Assembly: GCA_950097015.1 (NCBI GenBank)
Contig: CATNEN010000003.1
Location: 2,108,001-2,172,000, forward strand
DNA length: 64,000 nt
From: Macrostomum hystrix
Taxonomy: Eukaryota > Animalia > Platyhelminthes
Reading direction: 5' to 3'
Shown: positions 1 through 64,000 of the stretch, piece after piece
How the letters are laid out: each line of letters starts with the position of its first letter
Numbering within the stretch: position 1 is the stretch's first letter
Made by a program: the position numbers and the translations under genes
Notes under the pieces: generated by a model
What the model was told of the DNA's origin: nothing
What the model saw: the letters and a program-made list of their open reading frames with translations, nothing else
Database searches by the model: none

Positions 1-98
1 AATTAAATGAATGTAGATCCTAACTAAATGAATGTACATCCGAATGAATGAATGTACATCCAACTGAATGAATGTACATCCAACTGAATGAATGTACA
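1..98. repeat. 20-bp tandem repeat (AACTGAATGAATGTACATCC-like), intronic
   Basis: About 5 degenerate copies are visible directly upstream of the splice acceptor at 139-140. Confidence 0.8.
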
Positions 99-140
99 TT
101 TTGCCCACCCACCCCACGTAATCTCCTCTCCTTCACCCAG

Positions 141-438
141 TTGGGGCGTCACGCCCTACCAGGAGGCCCTGCGATTCAACCACGCCGACGTTGTGAAGGT
201 GTTCAAGCAGCACATGTCCGAGGATGAGGTCGACGAGATGGACCGCAGTCTGCAGGCAGTCGAATTGGCGCCGGGTCTCAAGCAGAGCACTCAGCAGCAG
301 CCGCAGCAGCCGCAACCGCTGCAAGGCTCGCGAGCTGCCGCCGCGGCCAGGTCCGGAAGGAAGGCGGCAGCGCTCGGTCCAGCTGCAGCCGACCTGGAGA
401 ACGGACCTCCAGTCGACATGAAGCCAGTCAAAGAGTGA
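141..438 (+). CDS. Terminal coding exon of an ankyrin-repeat protein resembling the glutaminase C-terminus
   Basis: A pyrimidine tract and CAG acceptor end at 140. The peptide WGVTPYQEALRFNHADVVKVFK resembles the last ankyrin repeat of metazoan glutaminases (DRWGxTPxxxAxxFxHxxVVxxL). It is followed by a low-complexity tail, TGA at 436-438 and AT-rich 3' sequence. Confidence 0.6.
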
Positions 439-2278
439 TGGATTTATTACAGTCGCTGATTTTTTTGTTTGCCTTCAAAGTCAAAGAGACTGCAAGAGAA
501 AAAAGCGGAACTTATTTTTATGCCAGTCGCCTACATAACGCTTCAAAAAACAATAATGGGTGCTCAAATGAGACTCAAATTCTGTGTTTTTTTAGCGCAC
601 GAGTTGGCTTATAATTAATTTTGTTTAAAATACTGTGCAAAAAGTTCAAGTGGAGCATGAATGAGATGCTTAGCTTTAGCTTAGTAAGTGAAAACTAAAT
701 AAATTGTTTTGTTTGAACTTTTACGATTCTTGGAATTTTTCGAGTTAAACAAAATATATTTATTATAGTTTAATTAAGTAGCATCGATTACTAATGAAAA
801 GAAATATAAGGCTTTGTTGTGGCACATTTAATTTAATGGTAATTATAAAATATTAAGTCACTGGTCCAAAAAGGTTTTTCGTTGGAACAAAATTCTCTTT
901 AATCACTTTCATGCTCCTGGAATGCTGGCTTCACCTTGTTATTTTTACCTGTCACAGTCGTTTCGATCTACTAATAGTAACAATGAACGGAATTTATCTT
1001 CTTAATTCCAAAAATGCTTTAATTCTTCAAGTCCACCCTTGAGTAAAATATTAGTTTCCTGGCTCTTGTAACCTACCCTAACCTAGAAAAGTTGACCAGC
1101 TTTGATTAATTCTTGCCTTTTTAAAATGTAACTTTGCCTCAATTTTCATAGTCCTAAAATTTGACTTAATGCCTATAATTCATCGACTTATATTTGTTAT
1201 ATTTATTTACCTAGTAGATTTAGTAAAGTTCTATTAGTTAAAAATATTACCAGCAAGTTTTCTTTACGACTAGATAACTTAATATGAACAATTTTCTGTT
1301 GAAATCGTGATTTTCTGGAAGATATCTATTTTTATGTGTTTTGTTGTCATTCTCACAGATTAGTTCGGAAATGGTGGCTTACTGTTAGTGTTGCCCCTGT
1401 TCATAAATTTCTCACACAATCAAGCCTTGATTTAAATCATATTTAATTAGTTATTCCTACAAACTCATGCATCGCATATGCAATTGCAGATACCTTAAAC
1501 CCACATTCACAAACCAGTCTAGACACTGCTTGGTGTGCTTACTATGCATACAGTGATGCTTTGCCAATCTGCCCATGTACTACCAACTAACACTGCTGAA
1601 TTCTGCTAATAATTTTCTCATCTTAGAAACCTGTCATCTCGATAGCCTCATACTTGCTTAGAAACCTTATGCCGTTAGGTATTTAAATCATTTTTTAATT
1701 GGTCAGGATTTGTCTTTTTAACTAAACGATCATTTGTTTAATCGTGCCATGCTTCATTATTCGAATTACATAATTCATTATTCACCTGCATCGACTGTAA
1801 AACAACAGAACACGAGTAATAACATTTTTTCTCCGGCATGAATATCTGGAACCAGCTAACATTTTAGCGTCTTTTCTGTACGCAGTTCAAAAAAAGCACA
1901 GAAAAAATGGGGTTAAATAGTCAGCATGTGTGGGGTGGCTAGATAAGAGAGGCCAAAACGGATCGATAATTAATAAGAATGTACATGTAGAACATGTACA
2001 TCGTTTGCGGCATTTTAACTTGCCTAAGCTTTTAGACAAAAAACCATCTCAGAGTTTTACTCACTTAGAGCTCACTTAGGCGAGACCCTATCCTGCTTGT
2101 CATAGTTTCGGCCACAGATATAATTTTACTGATGTTATAACAAGGGAGAGATAATATTCCTCGTCAACCAAAAGCATCTAACTATATTAAATTGTGAGAA
2201 ATTAATTCATCCTCGATTCAAGAAAACAATCACTGAAGGTATCGTCATAGAAATTGAAGGATTATTTTATTATTGAGG

Positions 2279-2727
2279 AGTAGTAGGGCGAATTATGACA
2301 CTGCCGCATTAGCACTGGGGAGATAGGAAAGCAATGTAAAAGGATAGGAGCGGGGCCTACACAGTGGAGATATGCAGGCCAATCAGGTGGGTTTGTGCAG
2401 GAGCCCATTACTGTGCTTATGACACTGCCGCATTAGCACTGGGGAGATAGGAAAGCAATGTAAAATGATAGGAAGGAAACGAATGCACTGCAGAGATAAG
2501 AGAAATGGCTGGCCTATCTCTGTGCATTAGGGATGGATTAACACTGCAGGGATAGGAAGAGAGGCCGGCCTATCTCTTTGCGCTGGGTGATTAACACAGC
2601 AGAGATAGGAGTAGAGGGGGGTGGGGGGGTGTGGGGGCGAAGCCCCCACATTTTAATTAGCCTTTAATTTTCTTGGTCACTCTGCCTCTGACAAACGGAA
2701 CTCGCTGGCGCTGGCCCATTTAACCTC
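2279..2727 (+). repeat. Polinton left terminal inverted repeat (449 bp)
   Basis: It is the reverse complement of 18142-18590. The only mismatch I saw by eye is in the G-tract near 2624. Confidence 0.95.
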
Positions 2728-2940
2728 CAAGCAGCTGCACTGAGAGAACGTTAAATGCTACCTTGATGTCTGCGATGCAGGTCATTGCAAGGTCCTGCCT
2801 TGCTGGTCTATCTCTCTCTTTGCATTGGGGGTGGGTTAACACTGCAGGGATAGGAAGAGAGGGTCCGCCTATCATTTGGCACTGCAAATGCTAAATGGTT
2901 AAGGCTTACCGAATCATAATCAGATGTATGGGATGTTACG

Positions 2941-3158
2941 ACACTGCCGCACTTGCACAGAAAGTGCAGGAGCCCATTGCTGTGCCTATGACACTGCCGC
3001 ACTTGCACAGAAAGTGCAGGAGCCCATTGCTGTGCCTATGACACTGCCGCACTTGCACAGAAAGTGCAGGAGCCCATTGCTGTGCCTATGACACTGCCGC
3101 ACTTGCACAGAAAGTGCAGGAGCCCATTGCTGTGCCTATGACACTGCCGCACTTGCAG
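2941..3158. repeat. 50-bp subterminal tandem repeat (about 4.4 copies)
   Basis: The unit ACACTGCCGCACTTGCACAGAAAGTGCAGGAGCCCATTGCTGTGCCTATG starts at 2941, 2991, 3041, 3091 and 3141 (partial). It is related to motifs inside the TIR. Confidence 0.9.
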
Positions 3159-3762
3159 AGATATTAAAGAGTGAAGGGAGGCAGACTAACATAACTTATT
3201 GTCACTGGGAATATATGGGTCGTATTCAGAGAAAAAGTGAACAGAGTGGGTAGAATATGCTCACAAAAGCTATTGGAAATAGTGCTGCAAAGTTTTTACT
3301 AATCTCTATTATGCATTTGTTCGCGAATTCTTAACAAATAGCATTTGCTACGCTTCTGCATAAGGTTGGATCTATTTAGCCTAATTGAAAACAAGGCCTG
3401 CTATTTGTGAAAAGGAAACTGAACAATAAGCCCACACCTCCAAGTTAAGGAGCTGTTGCTAGGTTCAGCCGTGGTTGCCTACCTGCTTGTGCGCCCCAAT
3501 TAAGTTGTAAACTGAATTAGAGGTCGAGGTCGGCGCGAGACAGTCATAAAATTCACAAACCCCATGCTCACACTGACCGCTCAATAATATGGAAGCCGGG
3601 AATAGATAACGCTGACCGTTGATCAAAATGCTGCATGGGAAATGGGTCTGTATTGCAAACCAGGGCAGTGGTCTGGGTACATAAGCACCCAAATCCAACG
3701 CTTCTGCTGCGATTTATTAGTCTAGTTTAACAAGCAAAAATTAATTTTTGAAAATAAATATA

Positions 3763-4635
3763 ATGGCATCCACTTGGCACTATGAGGTGTGCACTGACTG
3801 CAAGAAGTGCAAGCAAGGAGGACTGCAGGCCGACCGGCATTCAAGATGCACCAATCTTTCAAGATGGACAGTCTGCTGGCAGTGCTCCGAAATAGCTCCT
3901 TTCCGTGGACTTGGCAAATGCTCAAAAAACTCCAAGATCAATCGGCACCGCGGGCATCAGCTGCTGCCTGGCAACGAAGAAGCAGCGCGCTCTTTCCGCC
4001 GATTAGTTATGGCTGCGGCAAAGCAACAGGCTACTGAGGTGGTCGCTGCTAAGCAACGGTCCAATGTACTGAGTCAGGTGATCAATGGCATTATTAGACC
4101 AAGGGCACCCAGAAGTGAGAGTGTTAGCTCTGGGGAGGACTTCGTTGCGCCCGCCATGACGACGAGTCAGCGTCCACCTGACAGGGACGGCCCTAGCACC
4201 AGCGGAGACCTTGACGTGGTGACTGGAGCTGCTGCAGCAGTCACTGCTCGCGTGCCGGCAATCAGAGGAAAGCAGATGTTAGTTCAGCCTGACAGTCCAA
4301 TGATCGAAGAAGAAGGCAGCGATATGGACATTGAGTCTGTCGGCAATGCTATTGCCACTCCGCTCGCCGAAGCCTTGACTCCTGATGCTCCAGCTGCTTT
4401 GGCTGCGGTTCCAGCCGTCTCCACCGCTGAAGCTGGCTCGGTTGCACGGGACGAGCTGGCCGAACTGCTAGCGGAAATAGAAGTGCCGACAGTCAGCATT
4501 CCAGAAGACAACATTATCAACGGTGGTAATGCGATTTCAAGTGCTCTTACTGTAAATCTGCTGCTACCATACGTAACCGGGGCTGGCTACGTTGTTGTGC
4601 TTGATGGCAACAAAATTACTGTCACACCAGTCTAA
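3763..4635 (+). CDS. Polinton accessory protein of unknown function; Cys/His-rich N-terminus and acidic Ala-rich C-terminus
   Basis: This is a 290-codon ORF from the first ATG at 3763, with coding-like composition. It contains CTDCKKC...HSRC...CWQC...C...H, a putative Zn-binding cluster. Confidence 0.65.
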   Translation: MASTWHYEVCTDCKKCKQGGLQADRHSRCTNLSRWTVCWQCSEIAPFRGLGKCSKNSKINRHRGHQLLPGNEEAARSFRRLVMAAAKQQATEVVAAKQRSNVLSQVINGIIRPRAPRSESVSSGEDFVAPAMTTSQRPPDRDGPSTSGDLDVVTGAAAAVTARVPAIRGKQMLVQPDSPMIEEEGSDMDIESVGNAIATPLAEALTPDAPAALAAVPAVSTAEAGSVARDELAELLAEIEVPTVSIPEDNIINGGNAISSALTVNLLLPYVTGAGYVVVLDGNKITVTPV

Positions 4636-6540
4636 ATTTAATGCCATTTTTTGTCTTTATTTCGACTTTAAACTTGATCTCGCGCCACTTGCGCAATCTG
4701 TTTCTCAATGTCAATCTTTCACACCTGAGCCTGCGCCAGCGTAGACTGCGAAGAATGAAAGAAAATGCGTTTTAAAGCTTTTTAAAATTTTTGAATTTCA
4801 AAAAGGCTTTTAGAAAAGATGAAGGGGGGGCATGACAAAATATGTCAATATAAAGGTTAGATGTGGTTAGATCATGACTGGTGAAGGAATGTGCAACCGA
4901 ATTGTCAGCTAATTCTGCTCTATAACTGTACTGCTTTATCTTCAGTTGCATTTTCCCCTGACTTTCAGTATGGCTTAAAAACATCCTGCTCGTTATGCAT
5001 GCGTTACTGAATTGGTTTTCTGGCTATGATTGCTCGTTCTGTATTAATGCAACTTGTTAAAATAAACGATCCAATTAAGCTTACATCTTTGGAAAAATAA
5101 ATAACAAAGCATACTTGCTTCTTCTTTGTGCTAAGTTTTACTCTATCACACACAGGCAGACTCTAGTGATTAATCGATGATGCAAAATTTAGGAGGAAAA
5201 TATCCAACTATACTAAATCTCTAAAGTCTGTCTGTCTGTCTGTCTGTGGAATTTCGATACACAGGCTAAATGCCTCAACCAAATTTGATCGCGTTTTTTG
5301 CTAAACATGCCAAATTTTACTGGCATGAGACCTTGAAAATTTCGTTAGTCTGCTTCAATGCTAACAATATTAAATATTCGAAAAACGAGTTTTCCTATTG
5401 CTTTTAATAGGAGGCCAAACAAGGTTAAATTAGAATAGGGCCGGACACTGTCAGCTTTATTAGATTGCATCGGTGCTTTTTCTCGCCCGCGCGTGCATTG
5501 GTATAGCACTGAACAGGGCCCGATACTCTCAATTGAATAGGGTTGCGTCACTGCTTTTCGACCCGTACGTACGTTTATAAATTTGTCTCTTGGCTGATCG
5601 AGTGATTTGATTTAAATACGCAAACCGTACATAGCAGATTTCATGATTGGGCTTTTATGATGCTCAATGCTAGCGAGACCTCTCCTCCTCCTTTCTATCC
5701 ATAAAACTGCAGCCTTTCTATTGTCAAACCTTGTCTCGACTTCGATCATTGTGCCGCTTTCTTTTCATCTAGCTCCGAAGTAAAGTACTTTAATGCTTTT
5801 GTAGAATGCAGGTAGAATTTCAGCATCGGTTTTGTTACTGCTTCTTTTTCTTTTAATTTTCTAATCATCAGCAGTAAAAAAACGTAAGCTCCTGTTTATT
5901 AGTATTTTTTGGGCATTTTTGGGTTCGAGTATAAATACGAGTAAGTAAGTAAGCGATTTTGGTTAGCTACTGTCGAAGCAGATATTTGTTAGCTTTATTA
6001 TTCCTGTACTCGCTTTCAGAAAATAGTATTCGTTTTAGAGTAAAGCAGCAAGTTTTATTCGATAATAAAACTTAGGAAATATTTTTGTGCATAGCTGCAG
6101 GCGTTATCACAATTGAGAACTGCAAGAAAAAATATTGAGCGCAGCTAAGAGCGTAAATTATTTCAAATTTTTCTTTTTTTGAGCATTGTTTTAAGCGTTA
6201 TTCGATCAAAAAAAATAGCTTATTTAATAATAATAATTATAAAACTTTATTCGACGAACACTGATCGAAACCGTTTTCTAAAGTGCTCAACGATTTTCTA
6301 AATGTCTTTAACAGTTTTCTAAATGTATCTACAGTGCCACATGTAACAGGAGATGTAACAGGAGATATTTGTTGCCTTCTGGGCTGAGTAAAACGATGGA
6401 GACATCGTTTCTAGGCTATTTGGGGGCAATGGTTTCCTGTCAAAGAAAAAGTGCAAAAATTTCTTTCTGCGAGTTTGGTAGCCTGCAAGTAGCCTCCATT
6501 CTGGTATTATGGAGGTTCTCTTCTGTTTGGAGAACATTAG

Positions 6541-6706
6541 TTCTCTGCTGCTGGGGGAATTATTTCTCTGCTGCTGGGGGAATTAGTTCTCTGCTGCTGG
6601 GGAAATTAGTTCTCTGCTGCTGGGGGAATTAGTTCTCTGCTGCTGGGGGAATTAGTTCTCTGCTGCTGGGGAAATTAGTTCTCTGCTGCTGGGGAAATTA
6701 GTTCTC
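6541..6706. repeat. 23-bp minisatellite TTCTCTGCTGCTGGGGGAATTAG (about 7 copies)
   Basis: Read directly from the sequence. Confidence 0.9.
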
Positions 6707-7040
6707 ATGGCAAAACCAGCGTTTGAATCATGGCTAAACTAGAGTTTGAATCATGGCTAAACTAGAGTTTGAATCATGGCTAAACCAGAGTTTGAATCAT
6801 GGCTAAACTAGAGTTTGAATCATGGCTAAACCAGAGTCTGAATCATGGCTAAACCAGAGTCTGAATCATGGCTAAATTTACGTTTGAATCATGGCTAAAC
6901 CACAGTTTGAATCATGGCTAAACCAGAGTTTGAATCATGGCTAAACCAGCGTTTGAATCATGGCCAACCAGCGTCTGAATCATGGCTAAACCAGAGTTTA
7001 TATCGTGGCTAAACCAGAGTTTGAATCAAAGCCAAACCAG
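6707..7040. repeat. 23-bp satellite AATCATGGCTAAACCAGAGTTTG (short array)
   Basis: Read directly; same unit as 8210-11335 and 33205-33753. Confidence 0.9.
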
Positions 7041-7532
7041 AACTGGGGGATAATCGTCAACTGTGGGATAATTGTAAACTGGGGAATCATCATCAAATGG
7101 GGGATCATGGTCAACTGGGAGATCATTGTCAACTGGGTGATCATCATCAACTGGGGGATCATTGTCAACTAGGGGGTAATAGCCAACTGGGGTAACATTG
7201 TCAACTGGGGATCATCATCATTGGGGGATCATAGTCAACTGGGAGATAATTGTCAACTGGGTGATCATCATCAACTGGGGGATCATTGTAACCTGGGGGA
7301 TCAATGTCAACTGGGGGATCATTGTCAACTGGGTGATCATCTTCAACTGGTGGATCATCATCAACTGGGGGATCATTGTCAACTGTGGGATCATTGTCAA
7401 CTTGGGGAACATTGTCAACTGGGGGATCATCATCAACTGGGGGATCATTGTCAACTGGGGGACCATTGTCAACTGGGGGATCATTGTCCCAGATCATTGT
7501 CAACTGGGGGATCATTGTCAACTGATCATTGT
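7041..7532. repeat. 18-bp satellite GGGGGATCATTGTCAACT
   Basis: Read directly; it is the source of the LGDHCQ/WGIIVN pseudo-ORFs. Confidence 0.9.
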
Positions 7533-8209
7533 AGCGTAAAAAAGGCTAAAAACACAGCTGCTAAAAAGTGCATACTGGACGAATTAAAAATATTTCTGCT
7601 CCCCGAAGGGGGGCAAAACTTGCTAGTCCACTATACTAAAAATGAAATGCTTGCTTGCTTGCTTGCTTGCTTGTAATTGATTTTCTTCCGAACGGCTCAA
7701 CCGATTTTCACCATTTCTTCACCAAAAGATGCTAAATATGGGGACAATTGTACACGTATTTTTATTAAGCTTAACTTTATTGCTAAGGGGATTAAATATT
7801 CGAAAAACATGATTTTTCAAAGGTCAAATTCAAAGGTCAAACCACTCACTGCCACTGAATTAGAATTGCATCGTCAAATTGCGCAACAACCCCTAGCTGA
7901 TTGAATTTGAAGCCTGCACTCTGGAGACAAATTGGAAATAAATGTACACAACCAACCGCGAGACTGAGTGTACTCTATTTTCTTACTTCATTGTACAAAG
8001 CCAGAACTTTGAGAATTCATTTTATAAGGCTGATTTCTGCACCCACTAACCAACAGTCGGAATAGCCGATGTGTTAGGCACTAGGAATAAGTTAGGCTAG
8101 GCTAGGGTTCGATTCTGCACTGCGTCAAATCATTTAGACTAATTTTCAGCCAGTAGTGATTGAAGATTATTTTGATTTATTTTTTTCATTTCGTAAATAA
8201 AATATCATA

Positions 8210-11200
8210 AATCATAGCAAACCTGAATTTGAATCATGGCAAAAATAGAGCTTGAATCATGGCTAAACCAGCGTCTGAATCATGGCTAAACCAGAGTCTG
8301 AATCATTGCTAAACCAGAGTTTGAATCATGGCTAAACCAGAGTTTGAATCATGGCTAAACCAGAGTTTGAATCATGGCTAAACCAGAGTTTGAATCATGG
8401 CTAAACCAGAGTCTGAATCATGGCTAAACCAGAGTTTGAATCATGGCTAAACCAGAGTCTGAATCATGGCTTAACCAGAGTTTGAATCATGGCTAAACCA
8501 GAGTTTGAATCATGGCTAAACCAGAGTCTGAATCATGGCTAAACCAGCGTCTGAATCATGGCTAAACCAGAGTTTGAATCATGGCTAAACCAGAGTCTGA
8601 ATCATGGCTTAACTAGAGTTTGAATCATGGCTAAACCAGAGTCTGAATCATGGCTAAACCAGCGTCTGAATCATGGCTAAAGCAGAGTTTGAATCATGGC
8701 TAAACCAGAGTCTGAATCATGGCTTAACCAGAGTTTGAATCATGGCTAAACCAGAGTTTGAATCATGGCTAAACCAGAGTTTGAATCATGGCTAAACCAG
8801 AGTTTGAATCATGGCTAAACCAGAGTTTGAGTCATGGCTAAACCAGAGTCTGAATCATGGCTAAACCAACGTTTGAATCATGGCTAACCTAGAGTCTGAA
8901 TCATGGCTAAACCATAGTCTGAATCATTGCTAAAATAGAGTCTGAATCATGGCTAAACCAGAGTCTGAATCATGGCTAAACCAGAGTCTGAATCATGGCT
9001 AAACTAGAGTCTGAATCATGGCTAAACCAGAGTCTGAATCATGGCTAAACTAGAGTCTGAATCATGGCTAAACCAGAGTTTGAACCATGGCTAAACCAGA
9101 GTTTGAATCATGGCTAAACCAGCGTCTGAATCATGGCTAAACCAGCGTCTGAATCATGGCTAAACCAGAGTTTGAATCATGGCTAAACCAGAGTTTGAAT
9201 ATTGGCAACACCAGAGTTTGAATCATGGCTAAACCAGCGTCTGAATCATGGCTAAACCAGAGTTTGAATCATGGCTAAACCAGAGACTAAATGATGGCTA
9301 AACCATCATCATCAGCATGGCTAAACTAGAGTTTGAATCATGGCTAAACCATCATCATCAGCATGGCTAAACTAGAGTTTGAATCATGGCTAAACCAGAG
9401 TTTGAATAATGGCTACACCAGAGTTTGAATCATGGCTAAACCAGATCTTGAATCATGGCTAAACTAGAGTTTGAATCATGGCTAAACCAGAGTCTGAATC
9501 ATGGCTAAACCAGCGTCTGAATCATGGCTAAAGCAGAGTTTGAATCATGGCTAAACCAGAGTCTGAATCATGGCTTAACCAGAGTTTGAATCATGGCTAA
9601 ACCAGAGTTTGAATCATGGCTAAACCAGAGTTTGAATCATGGCTAAACCAGATCTTGAATCATGGCTAAACTAGAGTTTGAATCATGGCTAAACCAGAGT
9701 CTGAATCATGGCTAAACCAGCGTCTGAATCATGGCTAAAGCAGAGTTTGAATCATGGCTAAACCAGAGTCTGAATCATGGCTTAACCAGAGTTTGAATCA
9801 TGGCTAAACCAGAGTTTGAATCATGGCTAAACCAGAGTTTGAATCATGGCTAAACCAGATCTTGAATCATGGCTAAACTAGAGTTTGAATCTTGGCTAAA
9901 CCAGAGTCTGAATCATGGCTAAACCAGCGTCTGAATCATGGCTAAAGCAGAGTTTGAATCATGGCTAAACCAGAGTCTGAATCATGGCTAAACCAGAGTC
10001 TGAATCATGGCTAAACCAGAGTTTGAATCATGGCTAAACCAGAGTTTGAATCATGGCTTAACCAGAGTTTGAATCATGGCTAAACCAGAGTTTGAATCAT
10101 GGCTAAACCAGAGTCAAAATCATGGCTAAACCAGAGTTTGAATCATGGCTAAACCAGAGTCAAAATCATGGCTAAACCAGAGTTTGAATCATGGCTAAAC
10201 CAGAGTTTGAGTCATGGCTAAACCAGAGTCTGAATCATGGCTAAACCAACGTTTGAATCATGGCTAACCTAGAGTCTGAATCATGGCTAAACCATAGTCT
10301 GAATCATTGCTAAAATAGAGTCTGAATCATGGCTAATCCAGAGTTTGAATCATGGCTAAACCAGATCTTGAATCATGGCTAAACTAGAGTTTGAATCTTG
10401 GCTAAACCAGAGTCTGAATCATGGCTAAACCAGCGTCTGAATCATGGCTAAAGCAGAGTTTGAATCATGGCTAAACCAGAGTCTGAATCATGGCTAAACC
10501 AGAGTCTGAATCATGGCTAAACCAGAGTTTGAATCATGGCTAAACCAGAGTTTGAATCATGGCTAAACCAGAGTCTGAATCATGGCTAAACTAGAGTCTG
10601 AATCATGGCTAAACCAGAGTCTGAATCATGGCTAAACTAGAGTCTGAATCATGGCTAAACCAGAGTTTGAACCATGGCTAAACCAGAGTTTGAATCATGG
10701 CTAAACCAGCGTCTGAATCATGGCTAAACCAGCGTCTGAATCATGGCTAAACCAGAGTTTGAATCATGGCTAAACCAGAGTTTGAATATTGGCAACACCA
10801 GAGTTTGAATCATGGCTAAACCAGCGTCTGAATCATGGCTAAACCAGAGTTTGAATCATGGCTAAACCAGAGACTAAATCATGGCTAAACCATCATCATC
10901 AGCATGGCTAAACTAGAGTTTGAATCATGGCTAAACCATCATCATCAGCATGGCTAAACTAGAGTTTGAATCATGGCTAAACCAGAGTTTGAATAATGGC
11001 TACACCAGAGTTTGAATCATGGCTAAACCAGAGTCTGAATCATGGCTAAACTAGAGTTTGAATCATGGCTAAACCAGAGTTTGAATAATGGCTACACCAG
11101 AGTTTGAATCATGGCTAAACCAGAGTCTGAATCATGGCTAAACCAGAGTTTGAATCTTGGCTAAACCAGAGTTTCAATCATGGCTAACCCAGCGTTTGAA

Positions 11201-11335
11201 TCATGGCTAAACCAGAGTTTGAATCATAGCCAACCAGAGTCTGAATCATGGCAAAACGAGAGTTTGAATCATAGTCCACCAGGGTTTAAAACATGGCGAA
11301 ACCTGAGTTTGAATCTTGGCTAACCCAGCGTTTGA
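8210..11335. repeat. Large 23-bp satellite array (about 135 units) with higher-order structure
   Basis: The unit is AATCATGGCTAAACCAGAGT(T/C)TG. Diagnostic variants recur at offsets that are multiples of 23. Confidence 0.95.
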
Positions 11336-11344
11336 AAAATCAAC

Positions 11345-12600
11345 GTCAACTGGGGAGTCATCATCAAAATGGGGATCATGGTGAACTGGGGGATCATGGT
11401 AAACTGGGGGATAATTGTCGACTGGGGGATCATTGTCAACTGGGGGATCATTGTCAACTTGGGGATCATTGTCAACTGGGGGATCATTGTCAACTGGGGG
11501 ATCATTGTCAAATGGGGGATCATTGTCAACTGGGGGATCTTTGTCAACTGGGGGTTCATTGTCAACTGGGGGTTCATTGTCAACTGGGGGATCATTGTCA
11601 ACTGGGGGATCATTGTGAACTGAGAGATCATTGTCAACTGGGGGGTAATGGTCAACTGGGGGATAATTGTCAACTGGGGAATCATCATCAACTGGGGATC
11701 ATCATCAACTGGGGGATCATTGAGAACTGGGGGATCTTTGTCAACTGGGGGATCATTGTGAACTGGGGGATCTTTGTCAACTGGGGGATCATTGTATACT
11801 GTGGGATCATTGTCAACTGGGGGATCATTGTCAACTGGGGGATCATTGTCAACTGGGGGATCGTTGTCAACTGGGGGATCATTGTCAACTGGGGGAACAT
11901 TGTCAACTGGAGGAACATTGTTAACTAGGGATCATCATCAATGGGGAGACTTCATCAACTGGGGGACCATTGTGAACTGGGGGATCATTGTGAACTGGGG
12001 GATCATTGTCAACTGGGGGATCATTCTCAACTGGGGGATCATTGTCAACTGGGGGATCATTTTCAACTGGGGGATCATCATCAACTGGAGGATCATTGTC
12101 AACTGGGGGATCATTGTCAACTGGGGGATCATTGTCAACTGGGGGATCATTGTCAACTGGGTGATCATCATCAACTGGGGGATCATTGTCAACTGGGGGA
12201 ACATTGTCAAATGGAGGAACATTGTTAACTGGGGATCATCATCAATGGGGAGACTTCATCAACTGGGGGATCATTGTGAACTGGGGGATCTTTGTTAACT
12301 GGGGGATCATTGTCAACTGGGGGATCATTGTCAACTGGGGGATCATTTTCAACTGGGGATCATCATCAACTGGGGGATCATCATCAACTGGGTGATCATT
12401 GTGAACTGGGGGATCTTTGTCAACTGGGGGATCATTGTCAACTGTGGGATCATTGTCAACTGGGGGATCATTGTCAAATGGGGGATCATTGTCAACTGTG
12501 GGATCGTTGTCAACTGGGGGTTCATTGTCAACTGGGGGTTCATTGTCAACTGGGGGATCATTGTCAACTGGGGGATCATTGTCAACTGGGGGTTCATTGT
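11345..12600. repeat. 18-bp satellite array GGGGGATCATTGTCAACT (about 70 units)
   Basis: Read directly from the sequence. Confidence 0.95.
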
Positions 12601-12744
12601 AGCTTTAAAAAGCTGTAAATTCAGCTGCTAAAAAGTATATACTAGACGAATTAAAAGTATTTCTGCTCTCCGAAGGGGGGCAAAACTTGCTAGTAGTAGT
12701 CTAAAAGACATTTCATTTTGATTGTCTGAACAGAATAGTGTGTT

Positions 12745-12797
<53 letters not shown>

Positions 12798-12872
12798 AAT
12801 AGTGGTATTAAATACTAGTAGTAGTAGTAGTACATAGTGGTATTAAACAGTAGTAGTAGTAGTAGTAGTAGT
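12745..12872. repeat. Interrupted (TAG)n microsatellite inside the Polinton, upstream of pPolB
   Basis: Read directly; it is the same triplet as the Polinton termini. Confidence 0.85.
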
Positions 12873-12939
12873 ACCTACCGGGGGTTAGTAAGATGATAAT
12901 TATAATTGTAACTCCCAATGCTATTAATACTTATTACAG

Positions 12940-15900
12940 TCGACTCAAAGTAATCAGTCAATCTCGGACTATTCCGAATCTGATGAAAACTTGTCCGAGT
13001 CAGATGAATCTGACTATTCCGAGTCGGAGGAGGACCTTTCTGAGTCTTCGTGCACAAATCTGTCGGAATCATTGGAAGGAAGTCTGTCAGATTTTGAGTC
13101 AAGCAGCGGCCATGGCAATGGCTCCAGCGGTTTCAGTTTGAATGGTGGCAGTCCAGGAAGCAGCGGCGCTAGAAGCTCGGTCACTGGTCACTCGGAGCAA
13201 GGTGAAAATGATGGTAAGCCGGAAATTAATAAGTTGGTAAAATATTTTAAGTTTCGCAAAGTGCAGTTAGCTTGAGCAAAGGGATATTAAAACTTAATGT
13301 GTGATTACTGTAGGTAGTTACCGTTTTGTTTTAGAAATTGACAAGGTGAAGGGAGAAAAAAACTGATGTTTTTTTTGCAACTCCCGTTTCTAGGTCAGGC
13401 AGTTCATCTCAGCACAGTTTCCCAAGCATTCAATGAATCGCTAGAAATATTAAGACTGAGGCCAGATAATGCAGGCACTCTGCCATCCGAGTTTTTTGTC
13501 CAGGCTGGAAGCATAGTCATTGATGAAGTGCAGCGAAGAATCGGTATTCACCATTATAAAGTTCAGCTAAGGTCGAATATCCGTATGGCGCGAATAAAGG
13601 ATGGACAGATTCTAACAGAAGAAGACAAGTGGGTCAGCTGCAAACTGCAGACCATTGACAAGAGTGTGGATGCCACTGCCACCTATCAATATCTGCATGA
13701 TTGGCTGGTTGCACAGGAGCAAGAGTTGGAAAGGATTTGCAGCATGTTGAACACGAATGGTAGTGGTTGGACACTAACTCAGATAAACTTCCTGGATATA
13801 CATCTAGCTAGGTACAATCCGATTCGATTCCGCCAGGGTAGAACATCCAGATTTAACCTCCCAGCCAGTCTGAAAAACAAGAAAGCTGTCGTCAATCCGC
13901 CAAGTACCGGCAACGACTGCTTCATGTACGCCTGTCTTGCCGCATTGCACAGTGCCGATCCAAAGATAAAAAAATCGCCTGGCAGACTGTCGTCTTACGA
14001 TGAATGGTTGAACGAGCTTGACTTCGCTGGAATCTCCATGCCCGTCAGTGTCGCTGACATTGATCTCGTTGAGTCTAGCAATCCAGGAATTTGCATTTCT
14101 GCATTTCTATGGCAGCGAGGTAACGTGAGCTTGCTCCGTCGTCTCAAGCATGAGCCAGGAGGTCGAACTCATCTAATGCTTCTGTTGGTCAGCGGCAGCT
14201 ATGGATTAGAGCACTGGTGTGCAATTAATAACTTTGACAGGCTGATGAACAGCCGCGCCGGCCTTGCCATGAGAAAGTGGTGCACCAGATGCTTGACCTC
14301 ATTCTACTGCAGCGAGAGACTTCTAGAGCACAGCAGAGAATGCCAAATCGCTTCTGAAAATCCCATCAAGGAAGTCCTTCCTGTTCCTGGAGCAAACGAA
14401 ATCAAGTTCAAGGAATTTCAGAAGACAATCAGTCCACCATTTGTGACCTATGCCGACCTGGAAGCCATTTTGAAACAAAAACCAGACTCTGCCGATCTGA
14501 TCGCTCAACATGAGCCATGTGCAGCAGCCTACTTAGTGGTTTCCAGAGCGTACATGAAGGGGCCTGAACTTCGTCCTAAAGCAGACATGTACCAATCATT
14601 TTGCAATGCTGATCCCAAGGAGTGCATCCTTGCTTTTCTCAGTTCCCTTGAAAAGCTTTCCAGGGAAATCTTTCAGTGGAACCGGGTGCACAGTCACCAA
14701 GCAGCGGATAAATCTTCTCTAACGGACATGAAAGATTTCAATGACGCCACATCATGCCACTACTGTCAATCTGAGTTCAGCAGTTCCGCTGACAAACATT
14801 TTGACCATGATCACCTGACGGGGCAGTTCAAAGGAGCCGCGTGCCAGGAGTGCAACATGCGGGCTCAGCTTCGTCGCAGGTTTTTGCCTGTCATTTTTCA
14901 CAATTTGGGCGGTTACGATTTGCATCTTCTTCTTTCTACCGCACTTGGTAGCATGCCAAATTGGAAACTCAATGTTGTCCCACAGACTTCGGAGCGCTAT
15001 CTATCACTTCGGGTGGAGTTTCCTGTTGGCACCTACACAAAAAACGGGAAGACACTGCCACTAATGTTTACCATTCAGTTCATCGATTCTCTTTGCTTTC
15101 TAAAGGGAAGTTTGGCAAATTTGTTTTCCAATCTTTCAGAGAACGACTGTAAACTGACTCTGCAGCTGCTAGAGTCTAGGCCTCTGCTTTCAAAAGACAT
15201 TATTCGCCAAAAGGGAGTCTTTCCGTATGATTTCCTGACCGAGTTCAACATTCTTGAACAGACTAGTCTGCCACCGAAAAATGCATTTTTCAACCGTCTT
15301 ACCGACTGTGCGATTTCTGATGAGGAATACCATCGAGCAAAGGCAGCATGGGCCGCATTCGAATGTCGTAGTCTGCGAGACTACATGCTAGCATACCTGG
15401 AAATGGATGTGCGCCAGTTAGCAGACATTTTTGAGGCATTTCGTCACGCCAGTCTATCTGAAGATGGGCTCGATCCAGTGCACTATCTAACTACACCTGG
15501 TCTGTCTTACGACTCTGCTCTCAAATCAACTGGTGTTGTGCTCGAACAGCTAACAGACCCTGACATGTACCATTTATTCGAACAAGGCATTAGAGGTGGC
15601 ATGTCTTTCGTTAATGTGCACCATGTTAAAGCAAACAACCAAAGTTTGCCTGACTATGATGATCAGCAGGACTGCGTGAGTCTCATGCCGATTGACATGA
15701 ACAACTTGTACGGACACGCACTTTCTCAATCGCTTCCATGCAGCGGATTCAGGTGGGTGACAGAAAAGGAACTGCAGTCTTGGGACGCCAAAAAGTTCAT
15801 ATCTCTCGATCCTGAAGCTGAAGTAGCCTATCTCGTGCAGGTTGACCTTGAATATCCAGCCGATATTCATGATGTGACAGAGGAATTACCTTTTGCGCCA

Positions 15901-15993
15901 GAGAAATCTAAGCCGCAGGTTGACCAGTTTTCACCGTTTATGCTGGAATTGTGGAAGCAAATCTGTTTGATGCCCTTTTCAGATATGCGTTGA
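12940..15993 (+). pseudogene. polB: Protein-primed family B DNA polymerase (pPolB), spliced (exons 12940-13213 and 13394-15993), 3'-truncated
   Basis: Motifs in order: GSGW, NDCF...EHW (vOTU-like Cys/His), a CxxC...HxxxC finger, Exo I YADLE, an endonuclease VII-like CHYC...DHDHLTG...CQECN, Exo II FHNLGGYD, FIDS, KGVFPY, Exo III YLEMD and pol motif A DMNNLYG. Motifs B and C (KxxxNSxYG, YxDTDS) are missing. A phase-1 GT-AG intron (13214-13393) joins the upstream S/D/E-rich frame in frame. Confidence 0.9.
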
Positions 15994-16076
15994 TCAGTTT
16001 TCATCAATTCATGCAGTAGCTTTGATGCACCCGAGAAACTGGCCGGCTGAGCGGGACTATAGTATTTTGTTTCCAT
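15960..16076 (-). pseudogene. N-terminal stub of the Polinton retroviral-like integrase
   Basis: METKYYSPAQPASFSGASKL matches the YYxPxxPxSFSGxxKL start typical of Polinton integrases. It is cut off where it meets the truncated pPolB. Confidence 0.7.
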
Positions 16077-16467
16077 AGTCAATGTTTAGAAATTAATAAG
16101 AAAAATACGCAATTTTTTTTCTTAAGTTGCAGGTTTTTTTAATAACAGAACACACACGAGTGTTATGCTTGTTTTATTTTTTGCGGAATAAGTGGCAAAA
16201 CGTTTTACTGCATAAATGTAAGGCTCACAGATTAAAGAGATAATACAATAGCAAATCAATACAGCCGCACAGCTCACTGAACAGGGAGATTTTTTAAGAA
16301 ACATTATTAAGCTAGAGTTATATATAAAATAGTTAGCTGAATAAATGTGAATGAAATTGTAGAGTCAAGCAATTGCAAGCAGTAGCATGACAAATTTTCG
16401 TCGACTAAGAAAATTCAACGTAACTCAAAGCAGAATTCATTGTCACATTATTAACAATCAGTTCAGT

Positions 16468-17212
16468 TCACTCAATATCATTTTCGTCATCATCTTCCGT
16501 CAGCTTTGGAAACTTTATCGGATCCATCCTGCGCAGGGGCCATGGCAGCTTGCGCTTGCGACTGCTGCTGCCGCTCAGCCCTGTAGCTGCACGAGTCTGG
16601 TACCACAGTCGATCCAGGGCCAAGTTGCTATCCTGCTGCGGGATGCGACCGAATGACGGTGGTGTCGATGATGCGACCGGCAAAGGCAGCTCCGCAGTTG
16701 CATTGTCCGACTGGGCGATGAGCAGAGTCTTCTCCCCATCATCGGCCTCTTCACCGGAAGGCCACGTTTCTTAATGCTCGATGCTAGTGCCTGCTTCAAT
16801 CTTAATGTTCTTGGGGTCCAGCTCGTATTCGCTGTCTGGCGACTTTCCCCTCAGCTCGCCACTGAGCCATTCGGCCTTTTTCCACAGTTCCCGCCACAGA
16901 CAGTTCAACTGAATTTCGCTTCAGGAAGTCCTCCGTGCAATCCTCAGGCAGTCGCTTGAGCCAGATTACTCCCCTCTTCACTTCAACGAGTTTGTCGTAG
17001 CCCAGCTTGGCGGTGACATTGTGCCGGTTGACTGCAGAGTGCACCAGTTGACGCCTCAGTTGCTTCAGCTTTTCCCACTGATGTGGGTTCAGATTGAAGC
17101 CCGGGATGCCCGGCTTCAGCTCGCCCTCGGCAGTGTAGAAGCACCGTATCGCAATGAATCTATGACCTTCGTATTCTTGCACTTGAACCTTGAAGCCGTC
17201 GCAGAGATCCAT
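16468..17212 (-). pseudogene. PC4/Sub1-like ssDNA-binding protein (probably two PC4-like repeats plus a tail), frameshifted near 16893
   Basis: FKVQVQEYEGHRFIAIRCFYTAEGELKPGIPGFNLNPHQWEKLK matches the PC4 fold consensus (VxVxxFxGxxxIxIRxxY...KPGxxGIxLxxxQWxxL). An alternative frame continues WRELWKKAEWL...IEH*ETWP...PVASS to 16468. Confidence 0.75.
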
Positions 17213-17295
17213 CGCAGAGATTCAAAATTCAGAGATGATTTTTCTTTTCTTTCACTACCGTCATCACTCAGCCAGCATCAGTTAAAGCACTCCCC

Positions 17296-17302
17296 TTATA
17301 TA
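17296..17302 (-). promoter_or_regulatory. TATA box for the PC4-like gene, with upstream CACCC boxes
   Basis: TATATAA lies on the minus strand about 85 nt upstream of the ATG at 17212. A duplicated ACCCACCCCACTCC occurs at 17308-17340. Confidence 0.5.
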
Positions 17303-18141
17303 CCCTCGGAGTGGGGTGGGTTCATGGAGTGGGGTGGGTGCCGTAGTGTGTAAACATACAGGCTTATATTCAGGCACTCGAGCCGCTATATAATTTTCCG
17401 TACAGCAGATCATCATATTGGGCACATAAGATCTCTTCAGCTCATAAAACCTGACTCTTATATTAATTTTTAATATGTACCATTCAGAGCATTGCCGTCT
17501 ACTTCACAATAACAAAGCTCATTGCTGGCAGCAAGCTGGGCTGCTTTACTCTTATATATATCGCATCATGCTCCTGCACCAACTGTTAGTGCAGCAGAGT
17601 TGCATAAGCATTTGGGGCGCCCGTCTCCAATCTCTGTCCAAGTACGGCAGAATCACATAAACATAGAAGGGCTCTCATCATTTCCAACTCTGTACAGAGC
17701 GGCGGGCTACAACACGCGCGAGGACCCCTGTCCAATCCGATTATCCCCACCCCAACTCCCCGAACTGCCAACCAATGGCCAGGCCAATCCTATCCCTTTT
17801 CATTTCCGCCTTGTATGTGCGGCAGAGTTGCACAAGCATAGGAGCGCCCCTTCTCCAATCTCTGTCCAAGTGCGGCAGAGTTGAATAAGCATTAGAGCAT
17901 CGGCATTGGGTCACACAGAAGGACTCCCTCTTCCTCTCTTCCTTCCCCTCAGACCCCTCTAAGCGCCTCACCCATCGCTCCACCAATGTACAGTGCGCCT
18001 GGCTTGCCTAATCATACACGCGCGGCCTGCCCTAACCCCAACCCAATTAACACCCACCCCATGCCACGCAGTCCTATCCTTTTGCATTGCCGCCTATCTC
18101 CGCAATGCAAGTGCGGCAGAGTTGCATAAACTCATACTACT

Positions 18142-18590
18142 GAGGTTAAATGGGCCAGCGCCAGCGAGTTCCGTTTGTCAGAGGCAGAGTGACCAAGAAA
18201 ATTAAAGGCTAATTAAAATGTGGGGGCTTCGCCCCCACACCCCCACACCCCCCTCTACTCCTATCTCTGCTGTGTTAATCACCCAGCGCAAAGAGATAGG
18301 CCGGCCTCTCTTCCTATCCCTGCAGTGTTAATCCATCCCTAATGCACAGAGATAGGCCAGCCATTTCTCTTATCTCTGCAGTGCATTCGTTTCCTTCCTA
18401 TCATTTTACATTGCTTTCCTATCTCCCCAGTGCTAATGCGGCAGTGTCATAAGCACAGTAATGGGCTCCTGCACAAACCCACCTGATTGGCCTGCATATC
18501 TCCACTGTGTAGGCCCCGCTCCTATCCTTTTACATTGCTTTCCTATCTCCCCAGTGCTAATGCGGCAGTGTCATAATTCGCCCTACTACT
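18142..18590 (-). repeat. Polinton right terminal inverted repeat
   Basis: It is the reverse complement of 2279-2727. Confidence 0.95.
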
Positions 18591-18675
18591 TTGAGGATTT
18601 TAGTGCTCCAAGTCTTAATTAGTATTCAACATTTTGATGTACACAGATCCTAGCTGATGTTCCTGATTACAATAT

Positions 18676-19170
18676 TATCCCAGATCCCAATATACTAAAA
18701 TCCCAATATCCCAGATCCCAAGATCCAAATATCCCAATTCCCAGATCCCAATATCCCAGATCCTAATGTCCCAGATCCCAATATCCCAGATCCCAATATC
18801 CCAGATCCCAATATCCCAGATCCCAATATCGTAGATCCCAATGTCCCAGATCCCAATATCCCAGATCCCAATATCCCAGATCCCAATATCCCAGATCCCA
18901 ATTTTTTCAGATTTCAGTATTCTATATCCTAATATCCCAGATCCCAATATCGTAGATCACAATGTCCCAGATCCCAATATCCCAGATCCCAATATCCCAG
19001 ATCCCAATATCCCAGATCCCAATATCCCAGATCCCAATATCCCAGATCCCAATATCCCAGATCCCAATATCCCAGATCCCAATATCCCAGATCCCAATAT
19101 CCCAGATCCCAGATCCCAGATCCCAATATCCCAGATCCCAGATCCCAGCTCCAATTATTATAGATCCCAG
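18676..19170. repeat. 15-bp minisatellite ATCCCAGATCCCAAT downstream of the lectin gene
   Basis: Read directly from the sequence. Confidence 0.9.
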
Positions 19171-19194
19171 TCGTAGATCAGAAATGTCAGGTTC

Positions 19195-22016
19195 TCAGTA
19201 GAACTCCAGTGAAATAAATTTGATGTCAGCCTGGGCCACCACAGAGTTGAAGGCGCTGGGAATGGCTGACTGCTCAAACAGCCAGCACTCGCCGCTAGGT
19301 TCCTTGAACAGAACAAACAGGCAGCCGAGCTGACGCTGAGAGCACTTGAAAATGCACTCCATCTCTGATCTGATCCCAGTTAGAGAGGCCAATAGACTGC
19401 TGCTTGATGTCGCCGAGAAGCTGGGCTTTGTCTCAATGGCAACCAGTTGATCGTCGGGGACTAGTGTGTGAGGAGTGGCGTGGATAGAATCGGCTTTTCC
19501 GATAGAGTTTTTTTCTAAGAAATACAATTTGCACCAATTTATCACCAGAGGATTTGCCCGCCTAATCTCACCAGCGTAAATGTCCACCTCACAGAAGTTA
19601 AAGTACACCTGGGTTGGGTCTGTCAGGCCTGTCAGATTCTTGTACAGTGCCACGTATCTGCCGAAAATTGGTCTGGCGCAGATAAAGTTGATCGGATTAT
19701 CCGAATCGGTGGGCACTACTGTCCAGTAGGCGCATTGGGTGAACTGACTCCAGCTGAAACTTGTCCACACTGACTGCTGCAAGGACACGCCTGAATTAGG
19801 GAGTAATATAGCGCCTGATGTAGATAGGATTCAGGACGTTGGGATCTGGGATATTGGGATCTGGGATATTGAGATCTGGGATATTGGGATCTGGGATATT
19901 GGGATCTGGGATATTGGGATCTGGGATATTGGGATCTGGGATATTGGGATTTGGGATATTGGGATCTGGGATATTGGCATCTGGGATATTGGGATTTGGG
20001 ATATTGGGATCTGGGATATTGGCATCTGGGATATTGGCATCTGGCATATTGGGATGTAGGATATTGGGATGAAGGATATTGGGATGTAGGATATTGGTAT
20101 GTAGGATATTGGGATGTAGGATATTGGGATGAAGGATATTGGGATGTAGGATATTGGGATGTAGGATATTGTGAAGTAGGATATTGGGATGTAGGATATT
20201 GGGAAGTAGGATATTGGGATGATGCACTTTTATTCGACTCACCCAGACTGATCTGAGTAAACCGGACCTCGTCCGAATTGTCCAATCTGTTGTAGACGCT
20301 GGCGCAGAGAACGAAATTATTCTCCAGCAAGTCGACCATCCACCAGGGAGCGGGATCGCCAGCAGCGGTGCAGGTGCACTGAGCATAGTCCACCAAATGC
20401 CCATCTCTGATGCCATTGTAGGCCAGGGCCGCTGTTAGGGCTGGGGCGAACTGCGTCGACTGCTTGGCAGGGCGGCCTTTAGACAGAATCTGCACCCGAT
20501 CTGCAGTTATTGAGTTTGTGCATTTTGGCTACAAGAAATCTCTATAATTCACTAATTACTTTCAACTCTTCCGCTGTCTTACTGGCGTAAATGTCCACCT
20601 CACAAAAGTTAAAGTACACCTGGGTTGGGTCTGTCAGGCCTGTCAGATTCTTGTACAGTGCCACGTATCTGCCAACAGTTGGTCTGGCGCAGATAAAGTT
20701 GATCGGATTATCCGAATCGGTGGGCACGGCTGTCCAGTTGGCGCATCGGGTGAACTGACTCCAGCTGAAACTTGTCCACACTGACTGCTGCAAGGACACG
20801 CCTGGATTAGGGAGTGACGAAACACTGCTGTCAGCTGTTAGACAGTTTACCAACCTGTTAGATACTTTGTCAACCTGTTAGACAGTTTACCAACCTGTTA
20901 GACCCTTTTTCAACCTGTTAGACAGTTTATCAACCTGTTAGATACTTTTTTAACCTGCTAGATGTTTTGTCAACCGGTTAGATACTTCATCGATCTGTTA
21001 GACACAGTATAAATTTTTAGACACAGTATCAATATGTTAGACACTTCAACAAAATGGTATGCAACCTGTTGATCACTCACCCAGACTGATCTGAGTAAAC
21101 CGGACCTCGTCCGAATTTTCCAATCTGTTGAAGACGCTGGCCCTGAAGATCAGATGTCTTTCCAGCAAGTCGACCATCCACCAGGGAGCGGAATCTCCAG
21201 CAGCGGTGCAGGTGCACTGAGCATAGTCCACCAAATGCCCATCTCTGATGCCATTGTAGGCTAGGGCCGCTGTTTGGGCTGGGGCGAACTGCGTCGACTG
21301 CTTGGCTGGGCGACCTTTAGACAGAAGCTTGCCTCGGCCTGAGTAGACAAGGTTCAAACTCGGTTAACTGCCTAAAATCCCAGATCCCAATATCCCAGAT
21401 CCCAATATCCCAGATCCCAATATCCCAGATCCCAATATCCCAGATCCCAATATCCCAGATCCCAATATCCCAGATCCCAATATCCCAGATCCCAATATCC
21501 CAGATCCCAATATCCCAGATCCCAATATCCCAGATCCCAATATCCCAGATCCCAATATCCCAGATCCCAATATCCCAGATCCCAATATCCCAGATCCCAA
21601 TATCCCAGATCCCAATATCCCAGATCCCAGTATCCCAGATCCCAATATCCCAGATCCCAATATCCCAGATCCCAATATCCCAGATCCCAATATCCCAGAT
21701 CCCAATATCCCAGATCCCAATATCCCAGATCCCAATATCCCAGATCCCAATATCCCAGATCCCAATATCCCAGATCCCAATATCCCAGATCCCAATATCC
21801 CAGATCCCAATATCCCAGATCCCAATATCCCAGATCCCAATATCCCAGATCCCAATATCCCAGATCCCAATATCCCAGATCCCAATATCCCAGATCCCAA
21901 TATCCCAGATCCCAATCAGAGCAAAGAATGTTAGACTCACCATCAGAGTAACTCGTGCAGAATAAACTGCTCAAAAGTATGAGCACAAACTCGAAAATCT
22001 TGTTTGAACCCTGCAT
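19195..22016 (-). CDS. Secreted protein: signal peptide, two F-type lectin (fucolectin/FTP) domains and a PAN/apple-like domain; exons 22016-21941, 21338-21081, 20801-20583, 20500-20243, 19790-19572, 19514-19195
   Basis: It has a hydrophobic leader and FTLD motifs (LSKGRPAKQST, CTxT, PWWMVDL, VxNRxD, GRYV, FCEVDIY) twice. The C-terminus SEMECIFKC...C...ECWL is PAN-like. All five introns are GT-AG and phase 1. Confidence 0.85.
19839..20221. repeat. 15-bp minisatellite (inverted orientation, diverged) in lectin intron 4
   Basis: The unit TGGGATATTGGGATC grades into TAGGATATTGGGATG. Confidence 0.9.
20835..21045. repeat. Degenerate 20-bp tandem repeat (CAACCTGTTAGACAGTTTAC) in lectin intron 2
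   Basis: Read directly from the sequence. Confidence 0.75.
21377..21916. repeat. Near-perfect 15-bp minisatellite (about 36 copies) in lectin intron 1
   Basis: The unit is ATCCCAGATCCCAAT, with one substitution seen at 21630. Confidence 0.95.
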
Positions 22017-22403
22017 TTCAAAATGCGCTGGTCACTATGAGAGAAGCTAATGCAATTTATCTTTCTCCGCAGTTTTGCATTTATTGTCTACACAGCGCAA
22101 AGAGAAGGAAAAATTGATTGTCCATGCTGCATGCCACATGCCACTGCAGGTAAGTAAAAAAATTGTTATGAATAGAAATGTTTTAGACTTTTTTAAACTT
22201 CTGGATAAGCCTATGAGTTACATTGAATCGTAAAAAAGCATTATAATTGGCATTAACTGTTGCTACACTAGTACTCTGACAGACAACAGTATTCTGCAGT
22301 TTCGTCCTAACATTTGAGATGTGAAGTCTAATGGGGAAATAATTTTTTTATATACAAGTTTATATTGCAAAAATGATAGCAGAATATATCTACCTTATCA
22401 TCT

Positions 22404-22698
22404 GAACTGAACAGATCGATATGATACTGAACAGATCGATATCAAACTGAACAGATCGATATCAAACTGAACAGATCGATATCAAACTGAACAGATCGAT
22501 ATCAAACTGAACAGATCGATATCAAACTGAACAGATCGATATCAAACTGAGCAGATCGATATCAAACTGAGCAGATCGATATCAAACTGAACAGATCGAT
22601 ATCAAACTAAACAGATCGATATCAAACTGAACAGATCGATATCAGACTGAACAGATCGATATCAAACTAAACAGATCGATATCAAACTAAACAGATCA
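22404..22698. repeat. 20-bp tandem repeat AACTGAACAGATCGATATCA (about 14.5 copies) upstream of the lectin gene
   Basis: Read directly from the sequence. Confidence 0.9.
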
Positions 22699-23319
22699 TA
22701 ACGAGCAGATCGATAATATGTTGAGGATATCAATGTTTAACTTGGCCATCAAAAAAATTATCCGACAACATTCTGACTATTAACATTTTCTTCTAATTGC
22801 ATCATTATAAAGCTCAGTAAATTGGTTTGGCTTTTTGAGAATCGCTTCAAACAGTTAAGGTCGTATTAAATTTTGCAACGCAAAACTTATTTTAGTTCTT
22901 AATAAAACAATCAGAATAACAATAGATACAAAACTCATATAGTTTGTAAGTTTTTTCCGTTGCAAAATTAATAGCAGAACAGAGCTTGCTTATCTACTAA
23001 AGCTTAGTTTTATTTTTTGCATGCATGGAAAACGGCTAATTGGGAGGATTTAGTTCACGAACAGGCTCTGACAGTTTATACAAGAGGAATTACTTGTACA
23101 CAGTAAAAATTATTTATAATATCACTTGCCTTGCATTAAAGTTGCGTAACTGAAGCGATAAAATTGTATACAGAAAAGAAATGAAAATGTTGCTAAATTT
23201 AGTCTTATTTTTCACAAGGGCGCAGGTACAAAAGCTGCTATTTAGGAAACAATGCACAGAAATACTTTATAAGAACTGCATGGCTGTCCTCTTTGATAAG
23301 TCACGCACTGCTCCTACAA

Positions 23320-23613
23320 TTATCTGCGCAGCGAGCTTCTAGGCAGTTCGTCAGTGAATCGAAATCGTCGACCAGCTACTTTGCTCCTGCCGCTCTGCTG
23401 TAGCTGTAGCATCCGCTGCGGCGATGGCTGCGAATCCAGCTGCTGGTGCGGATGCTGCAGCTGCCGCTGCTGCTGCGGCTGGCAATATGGACTACCGTAA
23501 TGGCTGTCGGCTCTTTCATATCCATTGTAGCCTGCATCTGACACTTCTTGGTCACTCGAAGTCAAAGTATCTTCTTCCGTTGGCAGAGAATCTCTAAAAT
23601 ATATTCTTTGCTT

Positions 23614-23646
<33 letters not shown>

Positions 23647-24960
23647 TGGATGACAATAACGGCTGCTTTGATAGGAGTTGCTTCTGCGTGACTTATTGTA
23701 ACCTCGCCCGTTCTGCCACTGCCAGCTGCCGGCATCTGACTCTTGGTCACTTTCTTCCGTTGGCAGAGAATCTCTCAAAAACATTCTATGCTTGTCTTGC
23801 TGTTGCTGCTGGTGCTGCTGCGACAAATGGTAATGGATTCTGTTTGACTTGGCGTATTCTCTCTTGTCGGAGATTGGAGTCAGAAATTCACTATCCTCAT
23901 CTTGTACAGCTTCTCTGCATATGTGCCGCTGCTGCTGCTGCTGCGGTTGCCGCAGACGGTGCTGGCCGTGACTATTGCGTGACTTGTAATCTCGCCTGTT
24001 CTGTGGTGGCGGAGGCGGTGGCGGTGGGAGACGTGACCTCGTTTGTCGCGATGCCATCGGCGGTGATGTCGGTGACATCGAATACGGCAACGGCTGCGGA
24101 GCAAGCGAAGGAACCGGCGCAAAAGGCAGCTTCATGCCGCGCTTTCCCTGAGACGAAATTCGAGAGCTGCATTTGTTGCAACAAAGACTTTCGAATGTCT
24201 GGATGAGCAGTGTCAGATCGACGTGCGGACAGCTGAAGAGGCTGTCAGATCGGCGAGATGCTTCACGCCAGCCCATAGCGCCGCGGGTCCCACGGCTGAT
24301 GCCTCCGCTGTTGCTACCATTGTAATTTTCAATTGAATCGAAGGCAATGCGAGGTCGTCGCTGCTGACGGTGACGACGCGTCCTCTCCTGCTGCCCCTGG
24401 ATGTCATTCTGCAGTAGCATGTCGTACTGTCGGAGCACGTCATCCGAGCCACTCGAAACATCCTGGTAGCCTTCGTACTGGTGGCAAGCTGAACGATCAG
24501 CAGCTCCACCTCCATGCACGCGACCATGCGCTGACTCAACCGGATACGCCTGTCGGCCCATCGTGGAGGCCATCGCCCGCCGGGTACTCGAACCGCAACG
24601 TACCGAGTTATCCAACCTTTGTTGGTTCTGCTGCATGTGCTGCAACTGCCGCTGTTGCTGCTGTTGCAATAGCAGATGCTGTTGTTGTTGCTGTTGCTGC
24701 TGCTGTTGCTGGGGCTCTTCGTCGCTCACGTCGGAGGGGAATTCTAACAAGTTGGCTGCGTCCAAGCCGCCATAGTTGTAGCGTGCTTGCTGTCGTTGAC
24801 GCCGAGAACTATGCGCCACGGGTCCTGAAACTTCGCCGCCGCCGCCGCCGCCGCCACCGCCGCCGCCTCCTCCATGGCCGTCGCCGTCGCTGCCATAGCC
24901 GCGACTTCTGAGATAGTCGCCAAATTTTGGCATTATTTCATTCGGATTGAAACGGGTCAT
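23320..24960 (-). CDS. Intronless 546-aa Q/G/P-rich, largely disordered protein of unknown function
   Basis: It is a long ATG-initiated ORF that is GC-rich relative to its flanks. It contains poly-G, poly-Q and poly-P tracts, an internal CxH...CCxxC cluster and a duplicated RDSLPTEE...SDQE..SDAG block. Confidence 0.7.
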
Positions 24961-25254
24961 TTCACCGACTTACTTCGACTTCATTGGAGCTGTCAATTTG
25001 CCATATCGCCATCAACAGATAGCTATAGTCATTTAAAACTAATTTCATTCTTCAGTGACATTCTATGGCCATTCTATTTGTATTTATTTTAGTCAAGGAC
25101 CAGCAGAAAAATCGATCGTTTGAATCATAGAGTTTGTCATTATTTGGTGTTGCATTCTGGCGCTGAAGATATCTAGTGCAATTTTATGAAGATTTTGGGT
25201 CTACTATACTAATTATACTTCAGTGTTTTTAGCAGAGCATTGTAGCCTGACAGG

Positions 25255-25400
25255 GGGTTTTTGACTAATGTAAAGGGCATCGGACTCACGACTAGAAGGT
25301 CGGGGGTTCGATTCCCGACTCCTGCGCTGCAACAATTTATGTCCTTTAGCAAGACACTTGACTCTGCTTTGACAAGATCAGCCAGCTGGTCTGTCAACCG
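25255..25400 (+). mobile_element. tRNA-derived SINE remnant with a CORE-like central block
   Basis: The Pol III B-box GGTTCGATTCC (about 25305-25315) is followed by TGTCCTTTAGCAAGACACTTGAC, resembling the conserved TGTCCTTGGGCAAGxCACTTAAC SINE core. The A-box is degenerate. Confidence 0.55.
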
Positions 25401-26884
25401 TACAGATACAGCCGGCACACACTCACAAGCACGCGTACATCTGTACATCCATGATGTACTTCTGTGTACACTTTTATTTCACACACTTTTCAAATTGCAT
25501 GAAAATTATGTGTTTAGCCCCCAAGCTTGAGCCTTAGTGTTTTGATCTATTTTTAGATTCTCTGCAGAAGGGTAAATCGAGTCTGGGCCAGCCCCGTGTT
25601 TACCTGCCTAATCGAACTGAAAATTTATCTTGATGTTTTGATCTTGCGCGATAGTTGTAATATTTTCTAAAACTGTATTGATGTTCTATCCGCAAACCTG
25701 AAGTTTGATCGAGCTGCTAAAATCGTCAATTTGTAAGTACTGTAGCTCGTAAATAGTAAAAGCGGATCTGGAGAATCTAATTTAACGGATGAGAACAGGT
25801 GAATCTAATTAATCTAAACATATTCGGAGTTTGTTCTAACCATGTTGTTTCTTTTGTCTTGGGATGGGAGTTGGAAAATTGAGATCTATTGGGATACCTC
25901 GTTAATTTCTTCTGCTAATATCTTATTTCAGCCACTGCTACTATTGCACAGACGATTATAAATGACAATGATCCCAATTATAGACAATAGCTTCAGTATA
26001 AGATAACACCTTTGCTGAAACGCTTCAGTAAGATTTGTCTATGGCTATATGTCAAATATGATAATAACCAACAACATAATACAAATATTATATTAACGAC
26101 TTATTTTATTGTGTATGGCTAGACCTAAGATTTATTATTTGTATAATGATTGTGACGTTATTAAAAAGCATCTTACTTTCAATTTTTGTGCGAAATTAAA
26201 TTACTTACACTATTTAAAAATTCTGATAATTCAATACTTATTAAATTTATTTTTGTAAACAGTATTTACTATTAATTTGTTTGATTGCTTCTTCAAAAGC
26301 GTAGTTCTTCAACAAAACTCTGGAATCAGTGTAATGAAATTTTATTTCCACGTGGTCGCCATTTTGTATTGTCTATTGGTAGTCTGAGTGGGAAAAGCAG
26401 TAAGGCAGGTAAAGTTGCATGCACGATAAGTGATTATTTAACATATCTAGTTACTCTTAAATTTATAACACCTACTAAATTTGCTGGTACCGGTTAGTTA
26501 GCAACGTAAAGGAAACTCAGAATATAGGAGTATGTTAATAATAATTCGTCTATTTTAGTATCTATAATGTAGTAATCACGAGTTTTTTAGTCCAAAGGGG
26601 CGAGGGCCTAAACTACTGTAACAACTTCGCTCCGTGCGTCACCTGTGCGTCACGGTTGGAACCAGCGTCTTTATATATTTATCTTGCACTCGTTAGGTCT
26701 AGTTATAAAATATGTACAATAGATAAAAAATTACTGTTAGATAGGCCCCTAGCTACTAGTTAGGCCTAGCTATAAGTTTTATAAAATGACTGGCTATCGA
26801 CTATACTTTAGTGGAATGTCTATATTAAATATTATAGAATTAGTATAATAGATAGAGCCTAGGCCTAGGTCAGGTGTAGCAAAG

Positions 26885-27313
26885 GGTACCTGGACACTTT
26901 GTCATCTTACAACTTCGTCATCCAGATGACAATCTGTCCAATATCCCAGAGGATGGATGACAAAGAGACTTAGACTTATGGACACTTTGTCATCTATAAA
27001 ACAAAGTTAGAACAGAACCATCCTCCCCACCCCTCCTCACATCGTGTTGGCACCTATCTTTCAACTCTTATATTAGGCCTATAATGAAATCAGTTGACAC
27101 CTCTTTTTGACAATTTAGAGTGTGAAGTGTGATCACACCTCTGCCCCACCACCCCACCGGCCACCCTTACTTTATTTATGACAAACTTGATTGCTTGTTA
27201 TTAGTAGATGATGAACTGACCAAACTTTAAAGCATGCCAATTGGCTGGATGACAAAGTGTCCTATCTTCCAAGTGGATGACAAAGTTGTAAGATGACAAA
27301 GTGTCTAGGATCC
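26885..27313. mobile_element. MITE of the Mutator (MULE) type
   Basis: The TIRs are about 40 bp (GGTACCTGGACACTTTGTCATCTTACAACTT / GGATCCTAGACACTTTGTCATCTTACAACTT). A perfect 9-bp TSD GTAGCAAAG lies at 26876-26884 and 27314-27322, and ACACTTTGTCATC subrepeats occur internally. Confidence 0.9.
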
Positions 27314-28439
27314 GTAGCAAAGCACTTAAGTTTAAGCCCAGCCTATCAAGTATATTTTTGCCTTGCCTACCCAAATGGATTTGATTAATTAGGCCTAGTT
27401 TAAGTGTTTGACTAGGACCTTTCTACATGATTATGTTGGCTATACATAGCTATAAATAGGCCCAGTCTATCAATTAAGTTATGCTAGGTCCCTACATTAG
27501 AGCCTATAGGAAATGGACCTGAGCTAGGCTGACAGAGCAAAGCATGTCTCCAAACTAGACCTAAAGCATGCATTTTGATGCTTCCCTGCTTTTTCAGGCT
27601 ACTATGTGGCTGGTAAGTTGTGTTTTATTATTATTATTATCCTCAGAGAAGTAGCAAATTTAAATGTTTTGATGAAAAGGATTGCTAAGACTTAGCAAAA
27701 ACATTTACTATCAAACCTAATAAAGGAACTAACTATTACAATAATGTTAGTTGCATCTAGGCCTTAGTATTAGTAATTAGTAATTAGTAATAGTTATTAG
27801 TATTCCTACAACATAAATTAGCTATGGGTCTTTACTTTTTAGCCTGGTAAATTATGAAATAATTTAATTTTTAATTAAATAATTCATTAGTTAATTGCTT
27901 TATTTAATTAATTCATTAAATAATTGCTTTAATTAATTTATTAATTAATTAATTAAGCTTGTTGTTTTAGCTATGCCTTTGGCTTATATAATTCAAAGTT
28001 TTAGTCAAACATGAACCTTTTAATATTACAATTTTACAAATTTAGCTACCTTAACAGGGCCTAGGCTACAATCTCAATTTGATCTCTTCAGGTAAAGTTT
28101 ATTCTAGGTGGTTTTTACTCTCTACTTAACACAGGTAATTTTCCTATCCTTTACCAAACACTTAAATTTGGTAGACCTGAAAAGGGCCATTTTAACTCCA
28201 CAAATCTTACTATGAGGGACTGCTTGCACATGGAATAAAGCCATAACTTACTAGGGTCCCTATATGAGTAAGTAGACTACAAATAAAAAATGTTGTTCAA
28301 AGCAGCCTTTGCTTCCTGCCAGTCTTTTTTTCCTGTGTGTGAAAGATCTTTAGCCAGCTTTTTCATTCAAATATTTATAATAAGCATGGCCATTATTTAA
28401 ATAGATGGAGCTTTTGAGACTTTTGAGATTCAGGGAACA

Positions 28440-28790
28440 GATCAATAGACATGGGCAGATTCTCCTGAATAGCTACATCACTAGAGAATCCACTGCTGTA
28501 GCTGGCATGCCAAACAAGTCTTCTGCATTTAGTAGCACCCGCAAAATATTGCTGCTAGGAAAAATCTGCCTGTCAGTTCCTTCCTTGTTCCTTCTTCCTT
28601 GTTTTACAACAGTGAGTGAGCAATGTCTGCGTGAATCTCCTAGTGTCTCAGAGATTGCAATCAGAACTGACCTGCACAGAGCACATTCAACTGCTTTCAT
28701 CATTCTTCAGATGACCACGCCTACAATATAGTACACAATGGACTGGCAAATTTCACACCAATGCATTCTTGCAGTGTTGGATTGAACCGC
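28440..28790 (-). pseudogene. C-terminal fragment of a P-element/THAP9-like transposase
   Basis: KAVECALCRSVL...IFPSSNILRVLLNAEDLF resembles THAP9-like C-termini, preceded by a CRGLRFNPT motif. Confidence 0.45.
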
Positions 28791-28872
28791 AGACCCCGGC
28801 AACAGTGGAAAAAGCAAAAACATTTCTGACAAGCCACTTTATCTGAAACCAAGGCAAATCTGCAGTTAATTA

Positions 28873-30900
28873 TTAGTAGGAATCGGCAGACTGACTGGAG
28901 AGCTTCGCAATATTCCGCGTCCTTCCGCACTCTGAATCGCCAGAAACTTCCCTAGCCAGGTTCTTCATCATGCAGTTGAAGAACGCTTTAGACGATCCTG
29001 TCTTCACATCATATCCATGGCTGCATGTTGTGAGGTGGGTGAATGATTCTAGAAAAAGTGCGTCGTCGGTCATTTCGTCCACGAGTCCACAAAATTCCAG
29101 CTGCTGCTGCTGAGCGCACATGAACTCCTTCAATGTCTCCTTTCGCCGAATCTCTTCGAAAATTTTCCAGCAATGAGTGCCCAAAGCAAAAGCAAACTCA
29201 GTTGGCTGGCAGAGACCACCTTGGTTGATCTGGTCAATGAGGGAGGAGGCCTGTGCTGGAACCCAGTCAGCATCCAACTGCGCGGCAGCATCTTCCTCTA
29301 ACAGCAGTTCTCTGCACGAATATTGCTGCTAGGAAAAATCTGGCTGTCAGTTCCTTCCTTGTTCTAAATATTTTTTACAACAGTGAGTGAGAAATGTCTG
29401 CGTGAATCTCCTAGTTCTCCTAGTTTTCATCGCAGTTCTCTGCACGAATCACACCTTTGGTTTTTCACCAGAGTTCGTCGGGCAACAGCGGCAATGACGT
29501 AATAAATTACCGTCTGATCAGCAGGAGCTGGCTCGCAATAAATGTCTAGCTTTACGGCCAAGTTGTTGACACACTCCTGAACAGAGCTGCTGCTGTCGTC
29601 AGGCTTATCGATTGTAGCGTCAATCTCCTTAAGTGAGAATTCAGAATATTTCAGCAGACTTACAGTGGCGATCTTCCTGCTGTTCTCCTTGACCTGACGA
29701 GCGGAAATGTAAAAATTGGCTCCTGACATCTGACGTAGCCATCCAAATCGAGTCAGACTGCAGTGCTCCAAGGAGAACAAATGAAAATCCTTCATGATCC
29801 AGAAGATGAGCTGCGCAGGCGGCCAGAGCACGACAAGTCACTCGACAAGCAAGGAACGTTTCTTTAGACAAGCCAGGATACCCAGACTTCTCCCAGCTCT
29901 GCAATATGTAACATGGAGCTATAAATATTATTGAGTACCGCGGCCTTCGAGTCAACATAAAAAATGCAATCAAAAGCCTTACCTCTAGAAATTCGGCAAA
30001 CTCCAGAAGAAATTGCAGCTTCCAGTCAAGCGAAGAGCGCACAGCACAAGGCTGATGAAATCTGCAGTGGCCTGCCAGATCTTGCCTTCGTGCTCTGTGT
30101 AGTATCACAGCGCATTTAGAGTGCTCTCATCGAAGACCGCCGCTGCCAGCTTCACCGAAGTTTTCTCAATGCTCTTTGGATTAAGCACGGCAGGGCTGAA
30201 CTTGTGCGCTAGCTTCAATGGCTTGGTTGCTTCCAGCTCGTAGAGCCGAACAACTTGTGTCCAAAGTGAGCCTCAGACACTTGTGGCCGAATTGGAAAGG
30301 CTGGAAACCGAAATTCTCCTCGGATTTGAAAGTTATTGTAGATGTTCTTCAAAATTGTGCACTGGATCGAACAGCACAAAAACAGGTTGTCCAGTTACTT
30401 CATCCATGAAGCAAAGGTTGAAGTTGTTGCCGCACAGGCCTCTGACAAACTTGCGGTTCACTGCGGCATTATGAACGCACACTGCACAAACAGTGAAATT
30501 CAACTTTCTTAAGACACTCATCGCCTGGTGAAACCATTCTGTAAGTTTCTTCGCAGTCAATGTTGCAACGGCATGCATCACAATCATGCCCTTGTATTGA
30601 CTCGCTACAGAGCGGATCATGAAGCAGCAGTGTCTTTGCTGTATCTCCATCTGCATCCAGTCCATTCAATTGACCATTGTTGCACTCAACCCGATTGGCA
30701 ATGTAGATCTCATCGATCGCAAGGACGAAAACTTTCTCAACTTGTTCAAGCTTAGATACCCGAAGTTTAAGATAGCCTTCGTTATCCAGACCTACCTTAG
30801 AACCAACTCTAGCTGTGATCGACCTCAAAGTGCGATCAGATTGCAGACAAAGTACTTCCTGCTCCAGCATGGTCTTGTATGCAGCGGCACTGATTTAGTA
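28873..30900 (-). pseudogene. Decayed P-element-superfamily transposase (copy 1), with an 84-bp intron at 29899-29982
   Basis: Fragments across several frames: LAIDEIY, FMIRSV, FVLFDPVHNF, LGALQSD/FGWLRQMSGANFY, YYVxxAVAR...CDSC, GGLCQP. Confidence 0.75.
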
Positions 30901-30929
30901 AATTAAATACGCAAAAACGAAAAGCTCAT

Positions 30930-31595
30930 GCGAGTACCTGCGAGCAGAGGCTGGCTTCCTAGCACCGACTGTAGGTGATCGAGAAACAGTCGGTTAAAAA
31001 GCTTCGCGGTGCAGGACATAAGCGAGATCCCTCGGTGATCTTCTTTCCGCGTTGTCCGGGCCTTCTTCGGGATCGGCACGATGCTACGGTCCACTCGGTG
31101 GACACGGGCGCCGGCGAGCACGCGGTTCATGGCGCTGTGACTTGGGAAGTCACACAGCGGAGCGGCAGCGCCTCGACCGGAACCTCGTCGGGGCCGAGCG
31201 CCTTGCCGCCAGATGTTCTCCGAGCGAACCGCACAACATCCTCCACGGTGACTGGGCTGTTGCGAAAATCCTCCTCAGCTGGCAGGGCCGTGTCCGTCGG
31301 CAGTGCGAAACTAGGTGGCAGCGGGGGCGAGGGCGCGTTCACAATGCCGGCGAAGAAGTCGCGCAATTCATTCCTGCGCTCCTCCGGAGTGTCGCCGGTC
31401 AGATTTAGCGCCACACGCCTCTTGCGCCCCGTCAGGGTCCGAACGGCCGTCCACACTGCGCGGCTCCTCACGTCGGGGCCAGCTGCTGTGATTGACTGGA
31501 TGGCGTCGTCGACTGCGGCCTGCTGCCGCGTGTCCATAAGACGCGCGAGCGCCTCCTCACCAGTGGGCCGTCGGGTCTTCGGAGTCGCCATGGCA
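30930..31595 (-). mobile_element. Internal fragment of a non-LTR retrotransposon (pre-RT region and start of RT)
   Basis: It has KALGPDEVPVE and IVPIPKK...DHRGISLMSCTAKLFNR motifs and is a GC-rich insert within AT-richer transposase DNA. Confidence 0.8.
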
Positions 31596-32760
31596 GTTGG
31601 TGAGGAAGCTGAGGAAGCCAGTCTTTGCGGTTTCTACTATCCTGCAGCCAGCCGGAGTTTCAAGGCTACGAAGAAGTTCGATCGAGCTAGAGAAGAAATC
31701 GATCCAATCCGACTGATAGTCAGCTCTAAGAGAGCCATAACTCACCAGCCGCTTGGAATTGAAAACGTCTAACAAATCATTTATGTGCTCAATGAAATAT
31801 GCCGTCACAAGCACGTCAGAGTGCTCAAATCCGATCACGCCTTGCTGATGCACCAATCGCAAAGAGTCGGCCACTAACTTGCTTACCAGTTGTGATGCCA
31901 AATAAACTATCTTTAAATTAGCAAAGTTAATGTGATGCCTGCTTAACTTTTTTCCAAGTCGGAGGCCATGGCTTTCTTGTACTTCCTGCAGCATGGAAAC
32001 ATATTTCCGTTCAATATTTCCTTCTGTTCGCCCAAAAAATCTTCCCAGTGACTGCCACTGATTGCGAACCAGCTTTAACATATGAGGCACATCTAGGAAG
32101 GCTGCAGCCTGAATGCTAGGATCGCAGGGGTGCGGGAAGCAGGCGAGGACATCATTCGAAGAACTTATCCTAGAGCCAAGGAGTTTGATCGCTTGAATGT
32201 TGTGCTGGGTTCCATCGCACGTGATTAAGGTTGCTATGACGCCAACCTGGTACAATCGCTGAATGGAGTACTCTACAACGCTCAACTCCATTCACTAGAA
32301 AATACCCTAATGGGAGCTTCCAAGTTCGAGGAATTTTTAGTCATGTCAGTAGGCAAGCTGTGGCACTGAGAGAATTGGATGCGGATAAGCCCGAATGTAC
32401 CAAGTTTTCCTATAAGACTTCTTCACCTGACAATTCTTAATAAGACTTATTCCTCGTAGCCAAAAAACATACCTTCATCTGAATTCCATTCAATCATCGA
32501 CTCCAGCGACATTTCATCAGCAACAACGTTGCAATAGTCAAAGGCTTGGCCGTCAGTGGAGCTGCGTCGCCATGAAAGTTCCTGGAAAGCCTGATCGCAA
32601 AATCCTGGAGAGCACTTTGTATTTGAGAGCCATTTTCTAAGTGACGCAGGGTGTGGAGGCTTAAAGTACTTTCGAACATATTCATAAGCCTTCGGACTGT
32701 AGAAGTGCAATGTAGAGGCGAACAGAGATGAATGTAAAACACACCAAGTTCTTACTAATA
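31596..32760 (-). pseudogene. Decayed THAP9/P-element transposase (copy 2), N-terminal and catalytic part
   Basis: Motifs HFYSPKAYEYVRK...LRKW, ADEMSL, ITCDG, FLDVPHMLKLVRN, KLSRHHI and INDLLDVFNS. Confidence 0.85.
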
Positions 32761-32768
32761 GGCTTGAA

Positions 32769-33753
32769 CTAGCATGTTTTGCCCCCCCCTTCGGGGAGCA
32801 GAAATATTTTTAATTCGTCTTGTATATACTTTTTAGCAGCTCTATTTTCAGCTTTTTTAAGCTACAATGATCACCCAGTTGATAATGATCCCCCAGTTGA
32901 CAATGATCACCCAGTTGACAATGATCCCCCAGTTGACAATGATACCCCAGTTGACAATGATCCCCCAGTTGATGATGATCACCCAGTTGACAATGATCCC
33001 CCAGTTGGCCATGATCCCCCAGTTGACAATAATCCCCCAATTGACAATGATCCCCCAGTTGACAATGATCCCCCAGTTGACAATGATCCCCCAGTCGACA
33101 ATGATTCCCCAGTTGACCATGATCCCCCATTTGATGATGATCCCCCAGTTGACAATTATCCTCCAGTTTACCATGATCCCCCCAGTTGACGATTATCCCC
33201 TAGTTCTGGTTTAGCCATGATTCAAACGCTGGGTTAGCCATGATTCAAGCTCTGGTTTAGCCATGATTAAAACTCTGGTTTAGCCATGATTCAAACTCTG
33301 GATTAGCCATGATTCAAAATCTGGTTTTTCCAAGATTCAAACTCTGGTTGGCTATGATTCAAACTCTGGTTTAGCCATGATTCAAACTCTGGATTAGCCA
33401 TGATTCAAACTCTGGTTTTGCAATGATTCAAACTCTGGTTGGCCATGATTCAAACTCTGTTTTAGCCATGATTGAAACTCTGGTTTAGCCACGATTCAAG
33501 CTATGGTTTAGCCATGATTCAAACTATGGTTTAGCCATGATTCAAACGCTGGGTTAGCCATGATTCAAACTCTTGTTTAGCCATGATTGAAGCTCTAGTT
33601 TAGCAATGATTAAAACTCTGGTTAGCCATGATTCAAGCTCTGGTTTAGCCATGATTCAAACTCTGGATTAGCCATGATTCAAACTCTGGTTTAGCCATGA
33701 TTCAAACTCTGGTTTAGCCATGATTCAAACTCTGGTTGGCCATGATTCAAACT
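32769..33753 (-). mobile_element. 3' part of a third satellite-bearing Helitron (18-bp array about 32865-33200; 23-bp array about 33205-33753)
   Basis: The same 3' hairpin and CTAG|T end are on the minus strand at 32769, with the same order of the two satellites. The 5' part is replaced by a Gypsy fragment. Confidence 0.85.
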
Positions 33754-35005
33754 CGCGGCCTGTGCTGAAATCCCTTGATGTGCCCGAGTCCTCTGGTCAG
33801 CTGGTCAAACCGGCTCTGGATCCAGTCAGGCAGGGCTCTGTCACCGACCGTCTCCACCCGTTCACCGTCTGCCGTAACGATCTGCAGTCCCAGCTGATCC
33901 ATGAGATCGCAGCCCAGGATGTCGGAGCCCGTCTTGACCACGCTGATGTTGCAGTATGGCACGACCTTTTCCTTGAGCTGCACGGACACTAGAACGTCGC
34001 CGAGCACTTGGATTTCGCTGCCGTTGAACGCAACCAGCTTCCGAGATGACGCTTGCTACGGCACCTTGGACAAGAGCCTCCCGTAGGTCGCCTTAGTGAT
34101 GATGGACACCCGGGAGCCGGAATCCACGAGCAGCTTGACAGGCAGTCCGTTCAGCAGCACCTCACAGTACTTGCTGGCTGCCACGGCCGTTTTCACTGTG
34201 CAGACAGAGTAGTCGTCAAGCTGTCGCACCTGGCCTCCACTCCTGCAGACCCTGGCGAAATGCCCCAGCTTCGCGCAGGCCTTGCATTCCTTGCCTTTTG
34301 CAGGGCAGGTCTGTCCACGCTGATGCGCTCCCTTGCCGCAGTTGCCACAGTTCCGGCCGGAGTAGGAGACCGGCCTTGGTGTCTCCTGCCGCTCTGCTGT
34401 CGCCTTGCCTTTCCAGCTATCAGGCCGTCGACTGTTGACGTTCTGGACCCCCTGTGCGATACCGGAGTCTGCGCGGTTGCCTCCCTTTAAGGCCTGGGCT
34501 TCGAGCAATCCGGTCTCCAGCCGTTCGGCGAGCTGAACGGCGGTTTCCAGGGTCAGCTTCGGCTCCATCAACAGTCGCTCACAGATGTGGTTGCTGAGCA
34601 CCTTCTCGATGAGTTGATCCCTCAGCATCTCTTCCTGGAAAGTCTTGAAGTCGCAGTTGGCTGCCAGCCTCCGCAGTGCGGCGATGAAGTCGCTGATTTT
34701 CTCGCCAGGCCGCTGAGCTCTCTGCCGGAACCGGTGCCGTTCGGCCACGACGTTGACCTTCGGCCCGAAATGCTTGTCCAGCAGCTGCAGAGTCGCCACC
34801 ACGGTTTTCGGCTTTTCTCTTTCGTCCACCGGCTGAATCGACATGAAGATGTAGAAGTTGATGCACCCAGGCAGTGGATGAGCAGGGCCTGTCGTCTCGG
34901 CTCGGGCAGGTCGATGGCTCCCGATGCTAGCAGGTAGTTGCTGAACATCGCCTTCCACCGAGTCCAGTCGATCAGCGGCGGTCCAGCAGCTGACAGAAAC
35001 GGCTT
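33754..35005 (-). pseudogene. Ty3/Gypsy gag-protease fragment (frameshifted, truncated before RT)
   Basis: Gag has ERHRFRQRAQRPGE...LRDQ and a CCHC knuckle CKACAKLGHFARVC. The aspartyl protease has VDSGS and ILGCDL. Confidence 0.85.
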
Positions 35006-36620
35006 ATCTTATGTGTAAATTTAGAATGCTGTGCTGCGGTACCATGGTCCCACAACTGTTCGATTTCTCTTGGCTTTTGACCCCCTGGTATTATTTCAAG
35101 CGAGCATAAACATCTGCCCATTTTCTGAAAAGTAGCATTAAAAACATTCCAAAGCGAAATCAGTCATGCTCGAAGCTGTTAATTACAGGCGCCGCAAATA
35201 CATACTTGCCCACGTGACAAATGCTTATAAAATGAGTTGTAAGAGAGCTTGAATTCACAGCAACAGTGCATCCACCATGCAAGTATAAAATGGACAATGT
35301 TTGTCCAGGAGTCTCAAAGCATCTTCGCACTGAGCATCAAGCGAAAAGAAGTTTCCTCTAAGAAGGATGTCCTTTGAATGGCGAAATAAATGACAAACCA
35401 GAAAGAACTTAACACCACGTTGAATAATACTTTCAATGCGCAAACAGCATATCTCACCAAAAATGGTACCTACTGCCAAATGCGAGTTTGTTCGATGCCT
35501 CTGATCGGCAGCTGAAACAGAAAACACAAGCCCATTAACCCGCAGACTGCGAATTCGACAAGTATTTGAGACGTACGAAAATCCAGACTAGATCTCGGGG
35601 TGGCTCCAGCATTTTTCTTTGTCAAAGATAACAAGACACAAATGACTTTGATGCCAGCTTTTTGGCTTAAAAACAAGAAGTTGGCATAGTAGGTTATGAA
35701 AAAGTATGTTAAATCTTATATATATATTTGTTAACTGGGACAGATATAGTGGGTATGATGGTCATAGCCACAGAGATGAATACATATAGAGTCAGGAAAT
35801 TCAATTTTCATTTCCTATGAATATAACTATAATAGGCTAGCCATCTAAAATAGTTGGTAACTAATATGCAACATTTGCATGCCTTAATATACAAACTGAA
35901 AGCAATGTGTTACATACTTAGTTCGCACTTAGTTACATATTAAGTTAGTTTTAACTTAGATATTTGACAATGACAATTATACTATGAATCCCATAATGGT
36001 CATAGCTATCATTATGAATATTAATATTAATATTAATAAAAAGTAATTCATGTGCCCATTATCTATTTACTGAAATTAAAAGTTTTAGATTAAAGTTGAT
36101 AGTTATAATGAAATATATTCAAATATTAGATCTATGGAAATTCCTAAATAAAATTTATAAAAAGCTAAACCTTCATGTTTTATTTTGGAAAAAAAGCCAT
36201 TGAATTTTACTAAATTTTCAAAAGCATCTCTTAAAATTAGATAAGACATTAAAATATTAAGATTTTGTTTATTGCAAAGACCACTTTTATCATGACTTAA
36301 TATCATATTAAGTCATTTAATATCATATCCTATTATCATATCAAAGCCAGGCATAGGCACTTATCCCAAGTGCTTAGCCTTAGTTATCACAGATAGAGTG
36401 CTTTTACAGCACTCTTTGAGTTTGAAGAAAATGAGAATTTCAAAGAACAAGTCTGTTCCAGATTTATATTGAAGAAGCAGGCCAATCTGAGATCAATGAC
36501 CATGGACAAAATTTTCAAACTTACAAAGTCCACCATAATTTAACAGTAATACTATTACTAATTATAGGCTTAAGTAGGGCCCAAAGTCCCAAACCATCAA
36601 ACACAAAAAAGTGTTGATTC

Positions 36621-36935
36621 TACAACAACAACAACAAGAGACGCTAGCCCCAACAGTCAGGGAGGCAGCGTCAGATGGCGCGCCGCAGAGCCAGCGCGCG
36701 AACATGGTCCGCGCCCCGGCGGGCGCCGGTGTCGGGCGCCCCGGCGTCGCTCAGCAAGCAGTCGACATAGCGGCGGGTCCGAGCCTGGCCGCGCCTGAAC
36801 GGGCCCTGCAGGGTGAGCAGCAGGACGTCCTGGGCAGACTGGCGGCAGTAGCTCTCGGCCCGAATAACGTGGCCCGCTAGCCGAAGTCGCCGCTGGCGCA
36901 GGATGGTGGTCCCGAAAATCGGCATCCAGCTGGCG
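36621..36935 (-). mobile_element. 3' end of an RTE-like LINE with a (TTG)n tail
   Basis: The C-terminus is RQRRLRLAGHVIR...RRGQARTRRY. A (CAA)n tract at 36623-36637 corresponds to a (TTG)n tail on the minus strand. Confidence 0.75.
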
Positions 36936-36959
36936 CCCTGTTGAGCGGGACTGGGACTT

Positions 36960-37972
36960 GCGCAGCATACGTTTGAGAATGCTGCCGATAAATGACCTAG
37001 CGGTCATGGTTCCAAGTTGCCGCTTCAAATTCTTCGAGTCGACAATTGATCCTAAAGTTAGGAGATAGTTGGGGCGACATATAACAAATGTTTAAACTGG
37101 ATCCGATTTCGAGTTACTGCAGAAAGCCTCCTGCTCTAACACAGACAATAAAAAAAATGTTTACATTTTATGATTTTCATTTCGATTAAAAACGACAATG
37201 TCATGAAATAAAGTTTTTTTTAGTTGCGATTCGTTTTTGTCAACCTTTGTCAAAAAATAAACAGCAGCGCGCGTACGCGCGCGCTTATTATACGTGTGAA
37301 TACTCACTTGAAAAGCACTCAGCCACTGACGATGGTAACTTGAGTTTTCCTTTCCGCCCCTCCATGCTGAAAAAACACAGCAAAGAGGGATCCGCCGTGG
37401 AGAGAAGTAGTGTGTACACAGCCTCCGACAGTTTCGTTGAGCAGTCAACACGACTATGGGAGAATCGTAGCTGCAAGAAATCAAGAGTTCGAACTTTTCA
37501 GTCCAAATCAGCTTTTAACAGAATTATATATTAAACAAGCAATACCAAAACTGCCGTACTTACAAAAGATGCCTTTAATTCGCGATCCTCCGAAATGCGA
37601 AAATGTAATTCAACTAGCTCTTCAACCGATCTGCACGGCAACTCCTTGGAAAAAAGTGAATTGTCACTTGAGACTTGCGAACTTCCATGGGTCACCACAG
37701 GCAGTCGCTTTTCAATTAACAGAAGTCGCTTTTCCATTGACAGAAGTCGCTGCAAAATAAGCCTGATCCAACCTAAAAAGCACATAAATTTTCTAGTTAT
37801 TGGCTCAGATATGGTTCGTAATGCTTACGAACACGTTTTAACAATGCAGCATCTGTAACACTTCTGTACTTTTCTAGATTAGCTGGCAACACAGCCGATT
37901 TTCTGTCAGTTGCAATCCAGTTTTCTGACAGAAGCATGTCCCCATCAGAAAACTCAACAAGTGAAAACATGA
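36960..37972 (-). pseudogene. Spliced accessory gene of element A (DUF4806-like)
   Basis: MFSLVEFSDGDMLLSENW is homologous to 51994. The last exon, SKNLKRQLG...GSILKRM, is homologous to 50287-49918. Confidence 0.6.
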
Positions 37973-38077
37973 CAGAAATCCCAGTGCAGTTGGCTGAAAT
38001 GTGAAGAATTATAGACATAGAATTATATGTAATAATATTTAAAGATATAAATTGTATACGTTATGTGTTAATTTATG

Positions 38078-40261
38078 TTACCTCATACACATATCTTCAG
38101 TGGAGGTACACTGTCGACTAAAAGCTATTATATGTGTGATGAAGTGGACAAACACTTGGTTGTCATTGGCAGGCATAGGAATTCCGATTAGCTTGCACAA
38201 AACATCCTTCAGTGGTATTTGAATGAGTTTAGGAGCCAATTTTTCTACCTTATAAAAGTGTAGTCGATCTGCACTAATGACTCTCATGTGAAATGGTTGC
38301 TTGGACATAAATCGCTGGCACACAAAGCTGATGTCTCCAGTAGTACAGTTGCATATTATGTTTTTTACTTTCAATACAGCACCACAGTGAGAGAGAATGA
38401 ACCCATCACGCTTGTTTGCACAGATTCGGGTTGCTGGTGTCTTTAGCATCCTATACTGCCTGATACTTGAAGGTGCTATGTCTTCAGGAAGAATGTCAGC
38501 TGAGTGCTCTTTCAATAAATGCAAACCACTCTGCCATTCTGAAGGCCGGAACTGTCCTAAACATTGGTCACTTTCCAGAACACGTTTAACAGCCTGCTGC
38601 AGGGGCATGTTAGGTGAACGTACAAGTTTCTTCACAAATCTTAAAACATTTTCAGAGGCAAAACAGCTGACTTCATTGATGTTCTTGTGTACCAGAAAGT
38701 CTTCAACCAAATGAATCAGAGAGTGCATGTTATACGCAATGAATTGATCACCGAACAATCTTCTTGCTTCAGAGATAAAAGTATTGCACAGTTGTCTCAA
38801 ATAGTCAGCATACTCATTGGATAGATTCTGAGAGCTCATAAGATTGACAATTACATGAAATGACAATAACCAATTAAGAAATTCATCATGCCCAACATGT
38901 GGAATAAGTACAAATGGAGCCAAGTAAAGAAAAAAATAAACGAACAGTTGTTGCCTTCCATAGCCGAAGATGCTGAATTAGTCCAGGTCTACGATCAAAA
39001 TAAGTTGGCAAATATTGCTTTACATGCATTAAATTTGCATTGATTTGATTCTGCAGTAGCTGTGACATTCTATAGGGCCGAGGACCTTCTCGTAGAACTT
39101 TTAGGAGTAGAAGACCGATTCCTTTATAAAATAAGTGCATTGGGTCTGCAGCAAATGCAAGAATCATATCAATTTCGAGTTCTTCCAACTTTGAATGACT
39201 ATGGTGATGTTCAGGTTGTTGCTGCTCACGAAAGGATTTGTCTGTTCTAAGTACAGCATTTGTCTCTAAAAAAACCACACAGTTCCCCTTGTTGCAGGTC
39301 TTTTCATAATCCACAGTACCTTTTTGACAACAGCGGTCACACCCATAATAACCATTGAATCCCTTAACACACAAGAATCCCTTAACTTCAAGAAATACCT
39401 AGCTGGAGTATCACAAATAATATAGTCAATGTAGAGAGAATGCATCTTCCCACATACATCAATTCTTGATTGAAGAGCAATCATCTCATTAACAAATGGG
39501 GTCAATAGCTCATTTGCACTAGATGGCTTAGATGGTCCATAATAAATGCCTACAAGAAACTCAGATGAGGGTATACCTCTGACTGATGCTACAACAGTCC
39601 AAAATCCTGCAACAGAACTATTAAAAATAGGAAGGCCATCAATACAAATTAAAATATGAACTTCATTGCAATTAGGTAATTTGTTGGCCTGCTTTAATGA
39701 TTCAAAAACATGCTTAAGTCCTGAAGCAACTCCAAAATGATAGTAGTTTCCGGGCGTCATAGTAAGAAGATCTATTGTTCCTGGTGTTTGGAGAAAAGTT
39801 CTTGGATCAATAGGGAGTTCAGGGTGACTAGGCTTCAGTAACTTAAGTAGATCTTTAATAGTCACATGTGACAGCTTATGGTTAATACACAACTTCTGAA
39901 GGTCTTCACTGAAGTTCTCAGTCTGATCAAATTGTTGATCACTTGACTCTGAGTCTACTGAACAAAATGAATCATTCAAATCAAATTGGCTTGTTTCATT
40001 TGCAGAAACCACATTGGATAGATCTTGGACACATGCAATGGCTTGATCATTTATTTCATCAGTGTCATTATCAGCAATAGCAATGTCCTCCTGATTTTCT
40101 GGATTTTGCTGGATTGTTTCTAGGAAGTTAATATTCACAATATCAATATCTGCACTGGTATCATTTTCACTTGAAGTAGAAGATGCAGCAATGTCAGAAG
40201 CTAGTTGCATTAGGTCCCTAGCCTTCCTTGCATATACCTTTGATTTATTAGAAGACATCAA
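38078..40261 (-). pseudogene. EnSpm/CACTA (CMC) transposase, copy A
   Basis: Motifs IDGLPIF, GIYYGPSKP, ICDTPAR, GYYGCDRC, DPMHL, WKAT, YNMHSLIH and SCFxSEN. Frameshifts come from a 14-bp duplication (about 39375) and an extra T (about 38935). Confidence 0.85.
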
Positions 40262-40770
40262 TTTAGCTGAAAATGAAACAAAAGGTACAAATAAATTTAA
40301 CGCGCACTTAACAAAGAAGAAAATTAAGAAAAACCACTCCCCAGCGAGTAGTTTTTGAATTTCGCTAATTTTTCATGCGCTTTAACACTGCGACGCGATA
40401 CAAAGCAAAGTATTCTTAAATAACTTAACAATAAATTGTATAGTAATTTGATTAGGTTTTTTCTTAATTTAGCAAACCGAAAAGAAAGGTGCGCAAAAAC
40501 GATTTGTACAAACATTCAAATGATGTTAGCAGTTCCATCAATCAACGTTTCACTGCGACGTAATTATACGTATAATAGACGTCGCAGATTTTTCCGAAAT
40601 GTAAAATGCCGATTTTTAAGGTCATTTTATTATTCTGATGTCATTCATAATGAATTCCGGCATAAATAAATTAAAATAAATGCTGCAGACCATTGGAATT
40701 TAATTTTTTTTCGAACGTCCCGCTTGGGACATTGGAGACCAAACATTGGGACGTCCAATTGTTATACGGG

Positions 40771-42542
40771 TATGATAATGCACTTGCGCTTCGGCCGAAC
40801 ATTCCGAACATACCGGGATGAAAGTTTATAAATACCGATTTGAATTTCACGTGAACTGAAAAACCTGACCGCAAACCGCATTAGCAGATGAAACATACGT
40901 AATTCTTATTATTTGGCCGTCACCCAGAATGCAACAGTTGTCCGGGGATGAAGCGGAAAAAAATAGTTGCTCAGCTGAAACACGGGAAAAAACATCCCGA
41001 ATAACTGACATCGTATTGACTGCATGTTCGAAAACTTTCCGCGTGGAACGAATTCGCCGCTTCAAAATTGAATTGTAATTCTCAAATGGGAACGATGACC
41101 ACTCATCCATTGGCCCATAAAGCCGGACAAAAAACGCAAGGTGCTGCGGGAGATGCGTGTTGTATGATTGTAGCTTAAAGTCATACAATGCCTCAGCTTG
41201 CTGACAAAAACGATCCAAACATGCAGAGGCCGGGGCAAAATGGATATCATGGTACTCTTTTGATACAAAGCAGTAGGTTGCAAAGTGCAAGAGCATCAGG
41301 TGATCAAAGAAATCGGTAGGGAGAAATTGCTTAAAAACAACAGGTGCGAGATAAATGAGCAAAGTACGAAATTCGGCCGCCTTGTAATTTTCAAATTCAC
41401 GCAGATATCGAAGCTTGCGATGGAATTCGCGAGGAAGACACTTGGCGACTGTGCCAATAAGCTTTGAAAATTGTTCCCGCTGAGCAAAAGATAGTTGGCA
41501 ACGCAAACGAACCCCTTTAACGTGAGAAAAAATGTACGTGCACATGCGCTTGAATACATCAAGCAAAATTGAGTGCATATACTCTGGTGGAACATCGCGT
41601 ATAAAATCAATAAGACCCAAAAATGGAGACATTAATGTTTGGTTGTTCTCCTGGAAGGCTATGTATGCACGATTAGTACGGGCTTCACACTGCTTATACA
41701 GAAAGCACATTCTTCCAGCCAAAAATTGCCCCTCAATTCTGCAGTAGCCACACGCAAGTTTAGCAGAATGAGATAAAATAGCGAGTAAAAAAGCCCTTGC
41801 CGGCGCATCAGCAATAGTTATGCAACGCCCAATTTTAAGAAATCGGTTGCCGACACTTACAAAATTAGTCATGAGATGGCGCAACTCGTCAACAAAAGCA
41901 GCTAAGTAGGTCTCAAGAGGCGGCTTGTCAAATCCACAAAAGACAGCAACGGAGTGGGATCGAATACGAACAACCGCTAATAGTCATGAGGATAGGCCAA
42001 AGCCCAACCTTGGACGCCGAAAAAAGTGGGACAGATAAAAAATTCACGAAAATCGTTAAACTATTCTGTACCTCACCCAGCAGCAACATGCCTCGCTGAA
42101 CACAAAATTTAATGTTGTCCAGAATTCCACAGTATCCAAGCTTCCCATTAGGAACTGCCACGCAATCAAAGCTGGACGTCTGCTGGCTAAACTTCCGAAG
42201 TCCTGGGACAGAACGAGGCACGGCATACGCTCGCTTGGCCCACATCAGAAGACAAAACTCCATGGCACGCTTGCTGATCCCGAAATGAGTCATGAAATAG
42301 AGCAATTCGAAAATGAGCTCCATCTCCCTTGACCCATCTTTCTGCACCTCCGGAGCGTCATGACTTGCCTCATCATCCTCGTCATCACTTGTTGGCGGAC
42401 TCTCGGTCTCAGAATTACAGGACGGCCAGTCGCCCTCGAAATCGAAATCGTCTAATTCATCGAAGGCGACCTCACCCCCCTCTTCATTAGTGCTACCTTC
42501 GTGTTCGTGTCCTCCGACGTTCAATGGAACCGAGTCTTGCAA
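40771..42542 (-). pseudogene. EnSpm/CACTA transposase, copy B (divergent family)
   Basis: Motifs LWPIL, IADAPARAF, CGYC, PEYMHSIL, YKAAEFR, YNTH and SSFPFEN. There is a frameshift near 41935, and the 3' end is cut by element A. Confidence 0.85.
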
Positions 42543-42998
42543 AAGTTGGAGAATAGCATGCCGTGCCCTCTTGTTACGTTTTGTTGAGTTGACATGATTG
42601 CACGCTGAAAATTTGATTTGATAGACTTTCTTAATTCTATACTTATCCTTAATTCCCTAATTTTGCTGCTGGGTGAGGTATATCCCTAATATTACAAAAT
42701 TAAAATAATAACGTTCATTTTTCCTTCAAACATGTTCGCTACTCAAGCAAAGTAATAAGTAAGAAGTTAAAGCCATTAAGAAAAATGCTTATGATTACAA
42801 GCTGATGCTCACATTAGAAGCTGGCACTTATTTACTCATAAAAATATAAGGGAGTACCAAGAACAGACAGACTGAGGGCGATTGAAAAATAAGATGGCCT
42901 TGACTCAATGATCAATAGTGCGCAGAAACGTGGGGAAAATATGGAATTCGTCTACTCATCCAATATGTGATGCGATGAGTTTGGTCTGCGCATATTTT

Positions 42999-45900
42999 CT
43001 TCTTCTTCTTCCACCATTTTATCGCCATCTGGCGTAGGTGGCACCCTGGGTCTCGGACGTAGGCTCTTCTCCTAATGCTCGCCGCATCCTCGTTCGTGCC
43101 GTGCCATGTTTGCTGCTGACAGCCATTTCTTGCAGTATCGGCATTCCGCTCTCTTCCTCTTATGAATTCTCGCCACCGTTCTTGCCACCTCGTCTCCCGT
43201 CCTCGGGCTTTTGATTGCCGGGGGGTCCTCTGCGCATTGCCTTCTATGTCTTGCATAATTCGTCTTACTGATCCATCTCTTGCAGTTGTTGCGTAGCATG
43301 CGTAGAAATACTACGTAGAAATACTCTTTTTGTTCCTTCCGTTCTGCCTCCTGAACACCATTTCTCGTGATTTTTCCTTGTTGCTTCCGTTCTGAACTCG
43401 CCGTTGCACCTTTCGCATTTCATTATTATTCCCGTGTCGGTTTTGTGCATTCTCTTCCGGTGGATGGCCAGCCCTCCTCTCGATCTACATACCTTTCCAC
43501 AGTTTACTTCCCAGCATCTGAAGCCTGTTACTTCGTTTTCTTCCGTTTGGGGACTGCTGGCCTGGTTCCTTTCTTCCAGTTCTACGGTTTCGTTTCCTTC
43601 TCTACCTTTGCATCTTAGCCGTTCGATCTTCTCCCATTCGGCGTCTCTCTTTCTGATGGTCTCTTTCCATTTGGTTCTGTCGTTTGCGTATTGTCCGACC
43701 TTCAATGGGTCGAGTTTGGCTTTCCGGACCAGTTTTCTCCAATACGTAATTATAGTTGTTCTCCTCTTCTTCGGTCTTTTCGCCTTTTCTAACCTTTTAT
43801 TCCATCCCATTACGCAGATCTTTGTGAGGCTGGTGTTTGGTAGTCTTAGGACGTGTCCCATTCGTCTCCAGTGCGCGATCTCGATTTTTCTCTGGATACT
43901 TTTGACTCCCATTGATCTTCTTACGTCCCACATGTTCATTTGTTTCTCTTCCATTTCTCGTAGTGGTTCTTTCGTTTTGCTGCTCCATATATAGCGGTAG
44001 AATTTGTCCATTGTTCTTTGCAGTTGGTTAATTTCCCCTTTCTTGAACGGTCTTGCTCCTGCATTAAACGTCATCGTACTTTCTACGCATGCTTCGACTT
44101 CTCTCGCCTGGGTTCTTTTGGTCAGTCTCGTTCTCCTGAGTCTTTTCTTGACTTTAGTCCACGCGCTTGTTGCTCTCTGTAGTCTTTGGTGGGTGTCTTA
44201 TTTCTTACCTAGCCACGTTCCTAGCATTCGGATCTTATTGCTTTCTTCTGTTCCTAACGTTGCTGTTTCTTCCTTCGCATCATTTGTTCTTTCCTCTAGC
44301 CATCCCATGACCTTCCTTACCGTCGCTGTTCCTTCCTCGATCTCTTTTTTCTCGCCTATCACCGTGGTGTCGTCTGCGAACGGTGAGAAAGTGATCCGCG
44401 TGGTGATTGTTTCCTCCGTGAATTTGTAGTTCCTCTGTGGGGGCAGGTCATTGCCTGGTAGGTACGCCCATTCAATACCTACTTCTAAGCCCTTGTTTGT
44501 CGCTGCCGCTTTCCTTTCTGTCTCAGCTGCTCGCATGACCGCCTGGTGGTAGATATTAAAGAGCACCGGCGAGGTCGCGCATCCTTCGCGTAGTCCTCTC
44601 TGGGGGAAGAATGTCTGGCTGTCCTCGTCCTCTGTGTGCACCTTATAGGCGGTGTACTCGTGCAGGTCTCTGAGTTTGTCAATCATCTTCTCTGGCATCT
44701 CGTAGTGCGCTAACAGCTTCCACAGTGCGGGTTTATTCACTCGTGGGTAGGCTTTTTTCAGGTCTAGTAGCTTTATCGTGGTTTCGTCGTTGTCTTCGTC
44801 GTTCTCGTTGTTCTCGTTGTTGTTCGCGTCTTCTTCCCTGTCTGCTCGTATTTCCTTCATCAGTGTCGCGTCTTCTTGTAATCTCAGGATGATCTGGGTG
44901 GCGTCCATTGTCGATCTGTTGCGTCTGAAACCGGCTTGGTTATCATCTAGGCATTCGGTTTCTTCCGCCCATTTGTTTATGCGAGTCGCGATGATTCTCG
45001 CCAGTATCCTGCTTGTCACTGGTAGTAGGCATATTCCTCGGTAATTTTTCAGGTCTTTCTTGTCGCCTTTCTTATGTAAGGGGATGATCAGGCCTAGTTT
45101 CTGACTCTCCTTCCACTCCTTGGCTGGTTCTTCCCAGAGTCTCGTAATCTCGGTGAAACACTTCTCCTTTACGGTCGCGTTCGCGGTCTTGATGTAAATC
45201 AGTCTGACTTCGTCTTCTCCCGGTGCACCGTTCTTCATCTTGTTTATCTCTCTCTCGAATTCGGTTCTTGTGATGGGTTCGACCAGGGATTCGTTTGCCG
45301 TTCTTTGAACTTTTTTGGGTACTTGAAGCTTAGCGAACGTGTCAATCCTGGCCAACATAGTTGTTGGGTCGTTCTCGAAACGGTCTTTCTGCACTTGTTC
45401 GAGTTGTTCTTTGAAATCGTTTGCGCTGAACAGGTTCTTTCCTCTGCTCTGGTTCCTGTTACCCATCTCCGCTGCACCCATCTCTCTTAGGTTTTCATAC
45501 ATCCCTGCAACGTTTCCTTTCTCACAGTTCTCTTTACACTTTTTGGCTAGTGTGTTCCACCAGTCCTCTTCCCACTGCGTGAGCCATTCGTTTTTCTTTT
45601 TCCTCGTCTCTCGGAGTACTTGCTTTTTTGTTTCTAGGTTCACTCTGTCTTCTTCGTTCTGCGTTTCCTGCCACTCACGATTTGCTTCGTTCCTTTCTTT
45701 TAGGGCGTTTCTGATACCGACATTAAGTTCCTTCAGTGCTTCTTCCTTCCCGGCCATCCAAGGGTTAGTCTGTCTTTTCTTGATTCCGCATACTGCTTCC
45801 GCCTTCTTCACCAGGTTCCTTTCCACTTCTTCCCATTGGTTATTTCCTGTTTCCTGGGACGTTTCTTTTGCGAATTTTTCTCGAAATTCCTCTTCTCTGA

Positions 45901-47105
45901 GTTTTTCCCACTCGATCCTCTTTCTCTTCTGTTTCTTGATCGCTGCTATCTTGTTCTTCTTTGCGATCTTCCCGATTTGTTTTGCCAGGTTCGGGTGTGC
46001 CCACAAGACCTTCGGTAAGTGATCCGACAGCTTCGGGCTGTGGTCCGTGTACACTTTTCTTACGGTCTTGTGCCGTTGGTCTTTCCTTACAATGAAGCCG
46101 TCTAGCTCGTACCATCTCTTCGTTCTCGGGTTCTTCCAGGTGCCTCTTTTCTTTTGTTTGAAAAAGGAACTTGTCCACACCAAGTTCCATTCTTCCATCC
46201 ATAGCATTAGTTCCATGCCTTGGTCGTTCGCTGTTCGTGTGCTACATTTTCCGATGCAGGTGAACGGGGTTCCAGACCTCGGGTTCATTCCTGTGTTGTT
46301 GTTTCCTACTGATGCGTTAAAGTCACCTCCGATGAAAATGGCTTTCTTCTGTCCCACCGTGGTCAAGATTCTTTCGAGTTCGCTTCTTACCTCTATGATT
46401 GTACTGTCGTATCCTTCGACACCTTTGACTGGTTGGTAAACCGACACCAGGATGCAGTCGCCTAGTTCTATTGCTAGGATTCTTTCTTGTGGTTGCATCT
46501 TTCTCCCTTCTTTCAGCCAAAGTAGCCATGCCGGTTCAGAGAGTAGGATGCCTACCCTTCCGGAATGGATTAGGGGGCTTGTCCCTTCATCTGTTTTGTA
46601 TTCCCGGATTCCTGTTTGTGTCCCTTGGGTTTCCGTGATTAAGGTGATTTGCCATTTGCTGGCTGTCTTCACGATCTCGCCAAACCTTGCCGAACCGATG
46701 TTGGCCCGCTGTACGTTCCAGGTTGCTATCTTTATTCTTGATTCTTTTCAGTCCGATTCTGCCTCTTCTGTTTTCTGCTTAATTCGTTTCTCTTTTCTTT
46801 TCCTTCTTCTTAGCATTCTTCTCCTGTTTCTTGTTTTCCTCTGGTCCGCGTTCCTGGGTCCTGGGTTTTTCTCAATGGTGCACAGGTGCATCTTAATTCC
46901 TGCTTCAATCGATCTCTGCGAGTTATCTTCTGGTTTCATATTTTTGTTATTTTCTCTCAGATTTTTTTCTTTTTCTTTGCTTTTCTTTCCTTTTTCGGTC
47001 CTTCTCGTTCCTCCGTCTTCTCTATTTTCTCCTTCCGACTCTTCTTTCTCCTTCTCCTCCTCCTCCTCCTCCTCCTTCTTCTTCTTCTTCTTCTTCTTCT
47101 TCTTC
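42999..47105 (-). mobile_element. RTE-clade-like LINE: 2A-like peptide, APE, RT and four Zn fingers, with a (GAA)n tail; decayed
   Basis: APE motifs ATWNV, GDFNA and SDH. RT motifs QAGFR, DLKKAY, GLREGC and FADD. The C-terminus has CxxC...H fingers. In-frame stops are at 46748-46750 and 44198-44200, and there is a frameshift near 43300. Confidence 0.9.
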
Positions 47106-47540
47106 GGGCGTGCGCGGGCCAGGGCCCATGGCACCGGGCATCAGATGATGCCCGCCTTCCCAAGCAGGGCCAGCACGGAAGCACAGCATTCAAAGACCGC
47201 AGCGGGCTCCGGGCAGAGATAGGCTGTGCTGTGCTGTGCTTTGCTGGGCTTTGGGAGGGCCCGTTTGATGGCCTGCATTTCGTAGGACTTGCGTCCTCCG
47301 GGGGGCACCTCGTGGAGGCGCAGGCCATTGCGTATTGTGACGATGATGACTACTTTGAAAATATGCGCTTGGCGAAATAGAAGCTTGGCGAACGGCTTCC
47401 CACATTCGCGCGCAAGCGCAAGTGCCAAGCGGACAGTCCGAGGAATCGGCTGGCAAAGAAGAAGCCAGGGGGGAGGAGCCCGCGGACTCAGTGTAACATC
47501 TGAGGTCCGTGGGCAAACCCCCCCCCCCAATAGAGTGGTG
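47106..47540 (-). other. GC-rich, highly structured segment: the LINE 5' UTR or a separate SINE ending in (GAA)n
   Basis: It has several strong hairpins (47478-47514, 47268-47328, 47136-47153) and is followed on the minus strand by (GAA)n(GAG)n. Confidence 0.45.
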
Positions 47541-47567
47541 ACCCACTAACCACAGATCAAACCACCT

Positions 47568-48209
47568 TCAAGCACGCCTTGAAGTATTTGGTTCCGGCGG
47601 AGTTGCCATGGTGCCAATTCGCTCCTGCTGCTGTGGAGTTGCCAGGGTGCCACTACACTCCTGCTGTGGAGTTGATATGGCGTTGCATCGTTCCTGCTGT
47701 GCAGTTTCCATGGTGTCTCGGTGTGCAGGTCTAGATAGAATCGGCGGCAATGGGACTAGTGCGGGCCGGGAGCCCCTGGAGTGAGACTTAGGTGTAGCAT
47801 CCAGCTTCTGGATGCGCCTCCGAGTAGCTTCTTGCTCTACATCGCTGACCTCAGTATCAGTTCTAATATTGCTCAGTGGTGGAACCTTGTCCCTATCACG
47901 GCCACTCTTGTATCGCTTGAAGTAACTCAGCAAGTTAAAGACCTGTAAAGCCTTTTCAAATCTTAATTTGCGGGCTGATTTCAATGTTTCAACCAAAGTA
48001 CTCTCTTTGTCAGACACTTGAATAACAACACCTTGATATTCACCATCTTCCAACTTGACCATCACATTCACTTCACTAAGGCATTCCAGCCAGTTCTCCT
48101 TAGAATAGCAAGCAACATCTGGATTGGGAAAAGAGACAAGTTCCCTTGGAACAATTTGGAAGCTTTCATCATCACGGTAGAAAAGTAGGAATGCCTGGCT
48201 GTCAGCCAT
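47568..48209 (-). CDS. Unknown protein (probably truncated), homologous to 55747-55980
   Basis: Both share SFQIV.RE...FP.P...W.......V.V.L.DG.(Y/F).GVVIQVSD. Both have TTTCAG immediately or nearly before the ATG. Confidence 0.6.
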   Translation of the reverse strand: MADSQAFLLFYRDDESFQIVPRELVSFPNPDVACYSKENWLECLSEVNVMVKLEDGEYQGVVIQVSDKESTLVETLKSARKLRFEKALQVFNLLSYFKRYKSGRDRDKVPPLSNIRTDTEVSDVEQEATRRRIQKLDATPKSHSRGSRPALVPLPPILSRPAHRDTMETAQQERCNAISTPQQECSGTLATPQQQERIGTMATPPEPNTSRRA

Positions 48210-48357
48210 CTGAAAATCAGAATATTGGGAAATATGATTGTTAATTCATTCCAAAATGGAGTTCCAGGTCTTATATTACTATTTAAGCAACTATAAACAA
48301 CTCATTTAAACTTGCTACAAACTACAACTGCCAACAAAAAGAAATACTATATATATA

Positions 48358-48600
48358 CGAGGGGTGTTTCAAAAGTTTCCGGACTGACGTCACCATTTTG
48401 AGTTGAAATGGCCAAATCACTTGAAATTTGATATGCAATTGCAATAAGATTATTTTTATTATGTCCTAAAATTTCTGCGCAATCGTATTAACTGATCAAA
48501 AGTTGTAATGAATTTTGCATTAAACATCGACAACAACAAATACGATTTTTGGATTTCAGTTTCAAGCGATCACTCCTAATCACTGTCAGAGTCACTGATA
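48358..48600 (+). mobile_element. Mariner-type left end (truncated)
   Basis: TA|CGAGGGGTGTTTCAAAAGTTTCCGGACTG resembles mariner TIRs. I found no partner TIR. Confidence 0.55.
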
Positions 48601-48609
48601 CCGTCGGCT

Positions 48610-48800
48610 CCCACTGGGAAGCGCAATGTCGTAACCACGTCGTTTTTGTCACATCGATTCGACGTCAACAAAGTTTCCCGTGTAACGACGTCTAAACGAT
48701 ATCATTTTACCTCACTAATACGATGTCGATTCCACGTCGATGCGACTAATTTAATCCACTTCGTTTTAACACCGTTTCCTTTATGTCGATTAGACGTCGC
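48610..48800 (+). mobile_element. Probable terminus of another EnSpm-like element
   Basis: It starts CCCACTGGG and is followed by clustered ACGTCG/CGACGT subterminal motifs. Confidence 0.4.
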
Positions 48801-49917
48801 GCTTTTGACAAACTCAGCATCCATGCTTTTTACGGTTCCGCCACTTGCAGATCTGATCTGACCTGATCTCACCACGATCTGAGAGCGATTAAATACTGTT
48901 GCCTCTGTTTACCCCTGAGCATTTTCGGAATGCAACAGTCTTCAAAGTAAAAAAAACTAATGTTTCACAAAGCAAAACTAATTATGTATTCACAGATTTT
49001 GTCATACGAGCAATATAAGAAACGCAGGCCTTTGAAAACACCCATTTATTTCCGCAATTAGACAATCACATCATTAAATTGCATTAAAAATAAAATTGCA
49101 CAATTATGAGTTACTACAACAATTTTGGCAAATGACATGTAAAAAACTGCATCAGACATGGAAAACATACAGTAAACCCGTACAACAATTTTCCGTATCG
49201 AGACGTATCGGAGACGTCCCCTCAAGGTCCCATTGAAACGTCTCCGGGAACGGTATTTCGATAGTTACGGATTCGTCCCGAGGCGAGAATTTGGGGACGT
49301 CCACTGCAGGTCGCAAAGGAACGTAAAAATACGTGCCCGTGAATCAGCAATTTTGTCGCATTTCCTTTCTGAATGAAGTAATTTACTGTGCCAATAAATC
49401 AGTATGAATGATTGTGCAAATTATAGAGAAAATAATCAAAAGCTAACAGAATCCTGCTCAATCAAGAAGTTTTTTGGTTAGCCAAAACGCGCTAGTTTTT
49501 TATATTGATATATTCATCGGCATGTTGGAGAATTTATAAACTGCGTATGCCTAAATTAATTATGATATATTATACTACATGAAATAATTTTAGTTGATAC
49601 ATAAAACGATTGTGAATATTAGCATAAATACTAAATCCGCAAAATAGCATAAATATGCAAGTATAGGCAAAATAAGTTTATAATGTAGCACAAAAGGCTT
49701 AATAATAATACGTGTACCGTTAATAATATTTTTTTTCATTTTTATTAGTATCATAGACTTTTCAATTACATGAGGGGAAAAGTATGCTTTGAGTGCAGAG
49801 TCGTATCTGCAAGAAGGCGCAGGGTAAGAGAAAACGGCATGCTTTGATAGCAGGTGCAAGAAAAAAACGGCACAAAAAGTTTCAACCAATGCTGTGTTCT
49901 TTTATGATAATTGTCCT

Positions 49918-51994
49918 TTACTCTTCCATGATGCTATCATTGTCCAGATTAACGCCGTCATTATCAACGCTTTCTACGTCGTCGCCCATGTCGGAATCGT
50001 CGCTATCATCGTCTTCGACATCGCCATCAGCGTCTTCCACATCGACATCATCTTCGTCCTCATTGTCATTATCGTCATCATGGTCGCACACAATGGTCGC
50101 ACCATTGTCCGTCGCAGCATTTTTATTGCGAACTGCCTCCTCATTGATCTCAGAGCCGTTGTTCCGAACAGAGCCTTTTGATAAAGTGCTGGCTCTTCGA
50201 GTCATCCGTTTTAGGATGCTGCCAACGTAGCCTAATGCAGACACGGATCCAAGCTGTCGTCGCAGGTTTTTGAATGGAGTATAACATCTAAAAATATTTG
50301 CTGAGTTTAGTCACAGCGAAAGGAATAATAATCCATAATTTGCTATTTGAAACATACTCACGAACAATGCACTCTGAAATAGCTATCGGAAGGCGCATTT
50401 TTGATCCCCGACCTTGAATGTTGAAGTGACACAATAACCTGGGGACTAGCTGCCACATAAGCATCAAATTGACGGCATCTGAAAGCTTGACACTGTTTTC
50501 AGTCCGCTTGAAGCAGTAATTGAGCTAAAATGAAATTAGTTGATGTATGTTGAAAACTATAAAATGGTACATTCATCTGCACAACGCAGTAGAAGACGCA
50601 AGGTAAACTTTCTCGTGACAAAACGTACATATGCTGCCCTTAGTTCCGGATCGTTCTGATTCTGAATTCGACTGTCGAAGTCTATCATCTGGTCGATTGA
50701 CTTGTAGGGCAGCGACCTGAGCAAATCAGTCATCGGAGCAGAAATTTCTTGCCTGCTTGATGAAATGATGAATTTCTCCTCCAATGAGACCATCCGCTCA
50801 AGGAGCAGCTTCATCCAATCTACAATTTTTAAACGTCTGCTTTAACGACTGATGAGGTATAAAAATGATCAAGAATCTGGTTTTATATTAATAACTATAA
50901 ACTGCTAAGCTCAACTTAGACGAAACTTACTTTCAAGATGCTTGCAATGGCATTGCTTCGCACACTGAGCAGTGGCACCAGATGATTGAGCAGTGGCACC
51001 AGATGATTGAGCAGTGGCGCCCGATGACTGAGCAGTGGCGCCCGACTGAGCAGTGGCGCCCGACTGAGCAGTGGCGCCCGACTGAGCAGTGGCGCCCGAC
51101 TGAGCAGTGGCGCCCGATGACTGAGCAGTGGCGCCCGATGACCAAGCAGTGGCGCCCGATGACTGAGCAGTGGCGCCCGATGACCGAGCAGTGGCGCCCG
51201 ACTGAGCAGTGGCACCCGATGGCTTCGCAGACCGAGCAGTGGAGCCCGACGGCTTCACAGACTGAACAGTGGTTTCAGAGGTTGATGACTTCTTAGCTAA
51301 TGGTGTTGATGGACTAGCCATTGGGCCGGATGACGTCTTGGCTACTGTTGATGGACTAGCCATTGGGCCGGATGACGTCTTGGCTACTGTTGATGGACTA
51401 GCTATTGGGCCGGATGACGTCTTGGCTACTGTTGATGGGCTAGAAATTGGTTTCGCTGGTTGAGTCTCAATTTTGGACTGAAAAATTGGCATACTTGGCG
51501 CAACTGGAAAAGACACTGATGGGTTAATATTCTCAACTGCGGCCAGTGGAGATTTTGTAAGTCGAGGACGACGACGCCGTGGTGCTACAGATTCATCCTG
51601 CCAGTCTTTGAAGTGCTCGACTTGCTTACGCTTCCGCTTCCCATCAACATCGGTGTCCGAAAGAGTGCCCGTTTTATCAAAGCGTGTAAGACGATTGAGC
51701 AAGTAGTCCAGATCGTCTGAAAAAATAATAAACTACACAGTGCGGATATGTACACAAAATCTGAACATGGGACACACGGTGCTTACCATTCCAAATGTGA
51801 CACTTGACAATCCTGTGGGTTTCCCAGCTGCTTCCTGGGTTCTCTTGCTGACGCAGACGTCTCACAAGCCTGGGGTCAGTAGCACTTGAGTAGTCATTTG
51901 GCAGCCTAACTGCTGTACCATCACTTGTGAACCAATTCATTGAAACAATCATATTTCCATCAGCGAAGTTTACAAAACAATATTTCTTCGTCAT
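49918..51994 (-). CDS. 5-exon accessory gene of element C (DUF4806-like): exons 51994-51787, 51716-50931, 50819-50629, 50524-50362, 50287-49918; 1-nt frameshift near 50268
   Basis: The GT-AG junctions keep phase. Features include an N-terminal VNFADG..VSMNW, an NLS GKRKRK, an FNIQGRGSK motif and an acidic tail. Confidence 0.7.
50965..51440. repeat. Coding tandem repeats: 18/21-bp (SGATAQ)n and about three 42-bp (STVAKTSSGPMASP) units
   Basis: Read directly within exon 2 of the accessory gene. Confidence 0.85.
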
Positions 51995-52150
51995 CAGTAA
52001 TCAGGATATCAGATCAGAAATATGAAAATTTAGACATTTAGATATTGTGATATGAATACAAATCAAGTTCTAATTGCTTGTTGTTATTTCTAACTTTAGT
52101 TGTTTATAACTGTTTGTTTGTTGGTGATCGAATTGTTTTAGTGATTTGTT

Positions 52151-54248
52151 TCAAAAGCAATTGTATGTATGGTGAAGTGGGCAAGCAAACCACTGCCCCT
52201 GAGAATCTGGCAATGGAATAACCATAAGCTTGCACAACACATCCTTCAACTGAATGCAGCAGACTGGAATGGACAGTCTTTCAAGCTTGTAAAAATGTAG
52301 CTGATCTGATTGAATTATTCTGCTATGAAAGGGTTCCTTATGCATGAATTTTTGGCCAACAAAGCTAATATGACCCTTGCTGTCATGAATAATGTTTCTG
52401 ACTTGGAGAATGGTTCCAGAGTTAGAGAGAATGAATCCATCTCGCTCATTAGTAGCAATTTGAGTTGATGGCAGTTTACATATTTTATACTGTGTAACAT
52501 TCATTGGAATCACACCAGGTGGCAGAATATTACTTGTGTGCTCTCTCTGTAGTTTAATTTCTGACTCACCAACACATGGATTAAACTGCCCTAGGCACTG
52601 ATTGTTTTCCTTTACTCTTTTGACAGCCTGCTGTAAAGGCATGGTTGGTGAACGAACAAGCCTCTTCACAAATCTTAAAAAATTCTCAAATGGAAAGCAA
52701 CTCACTTCATTTATATTTCTATGAGCAAGAACGTCCTCAAAAATGTGCAGAAGAGAATGAACATTGTATACAACAAACTGGCTTCCAAGTAAATTTCTTG
52801 TTTGTGTAACAAATGTATTACAAAGTTGCTGCAAAAAATCTAGATATTCATTGTTCAAACTTGGAGAGTTAAACAAGTTAATGATGACATGAAATGAAAG
52901 TAACCAGTTAAGAAAATCATCATTGCCAACATGGGGAATGAGAACAAAGGTGCTAAATACAAGAAAAATAGGCGTACTACTGTTGCTTTCCACAAAGAAA
53001 GATGCTGCAACAGTTCTGGCCTACGAGAAAAATCTGTTGGTAAGTACTTCCTTGCATGCATAAGGTATGCATTAACTTGTCCTTGAAGCAACTGAGAAAG
53101 GCGAAATGGCAGTTTACCTTCTTTAAGTATCTTCAAGGCCATGAGCCCAATACCTTTATAGAGCAAATGCATGGAATCAGCTGGGAAGCCAGAGATCATA
53201 TCAATAGAAAGATCTTCAAAAGCTGAGTGGGCATGATGATGAGCTGGTTGGAGCTGGTCTCGAAATGATTTGTCTGTTCGACGTGCAGCATTAAAATCAA
53301 GAAAAACAACAGTCCTGCCTTTGTTGCGAGTTTGCTCATAATCTGTTGTTCCTTTCTGGTGACAACGATCACATCCATAGTATCCATTATAACTTTTGAT
53401 ATTCTTAATAAAATATCGTGCTGGTGTATCACAAATAACATACTTTAGATGTATCTTGTATTCAATTCTGCATACATGAAGTCCATCTTGTAATATGCAC
53501 ATTTCACTTATAAATGAAGCCAAAAAATTGTTAGAACTTGATGGCTTTGAAGGCCCATAATAAAGTCCAACAAGAAATTCTGATGATTTAATGCCTTGGA
53601 TAGATGCAACAATAGTCCAAAAACCAGACACTGTGCTATTAAAAATAGGCAACCCATCAATACAAACATTAAGGTAGATTTCATCTGATTGTGGCAATAG
53701 ATGCACTACATTTAGAGAATTAAATATATACTTGATTCCAGAAGCAATTCCAAAATGATAGTATTTACCAGGAGGAACATTAATTAGCTCAATTGTCCTG
53801 AAGACCCAAGAAATGTACGAGGATCAGTTGGAAGCTCTGGATAGCTTGGCTTTAGTAGTTTAAGAAGATCTTTGATTGCCACATGTGAAAAATTATGATC
53901 TATACAGACCTGCTTAAATTTCTCACTGAAACATTCATTATCAGACTCTTGGTCAATAGAACTACCAAAACTTTCATCACCACTGCTATTAACATCATTA
54001 TTACTAATAGCAGCTCCAACTTTTTCTTCCAAAGCATCTTCACTAGAACTATTATTAGAATCAGATATTATACTTGAGAAATTACTAGAATTTGAAATGA
54101 TATTTTGGTCTTGGAGTTGACAATTATTAGCAGTTGAATTGTCATTATTAATACTATCAGTAGAATCTGTTTCACTAGAAGATGAAACTAAGTGTGCACT
54201 TAATTGCATTAACTGATTTGCAGCTTTTTTATGTCTATTAGATGCCAT
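52151..54248 (-). pseudogene. EnSpm/CACTA transposase, copy C (two 1-nt deletions)
   Basis: It has the same motifs as copy A. Frameshifts near 53795 and 52947 are single missing bases in short runs. Confidence 0.85.
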
Positions 54249-55746
54249 TTATTATTTTGAATTGTTGATTAGGATTTAAATTAACTTATAGCTAGGCTCA
54301 ACTTTTAAGAATCAAAATAGTAAACTTTTAATGTTTCAGTGGGAATGAATATAATTGATCATTTCTGCATAATATATACGAGCCTTATTAAGATCAGAAA
54401 TATACAATTTTTAGAAAATAAGCATAGCTAGATCAAAGCAAGTAATATAGAGCCTAGATAAGATAAAGGCCTACCTACTCTGCTGAGCTTTCCAAATTGC
54501 AAAACTAACTTAGCAAACAGTCAATATAAGAGTTATATATGCTTAATTACATCGAAACCAGATACAAAGTTTAGTTACACAACTATCAACTAAGCTACTA
54601 AAGAAGTAAAAAACGATTATAATTTACTATCCAGCAAATAATTGAACATCTTTCTCACACATTTGGAGTCTGCGTCAGCTAGAAAGACACACTACATTCA
54701 AATTTTCTAAGAGGAACACGTAACAAGCAACTAAACAAATATTAATTTGCTTATAGGCGCACGATTTGAAGCTTAAAGACAACAAAATAGTGTCGAAATG
54801 CAACAGTGACATCTGTGTCAATTATTTTGTAGCACAGGATCGATTTTTTTAAGACAACAAAAACTCGATTTAAAAAGAATTTTGCTTTTTAAACTTTCGT
54901 ACTTTTTATGTATCTTTTTGTGTCGTTTAAATTACGTATCAGTAACGTCCTAATTTAACGCATTTTTTTAAAGAGTGTTTATGGTGCACGGAAAATGTTT
55001 ACTTGTTTTTTATTCTTTTCTATTATTGCCTATGTAATATAGATGGCAATGGTGTGTGAAAAAAAACATTTTAGTTATAGTACATTTGGGGACGTATTTG
55101 GGACCTTGGGGTAACGTCTAAATGTTATACGGGAAAAGCACAGTTTAGGAGCAATAGTAAAAGCAGCACGGGGCAAGTCCCAGAAAATATTAGCTGTGCA
55201 AGGCTGCTGCAATTGTCAAATCCACTAAAATAACTTGCATTGCCATCCTCCGCCCTGACACCAAACACTATAAGCAGAACTGTCAGTTGCAGCCTTTTAT
55301 AGTATCAATATAATATTGGTATGTGCAGGATCATATGTATTGCTTATTTCTTATTGCTGAATTTTAGAGCCCGGATTACTAACTTATATATATTTGTTGT
55401 GTAACAATAAATATCTAAGCTGCATATAAATCAATTAATCTTTCACAACCACTTTGGCCCACTTTGAATGACCTGCTGCGTATTCGTTTGTCAGCAGAGT
55501 CCATGTCCATATAGTCAATATCACTATTTAGTCAATGTCCATATAGTCCAATATTCATATACTCTAATGGCAAAAGCACTTAACCTGTTTACATGCAAAC
55601 GCAAAAATGGCGTGAAAGCTTGCATGTAATTTACCTATGTGAATAAAATGCGCACACCAATATATGAAAAGCAAACAATGTACACTAATTTTACGTCCTA
55701 AGACGTTGACATAAAAAATGTTAAATAGAAGAAAATACATTTTTGG

Positions 55747-55980
55747 TTACAGCGTCACGGAGCGAGGATCAGCCAAGTTTTGCTCATCATCTGATACCTG
55801 GATAACAACTCCTTCAAAATCGCCATCGTCTAGTGTGACAGTAACAGTGACAGCCTGAGTGGACGCCAGCCAATCTGACCTAGTCCAAGATTCAATGGGT
55901 GTTGGAAATTGGATGATTTCCCTTGAAACAATTTGGAAGCTCTGGGCAGCACGAAAAAAATAGAAATGCAGAGACTTCAT
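55747..55980 (-). pseudogene. Truncated paralog of the unknown ORF 47568-48209
   Basis: There is clear amino-acid similarity over about 70 residues. Confidence 0.55.
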
Positions 55981-56042
55981 TCATCTGAAATTAAAATAAA
56001 TAAAAAACATTGAGTCATTGAGTATTGCCAACATGCCATTGA

Positions 56043-58376
56043 TGTGGAGTGTACTTCGGAATCGAGTGGGGTTGTGAGCCAGCCTAATTTTTTTCAATTT
56101 TTAGCAAGTCAATAATCGCGACCCACATAGCAGCTGGCCGCAGAACACCATCATTAATCTTAGGGCCAGACATTGGGCGGAGGTGAATTAAGTAGCCGCC
56201 GATTCCCTTTGTCTCGGATCTGTCTAGTCCCCTGTAGGAGTGACTGATCGCGGAAATAGCAATACTGTATGGACTAGTTTAGGTTATAATTCCCCTCCAA
56301 ACCGCGATCAGATTGTCGGGATCACTCATGCGTTTAGAGTGAGCTTTAATTCTTCATGTCCCTCTTCTTTACTGTAACCCGAGCCGAAGCTCGATTATGA
56401 CCTTTCCCCCTTTTGATACATGTAACGACACTATAGGCAGGTCGGCGCCTGCGCTTCCCATATCCCGGCGGGATCACAATCATTGGCCGACTGCCGGCAG
56501 ACGCTCCTAGTGGGGCATCTGGCGATTCTCGCCGCCGCTTCAGTGGGCAATTGGGGTGGCATTATGCCGACCCGATTCCTCGCTGACAGGCCGGCGAGCA
56601 TGTGGGTTATTTTGATGAATGCGAGGTTGGCGGAGCTGCAGGACTATTTAAGAGAGCGCGCTGCGCTGCCCCTAGAACAACCTACCTTCCACCGACCTTC
56701 CCCCGGACCTACGTGTCCACCCTTACAACCTTTTTCCCTTGTCCGGTCCCGGAACTCGGTCCGTGGACTCTCCCCCTTCTAGGCTAGCACCTAGTCCCTG
56801 AGCCTAAGGCTCCAGATCATAGCAGCAGGCAACTACCTGCTAGTGCCCTTAAGCGCAAGCCACCTCCTTAGGTGCGCTCCAAATTGAGCCTTGAGCTCCC
56901 TGCAGTCTGGCCCCTTGCCAACTGTACTCAGCAATCCCTCACCTTTTCTCCCGTTCATTTGCATTCCCCCGCGAGATCGACGACCTGCAGCCTGTCAACC
57001 AGCGTAGTCAGATAAGTAACCCGCGCAGCGGACTGTTATTGCTATCCCTAAGGGATTTACTATTTAGCTAGTGGGTAAAAGGGCAAGGGCAGGGATTTGA
57101 TTTAGCCTAATAAAACTATTAATTCACAACTCATCTAACTTATTGGGCATTTTAATAACAACTTAAATCCTTTTTACTATGCATTTCACTTTCTCTTATT
57201 TTATCGTTAGACAGCCCTCGATCATGAGTGGCTAACTTATTAGGGGGATGGGCTCTGGTGATGCCTAGCTGAAAGCTGCGGCAGGAGGATAACTGTGAGC
57301 GCGCATGGAAGTAATAAGGAGCTAGGGATTTGCGAGTAATATGCGGAGCGTAGCATGTGTTTCTCTGCTAGGGGTGGGGGAATTCCTTGGCGGGTTTTTC
57401 CTCTCTTTCTGGCAGATCAAGGAGTGCGTGTCAACCTCCCTTGTCAATGAATGTTTCCCTTCTGTTCCCCGCCTCTCGCTGCCGCCGCCATGGGAGCGAG
57501 GGGTGTGATCTAATAATCACCGCTTGCATAATCACTCAGCCAGTGTTCTGCTCAATCTCTCCTGCCTCTGATTTCCTCATCTCACACAGATTCGGATTTG
57601 CTAGTTATTTAATGTGTAGGCTGCAATCTAATGTATGGAATGTGTCTAATGTCTCATGAGTAGGATTCTGGCTATGGATTTCTCATTCGGGTTCGGAGTA
57701 CCACCTTTCTAGACCACTGTAGCGCAGTTTCAGGAATCCCCTTGTGAGGCGTGACTCGATCCATTCTGGGGTTCTCACCCTAGTCTAAAACGGAAGTTAC
57801 AGAATGCTCTATTTTTCGGCTTGTCTAAGATCTGTGTGACAAACTGGGAGCTGCGAGCTCCGGGGACCCAAGTTCCCAAATGTCTGCGGTGGCGACGCAG
57901 GCGCATTGGGTGGTGGCGCTACCTTCGATCATTATCCGCTTTGCCGATAGCCTTTCCGCATTTCTAAGACAAGAGCCTAGGCCGAGTCGACCACTGCTAC
58001 CAAAGTTAGGAGTCAGTTACGAACATGCTACTGATGACAGTAGGCTATCTAGCCCTGTCCTATTCGCTTGCGGGTAGTCCGACATCTATTTAGACTTTTA
58101 GCCGGTTTCGAGCACTGCTTGGGGTGGGCACGGCAGTCATGCCTGTGGCCTATGGGTTGGGTGGGACTGGCCAGCCTGAGGCCAATAGGACCACTCACTT
58201 GCATCCTTTGTACCGCCTCATCTCTCCCTTCATCTCTCCCTTCATCCCTCCCTTCGTCATCCCTCTCTGCGACAACTCGCGGCAGCAGCGATCGACCTCC
58301 GACTCTATCGTCGTTTTCCACACTCCTATCTTTCATGAGGGCGGTCATCGGCTAGCAAAAGACCCGAACTATTTCA
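56043..58376 (+). repeat. Putative long 5' LTR (start uncertain: 56043 TGTGG or 56421 TGTAAC)
   Basis: It ends in ATTTCA one nucleotide before the PBS and contains AATAAA at about 57108. No partner LTR is in the window. Confidence 0.5.
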
Positions 58377-58377
58377 A

Positions 58378-58398
58378 TGGTGGCATCGAGGTGGGATC
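58378..58398 (+). promoter_or_regulatory. Primer-binding site, tRNA-Leu-like
   Basis: TGGTGGCATCGAGGTGGGATC resembles the complement of the tRNA-Leu 3' end (TGGTGGCAGCGGTGGGAT). Confidence 0.65.
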
Positions 58399-59687
58399 TA
58401 GAAAGGGCGCGAAACGAACCTGAATTTTTTTTCAATTGTTAGTTTAGCGCCGCAGATTTCTGGGGTAGTTAGCCGTAAGGGCTTCTTCTAGATTTCATTT
58501 TCCGTATGCCGAAATCTTATCTCAGTTCTAGTGACTGTCAATTAATTTCCGAACAGTTACGATTTGTTTTCAATTTAATTTAGGCGTTTGTTAGAGTTTC
58601 CAAAATTCTGATTAGCGACTTTCTACTATGAGTAGGCTGTGTGAGCGGACTTCATGCTAGAGTGTCTTCGGGTTATGTGGCTGCTGCAGGAGTCGGGGAC
58701 TGTCTGTGGGGTTTCCCGCGTGACTGTTCTGGGAGGGGCCAATCTTAACGAAGGACCGGGCCATGCCGGTCAGGCCTCCTAACCGAGCGAAGTGAGCCCC
58801 CGGCAATGCAGCCGGGAACCGATGACTCGCTGAGCACCGGGGGTTGGTTCTCTTGGGCAGCTTGTAGGCCTGCTTACGTGTACCTGATTCTGAATGTGTC
58901 ACATAGCTTTGACCAAGTCTGACTTTGGTGGGGAACAGTTAGGGAGGTGGGACTTCTGAGGGAGGTCTAGCGACCCCCGTGCCCGCCTCTCGAAACTGCC
59001 TACTTCAAGTATGGGCTAGAATTCGGTCGGCACGTTTTTCTAAGAGATTCTTTGAGGGGTTTTCTAAATGGGGTAGCCAGGCTTTAGCCATGGACTCCTA
59101 TCCGAGCGAGATCCCAGGTATATCCCCCCTGGGCTTCCCAGTCTCGTTAATCGCGAGGGGGGCCCCCGGCAATGCAGCCGGGAACCGATGACTCCCTGAA
59201 CGAGTCGGGGATTATCCCTTCTCTGAGTATCTTATTGAGGCGTGTACTTTCCAAGGTAGGGTGATAGGCTGTTGCAGGCGCAAGCTTGCAGTAGTACTGA
59301 CCCCGCCGTACCTATAGTGCAACAGTCCGCTATAGGGTTGCAGAACGAGTGCTAAGTTAAAACCTAGACTTCTATGTCCCAAACTTAAGTGCGCGCAAAC
59401 AGTTGTCAGTAGCCAAGGCTGGAAGCAAAGCTAGCCAGGGCCCTGGGCCCTTTTTCTCTCTCATTGATCTTTGATCCTTTTTGCGGTAGGGTTGCTCTCT
59501 AGGAGTAGGAAATTCGCCGCATTATTAATTAGGGCTGGACTTGACAGCTCAGGCTCATTTTCTTTCCCCCCCGCACGATCTCCAGTCGTGATCTGTTTTC
59601 CTCTTCTCCCTTTCCCCCATTGTTGCATTAGCGACAGACCCCCCCTCTTTTTCATTCGCAAAATCCTCATTCCTCTTTTGGCCGAAA

Positions 59688-60746
59688 ATGTCCGACCAGG
59701 AGGGTGAGGTGGTGGAAGTGGTTGGAGTCAACCGCCCACCCAGAGGCCGCGCCGCAGCTGCGGCGCGCGCCGAACCCCCAGCGGCTGCTGCAGCACAGCA
59801 AGCCGACCCTATGGAGCGCCTGGCGCTGCTTTTAGAGCGGCTAGAGGTGCGACGACCCCGGAACCACCGGGTCAAAGTTGCTATTGAACCCCTCGAATCC
59901 CGAAAGGATTCCTTCCCCCTCTGGCTTCGCCGATTTAACCTGAAGCTGGAGGCGGAGGGTGTCGAATCCGAGGAGGAGAAAATCCTCACCCTCCTCGCTC
60001 ACCTGAGTGGCGAGCCCCTCACCGAAGCGCTAGGGTTGCCCCGCCGGGTGACCTACCTTAGATTCGTGCAGGATCTGACCGAGGCCCTTAGTGGCGCCTG
60101 CACCCCCTACGCCCGGCTGCTGAGCGGGCGTAATTTGAAGCAAGGACGGGACGAGACGTACCCCGCCTTCGCCGATAGACTCAGAACAGCGGCCCTGCAG
60201 GCCACCCCCAATGGCCACGGTGTGCACTTCGAGCGCGCTTTGCTGGCCTCTTTTATGGAGGGGATAGTGGCCCCACCCGAGGTGTTGGCACCCATCATGC
60301 GGATGGAATTTGCCACGGCTGAGGCCGCCGCCGCCGAGCTGCGTGCTGCCACGCAAGCGCATGAAATGGCGGTGGAGCGGGACCCTCGCCGGCGAGTGCG
60401 CCAAATCAGGACAGGTTCAGATGACGAACCGGACCAGCCAGAGCCGCAGCACGGGCTGCTGGCAGAATTAACCAAGGTGACCCAGCAGCTAGCCGAGATT
60501 TCTCAGCAGCTGCGGGAAGCCAAGCCCAGCTCCATCCCCCCTCTCTGCCCACACCCAAATGGGCATCAGTGGCACCCGAAGCGTGTAGAACACGGGGCTG
60601 CTGGCGGAGCGAATCGTGAGGTGGCGAAGGGAAATGGGAACGGGGCCGCCAATTGGAGGCAGTCCCACGGCCCCGAGACCCAGCCCGCAGCTCGACAGTC
60701 GGAGCGGCGGCAGCCGCCGCCTCCGACCTCCGAGAAGTCCGAGTGA
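59688..60746 (+). CDS. gag: Gag-like capsid protein (no CCHC knuckle)
   Basis: It has FPLWLRRF, LLAHLSGEPL and an MHR-like LKQGRDETYPAFADRLR...FMEGI. It is an intact 352-aa ATG ORF. Confidence 0.8.
   Translation: MSDQEGEVVEVVGVNRPPRGRAAAAARAEPPAAAAAQQADPMERLALLLERLEVRRPRNHRVKVAIEPLESRKDSFPLWLRRFNLKLEAEGVESEEEKILTLLAHLSGEPLTEALGLPRRVTYLRFVQDLTEALSGACTPYARLLSGRNLKQGRDETYPAFADRLRTAALQATPNGHGVHFERALLASFMEGIVAPPEVLAPIMRMEFATAEAAAAELRAATQAHEMAVERDPRRRVRQIRTGSDDEPDQPEPQHGLLAELTKVTQQLAEISQQLREAKPSSIPPLCPHPNGHQWHPKRVEHGAAGGANREVAKGNGNGAANWRQSHGPETQPAARQSERRQPPPPTSEKSE
60629..60675 (+). promoter_or_regulatory. Programmed -1 ribosomal frameshift signal
   Basis: The slippery heptamer G_GGA_AAT is in the gag frame (60629-60635). 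A 5-nt spacer precedes an 8-bp GC stem, CGGGGCCG (60641-60648) / CGGCCCCG (60668-60675). The -1 frame opens after TGA 60617-60619. Confidence 0.8.
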
Positions 60747-61177
60747 ATGCACTCGGCCGAGTCCCCACCCGAGTGCGAACCCGCCCAAATCGCTCTGAGC
60801 AGCTTAGTGAGGTGTGGGTCGCCTTGGAAGTGGAAGGGACACCCCTAGACCTCCTCATCGACACAGGGTCTATGGTAAATGTGCTCCCGGACTCGTTGTC
60901 ATCAATCTTTCAACACTACCCATTCGAACCCCCGCAATTTTCTCTTTTTGCTTATAATGGAACACCCATTGTTGCACAGGCGCAGGTCAGGGTCAAATTA
61001 CAGGTTGGCACCGAAGCGCTGGACACCGTGTTCTTAGTGGTTGAGGGCGACTGCTCTCCCCTGCTCGGTGCCTCCTGGTTGGCTCATCATCATGCCATCG
61101 TTGACTTTGACTCGCGCCACTTAATCATATATCGTCAATTTCTCCCCTTTTCACTCAGGCGGAAGGCTAAATTTTAA
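60629..61177 (+). CDS. pro: Retropepsin (aspartyl protease) in the -1 frame, giving a Gag-Pro fusion
   Basis: It has the LLIDTGSMVNVL active site and PLLGASWL. The stop at 61175-61177 has no RT after it. Confidence 0.85.
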   Translation, partial: GKWERGRQLEAVPRPRDPARSSTVGAAAAAASDLREVRVNALGRVPTRVRTRPNRSEQLSEVWVALEVEGTPLDLLIDTGSMVNVLPDSLSSIFQHYPFEPPQFSLFAYNGTPIVAQAQVRVKLQVGTEALDTVFLVVEGDCSPLLGASWLAHHHAIVDFDSRHLIIYRQFLPFSLRRKAKF

Positions 61178-61331
61178 ATTAGGAGGGTCACCGTGACCTA
61201 GGGTCAATCACCATTTTCTTTCCTCGCCCACCCCACCCCCTCCTCTGGTCGTCGACTTATTTAAGTAAGGGCTGGGAAAGCTAAGCAGGAAAGTTTTATT
61301 CTAGTTTAAGAACGAAGGAACTAGTTCAGAC

Positions 61332-61913
61332 ATGGCAAGCTTTGGCACCGTCCTGGCGTGGTGGCTAGAAGTGGCCGCCACGGATTATCGCCGCGAACTG
61401 GCAGGGAAGAGGACCTGGCTGATGGTCCGCCTGTGGCTGTTACCCATGATAGGACGAGCGGCCCAAGCAGGCGTTGACCTCGCCCTTGCCTGCCAGCTGG
61501 CAGAATCTAGGTGGCTGGCCCAGGCGTGGTGCGAAGAGCGGGACCCTCTGCCGCCTAGGGGAGAAGACGAGGCAAACCTCCCTTGGAACCTGCGGTGGAT
61601 GGAGTACAGCCCGCCAGAGGATTGGAGCATTACCATCCCCGATGAGCTCGCGTCCTGGCTGCAAGCCAAGAGGATCCCAGGACAGGAAGAGTTGGAGCAC
61701 CAGCTGGTCATGCGCCGGATCGGGATGCCAGAGACCACCCTGCGGTCAGCGGCAGACCCGGATTGGCGTGAGTGGCTCCACGGACATCGCATCGCCGAAG
61801 AGCCACCGCCCGGGGACAGCACGCTCGGCCGCATGGTGAGAGAGATGGAAGGCGAAGAAGCTAGCGAGGGACCGGCGGAAAGTACGCCCATCAAGGAGGC
61901 GGCCGAAGAATAG
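61332..61913 (+). CDS. Unknown Trp/Glu-rich 193-aa ORF3 of the LTR element
   Basis: The ATG is in good context (GACATGG), the ORF is intact and GC-rich like gag, and it has no RT, IN or env motifs. Confidence 0.65.
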   Translation: MASFGTVLAWWLEVAATDYRRELAGKRTWLMVRLWLLPMIGRAAQAGVDLALACQLAESRWLAQAWCEERDPLPPRGEDEANLPWNLRWMEYSPPEDWSITIPDELASWLQAKRIPGQEELEHQLVMRRIGMPETTLRSAADPDWREWLHGHRIAEEPPPGDSTLGRMVREMEGEEASEGPAESTPIKEAAEE

Positions 61914-62171
61914 GAAAGCGCAAGGTAGGGTCAACAGAGGTAGTGACCGTAGAATAGTAGGAACAGGACCACTATCCGTTAGGCCCCTGTCCCCTGTCCC
62001 CCTTGTCCTTTTCCTTTCTTCTCTCCCCTTTAATAATAATTCGCACTCTGCACCGTTTGTTCTCTTCTTCCTATTGTGCATGTTTTCCCTTTTTCATCAA
62101 AGCCGCCTTGGCCAAAATTCTCACACAAAAAAAAATTCTTATAATTTTAGCCAAAACCACAAAAATACACA

Positions 62172-62715
62172 TAGTGGGGTGAAATTCCCCTGATACTTTT
62201 TACATAAGATGCTTATCTAATTGTAGCAAACTAGGGTATGCACCTTCTTTTCTTAAAGAGCATTTTACTTTAATCGCACCACATCATGCATGGCACCTCT
62301 GCCTTATCTTGTTCATGTTGGTGGGTCTGTGGGAGTTCAATTTAGGACAACTTCTAAATTAGGAGGGACACCAACCCGCTAAAGTGAGCGGGGTGGTATG
62401 CCTTGGGAAATTCTATGCTTTCTTTAAGGGTGGGAAGGAGGTTTCAAATCAAAAAGGCCATCTCGGCGCCAAACCCGCTTAAAAACTCATATAAACTAAT
62501 CAAAATCCAAAAACATATTTAGTGGGGTGAAACTCCCCTAGTACGAATTTTCGCATGAAATATTTTCGTAATAACTGCCGCAAACTAGGGTTCGCACCTA
62601 CTTTTCGCAAACTTGCTTATCTTACATGTTCTCTATGCTTGGTTTCGGGAGTTTAGCTATGCCGGTTTCTATTTAGGGGGTATACCAACCCGCTAAAGTG
62701 AGCGGGGTGGTATGT
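62172..62715 (+). repeat. Two diverged copies of a structured non-coding module (about 62172-62401 and 62520-62714)
   Basis: Shared blocks are TAGTGGGGTGAAAyTCCCCT, GCAAACTAGGGT..GCACCT and ACCAACCCGCTAAAGTGAGCGGGGTGGTATG. Confidence 0.8.
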
Positions 62716-64000
62716 TTCGGGAGTTTTTCTTAATGTTTGTTTAAAGAGTGGGCGGTTGTAAATCAAGAAGCCGGTAGGGTCAGGTATTCAAATTCTAGGG
62801 GAGACAATCTGGCTGTTTCAATGAGCGACAGATTTCAAAATGATAATTTTTCTTTTGTTAGGGCTAGAAAAGACAAGGAAACATTATTTAGGAGCCAGAA
62901 GCTAGCAGCTGGGAGTACAAATCTAGGTACCTAGGTAGTAATAAATCGTATGAATTAAGGCTCCAGACGTTTCAAAAACTCATTAACAGTCTATCAGTTA
63001 GTTTTTTGGTTACTAGGCGGTTGTAAAACTTGAGCAGTAATGTTTCGTCTAGGAAAGAAGTCGGGTAAAGATAGTGAGTTCTATTTTTTTTGCATATTCA
63101 AATATTGCTGGCAGAAGGTCTTAAGTTGGCACATTTTATTTACAAGTCCAGAGCGGTAGCACCATGTTGTTGAAAAATTAGGCATAAGTCAGGTTAAAAA
63201 GAAAAGGAACATTTAGACAGGGCAGCGTTACGTGGCGTGGCCGGCCCAGGAATAGTAGTGAGCGCCAGGTTTTTCACAGTAGAAAGGCGATTACGGCCAG
63301 AGCCAGAGCGACAGCAAAGATGCCGGCCGCCAGAACCGCGCCCAGTGGGCCCCGGATGAAGCCAAGAGCGATGGCGGCGACATCTTCTTCGCGGCCCTCG
63401 GGCACGTTCATGTCTGCAGGAGTGGGGTGGAAGAGAGGGGTAGTTAGTCAATGGAGTCTCAAATAGCGAAGCGCGGATGGGATAGACGTACGGGAGTGTC
63501 GGCACATTAATGATTAGACTTACTCAGAATAATTGACATGCTGATGGGTTCGCCGGAGCTGGCCCGCCGCCGAGGTGGATTTAAAAATCCGGGTAGGTAG
63601 TCACTGAAAGAAGAAAGGGGGTAGTTATGACAGATAGCGACAGAATAGCGTGGGGATTCGCAATCTAAATAACTCTCAATTTAACCAATTGTTAACTAAG
63701 GGGGGGGGGTTTTCACCTTATTGGGTCGGGGTCAGTTTCAAATTTTGGGGATCAGTAGGCGTGCCGTGGGTGAAGGGAGACTCTGTTTATTCTAATTCTT
63801 ATGCAATAACCCTCGCAATAATCCTTAATAACCGGCCTTGGGGGCCGAGTAGAAGAAAAAACTCACCTTTCTCCGTCAGGTTGCTGCCGGGCCATTAGGT
63901 AGTCAGGACGTACGCGATTCACAAGGATGTCAGATTCAGTATGGCGGCAATTGCAGTCAGATTTATTTTTGTGTTTACGAGATAACAGGCTTGAGGTTAA

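What the first reader, a model, noticed from the sequence alone, without database searches (positions are those of the whole stretch)
59688..61913. Pol-less LTR element with an intact Gag-(-1 frameshift)-protease cassette and an unknown ORF3 (PEG10-like layout in a mobile element)
Seen: gag, the protease and ORF3 are all intact, whereas nearly every other TE ORF in the window is broken. The protease stops cleanly at 61177, and I see no RT, RNase H or integrase remnant in the following 2.8 kb. Established: Gag plus Gag-Pro made by -1 frameshift at a G_GGA_AA(C) site without a functional RT is the layout of the domesticated mammalian gene PEG10. Inference: this is either a streamlined satellite retrotransposon that builds and matures its own capsid while borrowing RT/IN, or a capsid-based RNA-packaging system, with ORF3 sitting in the pol slot.
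Basis: partly seen in the sequence, partly recalled or inferred. Interest (0 to 1): 0.8.

Follow-up and report, generated by a model that had tools for sequence, protein, structure and literature searches.

The report
Pol-less Gag-protease retrotransposon with orphan ORF3
This is one copy of a repeated retrovirus-like mobile element of an invertebrate that keeps intact genes for a capsid, a protease and an unrecognised third protein but has no copying enzymes, so it likely borrows them from a helper element, a design already described in wheat and Arabidopsis.

Summary
The anatomy is real. A 2.3-kb 5' LTR (56040-58376, TG...CA) and a primer-binding site precede gag (352 aa, retroviral capsid fold), a -1-frame aspartic protease (DTGS) and a 193-aa ORF3. 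No RT, RNase H or integrase trace lies in the next 2.8 kb. The slip site is G_GGA_AAU, not PEG10's AAC, with a predicted pseudoknot 5 nt downstream. Public assemblies show a multi-copy family, not a one-off deletion. Three near-identical and three diverged (about 80-85%) contigs join the protease end to ORF3, and one contig runs from the 3' region into the LTR within about 1.2 kb, too short for pol. Diverged copies keep ORF3's ATG and change mostly silent positions, so it is likely a real gene, but nothing resembles it in sequence, language-model or fold searches. Gag has lost the zinc knuckle that all 8 fetched relatives carry. The PEG10 likeness is superficial. The close precedent is the 'semi-autonomous' Gag-Pro elements of plants (Sabrina_SA, gag-protease-only ATHILA). 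What is new is an animal case with a frameshifted protease, a knuckle-less Gag and a conserved orphan ORF3. Helper, target-site duplication and expression are untested.

The parts
56040..58376 (+). 5' LTR, 2337 bp, begins TG and ends CA
   Evidence: Contig depth jumps at 56040 in all four runs laid. X3 record 18 and X7 record 24 start their match at 56040. Termini read from the sequence.
58378..58397 (+). Primer-binding site, one base after the LTR (starts TGG; resembles a tRNA-Leu 3' end, recalled and not tested)
   Evidence: Sequence and position. No tRNA gene in the window to compare.
58398..59687 (+). 1.3-kb leader with a duplicated 47-nt hairpin motif (58787-58833, 59153-59199)
   Evidence: z -2.6 and -0.8. 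No Pfam family in three frames.
59688..60746 (+). gag, 352 aa: two-lobed retroviral-type capsid (about residues 63-231) and a coiled coil; no CCHC zinc knuckle
   Evidence: Seven HMMER relatives at 26-30% identity. Atlas hits are Gag/PNMA clusters. In the fold search 29 of the top 29 rows are retroelement or retroviral capsid or Gag-derived domains, best Z 8.1, rmsd 2.4, 82 aligned. The knuckle is present in 8 of 8 relatives and absent here.
60629..60635 (+). Predicted -1 slippery heptamer G_GGA_AAU
   Evidence: In the gag frame, 9 nt after the -1 frame opens. A diverged X1 contig begins to match the window at 60627 (table 7).
60641..60726 (+). Predicted stimulatory pseudoknot: stem 1 60641-60648 with 60667-60674 (8 G-C pairs), stem 2 60653-60660 with 60719-60726
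   Evidence: z -3.75 for 60636-60740 but only -1.06 for 60636-60700. Not tested experimentally.
60620..61177 (+). Retropepsin-type protease in the -1 frame (DTGS). Predicted Gag-Pro fusion about 496 aa, ending at TAA 61175-61177.
   Evidence: Pfam gag-asp_proteas E 6.6e-5, below its curated cut-off. Weak match to Ddi1/ASPRV1 protease domains. 16 of 28 listed differences between copies are silent.
61178..61331 (+). 154-nt spacer, closed in all three frames in this copy; length and sequence vary between subfamilies
   Evidence: tables 4 and 5.
61332..61913 (+). ORF3, 193 aa, acidic, 12 Trp, no transmembrane segment, no known relative
   Evidence: ATG kept in register in two diverged contigs, and mostly silent divergence in a third (table 7). 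No hits.
61914..64000 (+). 3' untranslated region (runs past the window end) with a duplicated ~350-bp unit carrying a strong hairpin (62359-62408, 62673-62722)
   Evidence: z -3.1, -4.1. X7 record 24 links 62685-63044 to the LTR start about 1.2 kb later.
63045..63785 (.). 741-nt stretch present in this copy but skipped by a contig in each of the four runs laid
   Evidence: Joint 63044 to 63786 in X1, X2, X3 and X7; depth drops in these bins.
55728..56039 (-). Insertion site: remnant of a transposon-like gene similar to the ORF at 47568-48245. Bases 56035-56039 are the candidate target-site duplication, untestable without the 3' end.
   Evidence: 75% match of 55918-55990 to 48141-48215; translation.

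Best explanation
It is a copy of a multi-copy LTR retrotransposon family that encodes Gag, a protease and ORF3 but no pol, and it likely spreads as a semi-autonomous element that builds and matures its own capsids while a helper Ty3/Gypsy element supplies reverse transcriptase, RNase H and integrase. Shown: LTR, PBS position, three open frames, capsid fold, absence of pol in the window, and the same protease-ORF3 junction in near-identical and diverged copies. Inferred: RNA from the 5' LTR yields mostly Gag and, by a -1 frameshift at G_GGA_AAU before a pseudoknot, a minority of Gag-Pro. The frameshift is kept because it sets the capsid-to-protease ratio and brings protease into the particle. 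ORF3 is made from its own ATG, probably on a spliced or internally started RNA, as an accessory protein. Helper Pol enters mixed particles and recognises the shared PBS and LTR ends. Because this Gag lacks its zinc knuckle, RNA capture likely relies on helper Gag, on ORF3 or on the basic Gag tail, using the duplicated UTR hairpins.
For: LTR and PBS anatomy. X1 depth is 144-192 in the flank, 1,454-2,821 over the ORFs and 9,119-55,133 over the LTR. Pieces identical to the window in the protease and ORF3 have depth 541 and 693, against 71-85 for locus-specific pieces. The tool warns that depth is no copy number, so I use it only as 'repeated'. Protease-to-ORF3 bridging in 3 near-identical contigs (X2 rec 9, X3 rec 16, X4 rec 24) and 3 diverged ones (X1 rec 1; X1 joint 61174-61354; X3 joint 61128-61354), covering two studies and two organism labels. 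X7 record 24 reaches the LTR 1,211 nt after 63044. Protease differences: 16 silent of 28 against an expected share of 0.25-0.30, p 0.0003-0.003. ORF3: over 9 full codons of a diverged X3 contig 7 residues are kept, 6 of them by a different codon (read by hand). Plant precedent.
Against: No helper was found. The protease search among longer proteins found nothing (0 of 288 candidates) and no genome is held. The 3' LTR, polypurine tract and target-site duplication of this copy lie outside the window. X7 record 24 belongs to a more abundant sister variant (about 93% identical in the 3' region), not to this copy. One search showed 40 of 242 differences, 24 of 54 loose ends and a minority of pieces (161 not shown), so a pol-bearing relative may be hidden. 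Among near-identical copies the 5 listed ORF3 differences are 1 silent and 4 amino-acid-changing, which shows no recent purifying selection. Frameshifting, particle formation and expression are untested.
Confidence: 0.82

Rival explanations
1. A deletion derivative that amplified passively. The element lost pol once and was copied as a passenger by its parent family. Gag, protease and ORF3 are intact only because the copies are young, and they do nothing for the element.
For: The near-identical copies are very young (0-16 differences over 0.7-2.2 kb). Listed ORF3 differences among them are 4 amino-acid-changing to 1 silent. In ATHILA a recurrent ~3 kb pol deletion gives the same layout (passages).
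Against: Subfamilies about 15-20% diverged keep the same layout, the protease stop, the ORF3 start and reading frames, with silent-site bias. That divergence could be inherited from pol-bearing parents only if each lost pol at the same place independently.
Confidence: 0.1
2. A split (bipartite) retroelement. This unit is the obligate Gag-protease half, and a sister unit with the same LTR and UTRs carries pol without a working gag, so each needs the other.
For: In X3 the LTR and the 3' region at 62108-63058 have depth 173-354 while the ORFs have 28-90, so most elements with these ends carry a different or no coding region. Division of labour was suggested for wheat Fatima subfamilies (passage).
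Against: No pol-bearing sister was seen. The abundant variants could equally be non-coding or gag-diverged derivatives, as with Sabrina_NA. One abundant variant starts a different gag at 59710 (table 7).
Confidence: 0.05
3. A domesticated, PEG10-like host gene or a host RNA-packaging system.
For: The gag / -1 slip / protease / stop order resembles PEG10. The capsid fold matches PEG10, PNMA2 and Arc domains (Z 6.8-7.2).
Against: It is LTR-bounded, has a PBS, is repeated in several diverged subfamilies and sits in a transposon remnant. The fold matches are no better than those to retroviral and Copia capsids.
Confidence: 0.03

Closest known systems
RLG_Sabrina_SA (and RLG_WHAM) of wheat and barley, 'semi-autonomous' Gypsy elements (PMC9744471, passages)
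   Same: Intact GAG-Pro, no RT or integrase in the whole family, high copy, long-lived. Sister variants share the ends but swap the coding region for short orphan ORFs.
   Different: Plant. GAG-Pro is described as one ORF, whereas here the protease is in the -1 frame. The helper (RLG_Wilma) is identified there and unknown here. ORF3 here sits after Gag-Pro in the same element.
Gag-protease-only ATHILA of Brassicaceae (10.64898/2026.03.20.713144, passages)
   Same: 934 of 2,322 intact elements keep only gag and protease. About a quarter of all elements (673) carry a downstream ORF of unassigned function.
   Different: They arise by a ~3 kb deletion from identifiable autonomous ATHILA that share the downstream ORF. 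No pol-bearing form was seen here. Homology of the extra ORFs was not tested.
Wheat Fatima subfamilies 1.4 and 1.5 (10.1101/363192, passage)
   Same: Gag and protease ORFs only; RT and integrase proposed to come from another subfamily.
   Different: Plant; no ORF3 mentioned in the passage seen.
PEG10 / PNMA3 / PNMA5 (PMC11299033 and PMC5009743, passages)
   Same: Ty3/Gypsy-type Gag with a -1 frameshift at a G_GGA_AAN site and an RNA structure 5-8 nt downstream; a protease follows in PEG10.
   Different: Those are immobile host genes using GGGAAAC. This is an LTR-bounded repeat using GGGAAAU, with an extra ORF and no zinc knuckle (PEG10's knuckle is recalled, not from a call).
Ty3/Gypsy elements of Macrostomum lignano (Mag, CsRN1, Gmr1 clades; 10.1101/2024.12.18.629116, parts 1-2 of 3 read)
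   Same: Two of the seven Gag relatives are named M. lignano proteins.
   Different: Only 27-30% identity. That catalogue counts copies lacking RT, RH or INT as truncated or damaged, so a pol-less family would not stand out. No clade can be assigned without RT.
Non-autonomous animal LTR elements: short Troyka of sea urchins (PMC12440569) and TelKA2n of bdelloid rotifers (PMC5408684), passages
   Same: Animal LTR elements without functional Pol. Bdelloid elements carry diverse non-env ORF3s, typically from spliced messages.
   Different: The passages seen do not describe a kept, frameshifted protease. TelKA2n lacks part of gag and keeps an env-like ORF.

Membership tests
Semi-autonomous Gag-Pro LTR retrotransposon (Sabrina_SA type) | LTR with TG...CA ends followed by a PBS | tested here: met
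   56040-58376 and 58378-58397
Semi-autonomous Gag-Pro LTR retrotransposon (Sabrina_SA type) | Second LTR, polypurine tract and target-site duplication | tested here: inconclusive
   Outside the window. A sister variant's contig reaches the LTR about 1.2 kb after 63044. Purine runs exist at 63606 and 63698 but lie in the stretch that other copies skip.
Semi-autonomous Gag-Pro LTR retrotransposon (Sabrina_SA type) | Intact gag and aspartic protease | tested here: met
Semi-autonomous Gag-Pro LTR retrotransposon (Sabrina_SA type) | No RT, RNase H or integrase as a family trait | tested here: met
   None in the window. All 6 listed contigs that bridge from the protease end go to ORF3; tables were cut.
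Semi-autonomous Gag-Pro LTR retrotransposon (Sabrina_SA type) | Multiple dispersed copies and subfamilies | tested here: met
   Depth far above flank, and contigs at 80-99% identity. Dispersal itself was not mapped.
Semi-autonomous Gag-Pro LTR retrotransposon (Sabrina_SA type) | An autonomous partner sharing PBS and LTR termini | not testable with these tools
   No genome held; protease search among longer proteins empty
Ty3/Gypsy (Metaviridae) clade assignment | RT phylogeny and PR-RT-RH-IN order | not testable with these tools
   No pol. The Gag relatives carry Retrotrans_gag/PNMA/zf-CCHC Pfam hits, which points to Ty3/Gypsy but not to a clade.
PEG10-type domesticated gag-pro gene | Single-copy, LTR-less, immobile locus | tested here: not met
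   LTR, PBS and many copies
PEG10-type domesticated gag-pro gene | -1 frameshift at GGGAAAC with downstream structure | tested here: not met
   The site is GGGAAAT, with a predicted structure. It works alike in principle but the heptamer differs from the one in PMC11299033.
PEG10-type domesticated gag-pro gene | CCHC zinc knuckle in Gag (feature recalled) | tested here: not met
   No CX2CX4HX4C; only two Cys in the protein
Env-bearing LTR element (errantivirus-like ORF3) | ORF3 with a transmembrane segment, Cys-rich ectodomain and several hundred residues (features recalled) | tested here: not met
   193 aa, 2 Cys, highest 19-residue hydropathy 1.23
TR-GAG (gag-only plant elements; definition recalled) | Gag as the only coding domain | tested here: not met
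   Protease and ORF3 are present and conserved

The most novel reading that the evidence does not exclude
An old animal lineage of true satellite retrotransposons. It builds and matures its own zinc-knuckle-less capsid and uses a new protein, ORF3, in the pol slot as an adaptor that captures a helper's Pol or replaces the lost nucleocapsid in selecting RNA. It would head a cooperative system in which more abundant sister elements with the same LTRs ride in its particles.
Probability: 0.15. Interest if true: 0.72.

Novelty: new variant of a known kind. Interest (0 to 1): 0.4.

Why it matters
Semi-autonomous Gag-protease elements are documented mainly in plants, and RT-anchored annotation pipelines treat such copies as damaged. 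This shows the strategy as a lasting, selected lineage in an animal. It poses two testable questions. How does a Gag without a zinc knuckle choose its RNA? What does a conserved orphan protein do in an element that has shed everything but its particle genes? A naturally minimal capsid-plus-protease unit is also a useful comparison for how PEG10-like genes arose. The layout itself is not new, which caps the score.

Tried and rejected
Word-seeded protein searches found nothing for Gag (0 of 7,995 candidates), ORF3 (0 of 208) or the protease among longer proteins (0 of 288). These are weak negatives: the exhaustive HMMER search did find 7 Gag relatives, and that search could not be repeated for ORF3. 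ORF3 had no usable Atlas hit (recognition 1759, below the 2300 mark), a single-sequence model of pLDDT 42.9, no Foldseek match better than E 1.6, two PDB sequence rows at E 0.23 and 0.76, and one Pfam row at E 0.22. None of these is usable. Foldseek on Gag gave no E<=0.001 row, though the top rows were capsids. The PDB profile search with the Gag alignment hit mainly the relatives' zinc knuckles. The metagenome scan with P0006 returned 3 loci matching only the knuckle region, and the viral-contig scan could not run on the alignment. Rfam gave 3 chance-level rows, so no known ribozyme was found in 56000-64000. No heat-shock element or TATA match was found in the LTR by simple patterns. No RNA holder was listed, which says nothing on expression. 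A second frameshift fusing the protease to ORF3 was considered. In the X3 and X4 contigs the frame lying -1 to the protease appears open across the spacer into ORF3 (read by hand). It is closed in the window, X1 and X2, it opens only 4 nt before the protease stop, and no canonical slip site lies there, so I rejected it as the main route. Literature searches for an animal gag-protease-ORF3 pol-less family listed none. Repbase and Dfam cannot be searched here, so it may be catalogued there. Supplements of the bioRxiv papers were not seen and may list such elements. Look-ups of earlier scan findings by place and sequence were empty.
Full report
OBSERVATION. With stops read as X, no RT, RNase H or integrase family scored at E<=0.5 in any of six frames of 61178-64000 or three frames of the leader. 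The slip site is G_GGA_AAT at 60629-60635. It is the only canonical heptamer in the gag/protease overlap, and 58 of 2000 codon shuffles gave one by chance. Five bases later an 8-pair all-G-C stem begins, whose loop can pair over 8 bases with 60719-60726, a predicted pseudoknot. The fold of 60636-60740 has z -3.75, but the first stem alone is unremarkable (z -1.06). The claim that neighbouring elements are nearly all broken is overstated: 883-aa and 849-aa stop-free polymerase frames lie in the same window.

EXTENT OF THE ELEMENT. No genome is held, so I used assembled contigs of public runs. Eight runs in two studies hold the stretch, none on record as RNA. I laid five of the eight. On 54500-64000 (X1, X2, X3, X7) depth rises abruptly at 56040, where the sequence starts TG, and falls after about 58380. 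There the sequence ends CA at 58376 and is followed one base later by a TGG-starting primer-binding site. This defines a 2,337-bp 5' LTR. In X1, mean depth is 144-192 in the flank, 9,119-55,133 in the LTR and 1,454-2,821 over the ORFs. The tool states that depth is no copy number; I take from it only that the element is repeated. The upstream flank is a remnant of a transposon-like gene resembling 47568-48245, so the element is an insertion into another repeat. X7 record 24 (2,599 nt) matches 62685-63044 with its first 379 bases and the LTR start with bases 1591-2599, so that variant reaches its 3' LTR 1,211 nt after 63044. A contig in each of the four runs skips 63045-63785. For the window's copy the 3' LTR is therefore expected about 1 kb beyond the window (inference). 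A pol of about 3 kb does not fit in that variant.

FAMILY TRAIT OR ONE-OFF DELETION. On 60560-62000 (X1-X4), three near-identical contigs bridge the protease end and ORF3 (X2 record 9, X3 record 16, X4 record 24). Three diverged contigs at roughly 80-85% identity do the same across a different spacer (X1 record 1 with 162 letters between 61149 and 61359; X1 joint 61174-61354; X3 joint 61128-61354). Of the 5 joints listed, 3 go from protease to ORF3, 1 from the spacer to ORF3, and 1 is in-frame within ORF3. The listed loose ends behind the protease are short (35-49 nt) and read as its C-terminus. One X1 loose end keeps the stop codon. The tables were cut (202 differences, 30 loose ends and 161 pieces not shown), so a pol-bearing relative is not excluded.

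ARE THE GENES UNDER SELECTION? Of 28 listed differences in the protease outside the overlap, 16 are silent, against an expected share of 0.25-0.30 (binomial p 0.0003-0.003). 18 are at third positions and none is in the catalytic motif. The sites are the best-supported subset and are not independent. For ORF3 the evidence comes from loose ends read by hand (table 7). Two diverged contigs (X2, X4) have ATG exactly at 61332. They differ from each other at 4 of 8 bases before it but at only 2 of 22 from it onward, both silent. A diverged X3 contig keeps 7 of 9 residues over 61440-61466, 6 of them by a different codon. A long diverged stretch in X4 changes length by exactly one codon. Against this, the 5 listed ORF3 differences among near-identical copies are 1 silent and 4 amino-acid-changing. 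On balance ORF3 has been a selected gene over the family's history, but recent constraint is not shown.

THE PROTEINS. Gag has 7 relatives at E<=0.001 among 1.84 billion representatives (26-30% identity). Two are named Macrostomum lignano proteins, which suggests but does not establish a flatworm host. A model built on a 7-sequence alignment (mean pLDDT 62.6, about 80-94 over residues 150-230) matches retroviral, Copia, PNMA2, Arc and PEG10 capsid domains (best Z 8.1, rmsd 2.4, 82 aligned; rows within 1 Z are ties). All 8 fetched relatives have a CCHC knuckle and this Gag has none. The protease is a retropepsin, 34% identical over 62 residues to the protease region of P0007. ORF3 is acidic (35 D+E, 20 K+R), has 12 Trp and 2 Cys, and has no transmembrane segment. 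It matched nothing usable. It is neither env-like nor a recognisable pol remnant.

MECHANISM. The best reading is a semi-autonomous LTR retrotransposon (0.82). Its RNA likely yields Gag and, by -1 frameshifting, a minority of ~496-aa Gag-Pro that matures the capsid. ORF3 is likely made from its own start codon; ORF3s of LTR elements are typically translated from spliced messages (PMC5408684, passage). RT, RNase H and integrase must come from another element if the family moves, since it has none. The duplicated hairpins in the leader and 3' region are candidate packaging or dimerisation signals (inference). Rivals are a passively amplified deletion derivative (0.10), a two-part element with a pol-only sister (0.05) and a domesticated gene (0.03).

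COMPARISON. It works like wheat RLG_Sabrina_SA, which has an intact GAG-Pro, no RT or integrase, 5,397 copies analysed, a distant helper sharing PBS and LTR ends, and sister variants with orphan ORFs (PMC9744471, passages; I was led to it by an earlier scan note). It also resembles gag-protease-only ATHILA (934 of 2,322) and Fatima subfamilies. It is not a member of those plant families; no homology was shown or expected. It fails the tests for a PEG10-type gene. The -1 frameshift is ordinary for animal LTR elements (28 of 51 in a survey quoted in PMC5009743), and PEG10, PNMA3 and PNMA5 use GGGAAAC (PMC11299033). Animal non-autonomous LTR elements are on record. Nine searches listed no animal family with this gag / frameshifted protease / ORF3 layout, and repeat databases were not searchable. 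Earlier AI notes report pol-less elements in other genomes; these are unchecked leads, not support.

VERDICT. A real feature and a new variant of a known kind. The layout is known from plants. The animal setting, the retained frameshift, the lost zinc knuckle and the conserved orphan ORF3 are the points of interest. Interest 0.40.

Noticed in passing
window 60560-60610 (Gag residues ~290-310): Only the histidine of the relatives' CCHC zinc knuckle aligns here. Near-identical copies in other samples share the loss (X2 record 12 has 2 differences over 59347-60768), so it is a subfamily trait.
   Followed up: partly
window 56040-59710 and 62108-63058: The LTR, leader and 3' region are several-fold deeper than the ORFs in X3, and one abundant variant departs from this gag after codon 8. 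More abundant sister elements with other internal content share these ends.
   Followed up: partly
window 61171-61331: In the X3 and X4 contigs the frame lying -1 to the protease appears open across the spacer into ORF3. It is closed in the window, X1 and X2, and no canonical slip site leads into it.
   Followed up: partly
window 61164-61192, 62344-62408, 62673-62722: The sequence at the protease stop resembles (83%) the start of the duplicated 3' hairpin unit, a possible trace of how the junction formed.
   Followed up: no
window 63045-63785: Low-copy 741-nt stretch with GC-rich parts and two purine runs; origin unknown.
   Followed up: no
window 13342-15993 (+): 883-aa stop-free frame with protein-primed PolB-type (PF03175) and endonuclease VII (PF02945) hits, a Polinton/adintovirus-like polymerase gene (label recalled).
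   Followed up: partly
window 43265-46747 (-): Non-LTR retrotransposon with an 849-aa endonuclease-RT frame (PF00078) and a further 310-aa frame downstream.
   Followed up: partly
window 34056-35003 (-): Remnant of a second, unrelated gag (PNMA Pfam row); no tblastn match to this element's Gag.
   Followed up: partly
window 38078-42656 and 47568-55990: Several decayed DNA-transposon-like ORF sets (38120-39913 matches 52153-53930 at 66%). The LTR element is inserted into one of them.
   Followed up: no
window 6700-12600, 18600-22000, 32860-33760: Large minisatellite arrays, one interrupting a galactose-binding (fucolectin-like) exon near 19716-20528.
   Followed up: no
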